Source of the DNA: Balanoglossus misakiensis
Lineage: Eukaryota > Animalia > Hemichordata
DNA: 64,000 nt
Assembly: GCA_040954595.2 (NCBI GenBank)
Contig: CM082586.2
Span: forward strand, 9,145,337-9,209,336
Direction: 5' to 3'
Made by a program: the position numbers and the translations under genes. The notes beneath the pieces were generated by a model, which was not told where the DNA came from, did no database searches, and saw only the letters and a program-made list of their open reading frames with translations. Position 1 is the first letter of the stretch. Each line of letters begins with the position of its first letter. This document shows, in pieces, positions 1 to 64,000 of this stretch.

Positions 1-3000
1 ATAGATAGTGATGCAATCACTTCACTTTGACATGGGTATTAAATGCATATTGGGATTTCAGGTTGTTGAAAAATCTGTGGGTTAATACGTGTCCAAAAGC
101 ACTGTACTTTGACATTGCTAATGCAATGATGACATTGAATCTGATTCTTTGCATCATGGTAAATGGCGTAGCAAGCTTTATGACGCATCAGGGTAGATAG
201 TGATGCAAACACTTCACTTTGACATGGGTATAAAATGCCTACAGGGGGATTTAAAGTTGTCTGTAAATCCCTGGGTTAATACGTGTCCAAAAACACTGTA
301 CTTTGACATTGCTAATGCAGCGATGACATTGAATCTGATTCTTTGCATCAGGGTAAATGGCGAAGCAAGGTTGATTATGCATCAGGGTAGATAGTGATGC
401 AAGCTCTGCACTTTGACATGGGTATAAAATGCCTACAGGGGGATTTAAAGTTGTCTGTAAATCCCTGGGTTAATACGTGGCGGAAAGCACTGTACTTTGA
501 CATTGCATATGCAATGGTGACATTGAATGGGATTCTTTGCATTAGGGCAAATGGCGAAGCAAGCTCAATGATGCATCAGAGTAGATGGTGATGCAAACTC
601 TGCACTTTCACATGGGTATTTAATGTTAAATGAAAATCCATAGGTTAATACGTGGCCAAAAGCACTCTAATTTGACATTGCTAATGCAACGATGACATTG
701 AATCTGATTCTTTGCATCTGGGCAAATGGCGAAGCAAGGTTGATGATGCATCAGGGTAGATAGTGATGCAATCACTTCACTTTGACATGGGTATTAAATG
801 CATATGGGGATTTCAAGTTGATGATAAATCCCTGGGTTAATACGTGTCCAAAAGCACTGTACTTTGACATTGCTAATGTAACGATGACATTGAATCTGAT
901 TCTTTGCATCAGGGTAAATGGCGTAGCAAGCTTTATGATGCATCAGGGTAGATAGTGATGCAAACACTTCACTTTGACATGGGTATTAAATGCATATGGG
1001 GATTTCAGGTTGTTGAAAAATCTGTGGGTTAATACGTGTCGAAAAGCACTGTACTTTGACATTGCTAATGCAATGATGACATTGAATCTGATTCCTTGCA
1101 TCAGGGTAAATGGCGTAGCAAGCTTTATGATGCATCAGGGTAGATAGTGATGCAAACACTTCACTTTGACATGGGTATAAAATGCCTACAGGGGGATTTA
1201 AAGTGGTCTGTAAATCCCTGGGTTAATAAGTGTCCAAAAACACTGTACTTTGACATTGCTAATGCAGCGATGACATTGAATCTGATTCTTTGCATCAGGG
1301 TAAATGGCGAAGCAAGGTTGATTATGCATCAGGGTAGATAGTGATGCAAGCTCTGCACTTTGACATGGGTATAAAATGCCTACAGGGGGATTTAAAGTTG
1401 TCTGTAAATCCCTGGGTTAATATGTGGCGGAAAGCACTGTACTTTGACATTGCATATGCAATGGTGACATTGAATGGGATTCTTTGCATTAGGGCAAATG
1501 GCGAAGCAAGCTCAATGATGCATCAGAGTAGATGGTGATGCAAACTCTGCACTTTCACATGGGTATTTAATGTTAAATGTAAATCCATAGGTTAATACGT
1601 GGCCAAAAGCACTCTAATTTGACATTGCTAATGCAACGATGACATTGAATCTGATTCTTTGCATCTGGGCAAATGGCGAAGCAAGGTTGATGATGCATCA
1701 GGGTAGATAGTGATGCAATCACTTCACTTTGACATGGGTATTAAATGCATATGGGGATTTCAAGTTGATGATAAATCCCTGGGTTAATACGTGTCCAAAA
1801 GCACTGTACTTTGACATTGCTAATGTAACGATGACATTGAATCTGATTCTTTGCATCAGGGTAAATGGCGTAGCAAGCTTTATGATGCATCAGGGTAGAT
1901 AGTGATGCAAACACTTCACTTTGACATGGGTATTAAATGCATATGGGGATTTCAGGTTGTTGAAAAATCTGTGGGTTAATACGTGTCGAAAAGCACTGTA
2001 CTTTGACATTGCTAATGCAATGATGACATTGAATATGATTCTTTGCATCAGGGTAAATGGCGTAGCAAGCTTTATGATGCATCAGGGTAGATAGTGATGC
2101 AAACACTTCACTTTGACATGGGTATAAGTTGCCTACAGGGGGATTTAAAGTTGTCTGTAAATTCCTGGGTTAATACGTGTCCAAAAGCACTGTACTTTGA
2201 CATTGCTAATGCAACGATGACATTGAATCTGATTCTTTGCATCAGGGTAAATGGCGAAGCAAGGTTGATTATGCATCAGGGTAGATAGTGATGCAAGCTC
2301 TGCACTTTGACATGGGTATAAAATGCCTACAGGGGGATTTAAGGTTGTCTGTAAATCCCTGGGTTAATACGTGGCGGAAAGCACTGTACTTTGACATTGC
2401 ATATGCAATGGTGACATTGAATGCGATTCTTTGCATTAGGGCAAATGGCGAAGCAAGCTCAATGATGCATCAGAGTAGATGGTGATGCAAACTCTGCACT
2501 TTCACATGGGTATTTAATGTTAAATGTAAATCCATAGGTTAATACGTGGCCAAAAGCACTCTAATTTGACATCGCTAATGCAACGATGACATTGAATCTG
2601 ATTCTTTGCATCTGGGCAAATGGCGAAGCAAGGTTGATGATGCATCAGGGTAGATAGTGATGCAATCACTTCACTTTGACATTGGTATTAAATGCATATG
2701 GGGATTTCAAGTTGATGATAAATCCCTGGGTTAATACGTGTCCAAAAGCACTGTACTTTGACATTGCTAATGTAACGATGACATTGAATCTGATTCTTCG
2801 CATCAGGGTAAATGGCGTAGCAAGCTTTATGATGCATCAGGGTAGATAGTTATGCAATCACTTCACTTTGACATGGGTATTAAATGCATATGGGGATTTC
2901 AAGTTGATGATAAATCCCTGGGTTAATACGTGTCCAAAAGTACTGTACTTTGACATTGCTAATGTAACGATGACATTGAATCTGATTCTTTGCATCAGGG

Positions 3001-3763
3001 CAAATGGCGAAGCAAGGTTGATGATGCATCAGGGTAGACAGTGATGCAATCACTTCACTTTGACATGGGTATTAAATGCATATGGGGATTTCAAGTTGAT
3101 GATAAATCCCTGGGTTAATACGTGTCCAAAAGCACTGTACTTTGACATTGCTAATGTAACGATGACATTGAATATGATTCTTTGCATCAGGGTAAATGGC
3201 GTAGCAAGCTTTATGATGCATCAGGGTAGATAGTGATGCAAACACTTCACTTTGACATGGGTATTAAATGCATATGGGGATTTCAGGTTGTTGAAAAATC
3301 TGTGGGTTAATACGTGTCGAAAAGCACTGTACTTTGACATTGCTAATGCAATAATGACATTGAATCTGATTCTTTGCATCAGGGTAAATGGCGTAGCAAG
3401 CTTTATGATGCATCAGGGTAGATAGTGATGCAAACACTTCACTTTGACATGGGTATAAAATGCCTACAGGGGGATTTAAAGTTGTCTGTAAATCCCTGGG
3501 TTAATACGTGTCCAAAAGCACTGTACTTTGACATTGCTAATGCAACGATGACATTGAATCTGATTCTTTGCATCAGGGTAAATGGCGAAGCAAGGTTGAT
3601 GATGCATCAGGGTAGATAGTGATGCAAGCTGTGCACTTTGACATGGGTATAAAATGCCTACAGGGGGATTTAAAGTTGTCTGTAAATCCCTGGGTTAATA
3701 CAAGGCGGAAAGCACTGTACTTTGACATTGCATATGCAATGGTGACATTGAATGGAATTCTTT
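1..3763. repeat. Satellite DNA array, ~175-194-bp monomers in a 947-bp 5-mer higher-order repeat (HOR)
   Basis: Monomer starts (GTGATGCAA) at 200, 394, 588, 763, 955 and 1147 give 194+194+175+192+192 = 947 bp. The HOR recurs at 200/1147/2094. The next unit is at 3425, after two extra 192-bp monomers. Confidence 0.97.
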
Positions 3764-3804
3764 CACTACAGCCCAGTGTGCGCCCTCTTTGTCCGATATT
3801 TCCG
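3764..3804 (+). repeat. Left bipartite terminal inverted repeat
   Basis: 11/13 match to the right end over the terminal block, then an unmatched 11-bp spacer, then a shared TTTGTCCGNTATT block. Confidence 0.85.
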
Positions 3805-4799
3805 TCCCTACTTTCATGGCCTCATGAATAATGTATGAGGCGATTTGTTACCGGCAATGGAACGTTCGCCAGATACAACAACATGAAAATGCCGGTAAGT
3901 ATTACAAGACATTAAACGCATTTATAATGTTTACATCACGTTATCATATTCTTTAAGGTCTTAAGCTAGTATTGGCATCATTCTCTGATTTCTATTCATT
4001 TAATTTCACTGAAAATCTGACCTGGTTTCAAATCGCTATCATTGGTAACTATGTAAACAAAGAACATAGCAACCACAACCAAGACAGAAAAACGGCCGAA
4101 AAAAATCAAATCTTAATGCATTATTCAAAATTTCAAAACCATGAGAGTGTTCCTAAGACGTTTGTAACTCAGTGTTTTGATTTTCTATCCCCAAAAAGGT
4201 CATATGTAGAAATTGATCCAAGCAGAAATTCATCGAGTTTGGCGCGTTCTGCCTGCGCGTCTCTCTACCATTGATTACAATGGCACAGCTACGCAAATGT
4301 CGATCGTCAGGCAAAACATATCGGCAGATTTCTCGAGTTTGAAGCGTGAACCTAAAAAAACAAAACGAGCAGATTGTTCCTTGATATCTATATAACATGT
4401 TGATATATCATTTTCGTTCTAAAATGTAAGAGTAAACATTTTGAACGAGAGAGTTCTTGCGACAGCGCTTTGAACGCCGCGCGCGTACAGCGTTTAGGCA
4501 AAGCAGACGCACACAGAAGGAACTGCGTCCACGCGCAATATACGTAGATTGCAGCTGATTATACTCAATCAATGTTCCGGTACTTGCAACAGTATGCCAG
4601 TACTTCGCAAAATACACAGTCTTTTATATCATCAGGTCATCTGTAGAGTCATTAAATACTGTCTGTTTGGAACTGTTTGACTGAAACAGCTTTCTAGATG
4701 ACCTTTTATGTTTTCTACAACTTTTCACATTTATTCACATTTAGGAAATGCTCCATTGTGTAACTCCATCCCAGCTGTGCTCTGGATATAACTCAAATC

Positions 4800-7700
4800 A
4801 TGCCTAACAGGAAAAGGACAAACCATTTTGACATCGGGCAGTATGCAGTCCAACAAAAAAAAGCCAGAGAAATAGCTAGAGACATAACAACTTCAACAGC
4901 TGTTAGATGCTGAGTTAGCTGCAAAGACACTGCCAGAAAAGGTTAAGAGCAAGTCAGAGAATAGATACAAGCTAGGGGCATGGGCAAGAGAGAGAAAGCG
5001 TAGACGTGAGGAAGAGGTAGCTCAGTACAGAGAGAAAATGCAGAAATTAGATGCAAAGAGGAGACTAGTCGACAGGGCCAGTAAGCAACTAAACAGGCTA
5101 GCAAAGAAGCAAAGGAGATTAGCTGGAAATAGGGTTAAGCTTAATCAGGAGGTAAGATAATTATATAGAAGGAATTTAGCTTCATTTCAGATTTTCACAA
5201 GATTTATGATTACAAGCAGAATAGGAAAATATCCACCAAATTAAAGTTTGTATACTTTAAATTCTATTACAATTAAGTGAATCATAAAATATTTTGACCT
5301 TGCTTTAATGTATATGTACCAGAGTCAATAACACTGAAATGAAAATATCTGTTATGTGGAATAGAGATTTTATGTGTGTTTGTTTTCTAAATTCTGAACT
5401 ACAGCTTTGAAACACCTCCCTGTTTGACCTTGGCATGACACTGGGGTTTCCATTTATGCATATTGCTTGCTCATGTGACATTGCCTCTCTGTTTGACCTT
5501 GGCATGACACTGGGATTTCCATTCATGTGTATTGCTTGCTCATGTGACATGGCCTCCTGTTTGACCTTGGCATGACACTGGGGTTTCCATTCATGTGTAT
5601 TGCTTGCTCATGTGACATGGCCTCCCTGTTTGACCTTGGCATGACACTGGGGTTTTCATTCATGTGTATTGCTTGCTCATGTGACATGGCCTCCATGTTT
5701 GACCTTGGCATGACACTGGGGTTTCCATTCATGTGTATTGCTTGCTCATGTGACATGGCCTCCCTGTTTGACCTTGGCATGACACTGGGGTTTCCATTCA
5801 TGTGTATTGCTTGCTCATGTGACATTGCCTACCAGTTTGACCTTGGCATGACAATGAAAATCTGTTTTGTATTCATTTATTAAAGATTGCAGATTTGACA
5901 TCCCCAAAGAAACAGAAGTGGGTTCATAAAAGCAGCCAGGTTTGTGCTAATAACAGTGAATGCCTCACACTGTCCAGAAGTCAGCAACATGAACGCAGAA
6001 GTCAGACTCTTCATGCAGCTACAGTCATACACCAGTCATCATCAGGAACAGATATATCTGCAGGGAGACATGTCAGTGCAAATCCACCAAAATCAGCTCT
6101 TGATGGGCTATGGTATACTTTGATCAACAGTGCCACTCCACGTCAAATGGAAAAGTACCTTCAATCATCAATGAAAATAAATGAATTGGTCATACCAACT
6201 TTGATAAAGAAATCAATATCTGAATTTGAGAAAAGTGAAGGTAATTTGACTAGGAGTGTGCAAGTGTTGTATCAGAATGGGGTTTTGTCAAAACGCAAAT
6301 ACAATGCCTTACGTAATAGTGAGTTGAATCTGTCTAAATTAAAACAACCTAGAAAAGTGTTGCAATTTCACTTTAGGTGTAACATACCAAGGTTACTTTC
6401 CTACAACAAGGTCACTGAATATACACGTGGTTTAGATATAGGAAGTCTTGAACCAATTGTAACAGATGCAAGTAGTGGGTATGAAGCGAAATACAGAGCA
6501 GATGCTCTTGAAAGTTGCTGACATGTATCTTTGCTTGAGTGAGCACCACCCTAACATCCTAAATTGGTTTGGCAAACCGAAGGGCACTTTCCAACTTGCT
6601 GTTGGTGCTGATGGGGCCCCCTTTGGAAAATATGGTCAGGCAACTTCCTGGCTTGTCAGTTTCATCAATGTGGGCCACAGATTAGCAAGCCCTGATGATA
6701 ATTTCTTGTTGCTAGGGGCTAATCTGAAGGAAGATGACCCAGTCCTGATAGATTATGCTAAAAACCTAGCCAAAGAGTTTGAGATCATAGAGGCCAAACA
6801 ATACACTTTACATGGCCTGAGTGTAAAGTTCAATGTATCTTTGCTGCCATTTGATCAAAAGGGATTAGCCTCAGTTTCTGGTGAGTTATCTAATGCTGCT
6901 GAGTATTTCAGTTCCTTTGCTAATGTAACAAAAGGTAGCATAGATGAAATAGGGGCAGATATAGGGCCAGGGAAATTTTGGTCAGAGTGGAGCTATAAGA
7001 AAAGAGTAACAGATGCTAATGCAGTGGCAAAATTCAAAGCAAATTTGACAAAGAAAACAGGTAAGCCTGAAACATCGACAGATCGCTCTAAGGTCACACG
7101 TTTCATTGCCTCCAGAAAATCCCGACAGGAATATATTCCACCCCTGGGTAAGTATATACAGTGTGCCAAGATAGAACCCCTACATCTAAAAAACAATGCC
7201 TGGCAGTATTTCTTTCAAAGGCTTCTTACTGATGCTGTGGCTAAGACTGACCAAAAAGTCATTGACCATGGTGTGAAATTAGAAAAGCTACCACCAAATT
7301 CATGCCTGTACAAATTCCTGCATACACTAAAATATACAGTGAGAGCAGGCAAACTATACAATCAAATTGTCAAATATTTTGCTGAGAATAAGGTTAGTAC
7401 CCATGCCCAATCAGTGAGAGTTCACCGCTTTACAGGGGAAGAATCAAGGAAGTTGGCATGGTCTTTTATGTCACTGATAGAGTGTTTTAGGGAACCCGGT
7501 ATCAGTGCACAGGTGAGAGCGAAATTGTCCCTGTATGGTTACATTGGTGTCCTACTCAGAGATATAACATCTCTCTGTTCCAGGTTTACCCTACATGAGA
7601 GAGATATTGTAGTACTAAGGCAGAAGTGCAAATGGTACTTCAATTTGCATGCGTTATTTCTGACCGTAAACAATACTATTTGGCATATAGGATATGTTGT

Positions 7701-8109
7701 TCCGTGTCATGCATCTCAAATCCACCAGCAGTTCCAAATGGGGCTTGGGCTTAATACAATGGAGGGCAGGGAGGCAAAACATCAGCGCCTTCTGGAATAC
7801 AGCAATAATTCCACCCCTCAAAATAGATGGCCACTGATTTTCAGACATGAGTATGTATTGTTGTACTGGTTACGCATGCGAGACCCCGCTTCAGATAACT
7901 ACAGGGGGGATGGGAGGTCAAATGCCTCCAAAGTAATAAAGTACATCCCAGACAAATGCTTTGATGACCCATCATACTGTTATTGTGGGAATGTAAAGGA
8001 AGAGTTGTCAAATTCCTGTGAAATATGCAGCAGTGAATTTATGTCAGAAATAAAACAGTCTGCAATTAGTGGTAAGATCTCAAAAAAACTAAAAAAAATA
8101 ATGAAATAA
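4800..8109 (+). pseudogene. Transib/RAG1-core-like DDE transposase (spliced, two frameshifts)
   Basis: Exon 4800-5151 is basic/coiled-coil and ends at a GTAAG donor (5152). The acceptor at 5885 is in frame with ORF 5895-6521, which frameshifts into ORF 6466-8109. Motifs: LSKRKYNALR..LLSYNKV, AVGADG (D49 of the 547-aa ORF), PFDQK (D130), EPLH, FTGEESRKL, GLGLNTMEGREAKHQ (E436). The C-terminus has CYCG..CEIC. Confidence 0.8.
5415..5851. repeat. 69-bp minisatellite (~6 copies) in the transposase intron
   Basis: Tandem unit CCTCCCTGTTTGACCTTGGCATGACACTGGGGTTTCCATTCATGTGTATTGCTTGCTCATGTGACATGG. Confidence 0.95.
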
Positions 8110-8534
8110 AATGTGAAAGTTTGAATTTCATGATTCAAAACAATTATTACTGTACATGAAATGTACCAGATAGTTTTAGATTTGTATATAACTGTAAGAG
8201 AATTTGCTGTAAATAATCTTTCATTATGAATGTCACAGATTTTGTGCTGCTTGTATTGTATTGTTCAAAATATGTATATAGCTTTTTAATCATCCTTTGA
8301 AACTAGCTGCTTATATCAGCTCTGTAGATAACCTTGTTTCAAAATAAGTGAATAAATTTTAAACTGAATGATAAATGATTCACCCACAGCTATTCAGTTC
8401 CTATAAAACATGTTTTTCTTTTTTAATTTTGCTTGGACATGCAACGATGCATGAATTCAAATGGACTGACAAAAAGTAATATAGTCAGTTCCAAGAACAT
8501 GAAAAAAAATTTCAACAACAGTCCAAATATGATT

Positions 8535-9155
8535 TCACAAATGCTGAGCAACACCATGTTTGTTCCAGCATCCAAAATGGAAATGTATTGTCACTGTCTC
8601 GGCTGATTTCCTGTATCTGACAATCATAGGTTTATCTTCGGTGCAGATAACTTCCACCCGCTTACCCTTTACTGTCTTCACCAGAAGTTGTTGGTTTTCA
8701 TAGTTGACACCTCTACCCAGCACGTAATTCACTTTGTTGATCCAGGTAAATCGAAAGGTAGCAATACATGGAGTTTCCCGATCATAAATTCCCATTGAAT
8801 TACGGGTAGCGCACTTTCGAAATACATCGAAAACTTCCATAGGAACATTCCTACCAAAACTGCACTTCCATGGGTTGCGCACTGAGGGTGATGGCTTCAT
8901 TCTCTGCATAATTGTTGAGCGCCAGTGACACATCTCCCATTCGAATACAGGATACACCGGAATCTGCTGCATCTTCGCCAGCTCCACCATCGTTGCACTA
9001 CGTTTGCGAACTGTTACATCAACAGCAGCATCGAGATCATCAAAACAATCATGTAGGTTGATGGAACGGTCGATATTTGTCCTCAATAACTGAAATTTGG
9101 CCTCACGCAGCTTACGTTTCACCGTTTTAGAAACATCGATCATGGACGCCGCCAT
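8535..9155 (-). CDS. 206-aa accessory protein of unknown function, convergent with the transposase
   Basis: Uninterrupted ORF with an AAAATGGCG start context, ~105 bp from the right end of the element. It is tail-to-tail with the transposase, and the intergenic gap contains AATAAA motifs. No domain was recognised. Confidence 0.7.
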   Translation of the reverse strand: MAASMIDVSKTVKRKLREAKFQLLRTNIDRSINLHDCFDDLDAAVDVTVRKRSATMVELAKMQQIPVYPVFEWEMCHWRSTIMQRMKPSPSVRNPWKCSFGRNVPMEVFDVFRKCATRNSMGIYDRETPCIATFRFTWINKVNYVLGRGVNYENQQLLVKTVKGKRVEVICTEDKPMIVRYRKSAETVTIHFHFGCWNKHGVAQHL

Positions 9156-9220
9156 TTTGTATATACGTTGCTAGGAACGTGACCCCAGCGTATGACCTCA
9201 ATTAACATATTTGCGCTTCG

Positions 9221-9260
9221 CGGAATAGCGGACAAATGAACACACTTCTGGGCCGCAGTG
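9221..9260 (-). repeat. Right bipartite terminal inverted repeat
   Basis: CGGAATAGCGGACAAATGAACACACTTCTGGGCCGCAGTG, followed by the TTT TSD and resumption of the satellite in register. Confidence 0.85.
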
Positions 9261-12200
9261 TTTGCATTAGGGCAAATGGCGAAGCAAGCTCAATGATGCA
9301 TCAGAGTAGATGGTGATGCAAACTCTGCACTTTCACATGGGTATTTAATGTTAAATGTAAATCCATAGGTTAATACGTGGCCAAAAGCACTCTAATTTGA
9401 CATTGCTAATGCAACGATCACATTAAATCTGATTCTTTGCATCAGGGCAAATGGCGAAGCAAGGTTGATGATGCATCAGGGCAGATAGTGATGCAATCAC
9501 TTCACTTTGACATGGGTATTAAATGAATATGGGGATTTCAAGTTGATGATAAATCCCTGGGTTAATACATGTCCAAAAGCACTGTACTTTGACATTGCTA
9601 ATGTAACGATGACATTGAATCTGATTCTTTGCATCAGGGCAAATGGCGAAGCAAGGTTGATGATGCATCAGGATAGATAGTGATGCAATCACTTCACTTT
9701 GACATGGGTATTAAATGCATATGGGGATTTCAAGTTGATGATAAATCCCTGGGTTAATACGTGTCCAAAAGCACTGTACTTTGACATTGCTAATGTAACG
9801 ATGACATTGAATCTGATTCTTTGCATCAGGGTAAATGGCGTAGCAAGCTTTATGATGCATCAGGGTAGATAGTGATGCAAACACTTCACTTTGACATGGG
9901 TATTAAATGTATATGGGGATTTCAGGTTGTTGAAAATTCTGTGGGTTAATACGTGTCCAAAAGCATTGTACTTTGACATTGCTTATGCAATGATGACATT
10001 GAATCTGATTCTTTGCATCAGGGTAAATGGCGTAGTAAGCTTTATGATGCATCAGGGTAGATAGTGATGCAAGCTCTGCACTTTGACATGGGTATAAAAT
10101 GCCTACAGGGGGATTTAAAGTTGTCTGTAAATCCCTGGGTTAATACGTGGCGGAAAGCACTGTACTTTGACATTGCATATGCAATGGTGACATTGAATGG
10201 GATTCTTTGCATTAGGGCAAATGGCGAAGCAAGCTCAATGATGCATCAGAGTAGATGGTGATGCAAACTCTGCACTTTCACATGGGTATTTAATGTTAAA
10301 TGTAAATCCATAGGTTAATACGTGGCCAAAAGCACTCTAATTTGACATTGCTAATGCAACGATCACATTGAATCTGATTCTTTGCATCAGGGCAAATGGC
10401 GAAGCAAGGTTGATGATGCATCAGGGTAGATAGTGATGCAATCACTTCACTTTGACATGGGTATTAAATGAATATGGGGATTTCAAGTTGATGATAAATC
10501 CCTGGGTTAATACGTGTCCAAAAGCACTGTACTTTGACATTGCTAATGTAACGATGACATTGAATCTGATTCTTTGCATCAGGGTAAATGGCGTAGCAAG
10601 CTTTATGATGCATCAGGGTAGATAGTGATGCAAGCTCTGCACTTTGACATGGGTATAAAATGCCTACAGGGGGATTTAAAATTGTCTGTAAATCCCTGGG
10701 TTAATACGTGGCGGATAGCACTGTACTTTGACATTGCATATGCAATGGTGACATTGAATGGGATTGTTTGCATTAGGGCAAATGGCGAAGCAAGCTCAAT
10801 GATGCATCAGAGTAGATGGTGATGTAAACTCTGCACTTTCACATGGGTATTTAATGTTAAATGTAAATCCATAGGTTAATACGTGGCCAAAAGCACTCTA
10901 ATTTGACATTGCTAATGCAACGATCACATTGAATCTGATTCTTTGCATCAGGGCAAATGGCGAAGCAAGGTTGATGATGCATCAGGGTAGATAGTGATGC
11001 AATCACTTCACTTTGACATGGGTATTAAATGCATATGGGGATTTCAAGTTGATGATAAATCCCTGGGTTAATACGTGTCCAAAAGCACTGTACTTTGACA
11101 TTGCTAATGTAACGATGACATTGAATCTGATTCTTTGCATCAGGGTAAATGGCGTAGCAAGCTTTATGATGCATCAGGGTAGATAGTGATGCAAACACTT
11201 CACTTTGACATGGGTATTAAATGCATATGGGGATTTCAGGTTGTTGAAAAATCAGTGGGTTAATACGTGTCCAAAAGCACTGTACTTTGACATTGCTAAT
11301 GCAATGATGACATTGAATCTGTTTCTTTGCATCAGGGTAAATGGCGTAGCAAGCTTTATGATGCATCAGGGTAGATAGTGATGCAAACACTTCACTTTGA
11401 CATGGGTATAAAATGCCTACAGGGGGATTTAAAGTTGTCTGTAAATCCCTGGGTTAATACGTGTCCAAAAGCACTGTACTTTGACATTGCTAATGCAACG
11501 ATGACATTGAATTTGATTCTTTGCATCAGGGTAAATGGTGAAGCAAGGTTGATGATGCATCAGGGTAGATAGTGATGCAAGCTCTGCACTTTGACATGGG
11601 TATAAAATGCCTACAGGGGGATTTAAAGTTGTCTGTAAATCCCTGTGTTAATACGTGGCGGAAAGCACTGTACTTTGACATTGCATATGCAATGGTGACA
11701 TTGAATGGGATTCTTTGCATTAGGGCAAATGGCGAAGCAAGCTCAATGATGCATCAGAGTAGATAGTGATGCAAACTCTGCACTTTCACATGGGTATTTA
11801 ACGTTAAATGTAAATCCATAGGTTAATACGTGGCCAAAAGCACTCTAATTTGACATTGCTAATGCAACGATGACATTGAATCTGATTCTTTGCATCAGGG
11901 CAAATGGCGAAGCAAGGTTGATGATGCATCAGGGTAGATAGTGATGCAATCACTTCACTTTGACATGGGTATTAAATGCATATGGGGATTTCAAGTTGAT
12001 GATAAATCCCTGGGTTAATACGTGTCCAAAAGCACTGTACTTTGACATTGCTAATGTAACGATGACATTGAATCTGATTCTTTGCATCAGGGTAAATGGC
12101 GTAGCAAGCTTTATGATGCATCAGGGTAGATAGTGATGAAAACACTTCACTTTGACATGGGTATTAAATGCATATGGGGATTTCAAGTTGATGATAAATC

Positions 12201-12794
12201 CCTGGGTTAATACATGTCCAAAAGCACTGTACTTTGACATTGCTAATGCAACGATGACATTGAATCTGATTCTTTGCATCAGGGTAAATGGCGAAGCAAG
12301 GTTGATGATGCATCAGGGTAGATAGTGATGCAAGCTCTCCACTTGAACTTGGGTATAAAATGCCTACAGGGGGATTTAAAGTTGTCTGTAAATCCCCAGT
12401 TTAATACGTGGCGGAAAGCACTGTACTTTGACATTGCTAATGCAATGGTGACATTGAATGTGATTCTTTGCATTAGGGCAAATGGCGAAGCAAGCTCAAT
12501 GATGCATCAGAGTAGATGGTGATGCAAACACTTCACTTTGACATGGGTATTAAATGCATATGGGGATTTCAAGTTGTTGAAAATTCCGTAGGTTAATACG
12601 TGTCCAAAAGCACTGTACTTTGACATTGCTAATGCAATGGTGCCATTGAATGTGATTCTTTGCATTAGGGCAAATGGCGAAGCAAGCTTTATGATGCATC
12701 AGAGTAGATGGTGATGCAAGCTCTGCACTTTGACATAGGTTTTCAATGCATATGCATGAGTATTTAAAGTTGACTGTAAATCCCTGGGTTAATA
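9261..12794. repeat. Satellite array continued (irregular HOR: 561-, 947- and 753-bp steps)
   Basis: Same monomer types; the diagnostic monomer starts at 10064, 10625, 11572 and 12325. Confidence 0.97.
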
Positions 12795-15560
12795 CAGTCC
12801 CAACAGCGTACAACAACTAAACTGTACGGGAAAGTTCCCGCACTAGTTGTAGCAGTGTTGTAGCAGAGATGTTACGGCAACACCTCTTTTGTTGGTTAAT
12901 TGATGTTTTTTGTCTTAGTTTACGGCAACTACAAAGGTTCCCGTAGTTTGAAACAAAAGAATGTGTGCTCCATTACGGCAATTTGGGGCAGGTGTTACAG
13001 CAAGAAGGGCTAATGGGGAGGTGATTATCACCCTGATGTGAACAATAGTTGTAGCAATGTCTATGTGTGATAATGAGCTCCACCCATGTGGATTTTGCTT
13101 GGTTGGGGGCAATTTATGTCCTGGCCTCACTAAGCAAATAAATTCCTTCTAAATCTTGATAGCGAGCAAGTCAGTTGTCAACCTTACTAATATTTCCCCT
13201 GTCTCAGTAGCTTTACATACGCTATGCAGGGCTAGCTGACGGGCTTCAAAGTTTTGTGTTGTGACCTATGCAGAAAGCAAGCGGTTCTAAAAATAAACTT
13301 CCATAACAACATGTACACTTGGCGTAAGTTGGCAGGGTATTGACTAATATGTTGCAATTGTTTGTATCAATGTACATTTTGAGACAACTAGGGCAAGGCC
13401 AACAACCTGATCAGGATATTCAAATTAGGTAAAGACGCACTCAAAACAGCAATTATACAGCAATTATAATTACAGGACGTGTGCCATGCTGGTGACCAAA
13501 TAGACGCAGACGGACCTCCCTGGCATTAGTGATACCCTGAGTAATAAAACACCTGTTGTTTTTATTACCTTGTCAATATGTGTAAATTTGGCAACAATGT
13601 GTTGCAAACCTGATGCTATCAAGCAGAGACATGGCCCAGTGAAAGTCCAAATACATGTAATTCAGAGTGAACCATGGTGCGATGTGTATTTTGAGTTTGT
13701 CTGTTTTTTGCACTAGAATTCTGCAGATTTGTGAATAAAGTTGCAGTTCCATTTTGTGCGCATGTGTTGAGTTTGGCAGGAGGCCGTAATTGAAATGACT
13801 GTCTTCTAAGTTTTGGTGTGGGAAACACCTCTGACACCACTATGCATATCAGAGTGCCTGAAACTTTTGGACCCATGTGCTTTTTATTTACATGATGAAA
13901 TCGGCCACATGTTGACCTTGTAATTTATTCAAATTATTTGTCACGTCAAAAGCTGTTAGACACGGCAGCAGGACGTCTAGCCGCTCATCTTTTTACCAGG
14001 TCGATCGATCGATACTACCAGCACTACCACACATGTTGACCTCGTAATTTATGCAAAGTATTATTCACATCAAAAGCCGTTTGACACAGGTGGAGGACGT
14101 CTAGGCCCGGTCTTGCCGGCCACTCATCTTTTACCACCATGATTTGACCACTTGGCAAGTGCTCTGAAATAATAGGACTAGTTTCATGTTGTGAATGTAC
14201 GTTCGCAGTAATAAGTTTCTCATGAATATTCACGCACCCGAGAGCTTGACAAAGAAGCATTTGGACTAAACCACTATACCACTGTATTTTGTTGAAAGTT
14301 CAGCGATCAATACTGTCATGCATGCCCGCTCGTAGTAATCACTTTGTTGTCAACTTTTTTATTTCAGGAATGTTGATTAAACAATACATTGAACTGGCTG
14401 GATTTGAACAGAAAATGTTAAAATTTTACATGTGAATTTGAAACTTACCATCAATTCATTCACTGCGGCCACCCCCTCTCTGTCTGGATATAAAGGTCGC
14501 TCATTGAATGTATTTTATCAGGCGCGGACTTTGGGGGCAAGAGGTAGCCAGACAATGATTGACAGGCAAATTGTATCCAAATTCTGCCAAGTGCAGGGGC
14601 TTGCTTAGACTAAACAAATTGCGTGAATATATAATGAGTAAACATGTAGGTCATTCATCCCAAACCGGCCAACTAATTGCTGCCAGTCACTTCCCATCAT
14701 GTTCAAGCACTGCCCGTCGGAAAATGAGTGTATATCCATTGCCGTAATAATAGAATATTGAAATAATACAGACCATTACTACTTATGAAACCCTTCAAAA
14801 TTATAGTCAAGACTCTCAAAACTTGTCTGTTCTAAAGATCAAACTGCAGCGGGGGGGGGGGGGGGGGGGGGGGGCAGCAGGTCAAAAAAAATGAAAGCCA
14901 ATGTCTTTTAAGCTAAACCCAATTGTGAAATGCGTCATTGTGTTTGATTTTCCATTGGTCATGCTGTATCTCTCAAATATTAATTGGTCCAGCTCCTTGA
15001 AAGAAAAGAAACCCCAGCAAAACATGTGCATTCTACAACACTGGGGTAGGGATGTGTTGACCTCTGTTCATGTCCACAGACTGTTCTGTTACCAAGAGAG
15101 TTCAGACTTTGTCGATGAACATAACATCATTCCAAAACTGACTTCATTGGTATTTGATGTCAGCCCTTTGCCATTTTATTCTCAGACAGAGCTTCTTTTG
15201 TAAACTTTGTGATACAATGTTGCAGTGACCTGTTGCAAAAATGTTGCACTCTAGTTCTAGACCTGTCAATCACTCTAGTTGTAGCAAAATAATCAACACC
15301 TTAAACAAAAGGCATCACTCTGTGGGGGCTAATTGACAGGTGTTGCAGCAGTATTTATGGGTAGAGGTGTTAAGCTTCCCTTGTTAATGGCTTGCTGTAA
15401 AGGAGTTGCCGTAGTTTTTACGGAAATGTAACAAAAGGAAATGGGCCTTAGACAATTGTTGCAGCAAACTCTGCTACAACTAACAATAGTTCCGTAGGGT
15501 TGACGTACTACTTGCCGTATTCAGAAATGTACAAATAGTTGTTCTATTCTGTTGGGACTG
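12795..15560. mobile_element. 2.77-kb non-autonomous DNA transposon, TA TSD, CAGT...ACTG termini
   Basis: Perfect 12-bp TIR CAGTCCCAACAG, extending imperfectly to ~30 bp. The site reads GGTTAATA[element]TACATGGCC versus the empty monomer GGTTAATACGTGGCC. Subterminal GTTGTAGCA/TGCTACAAC repeats are present; there is no credible ORF. Confidence 0.88.
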
Positions 15561-16869
15561 TACATGGCCAAAAGCACTGTAATTGCTAATGCAACAGTGA
15601 TTTTAATTCTGATCTTTTGCATCAGGGTAAAAGGCGAAGCAAGCTTGATGATGCATCTGGGAAGATGGTGTTTCAAGCCCTTCACTTTGACATTGGTATA
15701 AAATGCCTACAGGGGGATTTAAAGTTGTCTGTAAATCCCTGGGTTAATACGTGTCCAAAAGCACTGTACTTTAACATTGCTAATGCAACGATGACATTGA
15801 ATCTGATTCTTTGCATCAGGGTAAATGGCGAAGCAAGGTTGATGATGCATCAGGGTAAATAGTGATGCAAGCTCTGCACTTTGACATGGGTATAAAATGC
15901 CTACAGGGGGATTTAAAGTTGTCTGTAAATCCCTAGGTTAATACGTGGCGGAAAGCACTGTACTTTGACATTGCATATGCAATGGTGACATTGAATGGGA
16001 TTCTTTGCATTAGGGCAAATGGCGAAGCAAGCTCAATGATGCATCAGAGTAGATGGTGATGCAAACTCTGCACTTTCACATGGGTATTTAATGTTAAATG
16101 TAAATCCATAGGTTAATACGTGGCCAAAAGCACTCTAATTTGACATTGCTAATGCAACGATGACATTGAATCTGATTATTTGCATCAGGGCAAATGGCGA
16201 AGCAAGGTTGATGATGCATCAGGGTAGATAGTGATGCAATCACTTCACTTTGACATGGGTATTAAATGCATATGGGGATTTCAAGTTGATGATAAATCCC
16301 TGGGTTAATACGTGTCCAAAAGCACTGTACTTTGACATTGCTAATGTAACGATGACATTGAATCTGATTCTTTGCATCTGGGTAAATGGCGTAGCAAGCT
16401 TTATGATGCATCAGGGTAGATAGTGATGCAAACACTTCACTTTGACATGGGTATTAAATGCATATGGGGATTTCAAGTTGATGATAAATCCCTGGGTTAA
16501 TACGTGTCCAAAAGCACTGTACTTTGACATTGCTAATGCAACGATGACATTGAATCTGATTCTTTGCATCAGGGTAAATGGCGAAGCAAGGTTGATGATG
16601 CATCAGGGTAGATAGTGATGCAAGCTCTGCACTTGAACTTGGGTATAAAACGCCTACAGGGGGATTTAAAGGTGACTGTAAATCCCCAGTTTAATACGTG
16701 GCGGAAAGCACTGTACTTTGACATTGCTAATGCAATGGTGACATTGAATGTAATTCTTTGCGTTAGGGCAAATGGCGAAGCAAGCTCAATGATGCATCAG
16801 AGTAGATGGTGATGCAAACTCTTCACTTTGACATGGGTATTAAATGTATATGGGGATTTCAAGTTGTTG
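15561..16869. repeat. Final block of the satellite array
   Basis: Same monomers; the array ends abruptly mid-monomer at ~16869. Confidence 0.96.
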
Positions 16870-16882
16870 CCCTACTGCTTAC

Positions 16883-19800
16883 CTATTGCAGCATTTAATC
16901 TTTTTGCCTCATTTTGACCAGAATCCCCAGGTGCTCTGTGTAGTCGTATCATGCGGTCAGTTCCATGAATTCGTATAAGTTCAGCATCTCTATATCTCAC
17001 TTCCACATTGCTGACACCAACACCTGGTCTTGCATCAGTCGTCTTGAGAATATTGCCATACATAGGTGCTTGAACAAAAGAGAGCTTCTGTATGATAATA
17101 TCACATATGTCAATCAAGCCAGTCAAACCAACAAAAAGGGCATCTTTGTTAATGGTCCTGAAATGTAAAAGATAACAAATAAGATAAGCATTCAAAAGTG
17201 ACTAAAAGCGATAGTTCCATTTTTCCAAAAGGGGAAATCTGACAGTAATGTTTTGCTGTGATATTCAACATCAGGGTTCGATAACAGAGCCAATGACTGA
17301 ACTCATTAAATAATTTTACAAATGCACCTTATTTCTCCCAGCAGTAACTCTGCATTTTGGATAACCTGTTTCACTGGCTCTAGCAAATCTGATGAACTCT
17401 CCTCCTGTCTTCTTTTCAGATATTCATCCAATCTTGTCCATGCCTGCTCCAAATGATGATGCAACCAAGCCAGCCTGTCACCTTCATATTTGCGAAATAC
17501 ACATTTTTGATCAGTTGTCACACATTCAACATCTTCTTGTACAGTTGTATCTATAAACAAAAGTAGTTATAAAGCATGAATTGAACTGCATAACTAAAGG
17601 ATGGATAATCACCAACAGGATTGTCCTCTTTAGCTGACAAAGGGGACTATGGTACAATAAGATGCATTAATTAAAGGGACATTAGATGTAACTTTGGCTA
17701 TTTTTTTCAGTATTTTGGATCTGTGTATATCAGCTTTACGTTTCTCTAGATCATGCTGAAATGCCTAGTATTCTCACTCTCAACATAACCTGTATATGTG
17801 AAATGACACTGTTATTGTTGACAAATGAATTCTAGTCTGGATTAGAAAACAATTTACAACAATAACAATGGTAATTATATTCATATAGGTTGTGTTGAGA
17901 ATCTATACACTGGGTATTTGATCATGATTCAGGGATCCAGCGTAGTTGAAAGACACAACAAAAATACTGAAAAAAACTTTTGTTTTGACTTGTCCTGCCT
18001 ACTTGTTTCAAAAACTATTTATTTTTGCAAAAAAACAAGACTTAGGGTATTTAATAATAATTGCTTCAGTGGCAGAGCAAACCTATCTTTAAAGTGGAAG
18101 ACTGTATCATGGACTTGTGCATAGAAAATCTTCAAAGCCTGGTTATTTGAAGAATGTCCTTGTTGCTTCTCAAAAAGCTCAGGCTCTTCTCTCCTACAAA
18201 CCAAAATGTATGGAAGTAGCTCCACACTTAGTATTTGTAAGGCAGGATATGTATCTGTTCAACAACTATACAAAACTCAAAATTTAATCATACTTTGGTA
18301 TTGTTAGAATGTTACCTTAACATCAAGTAGTCAGAGGCCCAGACACTTCCACTGCTCCCAATGAAATGTTTAGGTCGAATCACCACTACAGTTTGATCCT
18401 TTTAATTGACAAGTTCTTTATTTCCTTATAAGGGAATAAGAAAATTAGGAGATAATGTAAAAAGGTCTCATAAAGACAGGTTGATTCTGATTGGTCAATT
18501 CCTATATTAAATTACTCATTTCCCAAGTGTACAAGAAGTACATATGTGAACAATGTTTTGGATTTTTATATTTGGCAATTTAGATATCTGTACTAAGTAT
18601 ATTCAGCAAACTAGTGCATTAATCACACTTACCTTCAACAGTTACAGTTTTGGCAGAGATGAAGCGGAATGAGGTCGGAGTGACATGTACTTCAGGCGTA
18701 CTAAAATCATGTTGAGGGAGTTTGTTCTGTTTTTCCGGGTTTGTAACATCATAGATTACACCTTTCTTAACATCTCTTGCTCCAACTATTAAACCAAAAC
18801 AGAAGACAAAAACTGATTACATTTCATGTCACACAGCTTCATGCTTTCCAATGATATATAGCTCATATGGGTTTTTCACTATTTGAAAGAAGAGACTGTT
18901 TGGAAAGGGACTGTTTCTTGTCCTGGGCCCTTAATCCATGAATCAACAAAATTTTACTCACCATCAGTTCCTGGTCTTAGGTAAGCTTTATCATCCATAC
19001 TGATCATAAGGCTGTTTGACCATTCCGAATCGCTAAACATATTAAATTTAGCATTCTTCACATGTGCCCTCTGATGATGAGTGGACTCCGTTGAATGTAG
19101 CTCAGTCTTTGGTGGCTTTCTGGCACAAAACAAGGACTTCCCCATGTGTGCTTTTGCCTGTATGGATCGTACATTTCGAGGACGGCCTCTATTAAGAACT
19201 GTTGTTGCTGATTTGATTAATTTCTTTCCCCTTTGGAGCAGCATGTAATTCGCTAGGGACAGAAAATGTCTCTTCTTAACACGGTGGTGAGAGTAAAGTG
19301 TAATATTATGTCTTCGCCCATGTGCTGTACTTTTTTCTTCAACAGCTTTTGCGATGAAAAGTTCATCCTCTGTATCTAGAAGGCGAGGTGCACCTCCTCC
19401 AAGCTTTCTACGCTTTACCCGATTTTCTTCCAGCAATGTTTGAGCGATCCGCTTCTTAGATTGCAGGGCTCGTCTCCTACTACTTTTATCTTCTGGAGTT
19501 AACAATAATGCTAATTCCCGCTTTCGTTTTTCTAAGCAATCTCTCTCTGCACATAGATCACTTCTTCTTTTATCAGACAAACTACAACTGTCTAGTCTGG
19601 CATCAACATCTTCTATTTGCTGTACTATTTTGTTAATCTTTTCCTTCACCCTACGAACAAGGACATCTTGGGCTGCTTCAGTGGCATTTTTGAATTCTTC
19701 TGCAGAAACTAACACTTTGGAAAGAAACTGTACAGCTCTGTTTGGTTTTACTCCAAGCATATGCATGTCATTTCTTGAGTTTGATGCAAAAAGAACAGCT

Positions 19801-20384
19801 TTCACAACAGATTTATCATACTCTGTGTCCATGGTTGCAATGATATCATGCAGGGATTCGATTGTCAAAGGAAATCTTGCAGTATCTTTGCGATCTGTAG
19901 CATGTTCTAGTTCTACGAACAAATCAGTAAAGCTAACAAAACTGTTATTGAGTATGATATATCTACACCCTGCCAGTGTGACAACTGTTACATTGAGTAC
20001 GTGGTCAGGATGTAGCAGTTGGTCACGGAATTCATGTTCAGTTGGCTGAGTTTCAAAAAATCCGCAATACAGTCCATAGACATCTTTGAAGCGTAAATAC
20101 CCTTTCACCTTTCCATCAAAATCACTTCTCACCATCAATTGGTGTACAACATACAGCAGGCCTTGGACGATTTTCTGTTTCTCGGGCGCTTTTCTGTGCA
20201 CGTCCAAGAGTGCCTCGAGCTTCCCCTCACATTGTTCCGGTTTACACGTTTGTTGTGATACACGTTCGTACCCGCCACCAACCTTGGACTGCTTCCGCGA
20301 GGCACTTCTCCTCTCCGAAAATGTCAACTTGACGCGATCTTTCTCGCTTTCTTTAGAAGACGGACCGAGAGCGACATCAGCCAT
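16883..20384 (-). pseudogene. Zator-like DDE transposase, multi-exon, 3'-truncated
   Basis: ATG at 20384. Exon 1 ends ISMDDKAYLRPGTD|GT; the next exon (from 18785) has KLPQHDF; the last visible exon has TTDARPG and RAPGDSGQNEAKRLN. These parallel Zator motifs DDKA, LPDHDF, DGGPD and APGxSxxNxVERR. The internal exons contain stops. Confidence 0.72.
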
Positions 20385-20625
20385 TTTGATTTTGAACAGT
20401 AAAAAGGTCACGTGTGTATTTATCGCGGGAATTTATCGCGCGCTTGGTACATTCACACCAAAGGTGGCATTTTTGCATTAAAATCAGTATTATGCGATTT
20501 TTTATCACTGAAATGTAATTTAATTTTCGTTTTGTGAAATATTTTTTTTTAAATCTTGAGCTTTCGGAAAAGAGGTGAACTTCCCATCATAACATTCTAC
20601 ACACGTGTACCTCCATAGTGTCATC

Positions 20626-22525
20626 ATGGCAGTGGAAGAGCAGCCAACATCTGATGAGAGCAACATTGCTGATTTCTTGCAAATGTGTGACCTGCACAAT
20701 TACACGCAATATTTTTTAGACGCCGGTGTTCAAAAAGCAAAGCATCTAGTTGATGTTGATGACGACGACCTTAAAGATATTGGTAAGTGTGGAATCTCAT
20801 CTCATCTCAGCTCTGTCTGCGGCTGCGGAGTCAGTCGCTGCCTGTAATCAGACAGGCAGTGTGTGTGTTTTCATGCATCGCCCTGCAACTTTGACCGGAA
20901 CTTTAATTTTGACACCTACCGTAACGTCTACGATAGCTTTTAGCGTTTAAAACTCAGATGAAATTGTAGCTGGGGTTTAATATAAACAATATTTCTACCC
21001 AGTTTGAAAAATGTTATATACCTCTTAGATCTAGAATATCTGCCGATTAAAAAAATGCATCTATTCTTAGTTGTACATTATTTTTTATGGAAAAAAGTGC
21101 TCTGAATCACAGGTGCAATAGCTAGTGGCAATGTGTAGAGATGACCATTTCTTTCAAATTTATATCCCTGAAAATTGCATCAACAGATATTAGAAATAAA
21201 TGCAGGCTGCTTTTATACTTTTATACTCGTTTGATAGACAACAATTAAGAATTAAATTTGGCTTTTCTGTAATAATGCATAAATCAAATATCATATATCA
21301 TGTATTGGGATATTGACTGATGTTTTGCCTTGTGCATAAAATACCCATGTAAACTTGTATGTAGTCATTTAGCCTTTTATCCGTATTTTTATTGATTTCA
21401 GGACTGTCTATTGAAATAAAGCGACTCAATAGGTTCAAAAGGAGCATTCTGAAACACCCAATTCCCAGCAAGGAGTCATTTCTCCAACCCAGCCAATCCA
21501 AGTCAGGTGCAGGTGAGAGCAGCAAGCAGAAACCGTGGATGCAACCTAAATATGGTTATATTCCTAATGGTAAAACAAAGCGGGCAGTCTTCATGAACCG
21601 GGTCTTACCAGACTTTTACTCAGCAAATTTTAAGTGGAGCAAAAACACAAGAGACTTCTGCAAGAAGTTTCATGAAGAGGGACGGCGTCAATACGAGTTG
21701 GAAATGAAATTTGAGCGCTTCCAAAATGACGTGGAGAAAGTGACAAGCACTAACAACCCAGCAGCTTTTGGTGTCGTTCTTGCTTCTGAGATTTTAAAAC
21801 CTCATCACAGCAGCATTATAGAACAGAATGAACATAAAGTTGGAGAAATCAAAACATCTCTTCAACAAGAGAAAGATAAACTTCTTTCTGATACCCAGCA
21901 ATGCTATACAAAAAATGGAAAAATAAAATCTGGCCACGAGTGTGCCGTCCATTTCAACACCAAATGTTTAACTTTAATTGAAGAGTTGAATAAGCAAATT
22001 GAAGAGTTAGAAATAAAGTTGTAGGACAGGAAGCAGAAAGTACATGAAATGTTTTCTTTTCATTACATGAAGCACACAAGTATTAAACGTAAAAAGAAAC
22101 CAAATAGGAGGCTAGCTAAGAAACGTAGAGAAAACAGAGATAATGCTGGCAAAAGAAGAGTAGCTAGTATTATTGCCCCATCATGTGACATACATAATTC
22201 TGTCGTCACAGATGACAAAATTCATTTTGAAGGTGTCGGAAGACTATATCTAAGAGATGTGAAATACATAAAATTACTGAAAAGAGAAAGCAAAATCACA
22301 AATGGTGCATTTGATTTAATCGCAGATTGCTTGTCCCACAAAGACTGGGCCATAAACTTTCACAGTGACAATGACTACAACAGCTGTGATGCTGATGATG
22401 ATAATGATGACAACGATGATGATGATGATGATGATGATGAGGGGAGGGTGGATGAGGAAAAGGAAGAGGAGGGGAGTGGTGACCATCAAGGGTACTTTAA
22501 TAGCGGTGACAGCATACTAGTATAA
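20626..22525 (+). pseudogene. SAM-domain protein with coiled coil, basic patch and acidic tail (one in-frame TAG)
   Basis: Exon 20626-20782 (IADFLQMCDLHNYTQYFLDAGV..HLVDVDDDDLKDIG) splices GT-AG to 21402 (LSIEIKRLNRFK), completing a SAM-like pattern. The TAG at 22022-22024 is in frame with ORF 22049-22525. Confidence 0.68.
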
Positions 22526-22553
22526 ATAAACCGAAGTGTCTTATTATTGGCTA

Positions 22554-22720
22554 GGTGGCAGCGTCCGAGTCCATTTTTATTTGGCAGAGATTATTGAGGC
22601 ATTCTGCATGTTGTCACATTGTAAGAGCAAGATGGGGACACCCCAGCGCAGTCGTCACAATGACAATATGCAGAAAGCATCAATAATCTCTGCCACATAC
22701 AAATGGACTCGGACGTCACC
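22554..22720. mobile_element. Hairpin MITE with ~65-bp inverted arms
   Basis: CGTCCGAGTCCATTTTTATTTGGCAGAGATTATTGA...TCAATAATCTCTGCCACATACAAATGGACTCGGACG. Confidence 0.7.
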
Positions 22721-23199
22721 TTTTCATAAAAAACTGTATATTTATGTATTAAGTTATTTTTGCGAAAAGTACATTTCTTACATAAGTTCTTTTATGATTG
22801 TGTTTGTTCTGATTAAAGATTTGTATTCATATATTCATATTTAAGATCACATACTGGTACATGTGTATGTTTTGTGAGTTGTGTGGTGTATTTTGTAGTA
22901 CAAGGGATGTCAATATATCCATACATGAGTGCCTATGAGCGCAAGTCTCTTTTCAGTATTTCTCTGTAACACTTCAAATTTTGAAACATTTTCGGTGTCA
23001 TCCTTGCACAAAAATTAGTGACCCTCCCCTTGACAAGTGCCCAAAATGTAGCGGCCCTCCCCCAAACCGTTGCATGAGAAATGGTGACCCTCCCCCCAAT
23101 CGCACCGGCCTTCCCCCCTGTTAATTCTGACCAGGCCCTTAACGGCGAAATACTGAACTTACAAACATAACAGTCCTAGCTTTAATATGAAATATAGTG

Positions 23200-24400
23200 T
23201 GAACACTTGAACAGGCAACCCCTAAATATGAAACTCAGTTCACTCAACATTTAACACTTAGAGTCACTGTCCGAATCTATAACATAAATCCGTTTTCTTA
23301 TTGGCTTATATTGCGATGCGTTGTCGCCCATGTTTGATCTCAGTGGCTGGTTGATATTTATACTGAAGTGAATGTACCGCCCGTTATCGTTTGACCAGGG
23401 CCAAACAGTGAACTTGAATGAACATTACGGGTGTCATCTGATGACTGTGCAGTTGTTGTGTCCGTTTGCGGGTTAGGCCTAGTTGACGATGGGGCCGATT
23501 TCATGTTGCTCATGATGGAGGACATTTTTAGCTGTTGTTTCTGTGACACTGTGGCGTAGTGAGTGATGCTGTTGACGTTCTTGTGTGCTGTCCGTTGCAT
23601 GATATGAGTCGAGGGTACATCCACGTTGTTCAGTTCTGTAACTAGGGTCGTCCGAGCTGAATGGTTCGTTTTCTTACTGCTAAGATTCGCCGCTTGTGCC
23701 ATAGTTTTCATCAGGCCTCTGAGGGAGTTGATGCCCAGTCGCTGATTCTTGTACCAGTTGTTCTCGTCAGATGCATTGTATTTGTGATTTACGGCGAGGT
23801 AAACTGGACTAACGGCAGCCATCATTGACATTGGACGCATTTCGGTAAACTTCTTAAAAGCTGCAACCGGACACAGTTCTGGGTTTGATTTATTTTCGTA
23901 CATTCTGGGCTTTATTTTTCTCGTGTTTCGTGGGTTTTCTCCTTGTCTTGTTATTGTCTGTCTCTCGATGTTGTATTCGATATATTTCACGATATCGCCA
24001 TCGATGACTTCGGTGCCCTCGACAATATCACCCAGTTCCATGGTGTAGGCCGAACTGGGTTGTTAGAAACCACCACACGGTATTCTGAAGTGCTGCTGGG
24101 CGATGCATACCAAGCTGTCCAGTATTGTAAAGTGCATCGACGTCGTCGGCAGTTAGTGGCTCGGTTTTATTGGGTGCGTTGCCCTAGCCCATAGCTTTTA
24201 GGTTCTTCTTTTAGCAGCGAAGACTCGTCTAGCGCCCTCGAAAAGAGCATCCGTTTTAATATTCCACTGATATTTATTTTCACGTAATAGTCGGTCGATT
24301 GAATTCAGGAAACTGTGCATTGTCGCTGGCTCATATTCAGTAGCCCGGAGACCAGGGCGTCGATCTAAAATACAACAGTCGAGCAATGTCATGCTGAGCT
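23200..24400 (-). pseudogene. Crypton-type tyrosine recombinase relic (DUF3504-like)
   Basis: Motifs YEPATMHSFLNSIDRLL, ERQTITRQG, ELCPVAAFKKF, WYKNQRLGINSL, KTNHSAR (H-x-x-R) and RTAHKNVNSITHY (H...Y), spread across frameshifted ORFs. Confidence 0.85.
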
Positions 24401-24898
24401 GAAAGATAGTAGCCCCGGCTACGATCAGGGTCGCTTAGTAACGAATGGATAACGAGTGATCTATCAAATGTTGACGGGCGCCAGTGGTTGGATGATATAA
24501 TTAACAAAGCTTGGTTATGAATATTCATACTCCTTCAAAACCACTCCCACATCCCATCGCGGGAATTTCACGCCTCTATTTTCTTATTTAGAATGCGATG
24601 ATGTCATTTGGTTTACATTGAGTGACCAATTAGCTTACATGCAAGATTTACCGCCCGTGTCGTTCTGCGCACAAAAAAACAAGGCATACACATATTTCGT
24701 AGATAATATGAATTTTTGTTGCCCAAAATGAGAATAACTTTTCACGTTCGCAACTAACGTGAAAACATCTATCTCCATGTAAAAACGCGGTCTTTTATGT
24801 GAACGTCAAACTTTACACAAAACTTGATGACGTCATAACAGAAATTCGTGACGTTGCGCGTTCACGTTCGCGTATAACGTGTAGACGAACCTCTCTAT

Positions 24899-25030
24899 TA
24901 GGCTGCGCAAATTCAAAACTATGTTTGACGTCACCCCAAGACCCCAAAACCTATGAGGGGGGGGGGGGGGTGGTCAACAAAACAAACTAATTATATATTC
25001 CAAAATATGCAAATGAGATATTATGAGAAA
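24899..25030 (+). other. Candidate left terminus of the Academ-like element
   Basis: TAGGCTGCGCAAATTC...GACGTCACCCC...poly-G has the look of a DNA-transposon end and lies outside the accessory gene. I did not find a matching inverted end. Confidence 0.3.
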
Positions 25031-25189
25031 TTGAAAGCAAATATCCATTGAAGAAAACCCTTGTCCTTAAACTTTAAACATATTTTACATCTAAATTATT
25101 CCACAGACGTTTACAGTGTCACGTTCAAAGATACTGAGTAAACAGTAAATTCAATATTAATGCACATACGCATATATCAGTTGAACAAT

Positions 25190-28100
25190 TTTATTGAAAA
25201 AAGTTTCAGCCAAACATTTTGACAGTCACAATTTCCATTTGATGAAGTCCATCAGTTCTGTACAACTTGCTCATGAAAACAGTCAAAACACAACATTTTC
25301 TGGCGAAGTGGAACTGTTGAAAATTTAACAGTTGAAAATTTAACAAATTTAACTCTGATTCTGGCTCACAACACACGTTCCATAGAGAGGATGACTTGGT
25401 TTTACTAGTACCCCGCCACAGGTATAAAGACCATCATCTAGGAATACCTGAAGTTGCTGTTTTTTTTGCTGTGAATCAAGCCTCTTTGCAGATAAATACA
25501 CCTATCAAAGAGAAATAAAAAACAGAGAAGTCTTAGTTGTATTAATTTTTTAATATACATGTACATATACATAGAAAACACATAACAAGACACTGTTAAC
25601 CCTGTGCTGTCTACAGCGCCCTCAGATGTCCCATACGGGAGAAACCACAGCGTCTGTACACGTCCGATGATTCCAGAACATCGGGCGATTCAAAAAGTGT
25701 GGGATACGTAACGGTTTCTTGTGAAATACGTGTTATCTTTTTCTAATGACGTATTAAACATATGATAGGCTCTCATTTCCCGCCAAGAAAATATCATGTG
25801 ACCATTTGACCTTTTGCCGTTATCAGCGATTTAATCTCAAGGGACGCTACAGGATGCTGCCGATTATTTATAGTTAATTTATTCACGACATTTGTTGACA
25901 GAACTGACTTGACCTACCTCGAATTTTGTGAGAAAAATTGTGGCATATGCCGAAATAATTTGATTTTTCTTAAGGATGACGATTAGGAAGAATTTTTAGG
26001 ACTAAAAAATGTTGAAACTGCTAGCGATTTTGATGAACATGAACGGGAATGGGAAGTTTTGAATTTTGAGGCTGCGGCCGTTGAACTTTCACCGGAAGCA
26101 CCGGGCGACTTGCGCAACGTTCGTTGGTAATATCGGAGATTCAATTTTATTAAATTATCACTGTTTTTTTCGGAATCTGGTCCTAACCATTGTTTGGAAA
26201 TAGGTACCCATTTTTTGGCAGTTGATTGCCCAGAATTTTATGAAGCATCTTGCCAACGAGATCGTGCTACACAATGTCAACAAGTCCACGCTGCTGACTC
26301 GAATCTAAAATCAAGGCTGATGAAATATACGGGAGTTTTAATATTGACGTGAATATTTTTATACGTGTTCGCTGTTTTCCACACGTCAAATTAGTTCACT
26401 GGTGACAGATTTCAAGTACCAGGCATCGCTAAGATCATGCTAATGAGCAGATACAAAAAACTTTGCGAGTATTTTCCATGTAAACAACAATGACCTCGTT
26501 TTTTCCTGAGGTGACCTGATCGTGATCGCGTGTTCAAAAACCGGCCCCTGTTAGAGATCGTTCATCTATCATTTCCAGCCAAGTTTTATGCATTTTAGGA
26601 GCTGTCCATTGATCAGGCCACGGTGTAATTCAAAGAAAACGGCCATATGATATAAATGCCTGCAAAACCAGTCGAGTGGGAGTTCAATGCGTATGCATTG
26701 CAATGAACATAGTTACATGTCATCATACCGGCTACTGCTTGAGCGCGAGCAGTTCAGCTGACTGGCAACTGACATAAATGCCATGTTACAACACAGAAGT
26801 GTAAAAGGGATAACAAAAACTATAATAAATAGTATAAATAAGACAACCAGACTCTATATTTTGTTCATGTTGATTCCAAGACAAACTGTAGTTGCTGAAC
26901 AAAAAAAATAAAATTTTCTCTAAACCGTGTTCAAGAATATTCAGTAAGGTCAAATGTAGTGGAATTTTTATATTTTCATAATCATTTTAGCATCATTTGA
27001 GAGCCCATTTTTTTAGCTTTCATATGGAAATATGTTGCTATAGTCAATTTTTAGCTCAATTTTGGTTATATTGAAGAAAAGAAATCACTGTCAGTCATTG
27101 AATAATATTTTCTAATTTGAGTGGAAAGTTCTGGTCTCCACAGTGCATTGTTATGCAAATGAGCTGGGCTGCATAGGGTTAATGTCTCAGTGTACGAGGT
27201 TCAGTCCCTTTCTCTTCACTTTTTCACAATACACATTATTTACTACATTGTATGGCTTGCAGTGTGGTAAATTGACAAATGAGAAAGGAATATCCAATTT
27301 ACAATGGATATTAAAATGTCCAATATAGTACTGTATACAATGCTTTACCATACCCGGGCTTTTTGCAATCTATGCAGGGCACCAGTCCACAGCTCCAACT
27401 TTTCACCACTCAGCCTGAAGTTGGTGTTTTCTGCATCAAGTACCAGTCCCTTTCTGCTGGGGCAATTAATTTCACGTGTTGGTCTGCCTTGGACTTCTGT
27501 AAACCTTTCAAAGTGGTCCCCACTTTCATCCGGAACAGGATCTTTTGCAAAGAAAAAAGTATAAATTAAATGGATGTTTACATGACTTTACAGGTACTAC
27601 AGCATAAACTGTACTTACTTAGGCCAACACTACAGAAGGCAAAGCTGTAGAGTTATAACAGAATAGTGCCAAGTTCTGTGCTACTAAATGATACAAAAAT
27701 CAGAGTTTGTAATTCTACTCAAACAAAATTTATTTTAGCAAATTTGTTTTCAGTCTATATGTGGAATGCAACAAATTGGCTCAGACAACTTGTTCTGGGC
27801 TGCAGTATGGTCATACACAACATTTATTCACTGACATACAACAAAATTGTAAATAAAATAATGTTTTACTAACCTTGGATCACATGGACAGCCTTGAAAT
27901 CACCTTTCATTCTGACCATGGAGGTACCTCCATAATTCTGACTGGTCTATTAACATCTTTCTGAGTTTGCACTACGTCAGCGTTGGTATTTTCGTCTCCT
28001 TTTGATTTTACATCAAAAAGAATGTAATACTTGTGGAACCGATCACACGTTTTTGCGATAGACAATCGTGGACACACCTCTATCTTCTCACCTTCACCAC

Positions 28101-28329
28101 ATTTTTCCGACTGTAACAGGTAACAAGACGTTCTGCCATCTTTTGCAATTTTTGTTTTGAACCGATCGTGTTTAGTCTGACTAAGGAGAACTAGCCCTTT
28201 GTACAGCGCAGCGAAGCTGTCATTTGGACTGACTTCGAAGGCATACCAATCTATTGCCACCTTCTTGTTCTGTGTAACTCTGCAACTTATAATTTCGCGT
28301 ACTCTCGTTTTATGAACATCTTTTGCCAT
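25190..28329 (-). pseudogene. Degenerate multi-exon accessory gene, divergent from the Academ-like transposase
   Basis: Exon 1 is ORF 27907-28329 (AAGATGGC start). Further exon-like segments with plausible splice signals lie at ~27352-27545 and ~25190-25501. No domain was recognised. Confidence 0.4.
25600..27178. mobile_element. Non-autonomous piggyBac-type element (1.58 kb)
   Basis: TTAA|CCCTGTGCTGTC ... GGCTGCATAGGG|TTAA: TTAA TSD, CCC/GGG termini and an imperfect 12-bp TIR. Confidence 0.75.
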
Positions 28330-28884
28330 CTTTCTCCAATTTTACCCACAGGCGACTTTGAAACCTACAGACGACACGTTCTCGTCATGCAACAACCACG
28401 GTCGATAGGAGGACATAGTGAGACGAACAGACATATGACATCAATGACCCCGTTTGACCTCATTTGCATATTTGTTTGTATTTGCGAAATTTCTCGTAAA
28501 CCTAGGCGCGCGCTGACGTCAAACATAATTTTGAATTTGCCCAGCCTTATCATACATGCAACGCCTGTATTTGGCACCTTCTACACACGCGATTGTGCAG
28601 TACCTTGGACAAAGCTTGGAACAATGTTGCAAAAAGCTTTGTGCTGAAGCTTGCTACAAGAGTTTGCGTGCCGACCTTTGCTGAAGGGGTCGTGTCATGT
28701 GCCAACCTTCGCTGAAGCTTCTTATTACTAGCCTTAGTTGAACCTAAGCTGTACTGACCTTTGAGAAACCTTATAATTCCAATCTTTGGCCAAGCGTCTT
28801 CAAAGCTTGGTGAAAAAAAATCAACAATGCTTTACTAAACAAACCTTTAAACAAGCTTAATTTTTGAAGCTTTGTCGAAGATGT

Positions 28885-29033
28885 TTATTTTATTTTCAAC
28901 CAAATCAAGTCACAACAAACTCTCCTTGTAACTTTTATAATATAGAGATTAAATGAAATTGTAGTGATACACATGAGTATAAAAGTTACAAGGACAGTTT
29001 GTTGTGACTTGATTTGGATGAAAATAAAATAAA
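28885..29033. repeat. Foldback element with ~55-bp inverted arms and a ~40-bp loop
   Basis: TTATTTTATTTTCAACCAAATCAAGTCACAACAAACTCTCCTTGTAACTTTTATA versus TATAAAAGTTACAAGGACAGTTTGTTGTGACTTGATTTGGATGAAAATAAAATAA. Confidence 0.85.
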
Positions 29034-30688
29034 GGTAATCATGTTCAAATAATACACTACAGATTAAGTAGTTTTTTGTCCAGTTGTCAGTAACAATTTT
29101 TTTCTATTCAGAATTAATTAAACTTGTTCTACTGGTCTTACTTACATGAGCGAATAATAATTTAATGTTTTAAAACTGTTGCATTTATTTCAGGAGTGTG
29201 AACATGAAAAAAAATCAAAAGAAGACTGGCGAAGAGAAAGACAGAAGCAAGGTAATTGAAATGGTCTACAATCAATGCAAAGAAAATGCTGTCAGTTTGG
29301 GCCTTGAAATGATCAAAATGGCATTTCTGAATAACATGTGTATTTTATTTTATTTTCAGGACAAAGAGAAAATAAAAGAGTTGGAGGAAGAAATTGAGAG
29401 ACTGAAAAGGGAAATCGGGGGGAGGTTAATACAAGGGAAGAGAGGGTGGAAGCTGTAAGGGAAATTGGGAAATTAGAAAATTTAGAAATTTACAGGCATG
29501 CAGATCTCCTCTGCCAAAACCAAGACAGGTAGTCTGTTCAAAATTTATCAGACATAGATTTACCTAATCTATTGTCATAATGGAATCTTGTCTTGGTTTC
29601 CTTCTTGAGGAGATTTGTATGCCAAATACTGGAATCCAAAATAACACTCAATATCTTGCCCATGCCGTTGAACTTCTTTATACTGCCAGGAATCCTAAGT
29701 TTGTGAGTAGTTTTATTTCTGCAATTCAAGTTATTTTATTTAGTTTGACCAGAAGTCGCCTGGCAGTTGATCTCATGGGCCACGTAACAGCAGGCCCATG
29801 TTATGATGTCATTAACAATATTCTTTTCAAAGGTAATTTTGATTTTCCAGATGCACCTGAGGGGTGACTTGAATTTTCTTTTGATAATGAACAACATCTT
29901 TCTAAAAATTACATTAACAGAAATGGTAATTCAGTTACTTTGGATATTTTACTAACATTATTGCTTCTCAGCTGGACCCAGAATCATCACTGCAATATGA
30001 TTCTGGGTTGAAGCCAAGTCAGTGGCAGAAGGTTTCAGAGACAGATGTTTCCAATACAGAGGGCAGCAAGTATGATGAGTTTGATTCAGTTGTCAAAGAG
30101 TCCATTGCTTCTTATGTTGATGATTTAATTTTATCTTCTGTAGCCACTATCAATGTAGAAAATGCACCACAGACTGACTCTATTGACACATACTTACAAC
30201 AAAAACAACAGACTGACAGCGTCGAGATTTGCCCCAAGTGTGGTTTCACCCACACGAAGGGCAAATCGAGAATTGCTAAGTGTCGAGGTTGTGGCATTCG
30301 AAGGGAACCATTTTGCATGAGTGTGTTGGTGAAGTAAAGGTTGCTCACATGGGAAAGTAAACTTCCAGAATTGTTAAAAAGCCCCCAAAACAAGCAAATA
30401 AAGCAAATATTTATGTTATGTCTCCTATTTTTGTAAATCCTAATTGTTTCAAATCAGTGAAAGAAATTCTTAATCACATTGGTAAACTTGCAAAAATCAA
30501 ACAATATTTTAATCATGACGAGGGCAGTGGAGATTATTGTACATATATGGAATGGGTTATAATCAGGTGTGATGGCTTGCCATATGTAATTATTCGGAAA
30601 ATTTTATCAGAAGATCATGAGGGAATATTTTCATTTGTTGTTTTAAGGACGGGCCTTTTACATGAAGAAATCAATGCAGTCAAATCAT

Positions 30689-30995
30689 ACACGGGTTTCA
30701 TAAGTCTAGCGCCCTCTTGTGGCTATCATGAATTTGACCTCAAAGCGAGGCCACTGGGTGTACGCCCCTGATGAGTTGATGACAGCTCGTAAACACAGGC
30801 TCAGCGGTTTGTTGACGGAAGTGGCGACGCCGATAAAACTTTTCAAGGTAAGAATTTCTCGAATTCGTAGCTGTATTTTTGTTTTCAGTCATATTTTAAG
30901 CACCTTCTTGTTTAGCTTCTGAGATATTATAGCAAAAAAAGTGTGAATTTCTTTCAATTTTTGCGATCTCAAAATTTTTTTTTGGAGCGACCGAA
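30689..30995 (+). repeat. Left TIR of the ISL2EU element (weaker match continues to ~31060)
   Basis: Reverse complement of 35493-35788, with a few substitutions and one ~10-bp indel. Confidence 0.95.
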
Positions 30996-31305
30996 AAAGA
31001 GCACGCGATACGGTTACTTGGGTTTTAGTGTAACTGTTACTTCGATCGACTCAGCGAAAAAAAAAAATAAAAGTCGATATACAGTAAATAAAACTATAAT
31101 TTGTGGTACTATTTAGTCTCAAGGTGGCATTATGCCATAATGTGATATTGTGGTGTGCATTTTCAGTACTGAATAAAAGTTTCGAAGGGACTGTGAATAT
31201 AAAACTGTCAGATTGTACACTAGTACTAAAAAGGTGACCGTGATCTCTATGATAATTTTTGATAACTGCTCATGTTCAATGGAATGAATGTTTTTTTTTT
31301 CAGTC

Positions 31306-32952
31306 ATGGTTCATAACTGTTGTGTACCGTTCTGTACAAGAGCTGGGTACAGAGGAGAGAATGGGGAGAAAATTTCCTTTTTTTCTTTTCCAAACGATAA
31401 AATGCGAAGAAAACAATGGATAACAAAAATCAAGAGGGATGAAGGAAAATTTTTCAAAATAACACATCACACAAAGGTTTGCTCAAGGCATTTCACAGAT
31501 GAGGACATATCAAGAACCCTTGCCAATAAATATTTTCTCAAACCGAATGCTGTACCATCACAGTTCAAATGGACATCCACAAAACATGCACGAAAGTTAC
31601 CAACACCAAGAACAGCACCACAGAAAAATACTTTGATGGAGGTAAATGAAAATCACAGCATGCATCCAAGTGGTAAATTGTCTACTGTAAGTGATTCCGC
31701 CACAGGAGACCTTCACGAGAGATGTCAGCTGGGAAGCACTGAAGTACTTCATCAACAGACACTTGGGTGTCATGAAGTTGACCAATCACATCTGGGCATC
31801 TCATCTGGAAATCATAGGAATGAACAGCAACTCCTTGAAAAAATTGAAAGACTTACTTTTGAAAACCAGAGACTTATTAACAAAATTGCTGATGTAGAGT
31901 TTTCAAATGCAAAAACCATTGAAATGCTTAAAGAAAAAGTAAAACTATTGAGGGAGGATTTAATTAAAAAGGATTTAGAAATAAAGAATTTGAAAAGTAA
32001 TCAATTCAACATTGAAAATATGAAAGAGAGTGATGAGGTAATTTCATCTTATACAGGATTTCCAAATTTTCTGGCGTTAATGGATGTCTTTGAATTTATT
32101 GACCCTGGTAAAGTGGGAGAAAATATTAACTACTGGAATTCAACAAATAAATTACATGATACTGATAAAAGCCAAGCAGACAAGAAAATGGGTCGCCCTC
32201 GGACCCTACGGCCAATTGATGAATTTCTTCTTACTTTGTGTCGTTTAAGGCAGGGTTTCTTTGAGCGTCACCTGGCATTTCTGTTTAACATTTCAATGTC
32301 AACTGTAAGCAGAATATTTATAACTTGGATAAATTACCTTTACTTGAAACTGGGTCACCTTAATATTTGGCAAGACAAAGCCAGTATCACAAGAAACATG
32401 CCTGCATCATTTACAGTGGAGTACCCAAGTACCCGCATCATAATTGATTGTTCAGAAATTAGGGTGGAAATGCCCAGTTCATTGATTTTACATTCACAAT
32501 TATTGTCTAATTACAAAAACCATGTAACACTTAAGGGGCTAATAGGCATAGCTCCAAGTGGAGCTGTAACATTTGTCAGCAGTTTATATACTGGCTCCAT
32601 ATCTGACAGAGAAATTGAATGTAGATCAGGGTTACTGGATATGCCATTTGACCACGGTGACTCTGTAATGGCAGACAAGGGATTCACCATAGCTGACCTC
32701 TTGAGGCCTAAAGGTGTGTCTCTGAATATTCCACCATTTCTAGAGAAACGTGACCAAATGAGTGCAGAAGATGTTATAGAAACACAAAAAATTGCTGCTG
32801 AGCGCATACATGTAGAAAGGGCAATTAATAAAGTTAAGAATTTTCATATCTGGGACAGAGTTGTCCCTATATCACTTTTTAATATTGTAAATGAAATGTG
32901 GACTGTAAGTGCACTATTGTGTAATGTACAGAATCCTATAATAAGTGCATGA
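31306..32952 (+). CDS. THAP-domain, coiled-coil, HTH and DDE_Tnp_4-type transposase
   Basis: THAP motifs CCVPFC..FP..W..VCSRHF..AVP; DDE motifs IIDCSE, MADKGF and RIHVERAI. The ORF is uninterrupted, and the likely ATG (31306) follows a polyT-CAG acceptor. Confidence 0.95.
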   Translation: MVHNCCVPFCTRAGYRGENGEKISFFSFPNDKMRRKQWITKIKRDEGKFFKITHHTKVCSRHFTDEDISRTLANKYFLKPNAVPSQFKWTSTKHARKLPTPRTAPQKNTLMEVNENHSMHPSGKLSTVSDSATGDLHERCQLGSTEVLHQQTLGCHEVDQSHLGISSGNHRNEQQLLEKIERLTFENQRLINKIADVEFSNAKTIEMLKEKVKLLREDLIKKDLEIKNLKSNQFNIENMKESDEVISSYTGFPNFLALMDVFEFIDPGKVGENINYWNSTNKLHDTDKSQADKKMGRPRTLRPIDEFLLTLCRLRQGFFERHLAFLFNISMSTVSRIFITWINYLYLKLGHLNIWQDKASITRNMPASFTVEYPSTRIIIDCSEIRVEMPSSLILHSQLLSNYKNHVTLKGLIGIAPSGAVTFVSSLYTGSISDREIECRSGLLDMPFDHGDSVMADKGFTIADLLRPKGVSLNIPPFLEKRDQMSAEDVIETQKIAAERIHVERAINKVKNFHIWDRVVPISLFNIVNEMWTVSALLCNVQNPIISA

Positions 32953-33113
32953 GGATTTTGTCTGTTCTTTGATGTGGCACAGCTGTAATGTGAATAATAA
33001 AATAAAATATTAAATTGATGAATACGTCTTTTATTTGCATTTCAACCATGCACGCATTTTACATCTTTTAAAACATCAACTACATTTATCAACTACATTC
33101 AATAAAAATATGG

Positions 33114-35197
33114 TTAAGCACTTTGTTCTCTCGTCACGATAAATGGCATGTAATGTTCGGTAAAAAAAACATCCAGTTTTGTCAACATTTCTTGCCAATA
33201 TACACTGTCAAATATGATTCTCTCAATGCTGAGCCCTTTAAATGTATATATAACAAAATCGCACCAAGTCAGCCCACACACTGCCATTTGTCCCTGAATT
33301 TGCTGATAATATCTGTGATAAACTTTCAACCTTGGCTGCCCATTGTCATCATAACAATAAAATGTTGGATCAAGGCATGCATCCAACGGAGTGACATTTT
33401 TCTTTGTTTCTGGGCATTTAACTTCTACAATACCATATGGCTCAGATGATTTTCTATCGACCACTTTCGAATCCGGTGTACCACCAAGAAAACAATACGA
33501 GGGGTTTATAACTAGACCACATTTGTGTAGAGATACATAATTATCTGTGTCATTCATGTATTTGGCATATTTTATCAACCCCTCACTTTCATATTTTTTG
33601 CCATGATCAGTATATCTGCTTGTAAAACTTTCAGAATTAAATAAGCTATTACACAGGGCATCGTGATTTCTTTTTGTTATACATACATCGTGAAAATTTG
33701 ATGCAGTCAGCCTTGGTTTTCTATACAGAAACCACTTATCACTGACAGACTGCTTTCTTGTCTCTGCTTCAATCATATTTTCTCTGTCTTTGTTACATTT
33801 GATTGATTGAAACCATGCATGTTCCTGTTCATTGTTAATTTTAATGTCATATATAGGGGTTTCTTTGTATGGTAAATTAGGAAAAGAATTTAAATCTATT
33901 AACAAATTATAAGATGGCAGTCTTGGTACTGATGATATGTCACAAAAGACAGAATAACTACACTCTGTGTGTCGTGTTTGATAGCTTAAAATTGAGCCAT
34001 TTGGCACTTTACCAAATTTGGTATCAACTAATGATACATCAGGCATGACCTGGCACTGCGCAAACCCAAACAGTGGATTTTTTTGGTTCAGACTTTCAGC
34101 ACTGTTGTCATGATTTGGATTTCTTCTGGCATCATACAATGCTGAAGTCACAGCATATTTTGACTCACCACTATCAACTTTAACTTTGCGAATGGCCAAA
34201 CTTGTAACAGGTTCTAGCAAAACCCCCAAACCTCTGTTTCTATGGTGCCACACTTGTAATCTAGAGGTTGGAGAAGTAATGTTTGAGTGAATATTTACAA
34301 ACTCTTGAACATCCTCTAAATCAAATAAAGAGCATTGTGAAATCAGAAATAATAATGCAAGGGTATGATTACAGTAGCCTACAAGTCCGGCTTTACAGGT
34401 ACAGTTAGCATGTACAACATTACCATCCAGAAGATCAAGCTTTAGTTTCAGTCTATGTGGCTCTGCATGTTTTTTGTAGCTATGGTTACACCTTGCTGTA
34501 AAATAAAAGTATTTTGTGTCTTTATTTGTCATAACATCATGGATATATTTTTCTTCAAAGAACACTTTTCCCCGTTGCTGATTAGTTGGGTGATTATCCT
34601 CAGCATCCCCTTTTACTTGCTTCCCTGTTTTTGAGAGATGGATATTTATATGTGCTCTAGTGAACAAAGGCAATCCTAGCAACGACGTGCCCCACCCATC
34701 TTTTGGGTAAGAAGTGGACAGTCCAACAGGTGCTACAGGAGCTGACATGACATTTGCTGGAGTTTGGCCTGATGATAGTGCCTTCATTTTCTGTATCTTC
34801 ATCTTAGTATAGCTTTTGTTTGGATCTGGATCAACAATTTTTGCATCAGTTCCATTTTCCATGTACACCTTTATTCTACAGAAAAAAACAAATGTTTCAA
34901 TATTGTTATTTTAATAGTATTATTTGCAATACATGCATTTTCATTTATTTGACCATAATTTATTATTATATTGTTTGATCAACAAAACCAAATGGAACAC
35001 GTAAAAACAATTTACCCAGCCCCTACTTGCCTTGTCAACAACTGTGCCTTTGTTTTTAAGTTCTTCAGGGTGTCACCCCTACATCTTAACCAAAATTGGA
35101 GCCTGTCCTTTTTCAGCGTTGCTGGATCAATACCATCAAAGCTGGCTCCTGGGATATCATCTTCGCTGAGAGATACATTACTGACGGTGACATCCAT
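33114..35197 (-). CDS. SWIM zinc finger plus YqaJ/lambda-exonuclease-like protein (2 coding exons: 35197-35031, 34875-33114)
   Basis: SAP-like LQFWLRCRG..KTKAQL; SWIM CTCKAG..YCNH; YqaJ motifs RLTASNF, HGKKYE, GGTPD, VEVKCP, YYQQIQGQM. Frame is maintained through a GC-AG intron. Confidence 0.92.
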
Positions 35198-35492
35198 TCT
35201 GTGTAAAAATCCAGCATGTCAATTACATTTTTTTTACTCTGTGAAGCATTGAACATGAATACAAATGCAAGAGGAATATAGGCTGCAGAAGGTCTGCAAT
35301 AAAACTAAAACTTTTAAAAGCTCTCATTCATAAAGTTTCGGTGAATAACACCCCTTAGCAGTTCGGCTATGGGCTCGATCATAATTAAGGTAACAAAAAC
35401 TGAAAGTAAACTTTGAATTTTTTTCGCTGAGTCGATCGATCGATACGTGCCTTTGACCAGAATGCCGGCTTTCCAGCTAACCGTGCGCTATA

Positions 35493-35788
35493 TCGGTCGC
35501 TCCAAAAAAAAAATTTGAGATCGCAAAAATTCACACTTTTTTTGCTATAATATCTCAGAAGCTAAACAAGAAGGTGCTTAAAATATGACTGAAAACAAAA
35601 ATACAGCTGCGAATTCGAGAAATTCTTACCTTGAAAAGTTTTATCGGCGTCGCCACTTCCGTCAACAAACCGCTGAGCCTGTGTTTATGAGCTGTCATCA
35701 ACTCATCAGGGGCGTACACCCAGTGGCCTCGCTTTGAGGTCAAATTCATGATAGCCACAAGAGGGCGCTAGACTTATGAAACCCGTGT
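35493..35788 (-). repeat. Right TIR of the ISL2EU element
   Basis: Inverted copy of 30689-30995; the duplicated spurious ORFs 30719-30922 and 35555-35758 reflect it. Confidence 0.95.
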
Positions 35789-38094
35789 ATTTGTTTCTAT
35801 GTATTGGGATTTACAGGGACTTTGCTATATCTCAGGGATTCTCCTGAGGCAGATCTCTAGAATGTGTGAAGAAGTGTTCTGATCATCACATTTCATTTGA
35901 CCTTCTTTGCAAATTCATAGATTGTCTGTGGAGCGAATTGCTACAGGAATTTCATGTGCATGATGTGAGTAATCCCACTGCTGATGCATCCACCAGTTTG
36001 TTTTTTGGCTGGTTGAATGCAGCAGCAGTGACAGACTCTCACATGAATTTCATTTACAATATTCTTCTACAACATTTACAAGGAATTTTCCTCTTTCGAC
36101 AGGGCACGAGCTTCAATTCACCCACTTACCTACGGGCTTGACGACATCTCCTTCGCACCCTGTGGCACGGTCGGAATCACCCCACTTACCAAATGATTGA
36201 TGTCTATGACGTGACCGACCGTGCCCGGTATCCACCAATACTTCTCCAAACTCTGGAGAAGTACGAGGCCATTTCACGATCTGGTAGGCCTGATGCCCAT
36301 CAAGGTGCGGACGCCGTCCTGGAGGAGTACGACTAAAACAACAAGGCCTGAGCTCCTCCAGTGCCCGATTCAGGTAAGTGGGTTGTCATCTGTAGCAGGC
36401 ATGATGCCCTGGCCAGTCTGAGAAAGATAGTCTTCTCAGTCGTTAGCCTTGTAAACCCCGAGTCGTTGGAACGTAGCCGCCCAGGCTACTCTAACGACTT
36501 GACGGGTTTCAGGGGACGACTGAGACAGACATCTTATGTCAAGTATCAGGATGGTCGGTCTCCTATTACCATCTCAGGAGATGCTATGGATAGACACATT
36601 GGCAATTATAACATCAATGCCGAAGAAAAAAGACGTTCCCTGGTAAGTATCATCTGCCAAGGTAAGTCTCCAGGCACTGGCAAAAAAAATACTACTTGTT
36701 ACAGAAAAAGAAAGAGCAGAAATTGAAAGAGAAGAAAAAAAAAACAAATGCCACACTTCGACACGAATGCAACGACATAATTCAGACACTACCGTTAACA
36801 TACAGAACATCACTGCATACACAACTACGACGGGCAACAAACAAATCCAAGCTCCTGGAATTACTGCACAGTGTGCATGATTTATAAGGGGCTATTACAG
36901 AAGTGTTTGAATTTGAAATGCAACAGTAAAATTATTAGTGTATTTCAAATTCAAACACCCATTCCCCTTGTCTATCATATTAACTGTGCACAAAACACAG
37001 TATTGGCAGAACAGAAATACACTGCACAGTACACAATTGAATTACAGTGGCTACAGATTTTATTGATTTATAAAAAAAAATCTTTTTTTGGTCATATTTC
37101 ACAGTTTATCTATTAGTTTACCATGTATCTCTATTCTTTTTTTTTACTTTCCATGATTTAATCTCGTTTTTGTGTGTATCTTTTTTTCAATTATGTTTAG
37201 TCCTCTTGAGGAGCAGCTGTCACTGAAAACTACTGCCACTGTACTTGCTGACCAGCTGAGGAGATTATTGATTTTCTATATTCTAATCAACAGAATTTAT
37301 ATATTTTTTTAAGTATATTTTTATTGAAAAATTATTTGAAGGTTTCTAAATAGGAATGAAACAAATGAATTACGTTTTATATTATAACCCAACATTGAAA
37401 CATTATATCAGCCAATCATGTGATAAAAATTCAAATTATGATCATTTCCGAATTTCATTTGTTTAAAATCATGACACATTTTTTTTTCCTATTTAGAAAC
37501 CTATTCAACTAACACTTCAGGTGCAATGTTTTACTTTTATTTTATGCTTTAATTACATTTTTATTATCTTTTAGGTTTATTTATTCTTTTACGATTAATT
37601 TTTATTTGTTGGCAAAATATTGAGTGTCATTTAATTTTTTTTTATAATAAACTTGGTTTCATATATTATTTAAATACAGCAATCATTTCTTTCGCCAAAT
37701 TGGATTCCAGTGTTATTTTCTTTTATCATTATTTATAAATTATGGGAGTTGATTTGTTAATGGGTATGGGGTTGGATTGTGTGGGTTCGGGGTTGATAAA
37801 GTTGAGAGAGAGTTTTGTGCATTGTTATAATAATCATGAATTGAATGTAATTTTATATGAATTTTTTAGTTCTTTGTAATAAAAATTTGATAATCTCAAA
37901 TAGTGGTCAGTTGTGAGGAGTCATTTATTTCAATTTCATGCCATTTTTATTTTAGCTTTTTGACAATTGGAAGTTTACAAAATTATGCATTTATACAATT
38001 AATTTTTTTCAAAAATACAGTCATTTCAATAAAACAAATTACAAAAGTGGCAACATCATGCAATGTAATTTTAATTTCTTGGCAGTAGAAACAT

Positions 38095-38309
38095 CAGTGT
38101 TTCATCTAGGGGGAGGGGGATTCACCCCCTTGTTGACATGATAGCACCCCTTAGGAACTTGTCATGGGGGGGGGGGGGGGGCAATGCCCCTTAAAATGAT
38201 GCTGTGTACATGTTGGAGATATTACAGTCTGCCTTGGAGAGTGGAAACCCCCCTAAATATTCTGGCAATGGGTATCCCCCCTGTTGATGCCATCCTAAAT
38301 GAAACACTG
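38095..38309. mobile_element. 215-bp MITE with CAG...CTG termini
   Basis: TIR CAGTGTTTCATCTAGG / CCTAAATGAAACACTG (15/16). The TSD is unclear (AAACAT versus AAATAT). Confidence 0.7.
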
Positions 38310-38322
38310 AAATATGAGTTAA

Positions 38323-39417
38323 AGGCGGAACTCCCGTATAAAAGCGCGAGAGCATGCGAGAGTTGGCATAATGGTGGGAGATTCAAACTCACTAACAACA
38401 GAACGGACGTTGTCCATAATAGACAGTAAATTTAGGTCTACCGATGATTTTTTTGTCTCTAAATTCAAAAAGGAGTGCATGAGTTTATTTAGCACGAAAT
38501 CCGCGGTTTCTGGTGCAATACAATTTGAAAATACTTTCGAAAACCGAAGATGAAATCATTTTGTCGCCGAGATATGACCGGTATATCGGTACGATGTTCA
38601 GTTTGAATCTGCGTGATTGACATATTATGCAAATCGAAGTTGGGCACCATTGATACGTAGTGGCGTTGATTGCAAAGTGTGCGAGACCTGACAATGGGGA
38701 TATGATCGTACCAAATTTATCACACATGAACATGCACACATCCATAAAATCGGTAGTTCTCTTCTTGGAAATTGTGTTGGTCCTGAAAAGGACCGTTTGT
38801 ATTTGTGTATCAACCGTACAAAGTGAAGAGGGGAAAGCCTCATCAGTGCAATTTATGCCCAACCTACGAAACACCGGGTAAATTCGGGTAGAGACCACGG
38901 ACTAGCCAAGACTGCCTATGTGTGGTTACACATTGCGAACAAAAACAAAATTCACAGGAGTTGACCGAATCTCCGGAAGCCGATGTGCTCATGGATACGG
39001 TGTTTACTTCGACGGCTGCTGCATCCGACAGACCGGCAGTGTCCCCCGCATCAAACTCGCCGGTAGCCGATACCACGCACGGTACTAACCCCCGCGGTCG
39101 CAGCAGGTGAACTTATGTGCCCCCGCTGGTCGATGACCGAAAGCTCGGCAGAGAAAATTGCCAGTGCTTTCTCCTGCTCTTCAGTGACCGCTATCTTGAT
39201 AATTCGTGTCGACATGATAGATTCAGCTGACAACACGTTCCGCGGGTGCCTAAGAACTAGCTGGATCGCGTAAGTATAGAAATGTGTTTGCTTTTGGCGG
39301 GCGCGGGATGCCCATTTGAGGTCAATTGTTGTAACAATATATAGTGGCGTCAGAGCTTTAGCCACGCCTACATTTTATTGATTTTTGCTCGGTAGGGCCC
39401 TACCGAGCGTTCCGCCT
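38323..39417 (-). mobile_element. Kolobok-type non-autonomous element (1.1 kb) with a decayed Cys-rich (KolX-like) ORF
   Basis: TTAA|AGGCGGAAC...GTTCCGCCT|TTAA. The minus strand carries frameshifted fragments CEFCFCSQCVT..QSWL and CVINLVRSYP. Confidence 0.72.
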
Positions 39418-39769
39418 TTAAGACAAATTAACTATACTCGGTGACTGAAGAAACTGTATAACATAAATAACACCATGTGTATATGACAGATGTCCGGGAT
39501 ATAATTTGTAAACCTACCACAATATAAAGCGCTTCGACGTAAACATCACCGGCGGTTCAAGTTGCAGAATTTTCATTTGATTTCACCGTTTTACTGTCAG
39601 GTTATCTGGCCGATTCCCCCGATGCTTCTAGATCAATAATTAATCCATACACAAATACCAATTATTCCCTACCTTGATCGAAAATAACGGTTTAAAAACT
39701 CCTGACTCATCATGACGAAGTACATGAAACTTTGTCCAAGAGCATAAGCCAAATGTCACTTGAGGTTTG

Positions 39770-39890
39770 ACGGCGTTCTGATCGTATGGGTTGGATTTCT
39801 CCCGCAGAAGGCGATACCCAGCACCGACAGTAAGTGCACCTTTATAGTGGTGCATCGCCACTGCCAGTACTTGGTGTACGATGAGTGAAG
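39770..39890 (-). pseudogene. HIRAN-domain-like fragment
   Basis: VLAVAMHHYKGALTVGAGYRLLREKSNPYDQNAV matches the HIRAN LxREPxNPYDxNAV signature; the rest is missing. Confidence 0.55.
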
Positions 39891-41245
39891 GCATTCTCTG
39901 AAGAGTATAGTATTGTGACACGATGACCTGGTGATGGTGTTCGCTCGCCTGCTTTTTCGGTTGTGCGGGGCTTGTTGTGTCGCTGTCGTCAAAAATAGTG
40001 TAGGCGCCGAAATCAAAATTTATTATTTTTAAAAAGCACTGGTGAAATGTTTTCTTATTGACCCGGAAGCAAGTTTGACTCGTACTTTCGTGTTTTTAAT
40101 TGACGGGATATCCCCAGCGTATTTCACCCCAAAATTACATTTGAATAAAAAGGTCGTAATTTTCATACCAAAGAGCGGGAAAAGACGTATTTCCAAAGAA
40201 GTCATTTGTCAGATCGCGTTCTACATATTAACGATATGTTAATTTTTATGCTAATAAGCAACTCCTAATATGGGTCATCGATGCGACTGTATTATACGGT
40301 AGGTATTTCACTCAGTGATATACCCCGTCTTGAACTATTTAGGAGAATGCGCTGAAATCATCACACAGCGTTGACTAGGTGATCGGCGTGATAGTTCGCT
40401 GCGCGCGCGAGCGACGTACGGGGCATAGGACTTTAGTGGAGAGGGATGTTGTAAAATTGGGTTATTAGAAGCTGTAATAAAGTTTTCAAAGCTGGAGTTT
40501 TTTGTCATGTTGAATGTATCACATTTACTTCTTCGGAATTCTCAATGCGAAATAATCGTTAACATGATATTTTGAAAGAGAACGTAGCCAATTGTATTTA
40601 GAATGCAGATGTGCCCATCGTAATGAAAGCTGCCAGCCCCCTGAGAATAATACTACGGCCTACACGTTGATCACCTGATCGCATCGCCCTGTCTCACTTG
40701 GCTATGGGTGCCTGCCGTGATCCAAGGGCGCCCGGTTCAAATTTCTGGCCGTGAAATTGTTTTTCTCGACGCATTTTCGCAAATTGTATTGTTTTATAGG
40801 TAGGCATGTATGATAAAGGGGTTATTACACGAATTTTGGTCGATAACGCGAGTGATGTCCGTATATCGTGCAAAGCAACGGACATCACTCGAATACGACG
40901 CGTTATCGACCAAATTTAGTGTAATAACCCCTAATTATCTTCCGCTGTCAAAACAATCTTCTGGAAAGTTGACTATACATGAAACACGGTAATATGGTAT
41001 GGTATGGTTTGGGCATCGTTTAGAGGTTATAAACGGCTAGCGAGGGTATTTGGTTGCGGATATAAGACCTCTCAGGTGAAAATTAGCATATTTGGCGGGA
41101 AATAATCACCGAGCGATTCTAACTTGAAGTTCGGAAAGGCGAAAAAAAGTCGACTGGGCTGGATTTGGATTACACGGCCACCCTGCACTTTTGCTTGAAA
41201 ATATTAAAGCATATTACCTCATATAAGATTCTAGACGGCAACAAA

Positions 41246-42290
41246 CTTCAACTGCACCACAAAAGAGTGATTATGCGTGTTGTGTGTAAGGGCATAACAC
41301 AGACACTATAAGTTGTGTGAAGGGGTAAATCGATTAACCATGTTAGAAATGTACTCCAGGGTAAGGCCATGAATGGCATTGATGTACTCCAGGGTAAGGC
41401 CATGAATGGCATTGTATTTAAGAAGCAATATCTTGTAATCAATCCTGGCACAAACTGGTAGCCAATCCAGAGTGATGAGGGCAAGAGTGGTGTGTTCAAA
41501 CTTCTTCGACCGGGTGATGATATTTGCTGCTGTGTTTTGTAATCACTGAAGTAGATTTACTGCAGATTGAGGAAGACCAAACAGTAACGAATTGAAGTAT
41601 TCAAGTTTGGTGGAAAGAACTACACGAATTCAATCCTTAGAAGATAGGTACTTTCGTATTGATCCGATGTGTCGACGATAAAAAAAACGTGGACATACAT
41701 GTATTCTTGATGGGCTGGTTATAAATATGGATACTATCAAAGACAGCTCCCAGATTACACGTTGCTGTTACCAGAGAGATGGATGCAGAGCCCATGTTGG
41801 AGGATGGAATAGGATCAAGAAGATGAGCGAATATCAACGACTTCGGTTTTGTTTAGCTGTAGTTTATTCAGTGTCATCCATGCCTTCGATGCAGATCTCC
41901 AGAGATTGGACGATAGAGGGTGGATCTTGCGGAGAAAAAGCAAGGTATAGTAGTTTATCATCGGCGTACTGATGAAATTGTGGTTGTGGTGACGATTCAG
42001 TTTACAAAGTGGGGCTATATAAATGGCGAAGAACAGAGGGCCAAGGACAGAGCCGCGTAGGCCCAATACGATAGGTGAATGTGAACTTGCAGTGTTTTCG
42101 ATGATTACAGTTTGGTATCTATTTTGAATGTAAGATGTTAAACCATGTTAATACTGTGTCTGTAATGCCAAGGTTCGATAGTCTACGAATAAGTATCCCG
42201 TGATCAATGGAATCGAATGCGGCGGAGAGGTCAAGTAAGATCAGTAGTGCATACTTTTCAGAGTCGTACTACCGCTGGAATATTATTGTA
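41246..42290 (-). mobile_element. L2-clade LINE reverse-transcriptase relic
   Basis: [45 protein letters not shown] and LDWLPV in broken frames. Confidence 0.85.
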
Positions 42291-42309
42291 GTTCATACAT
42301 CAGGGACAT

Positions 42310-42803
42310 TGTAGCGATGAGGTAACGGCCTGTGACGAGAACAGTGATCCACGGAGACACGTATCTGATTCACGTTCATTTATTGTCGAGAATTACTCCA
42401 GTACATCAAATATGTCCAGTTAAGTATGTGAGGAAGGAAACGAGCTCAGTAGCCTGAGGTACATACATCTCCCGTTAGATTATTCTCCTCCCCCAACTTT
42501 GCAAACAAAGTTCTCTTATAATTACTTTTCTCAAGGCGTGGTTAATCATGTCAAATATCACAAATACAATGTGTTACAATTTCATTAGGCATCAATTCAA
42601 CTATATACGTACCAAATTACATAGAGCGTTATATAATAAAGTCAGTTCGATGATGATTGACACTCAGAGCAGTCAATTAAACACCAGCTCCCCCTATCTA
42701 CTTCAAATACATAAAATAAAAATACTATCAAACATTGACATTCCCGAGCTTTAAGTATAATTGACCCTTAAAATCATATTTGACCTTTGTACAAATCATA
42801 ACA
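42310..42803 (-). repeat. 3' LTR of a Gypsy element (~494 bp, TGT...ACA)
   Basis: On the - strand a polypurine tract AAGGGGAG is followed immediately by TGTTATG; the other end is GCTACA. An inverted partial copy lies at 44876-45016. Confidence 0.75.
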
Positions 42804-44830
42804 CTCCCCTTGTTTTAAAGCAATGCGTCCCGCATTGGACACAAGTTTCTTAATTAAGAAGATAATGCAATAAAATACAACTTGCTAAATCGGTTATCTC
42901 TGTGGTTTCTTTATACAAACACATAGCCATTACAAGGGACTATTTACACAAACTGGGCCAACTATTTAGGTCATCAAACGAACGAAAAATTCAACTCAAA
43001 ACATTTTTCTCCAGTGTTAAAATCTCTGCAACTTCAAACTTCACTGGTAATTTCTTTATAACTTAAATACATCAACACATTTAAACAGAGTGACACGGGA
43101 ACCAGGTTGCATAGCACATACAACTAAACTCAGCAAACAACGGATAAAAAATGTCATTCGACAACTTGCGTAACATTTAAACGAATCAAGGGACACGCCA
43201 ATCGTATTCTCACTCATACAGACTGGCCAACACTCATACCTCTCAGTCGTGTTCAAACTCTCATTTCAGTCAACCACGTGTCTCCGTTTTCCGTGTTTTT
43301 TTTGTTACGCGCATATTTCTCTGTCCATAGATTTAAATGTGCAAGTGTGCTATAACCCGTTTCCCCTTTATCTTTACAGGATTTCTCATCAAATACTCTT
43401 TTGCAATTTCATTCAAATTGTCTTCATCCTCCCACGTATTATGTTTGGTTGAATTATTCTTCCACTTAACCAAATACTGTAATTTCCCATTTCTATGTCG
43501 ACCCTTCAACACATTTTCTATTTCGTAAATGGCTCAGAAGCTTTGTTCTGACAATTTCAATTGTTATTAGTTTCATCGATAGCACTGGGATTTGTCCTTG
43601 ACGACAAATCTCTCAATTCCAATCCCTCAATTTGATCAGAACCATTCTCTGATTCATTTATGTCTGCTTTAGGACTTTGACATATTTCGGTCCCATTTTC
43701 ATAATTTTTGGTATCTGGTGAGGATGAGTCAAACTCTGAGGGGCGCAAATAAGCTCTTTTTAGCCTATTCACATGTATGCCTTTACGATAATTCCTGGTG
43801 CTATTGATGAAACGTAACTTGTAATTAACAGGACCCGCCTTCTCAGAAATAATGTTAGGACCTGTCCACTTATGTACGAATTTCTTATTAACTCCTGGTT
43901 TAACATCAGGTGTGTCTAAATATACAGGATCCCCCACTTTAAGATTTTGTGACCGTTGGATATTTTGATCATAACGGTCCTTCATATTCTGTCGACCTAT
44001 ATTCTCTTTGGCGATTTTATGAGCTATCTCCCTCTTAGCAGCTAAATGTTTAAGGTGTGTATCTATATTTCTTGTCCTCCCCTCAACTGGCTGGAATTCA
44101 ACATCCATGGGCAATGTGGGATGCCGACCTTATAACACATAATACGGGCTGAACCCACTGGACTCTTGAGGACTAACTCTATACGCGAAAAGCACTGAAC
44201 TTAGGTACCGATCCCAATCTTTCTGTTTACTATCAACAAACATGGACAGCATGTCGACTAGGCAACCATTGAAACGTTCTGTAAGGCCATTGGTCTGTGG
44301 ACGATAAGGGGTAGAAACTTTACTCTGGATGTTGAAATATTTGCAAGTTTCGTGAACTACCTGGGATAAAAAAATTCGATCCCTCATTACTCAGCAAAAC
44401 TCTGGGGCTTCCATAAGTAGCAATTACTTCATCAAACAAGATCTTAGCAACTGTCAGCTCGTGCATTACGTAATGGATATGCTACTGGAAACTTAGTAAA
44501 GTAATGAGTAAGTACTAAGATGTATTTATGGCCATCATAAGTTCTAGGGAGGGGTCCCACAATATCCATACCCAGTCGGTCCCAGGGTCCTGATACTGGA
44601 ATAGGTAACAACTTAGCATGAGTAGGGGGTGTGGCTCTCTTTCGTGTGTGACAATGTGCGCATGTCTTTACGTACATGTCAACATCCCGGGGCATCCTTT
44701 CCCAAAAATACCTCTGTCTTAAAACTCCCAACGTTTTAGTGTATCCTAAATGTCCCGCTAAAACACAATCATGAGCCCACCGCAGCACATAATTTCTTGA
44801 GGACTTAGTTATCACAACCTGTCTAACACA
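42804..44830 (-). mobile_element. Ty3/Gypsy 3' internal region: integrase pseudogene
   Basis: HHCC motif (AHD..AGHLG..CAHC), MDIVGPLP, PYRPQTNGLTERFN and WTGP; contains frameshifts and a premature stop. Confidence 0.92.
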
Positions 44831-44875
44831 ATCTAATTAACCAGCTGATTTCCCCTTGTTTCCAAAGATGGAAGA

Positions 44876-46100
44876 GAATAATCTAACGGGAGATGGGAGT
44901 ACCTCAGGCTACTGAGTTCGTTCCCTTCCTCATGTACTTTACTGGGCGTATTTGATGTACTATAATAATTATGGATAATAAATGAACGTGGATCAGGTAC
45001 GTGTCTCCATGGATCACCTGGAAGTGAAATGGTTATTCCAGTGAAAGTGCCGTATAAATATTTTACTGGAGTTTTAGATTTTATTTCTGATAAACGAACA
45101 CGATTAACGCCGGCTATTTTGGCAGCTAAGGTGTTGGCCTATTCGAATAAGAATTTTCTTCCCATGCGAGTTGTAAACACTTTGGATACAGTGGTCAAAA
45201 TTAAGAAAAACAGTGTTGTTGGAAAGTTTTCGCCCTTGCCCTGTAATAGTCGAATAATCCCACTCGATAATAATGCCATTAATTGTGTCTCACCTGAAGG
45301 GCCCCATACACAGAAAGAGACGGATTATTTGATGGGTCAATTGAAGCTTAATGAATTAGAGATAACTAAGGCTCAGCGTAAACAGCTTAGAGATGTTTTA
45401 CTGCACAATATAGAAGCTTTTGTTGAGTCTAGTGGTCGTTTAGGTAACTGTGATGTAATCAAACATAGAATACGATTACAAGAGGGCGCTGCCCCGTTCC
45501 GTCGACCTTACCGAGTAACGCTTGAGAAAAGACGTGAACTTGAGCGACAAGTTGATCAGCTGTTAGAACTAAATATTATCGAGTCGTCTACTTCACCGAT
45601 TGCTAGTCCAATAATTTTAGTCAAAAAGCCTGATGGTTCGTGGCGTTTTTGCACAGATTTCCGTCATTTAAAAAATATTACAGTGCCTGATTCGTTTCCC
45701 TTACCCAGAACGGACGAATATCTTGAAATGTTAGGCAAGAATAAGCCTCAGTATTTTTCGACGCTAGACTTACAGTCAGGATTTTTTCAATTGAAATTAG
45801 ATGAAGAGAGTACACCAAAAACAGCCTTTGTCACACATCAAGGTTTATATCAATACAGGAGACTTGCCCAGGGGTTGCGAAATAGTCCCATGGACAGGTC
45901 CTTACATTATTTCTGTGAAGGTGGGTCCTGTTAATTACAAGTTACGTTTCATATATAGCACCAGGAATTATCGCAAAGTCATACATGTGAATAGACTAAA
46001 AAGAGCTTATTTGCACCACTCCGACTTTGACTCATCCTCATCTGATGAGTCGTGTGAAGAAAACGGTGTCCCAGAAACCACAAATTATGAAAATGATACC
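44876..46100 (+). mobile_element. Gypsy fragment: partial LTR, pol RT N-half, then integrase C-terminus
   Basis: SPIASPIILVKKPDGSWRFCTDFRHL, FSTLDLQSGFFQ, KTAFVTHQGLYQY..GLRNSP, then an abrupt switch at 45891 to WTGPYIIS. Confidence 0.92.
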
Positions 46101-46989
46101 CTAGAATTGGTGCTTGACACAGAACATGTTTTAATTTCTCGAATGCATGTTCGCATCTATCATCTCATTCAAATTTCGTGTCCTTTCCCAACAATTTATG
46201 TATAGGCCTAGCAATGATCGAGAAATTCTTTATAAACTTTCTAAAATAATTGGGCCAACCCAAAAATTATTTCAACTGTGTGACAGTATGAGGACGGGGA
46301 TATTCTTTAACAACTGTTACTTTACTCTTGTCAGCCGCAATTCCATCCTTACCAGTAGGACAAACCTCCAAATTTAGCGACTGCCTACAATATGTCTGCG
46401 CATGCTCACACCCTGTATTTGCATATACTGACGTCCCTGGCATGGAAATGCGGAAGTATTTGTCGAAGTTCGCTCTTGGATGTTATCGGCCTGCTTTTGA
46501 TGTTATGTACATCGACTTTCGGGTAATTTCGGTTTGAACTTGTACGTCACACCCTCCCTTCCAGCATGGTGTCGTGTAAACAGGGTAAGTAAAAAAATTC
46601 AGTCGAATTTCATGAAAATCGATGTCCGTGTGACCATTTGCCCGCCATGATTCGAATCGACATAACAAGCAATAGAACGTACCAGTTTAAAAACCATCGA
46701 TCTGAACCTTCTATACCTAGTTTAAGTCATGTTGAATGAAACAATGTCTTCAAACAGCAGATTATCTAATGGGGGACAATGGAGGACGGTTTTTGCGAAT
46801 GGTTTGCTCACTTCCGGTGTGCTAGATTTGTCAAAGCGCGTTTTCACGTGTACGGGTATAGGTACATGCATGTACCTATTTCAATTGAACTTGTTTTCCA
46901 ATGTTTTGAAAGGATCGGGTAGGTGACGTTGCTTTCTGAACCGTGCCTCTTTCTTCCCCAACAGGTCCAACTACACGTGGTCCTAGTGG

Positions 46990-47160
46990 CCAAGTTATCA
47001 ACGTGATTTTTGAAAACCTGATATGGTAATTTATCACTTCCTACAGTTTTCCTAAGTTTGGAGTGATTAACAACTTTGGTTACCTCCTCAAGTGAGATGT
47101 TATGATTTAAAACAGTACTATGATGGTAGCCTTCTGTCAACTGCATTTCTAGTTTCATTT
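46990..47160 (-). mobile_element. Short LINE ORF2 fragment
   Basis: LNHNISLEEVTKVVNHSKLRKTVGSDKLPYQVFKN resembles the pre-RT region of LINE ORF2. Confidence 0.6.
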
Positions 47161-48248
47161 CATGTTAGTAATGTGTGGTTCAGTTGCTATTTACATTACA
47201 CAGAGACTATGAAGCCCTTTCTGAATTCCATTGTTCTCAATAAATTACACAAACACATGATGTACAGAAATGAATATATTTAAATCTTTATTTCTTAAAA
47301 CCTGGCAACAAACAAACAAATAAGTGTGTATAAACATGAATAAATATTTCAACTTTTAATAAAAAATATGGTCTCTTGATTCATTTTTGATCAGCCCCCT
47401 TCCCCCATCATTGATTCTACTCATGTAAATGTGTTTGCTAGCATAATTTAGACGGCGTCGCTGTTCACTAAATATTCTATCTTTAACTTCTTCTTGCCGT
47501 AAGTCTTCTTATTCCCCACTTCACTATTCCTGTCTGGTGTCTTTTCATTTGACTGAAGGTGAAAAGTGTAAAGACGTTGTTAATGCGCTTGACACACATG
47601 CAGTAAATAATAAGGTGTAAATATAAATATGTGAACAGCGTCAACAAGGTTATTATGTTCAAATACTAGTATATGATGATGCGGACAAACAACTTTGCTC
47701 ACTGGACGATGCTGACATGGTCATGGTAATTATCTGATCACATGCTTTGTTTATCAACGTACACCCAGGTATTTCAGGCTATAACTATGGCGAAAACTGT
47801 GTGTAATGCTATTCAACCGGACTTAGAAACGTGTGAAAAGTTGCTCCTAGTGACGGTATGGTGTTCGCATGTCAAAGTTCCGCGAACACAGTGTATGTAC
47901 ACACTGGCATTTCATTTCGATGGCACTCCATTTCTTCCAGATAATACAAAAAACACAATCAATGCATGTTCTAAACACACTACGACCAATTCAAATTATC
48001 ATGAAAATGTATTACCGTTGATGGTTGCTCCATTATCCTGCCCGGGATTAAAGACTGGGTCGATTATCCACGCAACAGAAGATAGACCGTCGACCGCCAT
48101 GTGATGTTCCATAACATAACCTGGGTCAGATGACGTGACCTTTGTTCAGCTTCGGGCAATCACGTCATATCGCACATGCGCGTTGGAGCTAAACACTAAG
48201 TAGCTAATTAGTTGCGCATACGCAAGTCGCTAAATTTGGAGGTTTGTC

Positions 48249-49276
48249 CTACTGCTTACTGATAACATGACCCCAAAATTTAACACTCTTTCTCATAAAT
48301 TGACATTTGCTGGGTTTTAATTTCAATCCAGCTTGACGTAACCTGGTTTGGACGGTATCAATGTGTTGTAGATGCTCCTCAAAAGAGCTGCTTAATATAA
48401 TAATATCATCAATATAACAAAGCACATATTGCCACATAATATTGCGTAACACGTGTTGCATAGTACGCTGAAAACAACTGCACTTATGTACGAATTTCTT
48501 ATTAACTGCTGGTTTAACAGGAGGTGTGTATAAATATACAGGATCCCCCACTTTAAGATTTTGCGACCGTTGGATATTTTTATCATAACGGTCCTTCATA
48601 TTCTGTTGATATCGATCTGTATTCTCTTTGGCGATTTTATGAGCTATCTCCCTCTTAGCAGCTAAATGTTTAAGGTGTGTATCTATATTTCTTGTCCTCC
48701 CCTCAACTAGCTGGAATTCAACATCCATGGGCAATGTGGGATGCCGACCTTATAACACATAATACGGGCTGAACCCACTGGACTCTTGAGGACTAACTCT
48801 ATACGCGAAAAGCACTGAACTTAGGTACCGATACCAATCTTTCTGTTTATTATCGACAAACATGGACAGCATGTCGACTAGGCAACCATTGAAACGTTCT
48901 GTAAGGCCATTGGTCTGTGGACGATAAGGGGTAGAAACTTTACTCAGAATGTTGAAATATTTGCAGGTTTCGTGAACTACCTGGGATAAAAAAAATCGAT
49001 CCCTCATTACTCAGCAAAACTCTGGGGCTTCCATAAGTAGCAATTACTTCATCAAACAAGATCTTAGCAACTGTCTCAGCTCGTGCATTACGTAATGGAT
49101 ATGCTAATGAAAACTTTGTAAAGTAATGAGTAAGTACTAAGAAGTAAAGTAATGAGTAAGTACTAAGATGTATTTATGACCATCATAAGTTCTAGGGAGG
49201 GGTCCCACAATATCCATACCCAGTCGGTCCCAGGGTCCTGAAACTGGAATTGGTAACAACTTAGCATGAGTAGGGT
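48249..49276 (-). mobile_element. Gypsy fragment: integrase core joined to the RT C-half
   Basis: Near-identical to ~43867-44627 down to 48481 (KKFVHK), then SCFQRTMQ..CYIDDIII..LKPSKC. Confidence 0.92.
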
Positions 49277-50997
49277 GTGTTGTTCTCACACACAAAAAAT
49301 AGAAAAAAAGTGGTCTCGAACCAAGATCAGTTGACACCTTCAGGTAAAAAGGCTAGCCTTCCTGAAACCATTCGCCATCACGATGTGTACTCGAAAAAGT
49401 CGGAAATTTTCCGCACTATATTGCAGCATTACTCCAATGATCTTATTTGCACCGCAGCGATGCATATACGAGTTCCCTGCACCGCAGCGGTGCGAATAAG
49501 AGTTTCCTACCCCGCAACGATCTGACCGTTCTTTATTCACTCCTCGGCGACAAAAATGTTTTATTACGGCCTAAATAACGACTTTTTCGCTCCTTGGTTG
49601 GTCATGCGGACGGAAAGACACGGTTTTAGCGAGTTTATTTTTCTCTCTGCTGAGCACTCCGTATTCAGACTTGCCCAAGTGAACCACGACAAAAAATGAC
49701 CAAGTTTCCCTGCATGTTTCTTGTACCCGACAGATAAAAAACGCAGCGTAGATATTGAAATGAATTGGATTTATGAAAATGATAAAAATTACACTGATAA
49801 TGTCGTTAAAAATTTTCACACAAAAAAAGAAATAGAAAAAAATGTGGTCTCGAACCAACATCAGTTGACACCTTCAGGTAAAAGGCTAGCCTTCCTGAAC
49901 TATTCAACATCACGATGTGTACTCGAAAAAGTCGGAAATTTTCCGCACTATATTGCAGCATAACTCCAATGATCTTATTTGCACCGCAGCGGTGCAAATA
50001 CGAGTTACCTGCACCGCAGCGGTGCGAAGAAGAGTTCCCTACCCCGCAACGATCTGACCGTTCTTTATTCACTCCTCGGGGACAAAAACGTTTTATTACG
50101 GCCTAAATAACGACTTTTTCGCTCCTTGGTTGGTCATGCGGACGGAAAGACACGGTTTTAGCGAGTTTATTTTTCTCTCTACTGAGTACTCCGTATTCAG
50201 ACTTGCCCAAGTGAACCGCAACAAAAAATGACCAAGTTTCCCTGCTTGTTTCTTATACCCGACAGATAAAAAACGCAGCGTAGATATTGAAATGAATTGG
50301 ATTTATGAAAATGATAAAAATTACAACTGCAATGTCGTTAAAAGTTCTCTCAACAAAAAATAGAAAAAAAAAGTGGTCTCGAACCAACATCAGTTGACTC
50401 GTTCAGGTAAAAAGGCTAGCCTTCCTCAACCCTTCGCCATCACGATGTGTACTCGAAAAAGTCGGAATTTTTCCGCACTATATTGCAGCATAACTCCAAT
50501 GATCTTATTTGCACTGCAGCGGGCAATACGAGTTCCCTGCACCGCAGCGGTGCGAAGAAGAGTTCCCTACCCCGCAACGGTCTGACCGTTCTTTATTCAC
50601 TCCTCGGGGACAAAAACGTTTTATTACGGCCTAAATAACGACGTTTTCGCTCCTTGGTTGGTCATGCGGACGGAAAGACACGGTTTTAGCTAGTTTATCT
50701 TTCTCTCTGCTGAGCACTCCGTATTCAGACATGCCCAAGTGAACCGCGACAAAAAATGACCAAGTTTCCCTGCATGTTTCTTATACCCGACAGATAAAAC
50801 ACGCAGCGTAGATATTGAAATGAATTGGATTTATGAAAATGATAAAAATTACAATGGTAATGTCGTTTAAAGTTCTCAAAAAAAAAAATAGAAAAAAAAA
50901 TGGTCTCGAACCAACATCAGTTGACACCTTCAGGTAAAAGGTTAGCCTTCCTGAACCCTTCGCCATCACGATGTGTACTCGAAAAGTCGGAAATTTC
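49277..50997. repeat. ~530-bp tandem repeat, ~3.2 copies
   Basis: TTATTACGGCCTAAATAACG at 49561, 50093 and 50621; internal ~30-bp subrepeat containing the GCACCGCAGCGGTGC dyad. Confidence 0.95.
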
Positions 50998-51879
50998 ACC
51001 TCAGTCGATTACACCATTAATAAAAACGCCTAGATAATATTGCTCTCTGTGAAGTATTTAACAAAAGCAGGAAAAACAAATCCTGAGTTAATTATGTTTC
51101 TGTTGTTTTTACTAAATAATGAAAATAATAATAATTATTATTTCTTATATAGCGCATTACATAATGGACTAAAATCTCAATGCGCTTTACTACATGATGA
51201 AAAGTACACTAAAAATACAAGCTAAAAAATTCGACATAAAAACGCTAAAAAGGTATATAAAAGTTGTAAAAAGTGTAAAAGAATTAGTGTATAAATGCTT
51301 TCATAAAAAGATGGGTTTTAAGTATAAGTGGTCTTAATTCTAAGTTTAAAATTGCTCAGCTAGAAAATCCACAATAAGCATTTTCATTTTAATATAATTC
51401 AGTTCCCGATAATGATGAACATTTCCTATATACACATCGTTTGAAGCCTCCAGAGCTGTCAAATTTCTCCCGTTTTTTTCCACAATAAAATACTTCAAAT
51501 ATCATTTAAAATCCCCAGCATTAAGTCATATAACTTGTATTTGCATCAGTTTGTCTTCTATTGGAGACACTTACCACGTTAGCTGCAGTGTACTGTTTGT
51601 ATGGAGGCTGATGAAATGGGTGCGGCACACATTAAATATATAATGTGAATAATTTGCAAAATACAGCCATAATTGTGCGTCGATGAGATGTTCATGTTTG
51701 CCTTATAGTATGTACCAATCTATTTAAAGTGGGATAATAAAGTAATGAACATAATGTAAACAGTGGCAGTTCTTGAGGCTTTTTGGGGAGCACTTTGTCA
51801 TGATTGACAGTAAAACCAGCCAACAATAAATATTGGAAAGAGTGTATAGTTACCATGGACGCCCTCTATGTTTTGACGT

Positions 51880-52053
51880 CACCATTAATTAACTGTAAAC
51901 AATTTCCATCCTGTTTGTTTACATGAGAGTAAAAATCTGGCCGAAAAAAAAATTAACACCAATTATTCATTTTGGCAAGATTTTTCACTCTGGTGTCTAC
52001 AAGTGGGATGGAAGTTGTGTGTGGCGAATGTTGATTCACTATATGTCCACATG
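51880..52053. mobile_element. Degenerate copy of the foldback MITE at 59458-59662
   Basis: Shares TTTTCACTCT..TCTACAAGTGGGATGGAAGTTGT..ATTCACTA..CACATGT with 59587-59662. Confidence 0.65.
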
Positions 52054-53967
52054 TAGAATGTAATCCATGTCTTGTATCAAACATAATTAATAGAAAAGGG
52101 CAGCGAGAGAGAGACTTTGTCCCTTTAATGTTGTACAGCCGCATGTCCTGTCCGAGTCAAGAATGTTTGAAAGTACAGGTGCAGGCAAAAATAACGATCA
52201 GCTATCAAACATTTCTCCTCAACAGTGTATGGCAGAGACAAAATTGGACATGTTTTATCATTGGTTAATTTAAATGTACACAGTCGATAATCTTACAACT
52301 GAGTTGGAAGAGGCGGGGGGGGGGGGGAAGACTGTAATATGTTTGGACCGCCAATAATACCTAATCAATGTGGACGCACAGATGGCCATTGGTATGATAA
52401 TGAGTGTGCTGTAAAAAGAAAGCTCAAATTCTATTGGTTGAATATTTTTAGACTAGAAGCCTGTTGAATGTCAGATAGCAGAGGATCCCTGAATCAGTAT
52501 AAAATGTGTAGTAGTGTGAAGTGTGTATTAGGGTCATTGACATTGTCTTGATTCACAATAGTAGAGATCGGTAGGCAGTTTATGTAAATTGTAATGCAAA
52601 AGTTATTTATTATACTTGTAATGTGATTTCAGATAGGTATTAAAATAAAAGTATCATAATGTAATTATAATCCAGTTTTAATAATTCAAGAATTACCGGT
52701 TGTTATTTTAGTGCCAAATTTACATACATCAATCTAAGTGCTCAACTGCTCACCTGCGTCCCAGAAAGAAAATTTGGCAATGTGGCAAGCCATTCCCAAC
52801 CTGAAGAGGGTTTTATACCAGGGTGGGGAAATATAGTTTCATGTTATGTTATTTGAAATTGACCAATATAATTTCCATCACTCCACTATTAAAGCCACCA
52901 GATCCAAAAATAGTGTGTTAACACATTTCTTCCCAATCAGTGCGGCGTACGAACGTGTACAAAGGGTTGAAAATATGACTGGATGATATGACAGGGGGGC
53001 TGCAAACATTAAAGTTATAAATGGGGGAGTTCCGATCTGCATTTTCCCCACCTGTCTTGTTATTTGCTAATCCAAAATAAAAGCTATCACATTTCCAATT
53101 AAGCACCTGCAAACAACTTAATCTGTGTGCCCCGTCCACAGATTAAGATGATAAAGTAAATTTCGGTTAGCGAGTACTGGGTATAACAAGAGGATCAAAG
53201 AGAGATGGATTGTTCTTTTTAACAGATTTGAGCAATGTAAACAAATCATATGGTTCTCTGACATTCACGATAAACATGCAGCACTATAGACATTTGTGTT
53301 GCAAGATTTGAATGAAATTCATCTCCGCATGTGAAGGAAGGACAGGCCGAAATTTGTACGCCCCACTGGAACATGGCGATCGGGACAAACAAAACTATTG
53401 CAATTACCTCACAACCATCAACTACTGCCTTGGGCGGTATTTCGAATTCCGTTCCAGGAAAAACAACAACAACACATATGCGAAGTTATAAGTGATAGCG
53501 AAAGAAAGTATGTACGTTTATTAAAATAACACTAATCATAATCAAATAATTCCGATCATATCCATCCATATTCCAAATATATTCAATCAATTATCACATT
53601 TATATGGCATATTGTACAGACAAACACAACACAATACAGCACAGGTATTACAGTAAGTCCAAAAAGATATCCTCCAGTAGTTGAATATACGCATGTGCAC
53701 ATAATAACTACCTAGGTCCATAGTGAATATGTCCTCTATACATTGGAAACCTACGATAATTAATACACCTGTGTCACATTTGTTCAAAAATAAATGTAGT
53801 TACAATTCAATTCCAATACGGTTTAAATGCTGACCTTTTTATTTAGCTTAATCTTAATTATTAAATGTAATAAATCGACAGTGTTGCGCTTAATGTAAGA
53901 GAAACCTAACTAACAATCATAAATAATATTTTGCATTCGATCATTGAATCAATAACACGGATAAAGC

Positions 53968-56900
53968 TCAAAGCCAGAACAGTATTCTGTCATTTTTCAA
54001 CTTCGGAGCAGGGTCTAGGTTTCTTACAAAACGCGAAATCCCGAGGATCAACACAATATGCACAGCCAGATATGCAGCGAAAAAGCCTAGGACTAGAACC
54101 ATGAAAGTGTTGTCATTGTTACCGAGTTCGTCACCTGTCAAGAAAAAAAATTGATAGCAAAAAAGCTTAAAGTGCAGAATATGAGGCCTTGGGCTATAGG
54201 CGTGGACAGGATTCATTCGGGTTACTTGTGACGTGGGCAGGATCCATTCAGGTTACTTATGAAATACAGTATTATATATTTGCGAGCATAACCATCTATA
54301 TATTCAATAAAATCACTAGGCAAATATATTTTACCATTGACTGGTAAATGGCCAATCAAAAACCACACACACATACACACACACACACACACCCACACAA
54401 ACACACACACACACAACATCAGCAGCACAGCGTGGCCTAGCACAGACAACCATAAATGCAGCCAGAAGACAAAACCATGAAAGAAAGATGCACGGACCTC
54501 TGGCAAAATAAAGAAGTGATATCATGCAGGTGTTTCAAAAATATTAAGGCCGCCCAGTCTCATTTTATATTATTTGATTGTGTTTTGTTTCTACAATTGT
54601 GATTGTGAAGCACAGTGGGCCTATACTTACAGCGGGGCACTTTCGAATAGCCATCGACAACACTAATGCTTGGGAAATGTTGGCACAGTGGACCTTTACA
54701 TGCAGTATGTTGAGAGAAGATGCTGGCGTCGATTGTATCTGTTGATATGGAGACAGAATCAGTGTGGTCTCCCTCAACGTCTGGTTCAGTCCCATCAATC
54801 AATCAATCAAGCAACAAAGTTTATATAGCGCAAAAATCCCCCCCATGCACTACAGTTGTAGCCGTTATAGTAGCTAGGGTTTTCCTTCAAGATGAAACCA
54901 GACACGCTCTCAGTGCCCTTGTAATCAGGGATGTCTGTCAGAACTTCGTCATCTGTCGTTTCGTATCGCTGCATTACGGCTAACTCTAACGAGGATTCTG
55001 TTTCAGTCATTCTAGTTTCAGATTTAGCATCAGCGCCAGTATCTTCTGTGACATCTGTTGACATTTTTGAATAACTGGTGTCAGTAACATCAGAGCTAAC
55101 ATGGTCTGTATACCCAGGTGTATTCGACACTGGTTCACCTGTAATGTAAAACCCACAAGATATAACTGGTTTAGGATAAGTGGTATTCAAAGAAGCGTTG
55201 GGTCACAAAAGGGCGCCATGTTTACTTCGGCTTGTATTAGTGATTCATTGGGTTGGACGTATTGTTTGTACATACGAAAGTACGCACATGCGCATAAGAT
55301 GATCGTCGGCCTAAGCTACACATCCTTACTCAACTTGATGCACATATGTGCTCTACTTATAGATGGAGACAACAGATCACGGACGCGCAGTCACTGTACA
55401 TTTTCTAGTTAACATAGCAGTACACCTTATCCAGACGAAACTGTTTACTGTGGATACATTGCGTTAGAGTGTCTAATTGTGATGGTGTTACATTCACCAA
55501 TATTCTGCTAGGGAAACATGGTTTGGTGAAGACAAATAAATAATTACAAATCCGCTCGAATACATGTTCTCCAAGGGCTACCGTATGGCTGGTGGTCCGC
55601 CCATGGTAAGTAAGTCAGTGGTGTCCCATCATAGTGCGTCCATTTATCCTCTGTATGCAAATGCATACCATCTATCCACAATACTCTTTACAGAAAACCT
55701 TTATTGACGTAAAAAATAGAATTGATGTCAGGCCGGACAACTATGACTTCTTGCTTGTGATAGGTTTAGTTTATAGTGGATGCAACAAAAAGTGGAATGG
55801 ATAACCGTTTTTTTTTAGTAAAGCATGTTGCTTTTTACCTGTTTTCAAATTCCGTTTTCCTGAATTTCAAAATTAAATCCGCAACGAGTAAAAATTCGTT
55901 TGCGTTCTCGGGAAAGTTCACGTATACGGGCGCTCCGAAGGTTGCAATACATAAACAAACTCGCCCTCGATCGACCTTCCGTACCACGTAGACAACATGA
56001 CAGTGACACTTGCGGCATAATTTTTTTACGTATAGCTTCGTTGACATGACTGCTTGGTACATGGTACACGGTATGTATGGTGAACGAATGTCAAATCCAG
56101 CATCATCATCGAGAGGTTTGCTTTACGTGCGTGAGCGAGCCATGTTGACTGCGCGTGATTCAAGAGCAGACGACATGTACCGACGCAGTAGGAAGAAAAA
56201 AATAAACAAATCGCCGTTCGAGGTCGGGTTTGGAAATTAATAAATATCGCCGTATTTATTCTGTTTATGTTTGCATTTCTTTTTTTACCCCTTAAAATGT
56301 TCGCATTGTTCGAAATCCTCCGTTATTCAGTCGGAAATTGTACACGTCCACTGGTTCTTGGGCGCGTCGCGCGTCCATCGAATAACACGATACATTATAA
56401 GTAATAATGTATAGCTATGACGTCTCAAAATTCACTGGTATTGATAAAGCTATATTACATATATTACATATGGCCTGCCGTTTACGTTTACACCCCGTTT
56501 CTTCATCTGACACTTGCAGTATCCTGTTTGCGACATACTGATGCCGACATCTGTGAAAGTCGCAGTCGTTGTGCTAGGTTACTTGCTGATATTTAGGACA
56601 GGTTTTTCAGGTTGTGTTGTAGGAATCTTTTCAATTATCTTGTTATGTCGTTATACAATGTATGTTCCTCTGGCATGGCGATGTATACATTTCTGGGTGC
56701 CACTAGTTGTATGACTAGTAAACAACATTGTCCAATGAAAGATGGGAGTGTGGTGTAACTAGCCTATAAAAAATTGTGATATCATCGTAGTGTGACCTGT
56801 CCACGAAACAACCAATATCGTTGCCTGATCTCGTTTCTTTAATTTTCGGATGGTGTTCTTATGGTGTTTTCGATGTTTTCGTCTAAAATGGGAGTATCAT

Positions 56901-58272
56901 ATGTAATAATAACAGAACCCGATGGCGAGATCGTGCTGCAACAGAATACACCACCAGCACTCGTTCAAATACCGCGCTTGATCCATCTGGTCGTGGGGTT
57001 CTGTCATATTAGCCGTTCTACATCAAAGGCCTCGCCAATAGAGATCTCGTTGCAAATATAAATCGCACAACACGCAGGTCAGGTCAGACCCTTTTAAAAT
57101 TAAAACAACATTACCATATTACACCACAATGTGCACCGTAATTGGTGTCTGTTCCAAACACCAAATCCATTACTGCGATACTTATATCTATACTCGAACC
57201 GTCTGAGTGAACAAAGTGACCATTAGTCTCTCTATCATTGGCGTCGATCCAAACGAATTCTGTAAACCATTGCAAAGAGGAAAAGCATGTTGAACGTTGA
57301 GTAATACATGTAGATTTGTTTACTTTAAAAGTCATGTTGATTATTACAACAATTATACTTCTGAGTGAGAAGACATCGTTCGTATGAACAAGCAGTAATG
57401 ACAAAGTTGGGTACTCTATTACTCTTTACCGGAATGTGGTAGGACATCACCTCGCCAAACCAATAACGCTATAAAGCTGACAACTATATTCATGGTCTCT
57501 TGGTCGTAAAACCTCAACAGATGCCCACTGTCCTGCTCACATGCTCTTTTTGCTTCCAGCCACGTTGTTTCATAGTTGGAAAGTTTCAACTCATTTTCGA
57601 TCAGGGATATAAGCTCTTGGGCTGAAACACATGGCATTTACAAACATGATTAAGATCTTGTGTTGGCAGTACAGTTCTAAATCTGAACTAGAATGTGCAC
57701 GTTAATTTAAAAACGTGTATTGTCTACATTAACTTCAAGTATTTATAGTGTTGGCAACTGATGGTACATAGATTGAACGTATATTCTGACATTTAATAAC
57801 AGAATTCAAAACTGTTATGATTTGTGATCATTGTCACTTTCCTCGAAATGACATGTCTATGGCAAGATAATGAAGTTGTTAAACACTGCTACTCTTATAC
57901 TGAGATTACCATCAGGAATACATTAAAGTGGAAAACATGAAAATTGTCTACAATACCGTTCACTGTCAACTCGGTATGTGAGAAAATTACCACGGATACA
58001 ATACTAAAGTAGCACAGCCATCGATGTAGTTATCCCATTGTTGAGCGAATATAGTGACGTGTGTGACGTGGTATATCCACGCCTTAAAAACCGCTTCTCT
58101 CATGTGCGCACAAGATTATTCCATCATACAATAGGCGTCATGTTTTTTCGATCGACTTTATGTACAATTGCCTCTAGAGTACTACATGTGTTGAATTTAA
58201 CCCTTTCAAGCCCAGACCCCTCTATAGATGTCCAACCTTCCCATGGAAAACAACTGGTTTGGACTGGACTAT
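53968..58272 (-). pseudogene. Probable C-type-lectin-domain type I membrane protein gene, degenerate
   Basis: Exon-like pieces in order: TTWLEAKRACEQDSGHLL (57419-57637), FVWIDANDRETNGHFVHSDGS..HCGVI (57111-57280), YICNE (~57050), a Thr/Ser-rich stalk (56500-56900, 54807-55140) and a hydrophobic FMVLVLGFFAAYLAVHIVLILGI segment (53968-54136). Stops are present in several pieces. Confidence 0.55.
54363..54416. repeat. (CA)n microsatellite
   Basis: Imperfect CA run. Confidence 0.9.
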
Positions 58273-58310
58273 AGTGGTGAAAGGGGTAAAAGAATAATCA
58301 ACCTCTAATT

Positions 58311-58812
58311 TAAATAATCCCATATATGGTAAACAACGTGTGTCTAAGTCTTTTATTGATGTTTTTATTAGATATATTTTGGAAGAAGCATGCTTGTTTA
58401 ATCGTCGGAAACCAAGAATGTAGTACTGAATTTAAAGGAATACAATACTTCTAATTTGTATATTCCCATATATAGACAAAGGGGTGTGTCCAAGTCTTTT
58501 ATTGATGTTTTTATTAGATATATTTTGGAAGAAGCATGCTTGTTTAATCGTCGGAAACCAAGAATGTAGTACTGAATTTAAAGGAATACAATACTTCTAA
58601 TTTGTATATTCCCATATATAGACAAAGGGGTGTGTCCAAGTCTTTTATTGATGTTGTTATTAGATATATTTTGGAAGAAGCATGCTTGTTTAATCGTCGG
58701 AAACCAAGAATGTAGTACTGAATTTAAAGGAATACAATACTTCTAATTTGTATATTCCCATATATAGACAAAGGGGTGTGTCCAAGTCTTTTATTGATGT
58801 TGGCATTAGATA
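58311..58812. repeat. 146-bp tandem repeat, ~3.4 copies
   Basis: TACAATACTTCTAATTTG at 58441, 58587 and 58733; copies are nearly identical. Confidence 0.95.
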
Positions 58813-59199
58813 TATCTTGGGAGACGTGTAAACTGCGGAAATGTCGAGCAAATCTCGTGACAATTGCAAGGGAGTGGATGGTTGTTAGTGAAGATACCAA
58901 ACGCGAATGTGAGTTGTTCTGTGCACGCACCAGATGGCTGATAGAATTCGCGTGCCGCACAGAAGAATAAAGCATCGAGTTTCGTAGCATGTTTACGCCA
59001 TCAGCACATTGTATCGAATTCAGGTACGATGTAACGTTATCCTATACCACAATATCCCACCTAAGGCATACATGCAAAATTACTTCTGCTGCGGCGAGAG
59101 GTCTCAGAGAGGGAAAGTCTCACTATACAATCCCACGACAGTCAAAACATAAAACTAAAAAAATTCGGTCTAAGTTTGATATCATTGTGTTGTACACTT

Positions 59200-59390
59200 T
59201 CTGTTCATTTTGTTTAAATGGGAGAGTTCCCGGAGACGAGGATGGTAACTGTACTTGTATAGCAAACAGAGGTAGAAGTACAGTGAATTATTGTTGTATT
59301 TCAACAAGATTGTTTCTGTATATCACTCGGTTTGAAATCCCTACAGTGTTTGGATCTGACCATTTTCCGTTGATATGTAATCTTAAAAGG
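59200..59390 (+). mobile_element. LINE apurinic-type endonuclease C-terminal fragment
   Basis: LNGRVPGDEDGNCTC..GRSTVNY..GSDHFPL. Confidence 0.75.
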
Positions 59391-59457
59391 ACAAAGTCCT
59401 CTCTCTTGCTGCCCTTTTCCATCAATTATGTTTGATACAAGATACCGTTTATGTTAA

Positions 59458-59662
59458 TGTACATGTGAATATGTAGTGAATGGACGTTCAATCACACACA
59501 ACTTCCATCCTGCTTGTATGATAAGAGAGTAGAACCTCACCCAACATGAATTGATGGTAGAGACCAATTATTTATATTGGCGTGATTTTTCACTCTCGTA
59601 TCTACAAGTGGGATGGAAGTTGTCTGTGGTTGAGCGTTCATTCACTACATATACACATGTAC
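59458..59662. mobile_element. Foldback MITE with ~80-bp inverted arms
   Basis: GTACATGTGAATATGTAGTGAATGGACGTTCAATCACACACAACTTCCATCC versus GGATGGAAGTTGTCTGTGGTTGAGCGTTCATTCACTACATATACACATGTAC. Confidence 0.8.
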
Positions 59663-59699
59663 TTGGAGATAAATATTCTTAGCCTTATAGTTCAACCAC

Positions 59700-61007
59700 A
59701 CAAAGAAGTATTTTTGTGATTAATTGCAACTGTCTGTAGCCTCTGGGAAGGACCACAAAAAATGGCAAGTCATCAATGAAATCTTGAACAAAAATTCAAA
59801 GGTTAATGCTCCACAAAAAATAAAAGATGACAAACACCCCGGGAATTTTGTTACTAAAAATATTGATATAGCTGACGCCTTTAATTTTTTTTTTTGTCAA
59901 CATTGGACAAAATCTAGCATCACAAATACATTGTAGCGCTATCTAGCATCACAAATACATTGTAGCGCTAATTTCAATGATTGCCTTGGTATTCGTCATT
60001 TTCATTCTTTCTTTTTCCATCCTGTGCATTCTGGTGATATACTCAGAGAAATTAATGTATTAGATCATTGTAAAGCTGCTGGTTTTGATGATATTTATCC
60101 AAAACTTGTAAAGGAATCAGCTGATTATATTACAGAACCATTTGCTCATATTGTTAATATTTCCTTGTCACAGGGTATTTTTCCAGAGAAACTGAAAATG
60201 GCAAGAGTAACACCAATTTTTAAAAAGGGTTGTGTTCATGATATAGGAAATTACAAACCTATCTCTGTCTTGCCAATCTTTAGTAAGCTGTACGAGTCTA
60301 TTGTAAATAAGCAACTGTGTTCTTTTTTTGAAAAATTTGATATTCCCACTAACAGCCAATATGGATTTCGTAAGAAATTTAGTACCAAGTTAGCTTTAGC
60401 AGATCTCACATCTGAAAAAGCACATTGATAACGGTATCTTCATTGATTTTTAAAAGGCATTTGATACGATTAACCACACAATTTTGTTAGCTAAGCTATG
60501 CCACTATGGGATTAGGGGATCCACACTTAATTGGTTTAAGACTTATATAGAAGACCGACAACAGTATGTCAAGGTCAATAATTATACTTCAAAAGTGAAA
60601 AGGATCTCCTGTGGGATTCCACAGGGATCAATTCTAGGTCCACTTCTTTTTCTAGTATATATAAATGATATCTGCAGGTCCTCAGACTATTTTCAACTCA
60701 GGTTATTTGAAGATGATACCAATTTATTTTGTTCAGATAAGCAGGACAAAATCGATCTTGCCACTCTGAATGTTTAGCTAACTAAAGTACAGACCTGGTG
60801 TAAGTCAAATAAACTTACTATTAATATTGACAAAACAAACTATGTTATTTTCAAAACAGCCCAGGCAAAATTTAATCCTGAGGGGGATTTATATGTCTCT
60901 GATTTACCAATACAAAATGTTTCATCTGCTGTTTATCTTGGAGTTACTCTTGACTCATCATTATCCTGGAAGTCTCACATCAACATTATTTTTAAGAAGG
61001 TTAGCCA
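59700..61007 (+). mobile_element. CR1/Crack-type LINE ORF2 reverse-transcriptase relic
   Basis: KAAGFDDI, FPEKLKMARVTPIFKKG, NYKPISVLPIFSK, QYGFRK, KAFDTINH, GIPQGSILGPLLFLVYIND and LFEDDT; broken by stops and frameshifts. Confidence 0.92.
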
Positions 61008-62834
61008 TGATCATACATGCGTTTTTCTTTAAAAATGTCCCTAACAGTAATTTTCATCCTGACTTTCATTCTGACATAACAGTTATATGTTGAGATGACT
61101 GTCCATGATACGATGCAGGATGCAAAAATATCACACTGAAGCCATTTACATATGACAATTACCTGGAAATAAATATTCTAAGCTTAATAGTTCAACCTCA
61201 CTTGCGTTATTTGTTTCATTTTTTCTCAAATTGGTTTAAATAAATGCATTAACGGGCATTTATTTGAATCTGGTTCTTCTCTCAGAATTTTTGTTTTATG
61301 TTTCAACCACATCACACATTTTCTTGTTCTCCTGCCTGGAATTTATCCCAAAATGTCTATGAGTCAACAAGTCATGTTTACGTGTGTAGACCATTCTTAC
61401 TATTAAGAAATGCATTCAAGTCCGGGCTTGAATGCATTTTTTGTCAACAAAAACACATGCTGGTAGAGTTGAGAAGACAAATACTAATCCTGATATAGGG
61501 AGCCGAACAAGAAACCATGGTTTACACACAGAACAATAAAACTGACAAAATAGTCACAAGTTACAGATAGTTGTGCCAGTTTTATTATAGAGATTAATGA
61601 CGGAAAATGCACTTTTGTCGAATAGAGTGTCTGTTTCATAGCCAGCGACTTATGACAGTTACAAGGCCAACAAAGATGTTTTCCAGTTGCATGGAGAAGC
61701 TTCGATAAAGATTTAATGAACTAGCATCTCTGAAATCATGTACGCCTATTTTGGGACCTCTCTGTTAGCATATAGCGCAACTGCACATTAATTGACAGAG
61801 AAATATCCATGTGTGCACATATCGTGCACTTACTGTGTTGCGATAGGCTCTGGCTACCTGAGCCTTGAAATGCATCGTCGCCCGGGCCGGTTGCGTGTTA
61901 TACTCGAAATAACCATTTGCTAATTTCTAACAGCAATTACTTTTCTTGTAGATGTTCACTTAGTAAATACAGTTTAATTTTTCGTGTAATACATATACAT
62001 TATTCTCTATTTAGGTATGTGGTGTTTAACAGTAAGATGATAAGATTTCTTGGGCGATGGCTAAAGTATCTTCGTCCTGTTCTTTCTTCCATTGACATTA
62101 CAAATAACTTGCTGCAAGTTTATACATATGATATCCATAAGTCATGTGTCAAAATATTCTTTCCCACTTTACATGTGCACAAGTTTTCACTGTGTGAAAT
62201 GTTCCGTATCCATCGAGTTACAACAGAATCCATTTTGATGGATTCTTACAATATACAATGGAATCCACAGAGAATCCTTCGATATCCTCTAGATGGTATC
62301 CAGCATAAGAATATACAATGGATTCTCACAGTATCCACAAATCTTTGGTATTTGAGAATACATTTCAGAATCCTTTGTGGATACCGCTGGATACTGTTAC
62401 CACAATGCATTGCGGTATTACTGTCTAACAGTAAGAGCGAGAAGCCATCATTCAAACCATTGGATTCTGTTGCCGTTATGCATTTTGGGTTTCAAAGGCG
62501 AAGTTTAGCATAGCAACATGGAAGGGTCACCAACAAAATTTTAAAAATCTTAAAAGTTTGAAACATTGTATTTTTCACATAGCTGACTAATTACTCGGGC
62601 TTCATGCTAATGGTTGCGATGTCTAAGCTAAAGTGGACGTTCAGCACTAATATGCAATTTGAACTGAGATTAAGCCATGATTTCTCTCTAAGTAGTAATT
62701 GATTTAAACATTTAAATTCTCTGTGCTCTTGGTTCAGTCCTGGACTCTACCGCTTTGGTGTGTTACAACGCATATTGTTTAAATTTGTATGCTTGGTCGA
62801 GAAATGCATAGCTTGGTTAAATTGAGAGGTTCGT

Positions 62835-63318
62835 AGGTGTATCTTGAAATAAGAGGCATACCAGAATTGCCAAATGAAAATACTGATACAGTAGCCCTGA
62901 AAGTCATCCAACTCATAGAAAAAGACATAACCAGTTCAGATATTGACGTGTCACATCGAATCAAGAAACGTCAAGCACTCGGCAATGAACACATTGACCA
63001 CGGTACCAATACCCGGTTTCCTGCCGCAATTATGTGCGTTTCACCAGAAGAAAAATTCGTGACGCGGTCTACAAGCAACGCAAAAATATGTCTCGCTTCA
63101 AAACATCGGACATTGGCTACCAAGTAGAAAACAAGATATACATCAACGAAAATCTGACACCAGGACGAAGATCTTTATTCACAAAGGTAAATGCCAGAAG
63201 AAAAGAATATGGATGGAAATACTTGTGGACGCAATACGGAAAAATCCTGACAAAGAAAGTCGATGGGTCACCAACTGTCTACATTCCGAATGAGGAAAGT
63301 CTCGCCAAAATCTGCTAG
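62835..63318 (+). pseudogene. CR1/Crack-type LINE ORF1 C-terminal part (RRM/FP25K-like)
   Basis: LEIRGIPE..ENTD..DIDVSHRI, then (after a frameshift) RFTRRKIRD, IYINENLT, WKYLWTQYGKI. Confidence 0.85.
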
Positions 63319-63385
63319 GCGTCCTTTAACTACTACATCATAGTGTACAAGCAAACTCATCATCGGCGAAACCACAGACCACTTC

Positions 63386-63949
63386 TTGCAAAGTAACTAT
63401 AATTGTAAGTCTTATACTTTGGACGAATTTAATGCAAACGATTCCCTTCTGACTCTGCAGTCATTTTCAACTCTTCATTTGAATATTAGATCGATCAGAC
63501 GTCACTTTGATGACTTGTCAGTTGTTCTGTCGCTATTGAAATGCAAATTTTCTGTCATTGCCCTCAGTGAAACATGGCTAGACCCAGGTGTTGATGCATC
63601 ATTATATAACCTCCCTTCATACAACTTTGTTCATAAATGTAGAGCTGTTTCCAGAGGAGGAGGTGTTGGTCTCTATTTACACGAGTCGTTATCATACTCT
63701 ATAATAGACTCAGTTGTTCTCCAACATTGCGAATGTCTTTTTGTTGAAATCCTACTTGAAAAAAGCAAGGTCATCATAGGTGTCATATATCGCAGACCAA
63801 ATACACCTACTCAGGAATTTTTAACCAGTTTATCAGATTGTCTTGATAATCTACGCATTACCAACAAAAAATGCGTTTTACTAGGGGATTTCAATATAAA
63901 TATAGATGGCGATAACACTGTCTTTAATGAATATATCGCTACACATTAA
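63386..63949 (+). pseudogene. LINE ORF2 apurinic-type endonuclease, truncated
   Basis: LHLNIRS, VIALSETWL, RGGGVGLY, IIGVIYRRPN and LLGDFNI, directly downstream of ORF1. Confidence 0.9.
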
Positions 63950-64000
63950 TAGATCATTGTCATGTAAATTTTCGTGACCAGTTCATTGAAAGTGAGACAG

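Follow-up and report, generated by a model that had tools for sequence, protein, structure and literature searches.

The catalytic triad of vertebrate RAG1 is D600/D708/E962, and plant CACTA transposons make two protein products. RAGL elements such as ProtoRAG (BbeRAG1L-RAG2L, PDB 6B40) carry two convergent genes between bipartite TIRs that start with CAC, and they keep a target-site duplication (TSD) of 5 bp, four ZnC2/ZnH2 ligands, a Cys-rich tail of the form CX2CX3GHX4C (CCGHC) and a kelch-propeller partner, RAG2L. Canonical Transib elements (HzTransib, PDB 6PQN/6PQX) consist of a transposase core only, with CAC ends, a 5-bp TSD and the motifs C(2)C and H(3-4)H; TSD length is labile in this group, 3 bp being reported in some members (bioRxiv 10.64898/2026.08.26.747230). 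CAC..GTG ends with a 3-bp TSD are a hallmark of Chapaev (PMC4079192), and a Chapa zinc-finger domain defines Chapaev and Chapaev3 (PMC4411706). The authors of PMC12730594 use the same combination of ends and TSD for classifying families as EnSpm, give CA..TG ends and TSDs within 2-5 bp for EnSpm/CACTA, Mirage, Plavaka, ESTA and Lanisha, and report C(2)C and H(3-4)H as common to all EnSpm/Chapaev/Mirage/Transib/RAG1 (CMCT) lineages.

We analyzed a 64,000-nucleotide stretch of the hemichordate Balanoglossus misakiensis (contig CM082586.2, forward strand, positions 9,145,337 to 9,209,336), hereafter the window, in which a preliminary description had noted a two-gene transposon. The parts of this element are as follows.

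3761..3763, no strand: left TSD copy, TTT; a single TTT in empty satellite monomers
3764..3804, plus strand: left TIR, bipartite, with a 13-bp terminal block, an 11-nt spacer and a TTTGTCCG.TATT block
4800..5151, plus strand: exon 1 of the transposase as predicted from translation, encoding an N-terminus that is basic and helical; extra base at 4886
5152..5885, plus strand: predicted intron, from sequence; GT donor at 5152
5886..6469, plus strand: pre-core region of the transposase with LSKRKY and LLSYNKV; five bases missing after 6469
6463..8109, plus strand: transposase core ORF, 548 aa; RNase H-type DDE, RAG1-like predicted fold
8535..9155, minus strand: partner gene, 206 aa; basic, pI 9.7; convergent with the transposase
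9221..9260, minus strand: right TIR
9261..9263, no strand: right TSD copy, TTT; a single TTT in empty satellite monomers

A recent insertion in satellite DNA

The sequence delimits a transposon of 5497 bp (3764-9260) with CAC...GTG ends and a TTT duplication. Its 5' end, CACTACAGCCCAG, starts at 3764 with the letters CACTA, and its 3' end, in reverse complement, is CACTGCGGCCCAG, with its last base at 9260. The ends pair at 11 of 13 terminal bases, are unmatched over the 11-nt spacer and match again from TTTGTCCG.TATT; the two spacers are equal in length (11/11), which differs from RAGL and RAG1. The surrounding DNA is a 192-bp satellite. Of its 39 other monomers found, almost all read ...GATTC-TTT-GCAT, with the TTT itself altered in two, while the occupied monomer reads ...AATTC-TTT-(element)-TTT-GCAT. 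The empty form was also found in contigs from two runs, which skip 5500 bases and in which 3 bases fit either side. Because empty monomers and empty-form contigs of two runs could be compared, the TSD is exactly 3 bp, and the complete element, its ends and its TTT duplication hold as first described. Loose ends of reads led to satellite flanks only, and no new insertion sites were found among them.

The two tail-to-tail genes, 6463-8109 and 9155-8535, are likewise as reported. An unrelated two-gene convergent element lies elsewhere in the window. The start of predicted exon 1 resembles, by eye, the N-termini of the relatives P0099, P0026 and P0022. In-frame acceptor candidates for the predicted intron, which contains a 69-bp minisatellite at 5415-5853, end at 5885, 5915, 5939 or 5984, and the pre-core region is 68% identical to relative P0001 across 128 aa. 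The two frameshifts noted in the preliminary description are real: in both runs, which come from one sample, the majority form has neither, and compared with it the window copy has one base more at 4886 and five fewer after 6469. Arithmetically, correcting either indel restores the frame. The majority form is ~0.5% divergent from the window copy (12/2240 letters in one contig), and seven of the nine listed coding differences are synonymous.

Cut-and-paste DDE transposons are recognized by TIRs with a TSD relative to an empty site and by a transposase that has an RNase H fold and keeps D, D and E; both are found here, the fold being predicted. We read the window copy as a cut-and-paste DNA transposon with two genes that inserted recently and carries frameshifts. 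A domesticated host gene was ruled out by the fresh TSD and by the many divergent intact elements.

The family to which it belongs comprises 338 proteins, with named members from cnidarians and one acorn worm. It is common in corals and abundant in both Nematostella and Acropora, whose genomes have been mined for Repbase. Viral contigs held no relatives, and a single match among prokaryote genomes was judged to be mis-binned host DNA. Literature searches outside Repbase Reports and subscription journals returned no paper on the family, which is likely an unnamed lineage. The relatives' ends are CACGC/GYGGG, not CACTA.

We tabulated TSD length across the family. A 3-bp TSD flanked 7 of 14 two-ended elements and a 4- or 5-bp TSD none, at a chance expectation of 0.049 per pair (binomial p = 2e-6). 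The match at one locus, L015, is doubtful, its left flank being common to several samples; without this locus and the window the count is 5/13 (p = 3e-4). The duplications are TTT, ATT, GAT, TAG, AGC and ATA, plus one doubtful TTA. The remaining 7/14 had no 3-bp TSD, which may reflect collapsed short-read contigs. Chance TIRs and TSDs were ruled out by the empty sites and the binomial probability for 7/14. The 3-bp TSD is family-wide, but calling it non-canonical was right only relative to RAG, since this length is ordinary for EnSpm and Chapaev and occurs in some Transibs.

A RAG1-like predicted fold lacking the C(2)C motif

All motifs quoted for the transposase (LSKRKY, LLSYNKV, GADG, FDQK, EPLH and TGEESRKL) are present. 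Across 107 aligned relatives, D50, D131, H241 and E437 (numbered from 6463) are invariant and E90 is kept in 99%. The acidic residues earlier given as D49/D130/E436 are D50/D131/E437 in this numbering. A predicted DDE triad plus a putative active-site His and Glu is shared with RAGL and RAG1. Catalytic spacing in the window core is 81 (D-D), 110 (D-H) and 196 (H-E), compared with 110, 83 and 169 for D701/D811/H894/E1063 of BbeRAG1L (PMC7204232).

The transposase model (pLDDT 93) matched RAG1 in Foldseek with E 3.5e-11 and TM 0.56, and HzTransib with E 3e-5 to 4e-4. With VIA, the top match among solved structures was RAG1 (Z 21.4, rmsd 3.5 Å, 403 aligned), followed by BbRAG1L (Z 19.5), HzTransib (14.2), the P element (11.6) and Hermes (6.1). 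To our knowledge, the PDB contains no EnSpm, Chapaev or Mirage transposase, and "closest to RAG1" is to be read relative to solved structures. The nearest clusters in the ESM Atlas were unnamed cnidarian proteins (0.97), and the next were PF26100 RAG1_RNase_H (16% of members), DUF1280 and RAG1. In the model, the order of D, D and E and their helix/strand context agree with RAG1/Transib, the fold matches giving ranges only. At the sequence level, a Pfam scan of four window ORF pieces and 43 homologues gave nothing informative, the window ORF and 28 homologues did not match an EnSpm-type Pfam family, and neither the ORF nor a profile reached RAG1 when searched against PDB sequences. Because no sequence-level match was found, relatedness to RAG1 rests on the predicted fold, at 10-13% identity. 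The three fold searches agree with the RAG1/Transib-like core recognized at the outset, and the transposase is predicted to have a core fold of this type.

The C(2)C zinc motif sets the family apart. CxxC occurs between D131 and H241 in 0/107 sequences, and anywhere between D131 and E437 in 3/107. H(3-4)H precedes the last E in 57/107 by pattern alone, its register relative to RAG1 not being fixed; H416 is kept in 98%, and position 411 is H in 48% and Y in the window copy. On these patterns, the histidine half of the zinc motif would partly persist, and the conserved C88, H416, H440 and H462 might form a substitute metal site. Judged from the alignment, the missing C(2)C is the most distinctive trait of the family, and one that the preliminary description had overlooked. 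The C-terminal tail is Cys-rich, as in RAGL, but takes the form CxC..CxxC (C506, C508, C519 and C522 in the window copy; 96/107 relatives) rather than CCGHC. Unlike RAGL and RAG1, the element has no N-terminal zinc fingers or RING. CxxC, as in a Chapa zinc finger, was found in 0/67 N-termini of at least 150 aa, most of which are prokaryote-style gene calls that possibly miss upstream exons, and the protein frame of the window's predicted exon 1 has no Cys cluster.

A co-inherited partner gene

The partner model (pLDDT 94) combines an N-terminal helical hairpin with an alpha/beta domain, and the C-terminal GxWNxxGxPQH is conserved. A word-based search found no partner relatives; a full HMMER search gave 105 matches, of which a few long ones were spurious. 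Relatives bear the precomputed Pfam assignment PF26709, and pI is at least 9 in 54 of 70. Neither the window ORF pieces nor the homologues have a kelch Pfam match, in line with the earlier statement that the partner is not kelch-like. A RAG2 homologue was considered and rejected on the non-kelch, 206-aa alpha/beta model. The whole-protein model gave no clear match in Foldseek against the PDB (best E 0.03) and a best VIA Z of 7.2 confined to the N-terminal helices; viral structures yielded at best E 7e-4 at TM 0.21, and the ESM Atlas no usable match.

A convergent partner lies downstream in 33 of the 35 related loci with at least 1.5 kb of downstream sequence (37/44 at 1 kb, 17/17 at 2.5 kb) and is absent from the other two; no strong match was found in the other orientation, and its position is fixed beside the right TIR. 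The convergent layout first likened to ProtoRAG stands, but it is not specific to ProtoRAG. Partner and transposase co-diverge (Mantel rho 0.70, p 0.0002, 15 non-redundant pairs) over 34-82% transposase identity, and the main clades of their trees coincide. This conserved association suggests that the partner is likely an accessory subunit of the transposase.

Placement, mechanism and meaning

We consider it probable that this is a two-gene cut-and-paste transposon with a RAG1/Transib predicted fold, no C(2)C, a 3-bp TSD and a co-inherited basic accessory protein, forming a separate, apparently unnamed CMCT/RAG1-fold branch. The distinct lineage first suggested within the Transib/RAG/Chapaev/CACTA group is supported, as the hallmarks of RAGL and Chapaev3 do not fit. 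The core fold and the CA..TG ends with a TSD of 2-5 bp agree with the CMCT group, and C(2)C is lacking; because their stated hallmarks are missing, the element would fall outside RAGL, Chapaev3 and canonical CMCT.

A divergent member of a named CMC lineage, EnSpm/CACTA or Chapaev3, that is probably in Repbase already and has a TnpA-like helper as its second gene, is unlikely. The left end starts CACTA as in EnSpm/CACTA, the element, like plant CACTA, would yield two proteins, and the family is abundant in genomes mined for Repbase. The ends and TSD would also place it in EnSpm by the classifier of PMC12730594 or, with the LH motif and animal hosts, near Chapaev and Chapaev3 (PMC4079192). This reading is opposed by the loss of a C(2)C described there as common to all CMCT lineages, by the absence of a Chapa zinc finger in the N-termini, by duplications that are not the TWA of Chapaev3, by relatives' ends other than CACTA, by the null EnSpm-type Pfam result and by RAG1-type neighbors in the ESM Atlas; a conserved second gene also differs from Chapaev and Chapaev3. 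We consider it improbable that the family truly belongs to, or is sister to, the RAGL/Transib clade, having lost both RAG2L and the zinc site and gained an unrelated gene in RAG2L's place. RAG1 and BbRAG1L do score above HzTransib over ~400 residues, the CAC ends, bipartite TIRs and convergent two-gene layout are alike, and some Transibs are reported to make TSDs of 3 bp (bioRxiv 10.64898/2026.08.26.747230). Yet the 5-bp TSD, full set of four zinc ligands, CCGHC tail and RAG2L that RAGL keeps are all missing, RAG1L is ~25-35% identical to RAG1 whereas this transposase gives no sequence match, convergent pairs also occur in unrelated superfamilies such as the second element in the window, and canonical Transib has one gene and C(2)C.

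The second gene could instead be a stable anti-silencing or regulatory passenger outside the transposition complex, a reading we regard as somewhat unlikely. Anti-silencing cargo (TET genes) occurs in many transposons, the partner model resembles no known transposase subunit in fold, and 2/35 loci do without the gene. TET cargo, however, moves between superfamilies, whereas this partner co-diverges with its own transposase beside the right TIR and is strongly basic.

Under the preferred reading of a separate branch with an accessory protein, the transposase would bind the bipartite CAC ends, and its C-terminal CxC..CxxC likely clamps the inner TIR block, by analogy with the CCGHC tail of BbeRAG1L. 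Excision would proceed by RAG-like nick-and-hairpin chemistry, and the ends would be joined at a stagger of 3 bp. For the partner, binding to DNA or to the transposase is most likely, and it may help to assemble or aim the complex. Whether it plays a RAG2-like role without RAG2 homology is close to evenly balanced, and we lean slightly against it. Bolder and quite doubtful is an unrecognized, widespread animal lineage closest to RAG1L, its enzyme rebuilt without ZnC2/ZnH2 zinc and a new-fold protein independently recruited as an obligate RAG2-equivalent subunit.

The range of change open to the RAG1 scaffold is shown by this family, which lacks the zinc motif and is large, intact and recently mobile. 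It also offers a natural contrast for what determines a target stagger of 3 bp or of 5 bp. With its fixed partner, one can test directly whether accessory subunits were gained repeatedly by RAG1-type enzymes, a question relevant to the gain of RAG2. Hundreds of "uncharacterized" coral, anemone and acorn-worm proteins would be reannotated as transposon products. If the RAG2-equivalent reading were true, the family would be a second natural experiment, one that is still mobile, in which a Transib-type transposase became a recombinase of two subunits.

Ends, insertion site and coding state of the element

The 5497-bp element at 3764-9260 is embedded in a 192-bp satellite array (2-3753 and 9355-12795), whose higher-order pattern comprises five monomers (194, 194, 175, 192, 192). 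A second insertion in this satellite, at 12793-15562, is bounded by 27-nt inverted repeats that begin TACAGTCCCAAC.

Features of the element and its host array (window positions)
2-3753, 9355-12795, 15582-16866: 192-bp satellite array, host of the element
3764, + strand: left end, CACTACAGCCCAG
9260, other strand: right end, CACTGCGGCCCAG
4800-5151, + strand: probable first exon
after 5151, + strand: predicted intron containing a 69-bp minisatellite; acceptor position provisional (sequence-based prediction)
upstream of the core, + strand: transposase frame; 128 aa of it align at 68% identity with a Ptychodera flava protein
6463-8109, + strand: transposase core ORF, 548 aa
9155-8535, - strand: partner ORF, 206 aa

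The terminal inverted repeats (TIRs) are bipartite, with a terminal match of 11/13 bases, 11 unmatched bases and then a matching block, TTTGTCCG.TATT. In a same-pattern search, nearly all satellite monomers read GATTC-TTT-GCAT, while the element's monomer has TTT on either side, and an empty junction with the 3 shared bases is present in contigs of two runs from one sample, which may be the one that the window came from. Because the empty monomers and empty-junction contigs carry a single copy, they demonstrate a 3-bp target-site duplication (TSD), bearing out the preliminary description of a CAC...GTG-ended element with a TTT duplication.

The two tail-to-tail genes and two frameshifts described there were also recovered. 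Compared with the window copy, the majority form in both runs has one base fewer at 4886 and five extra after 6469, and each indel restores the frame, so that the frameshifts are genuine. One read contig differs from the element at 12 of 2240 letters, and 7 of 9 classified coding differences (taken from the 40 of 65 differences listed) are synonymous. The window copy is young and broken, and intact members exist in the family. In one run, 4089-4315 was covered roughly 10 times as deeply as most of the element, which suggests that a more abundant repeat shares this stretch of the 5' region.

Relatives share the terminal pattern CACG(C/G)YKRG, which was derived from metagenome loci and then used on them. 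Among 14 two-ended elements (13 loci and the window), seven carry a 3-bp duplication (TTA, ATT, GAT, TAG, AGC, ATA, TTT) and none a 4-, 5- or 6-bp one, at a chance rate of 0.049 per pair for a 3-bp match; a further TSD, AAT, was found at locus L075. The TSD of locus L015 is open to doubt, as the left flank of this locus turns up in other samples too; excluding L015 and the window gives 5/13 (p 3e-4). Two-ended elements without a 3-bp TSD are likely collapsed assemblies. Tandem left termini about 845 bp apart occur at four loci (L014, L016, L017, L022), the flank of the inner one being constant across samples. A complete member with TSD ATA (L081, 3848-12389) was found in an Anaerolineae MAG, on a contig of 86 kb. 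This contig is probably mis-binned host DNA, given that the flanks are about 55% GC, contain more CACGCCTGGG-type ends and lack ORFs of 150 aa. The partner gene of this locus overlaps an internal inverted repeat (at about 4584 and 12074).

Transposase fold and conserved residues

A protein search with the transposase found 338 relatives, 120 of them listed. Among the matches listed, the closest was a P. flava protein (62% identity), followed at 36-45% by others with Actinostola, Acropora, Dendronephthya, Actinia, Porites and Nematostella as named hosts; none of the 120 had a Pfam domain. Aligning the window ORF with 106 of them (n=107) showed D50, D131, H241 and E437, numbered from the start of the core ORF, to be invariant and E90 to be 99% conserved. 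Known transposases were not reached by Pfam scans or by PDB sequence searches with ORF and profile.

Structural comparison agreed with the RAG1/Transib-like core proposed earlier, for a predicted fold. Foldseek of the AlphaFold model (pLDDT 92.8, pTM 0.93) ranked RAG1 (E 3.5e-11, TM 0.56), BbRAG1L (E 1.6e-5) and HzTransib (E 3e-5 to 4e-4) best, the first match after these appearing only at 0.14. An independent aligner gave RAG1 Z 21.4 (rmsd 3.5 A, 403 residues), BbRAG1L 19.5, HzTransib 14.2, P element 11.6, ISCth4 7.1 and Hermes 6.1. In the ESM Atlas, unnamed cnidarian clusters ranked on top and, below them, clusters with RAG1_RNase_H (16% of members), DUF1280 and RAG1 itself. To our knowledge, no EnSpm, Chapaev or Mirage transposase structure has been solved, so the fold ranking covers PDB contents alone. 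The model predicts a RAG1-type fold.

CxxC is found between D131 and H241 in 0/107 transposases, and anywhere before E437 in 3/107. Going by RAG1 motif order, we take the YFSSF stretch to be the expected location of the C(2)C zinc-ligand motif; F152 within it is 99% conserved, and W407 is invariant. The H(3-4)H pattern was matched in 57/107 but not in the window copy, and C88, H416, H440 and H462 might form a substitute metal site. In RAG1L, four zinc ligands are highly conserved (Martin 2020, PMC7204232, accessible text). The family has a C-terminal cysteine motif of its own (C506-x-C508...C519-xx-C522; 96/107) that does not resemble CX2CX3GHX4C, the RAG1L tail by which the inner TIR block is clamped according to the available part of PMC10629977. 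The Chapa finger, an N-terminal feature of Chapaev and Chapaev3 in the accessible passages of PMC4411706, was not seen, since CxxC occurs in 0/67 N-termini of at least 150 aa, a count in which upstream exons may be missed.

The convergent partner gene

Full HMMER with the partner returned 105 matches. Folding an alignment of the window protein and 69 of these predicted a helical hairpin and an alpha/beta domain (pLDDT 94) and not a propeller, in line with the preliminary description of a partner that is not kelch-like; Foldseek against the PDB, the independent aligner and viral structures gave no clear match. Pfam PF26709 is precomputed on 38 of 41 partner profile matches, and the protein family therefore has a recent Pfam entry. 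The partner is basic (pI 9.7 in the window protein, at least 9 in 54/70).

Scanning metagenomes yielded 264 stretches that carry the transposase, of which 80 were kept. Among these partly redundant loci, an opposite-strand partner follows the transposase in 37/44 of those whose downstream sequence reaches 1 kb or more, in 33/35 at 1.5 kb and in 17/17 at 2.5 kb, and no strong match in any other orientation was present in the loci scanned. After loci were collapsed at 90% transposase identity (15 pairs, window included), transposase and partner distances correlated (Spearman 0.70, p 0.0002) and the main clades were identical in both trees. The fixed placement and correlated distances therefore indicate an old, co-inherited gene pair. 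Short fragments resembling the partner C-terminus lie upstream of the transposase, in the 5' region, at L034-L036 and L075-L076 (E 2e-6 to 5e-4).

The convergent layout likened to ProtoRAG is present but unspecific, because an unrelated convergent pair sits at 30687-35790.

Other elements in the window
30687-35790: apparently intact element whose inverted repeats (264 nt) enclose two convergent ORFs; we take it to resemble ISL2EU
31288-32952, + strand: ORF with THAP, HTH_Tnp_4 and DDE_Tnp_4, in the same element
34910-33114, - strand: YqaJ-like nuclease ORF, in the same element
23358-24062: DUF3504 and phage-integrase fragment, presumably Crypton-like

The stretch 18954-22525, with a 492-aa minus-strand ORF bearing a terminal SMDDKAYLRPGTD and divergent plus-strand ORFs (21365-22525), is possibly another DDE transposon; a Pfam scan of ORFs 18954-20432 and 21365-22024 gave no match. 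Rearranged LTR-retrotransposon remains with nested inverted arms occupy 42344-48749 (RVT_1 at 44969-45934) and hold an insert of 1.9 kb (46353-48254) whose 30-nt inverted repeats are perfect.

Placement and proposed mechanism

The element works like a RAG1/Transib-type element. Identity with RAGL was rejected, as RAG2L, the 5-bp TSD, ZnC2 and CCGHC, hallmarks in the published text available, are missing, and canonical Transib was likewise rejected. The family's TSDs do not fit the TWA of Chapaev3 (PMC4079192, available part), and that identity was rejected as TWA, Chapa and C2C, its hallmarks in the accessible sources, are absent. The 3-bp TSD is kept across the family, but its length by itself is unremarkable because 3-bp TSDs also occur within Transib, as the accessible part of bioRxiv 10.64898/2026.08.26.747230 reports. 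A curator could file the element under EnSpm, which its CAC..GTG ends and 3-bp TSD would fit as far as the available sources describe that group. We consider it rather unlikely that it already has a Repbase name; the family is undescribed in the literature searched, which lay outside Repbase, Dfam and subscription journals, and the accessible portions of PMC1131882, bioRxiv 10.1101/2021.09.26.461848 and PMC9435367 contain no description of it. Together, these results confirm the original observation and support its interpretation with qualifications.

The data show that the element has moved as a TIR-bounded unit with a 3-bp stagger, that its catalytic residues are conserved and that the two genes keep a fixed layout. 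The transposase would recognise the bipartite ends, possibly helped by its C-terminal cysteine motif, and excision may follow a nick-hairpin route as in RAG and Transib, because equivalents of the active-site His and Glu appear kept. A function of the partner in anti-silencing or regulation seems rather unlikely. An accessory role for this basic protein in the transpososome is the better candidate, at slightly under an even chance.
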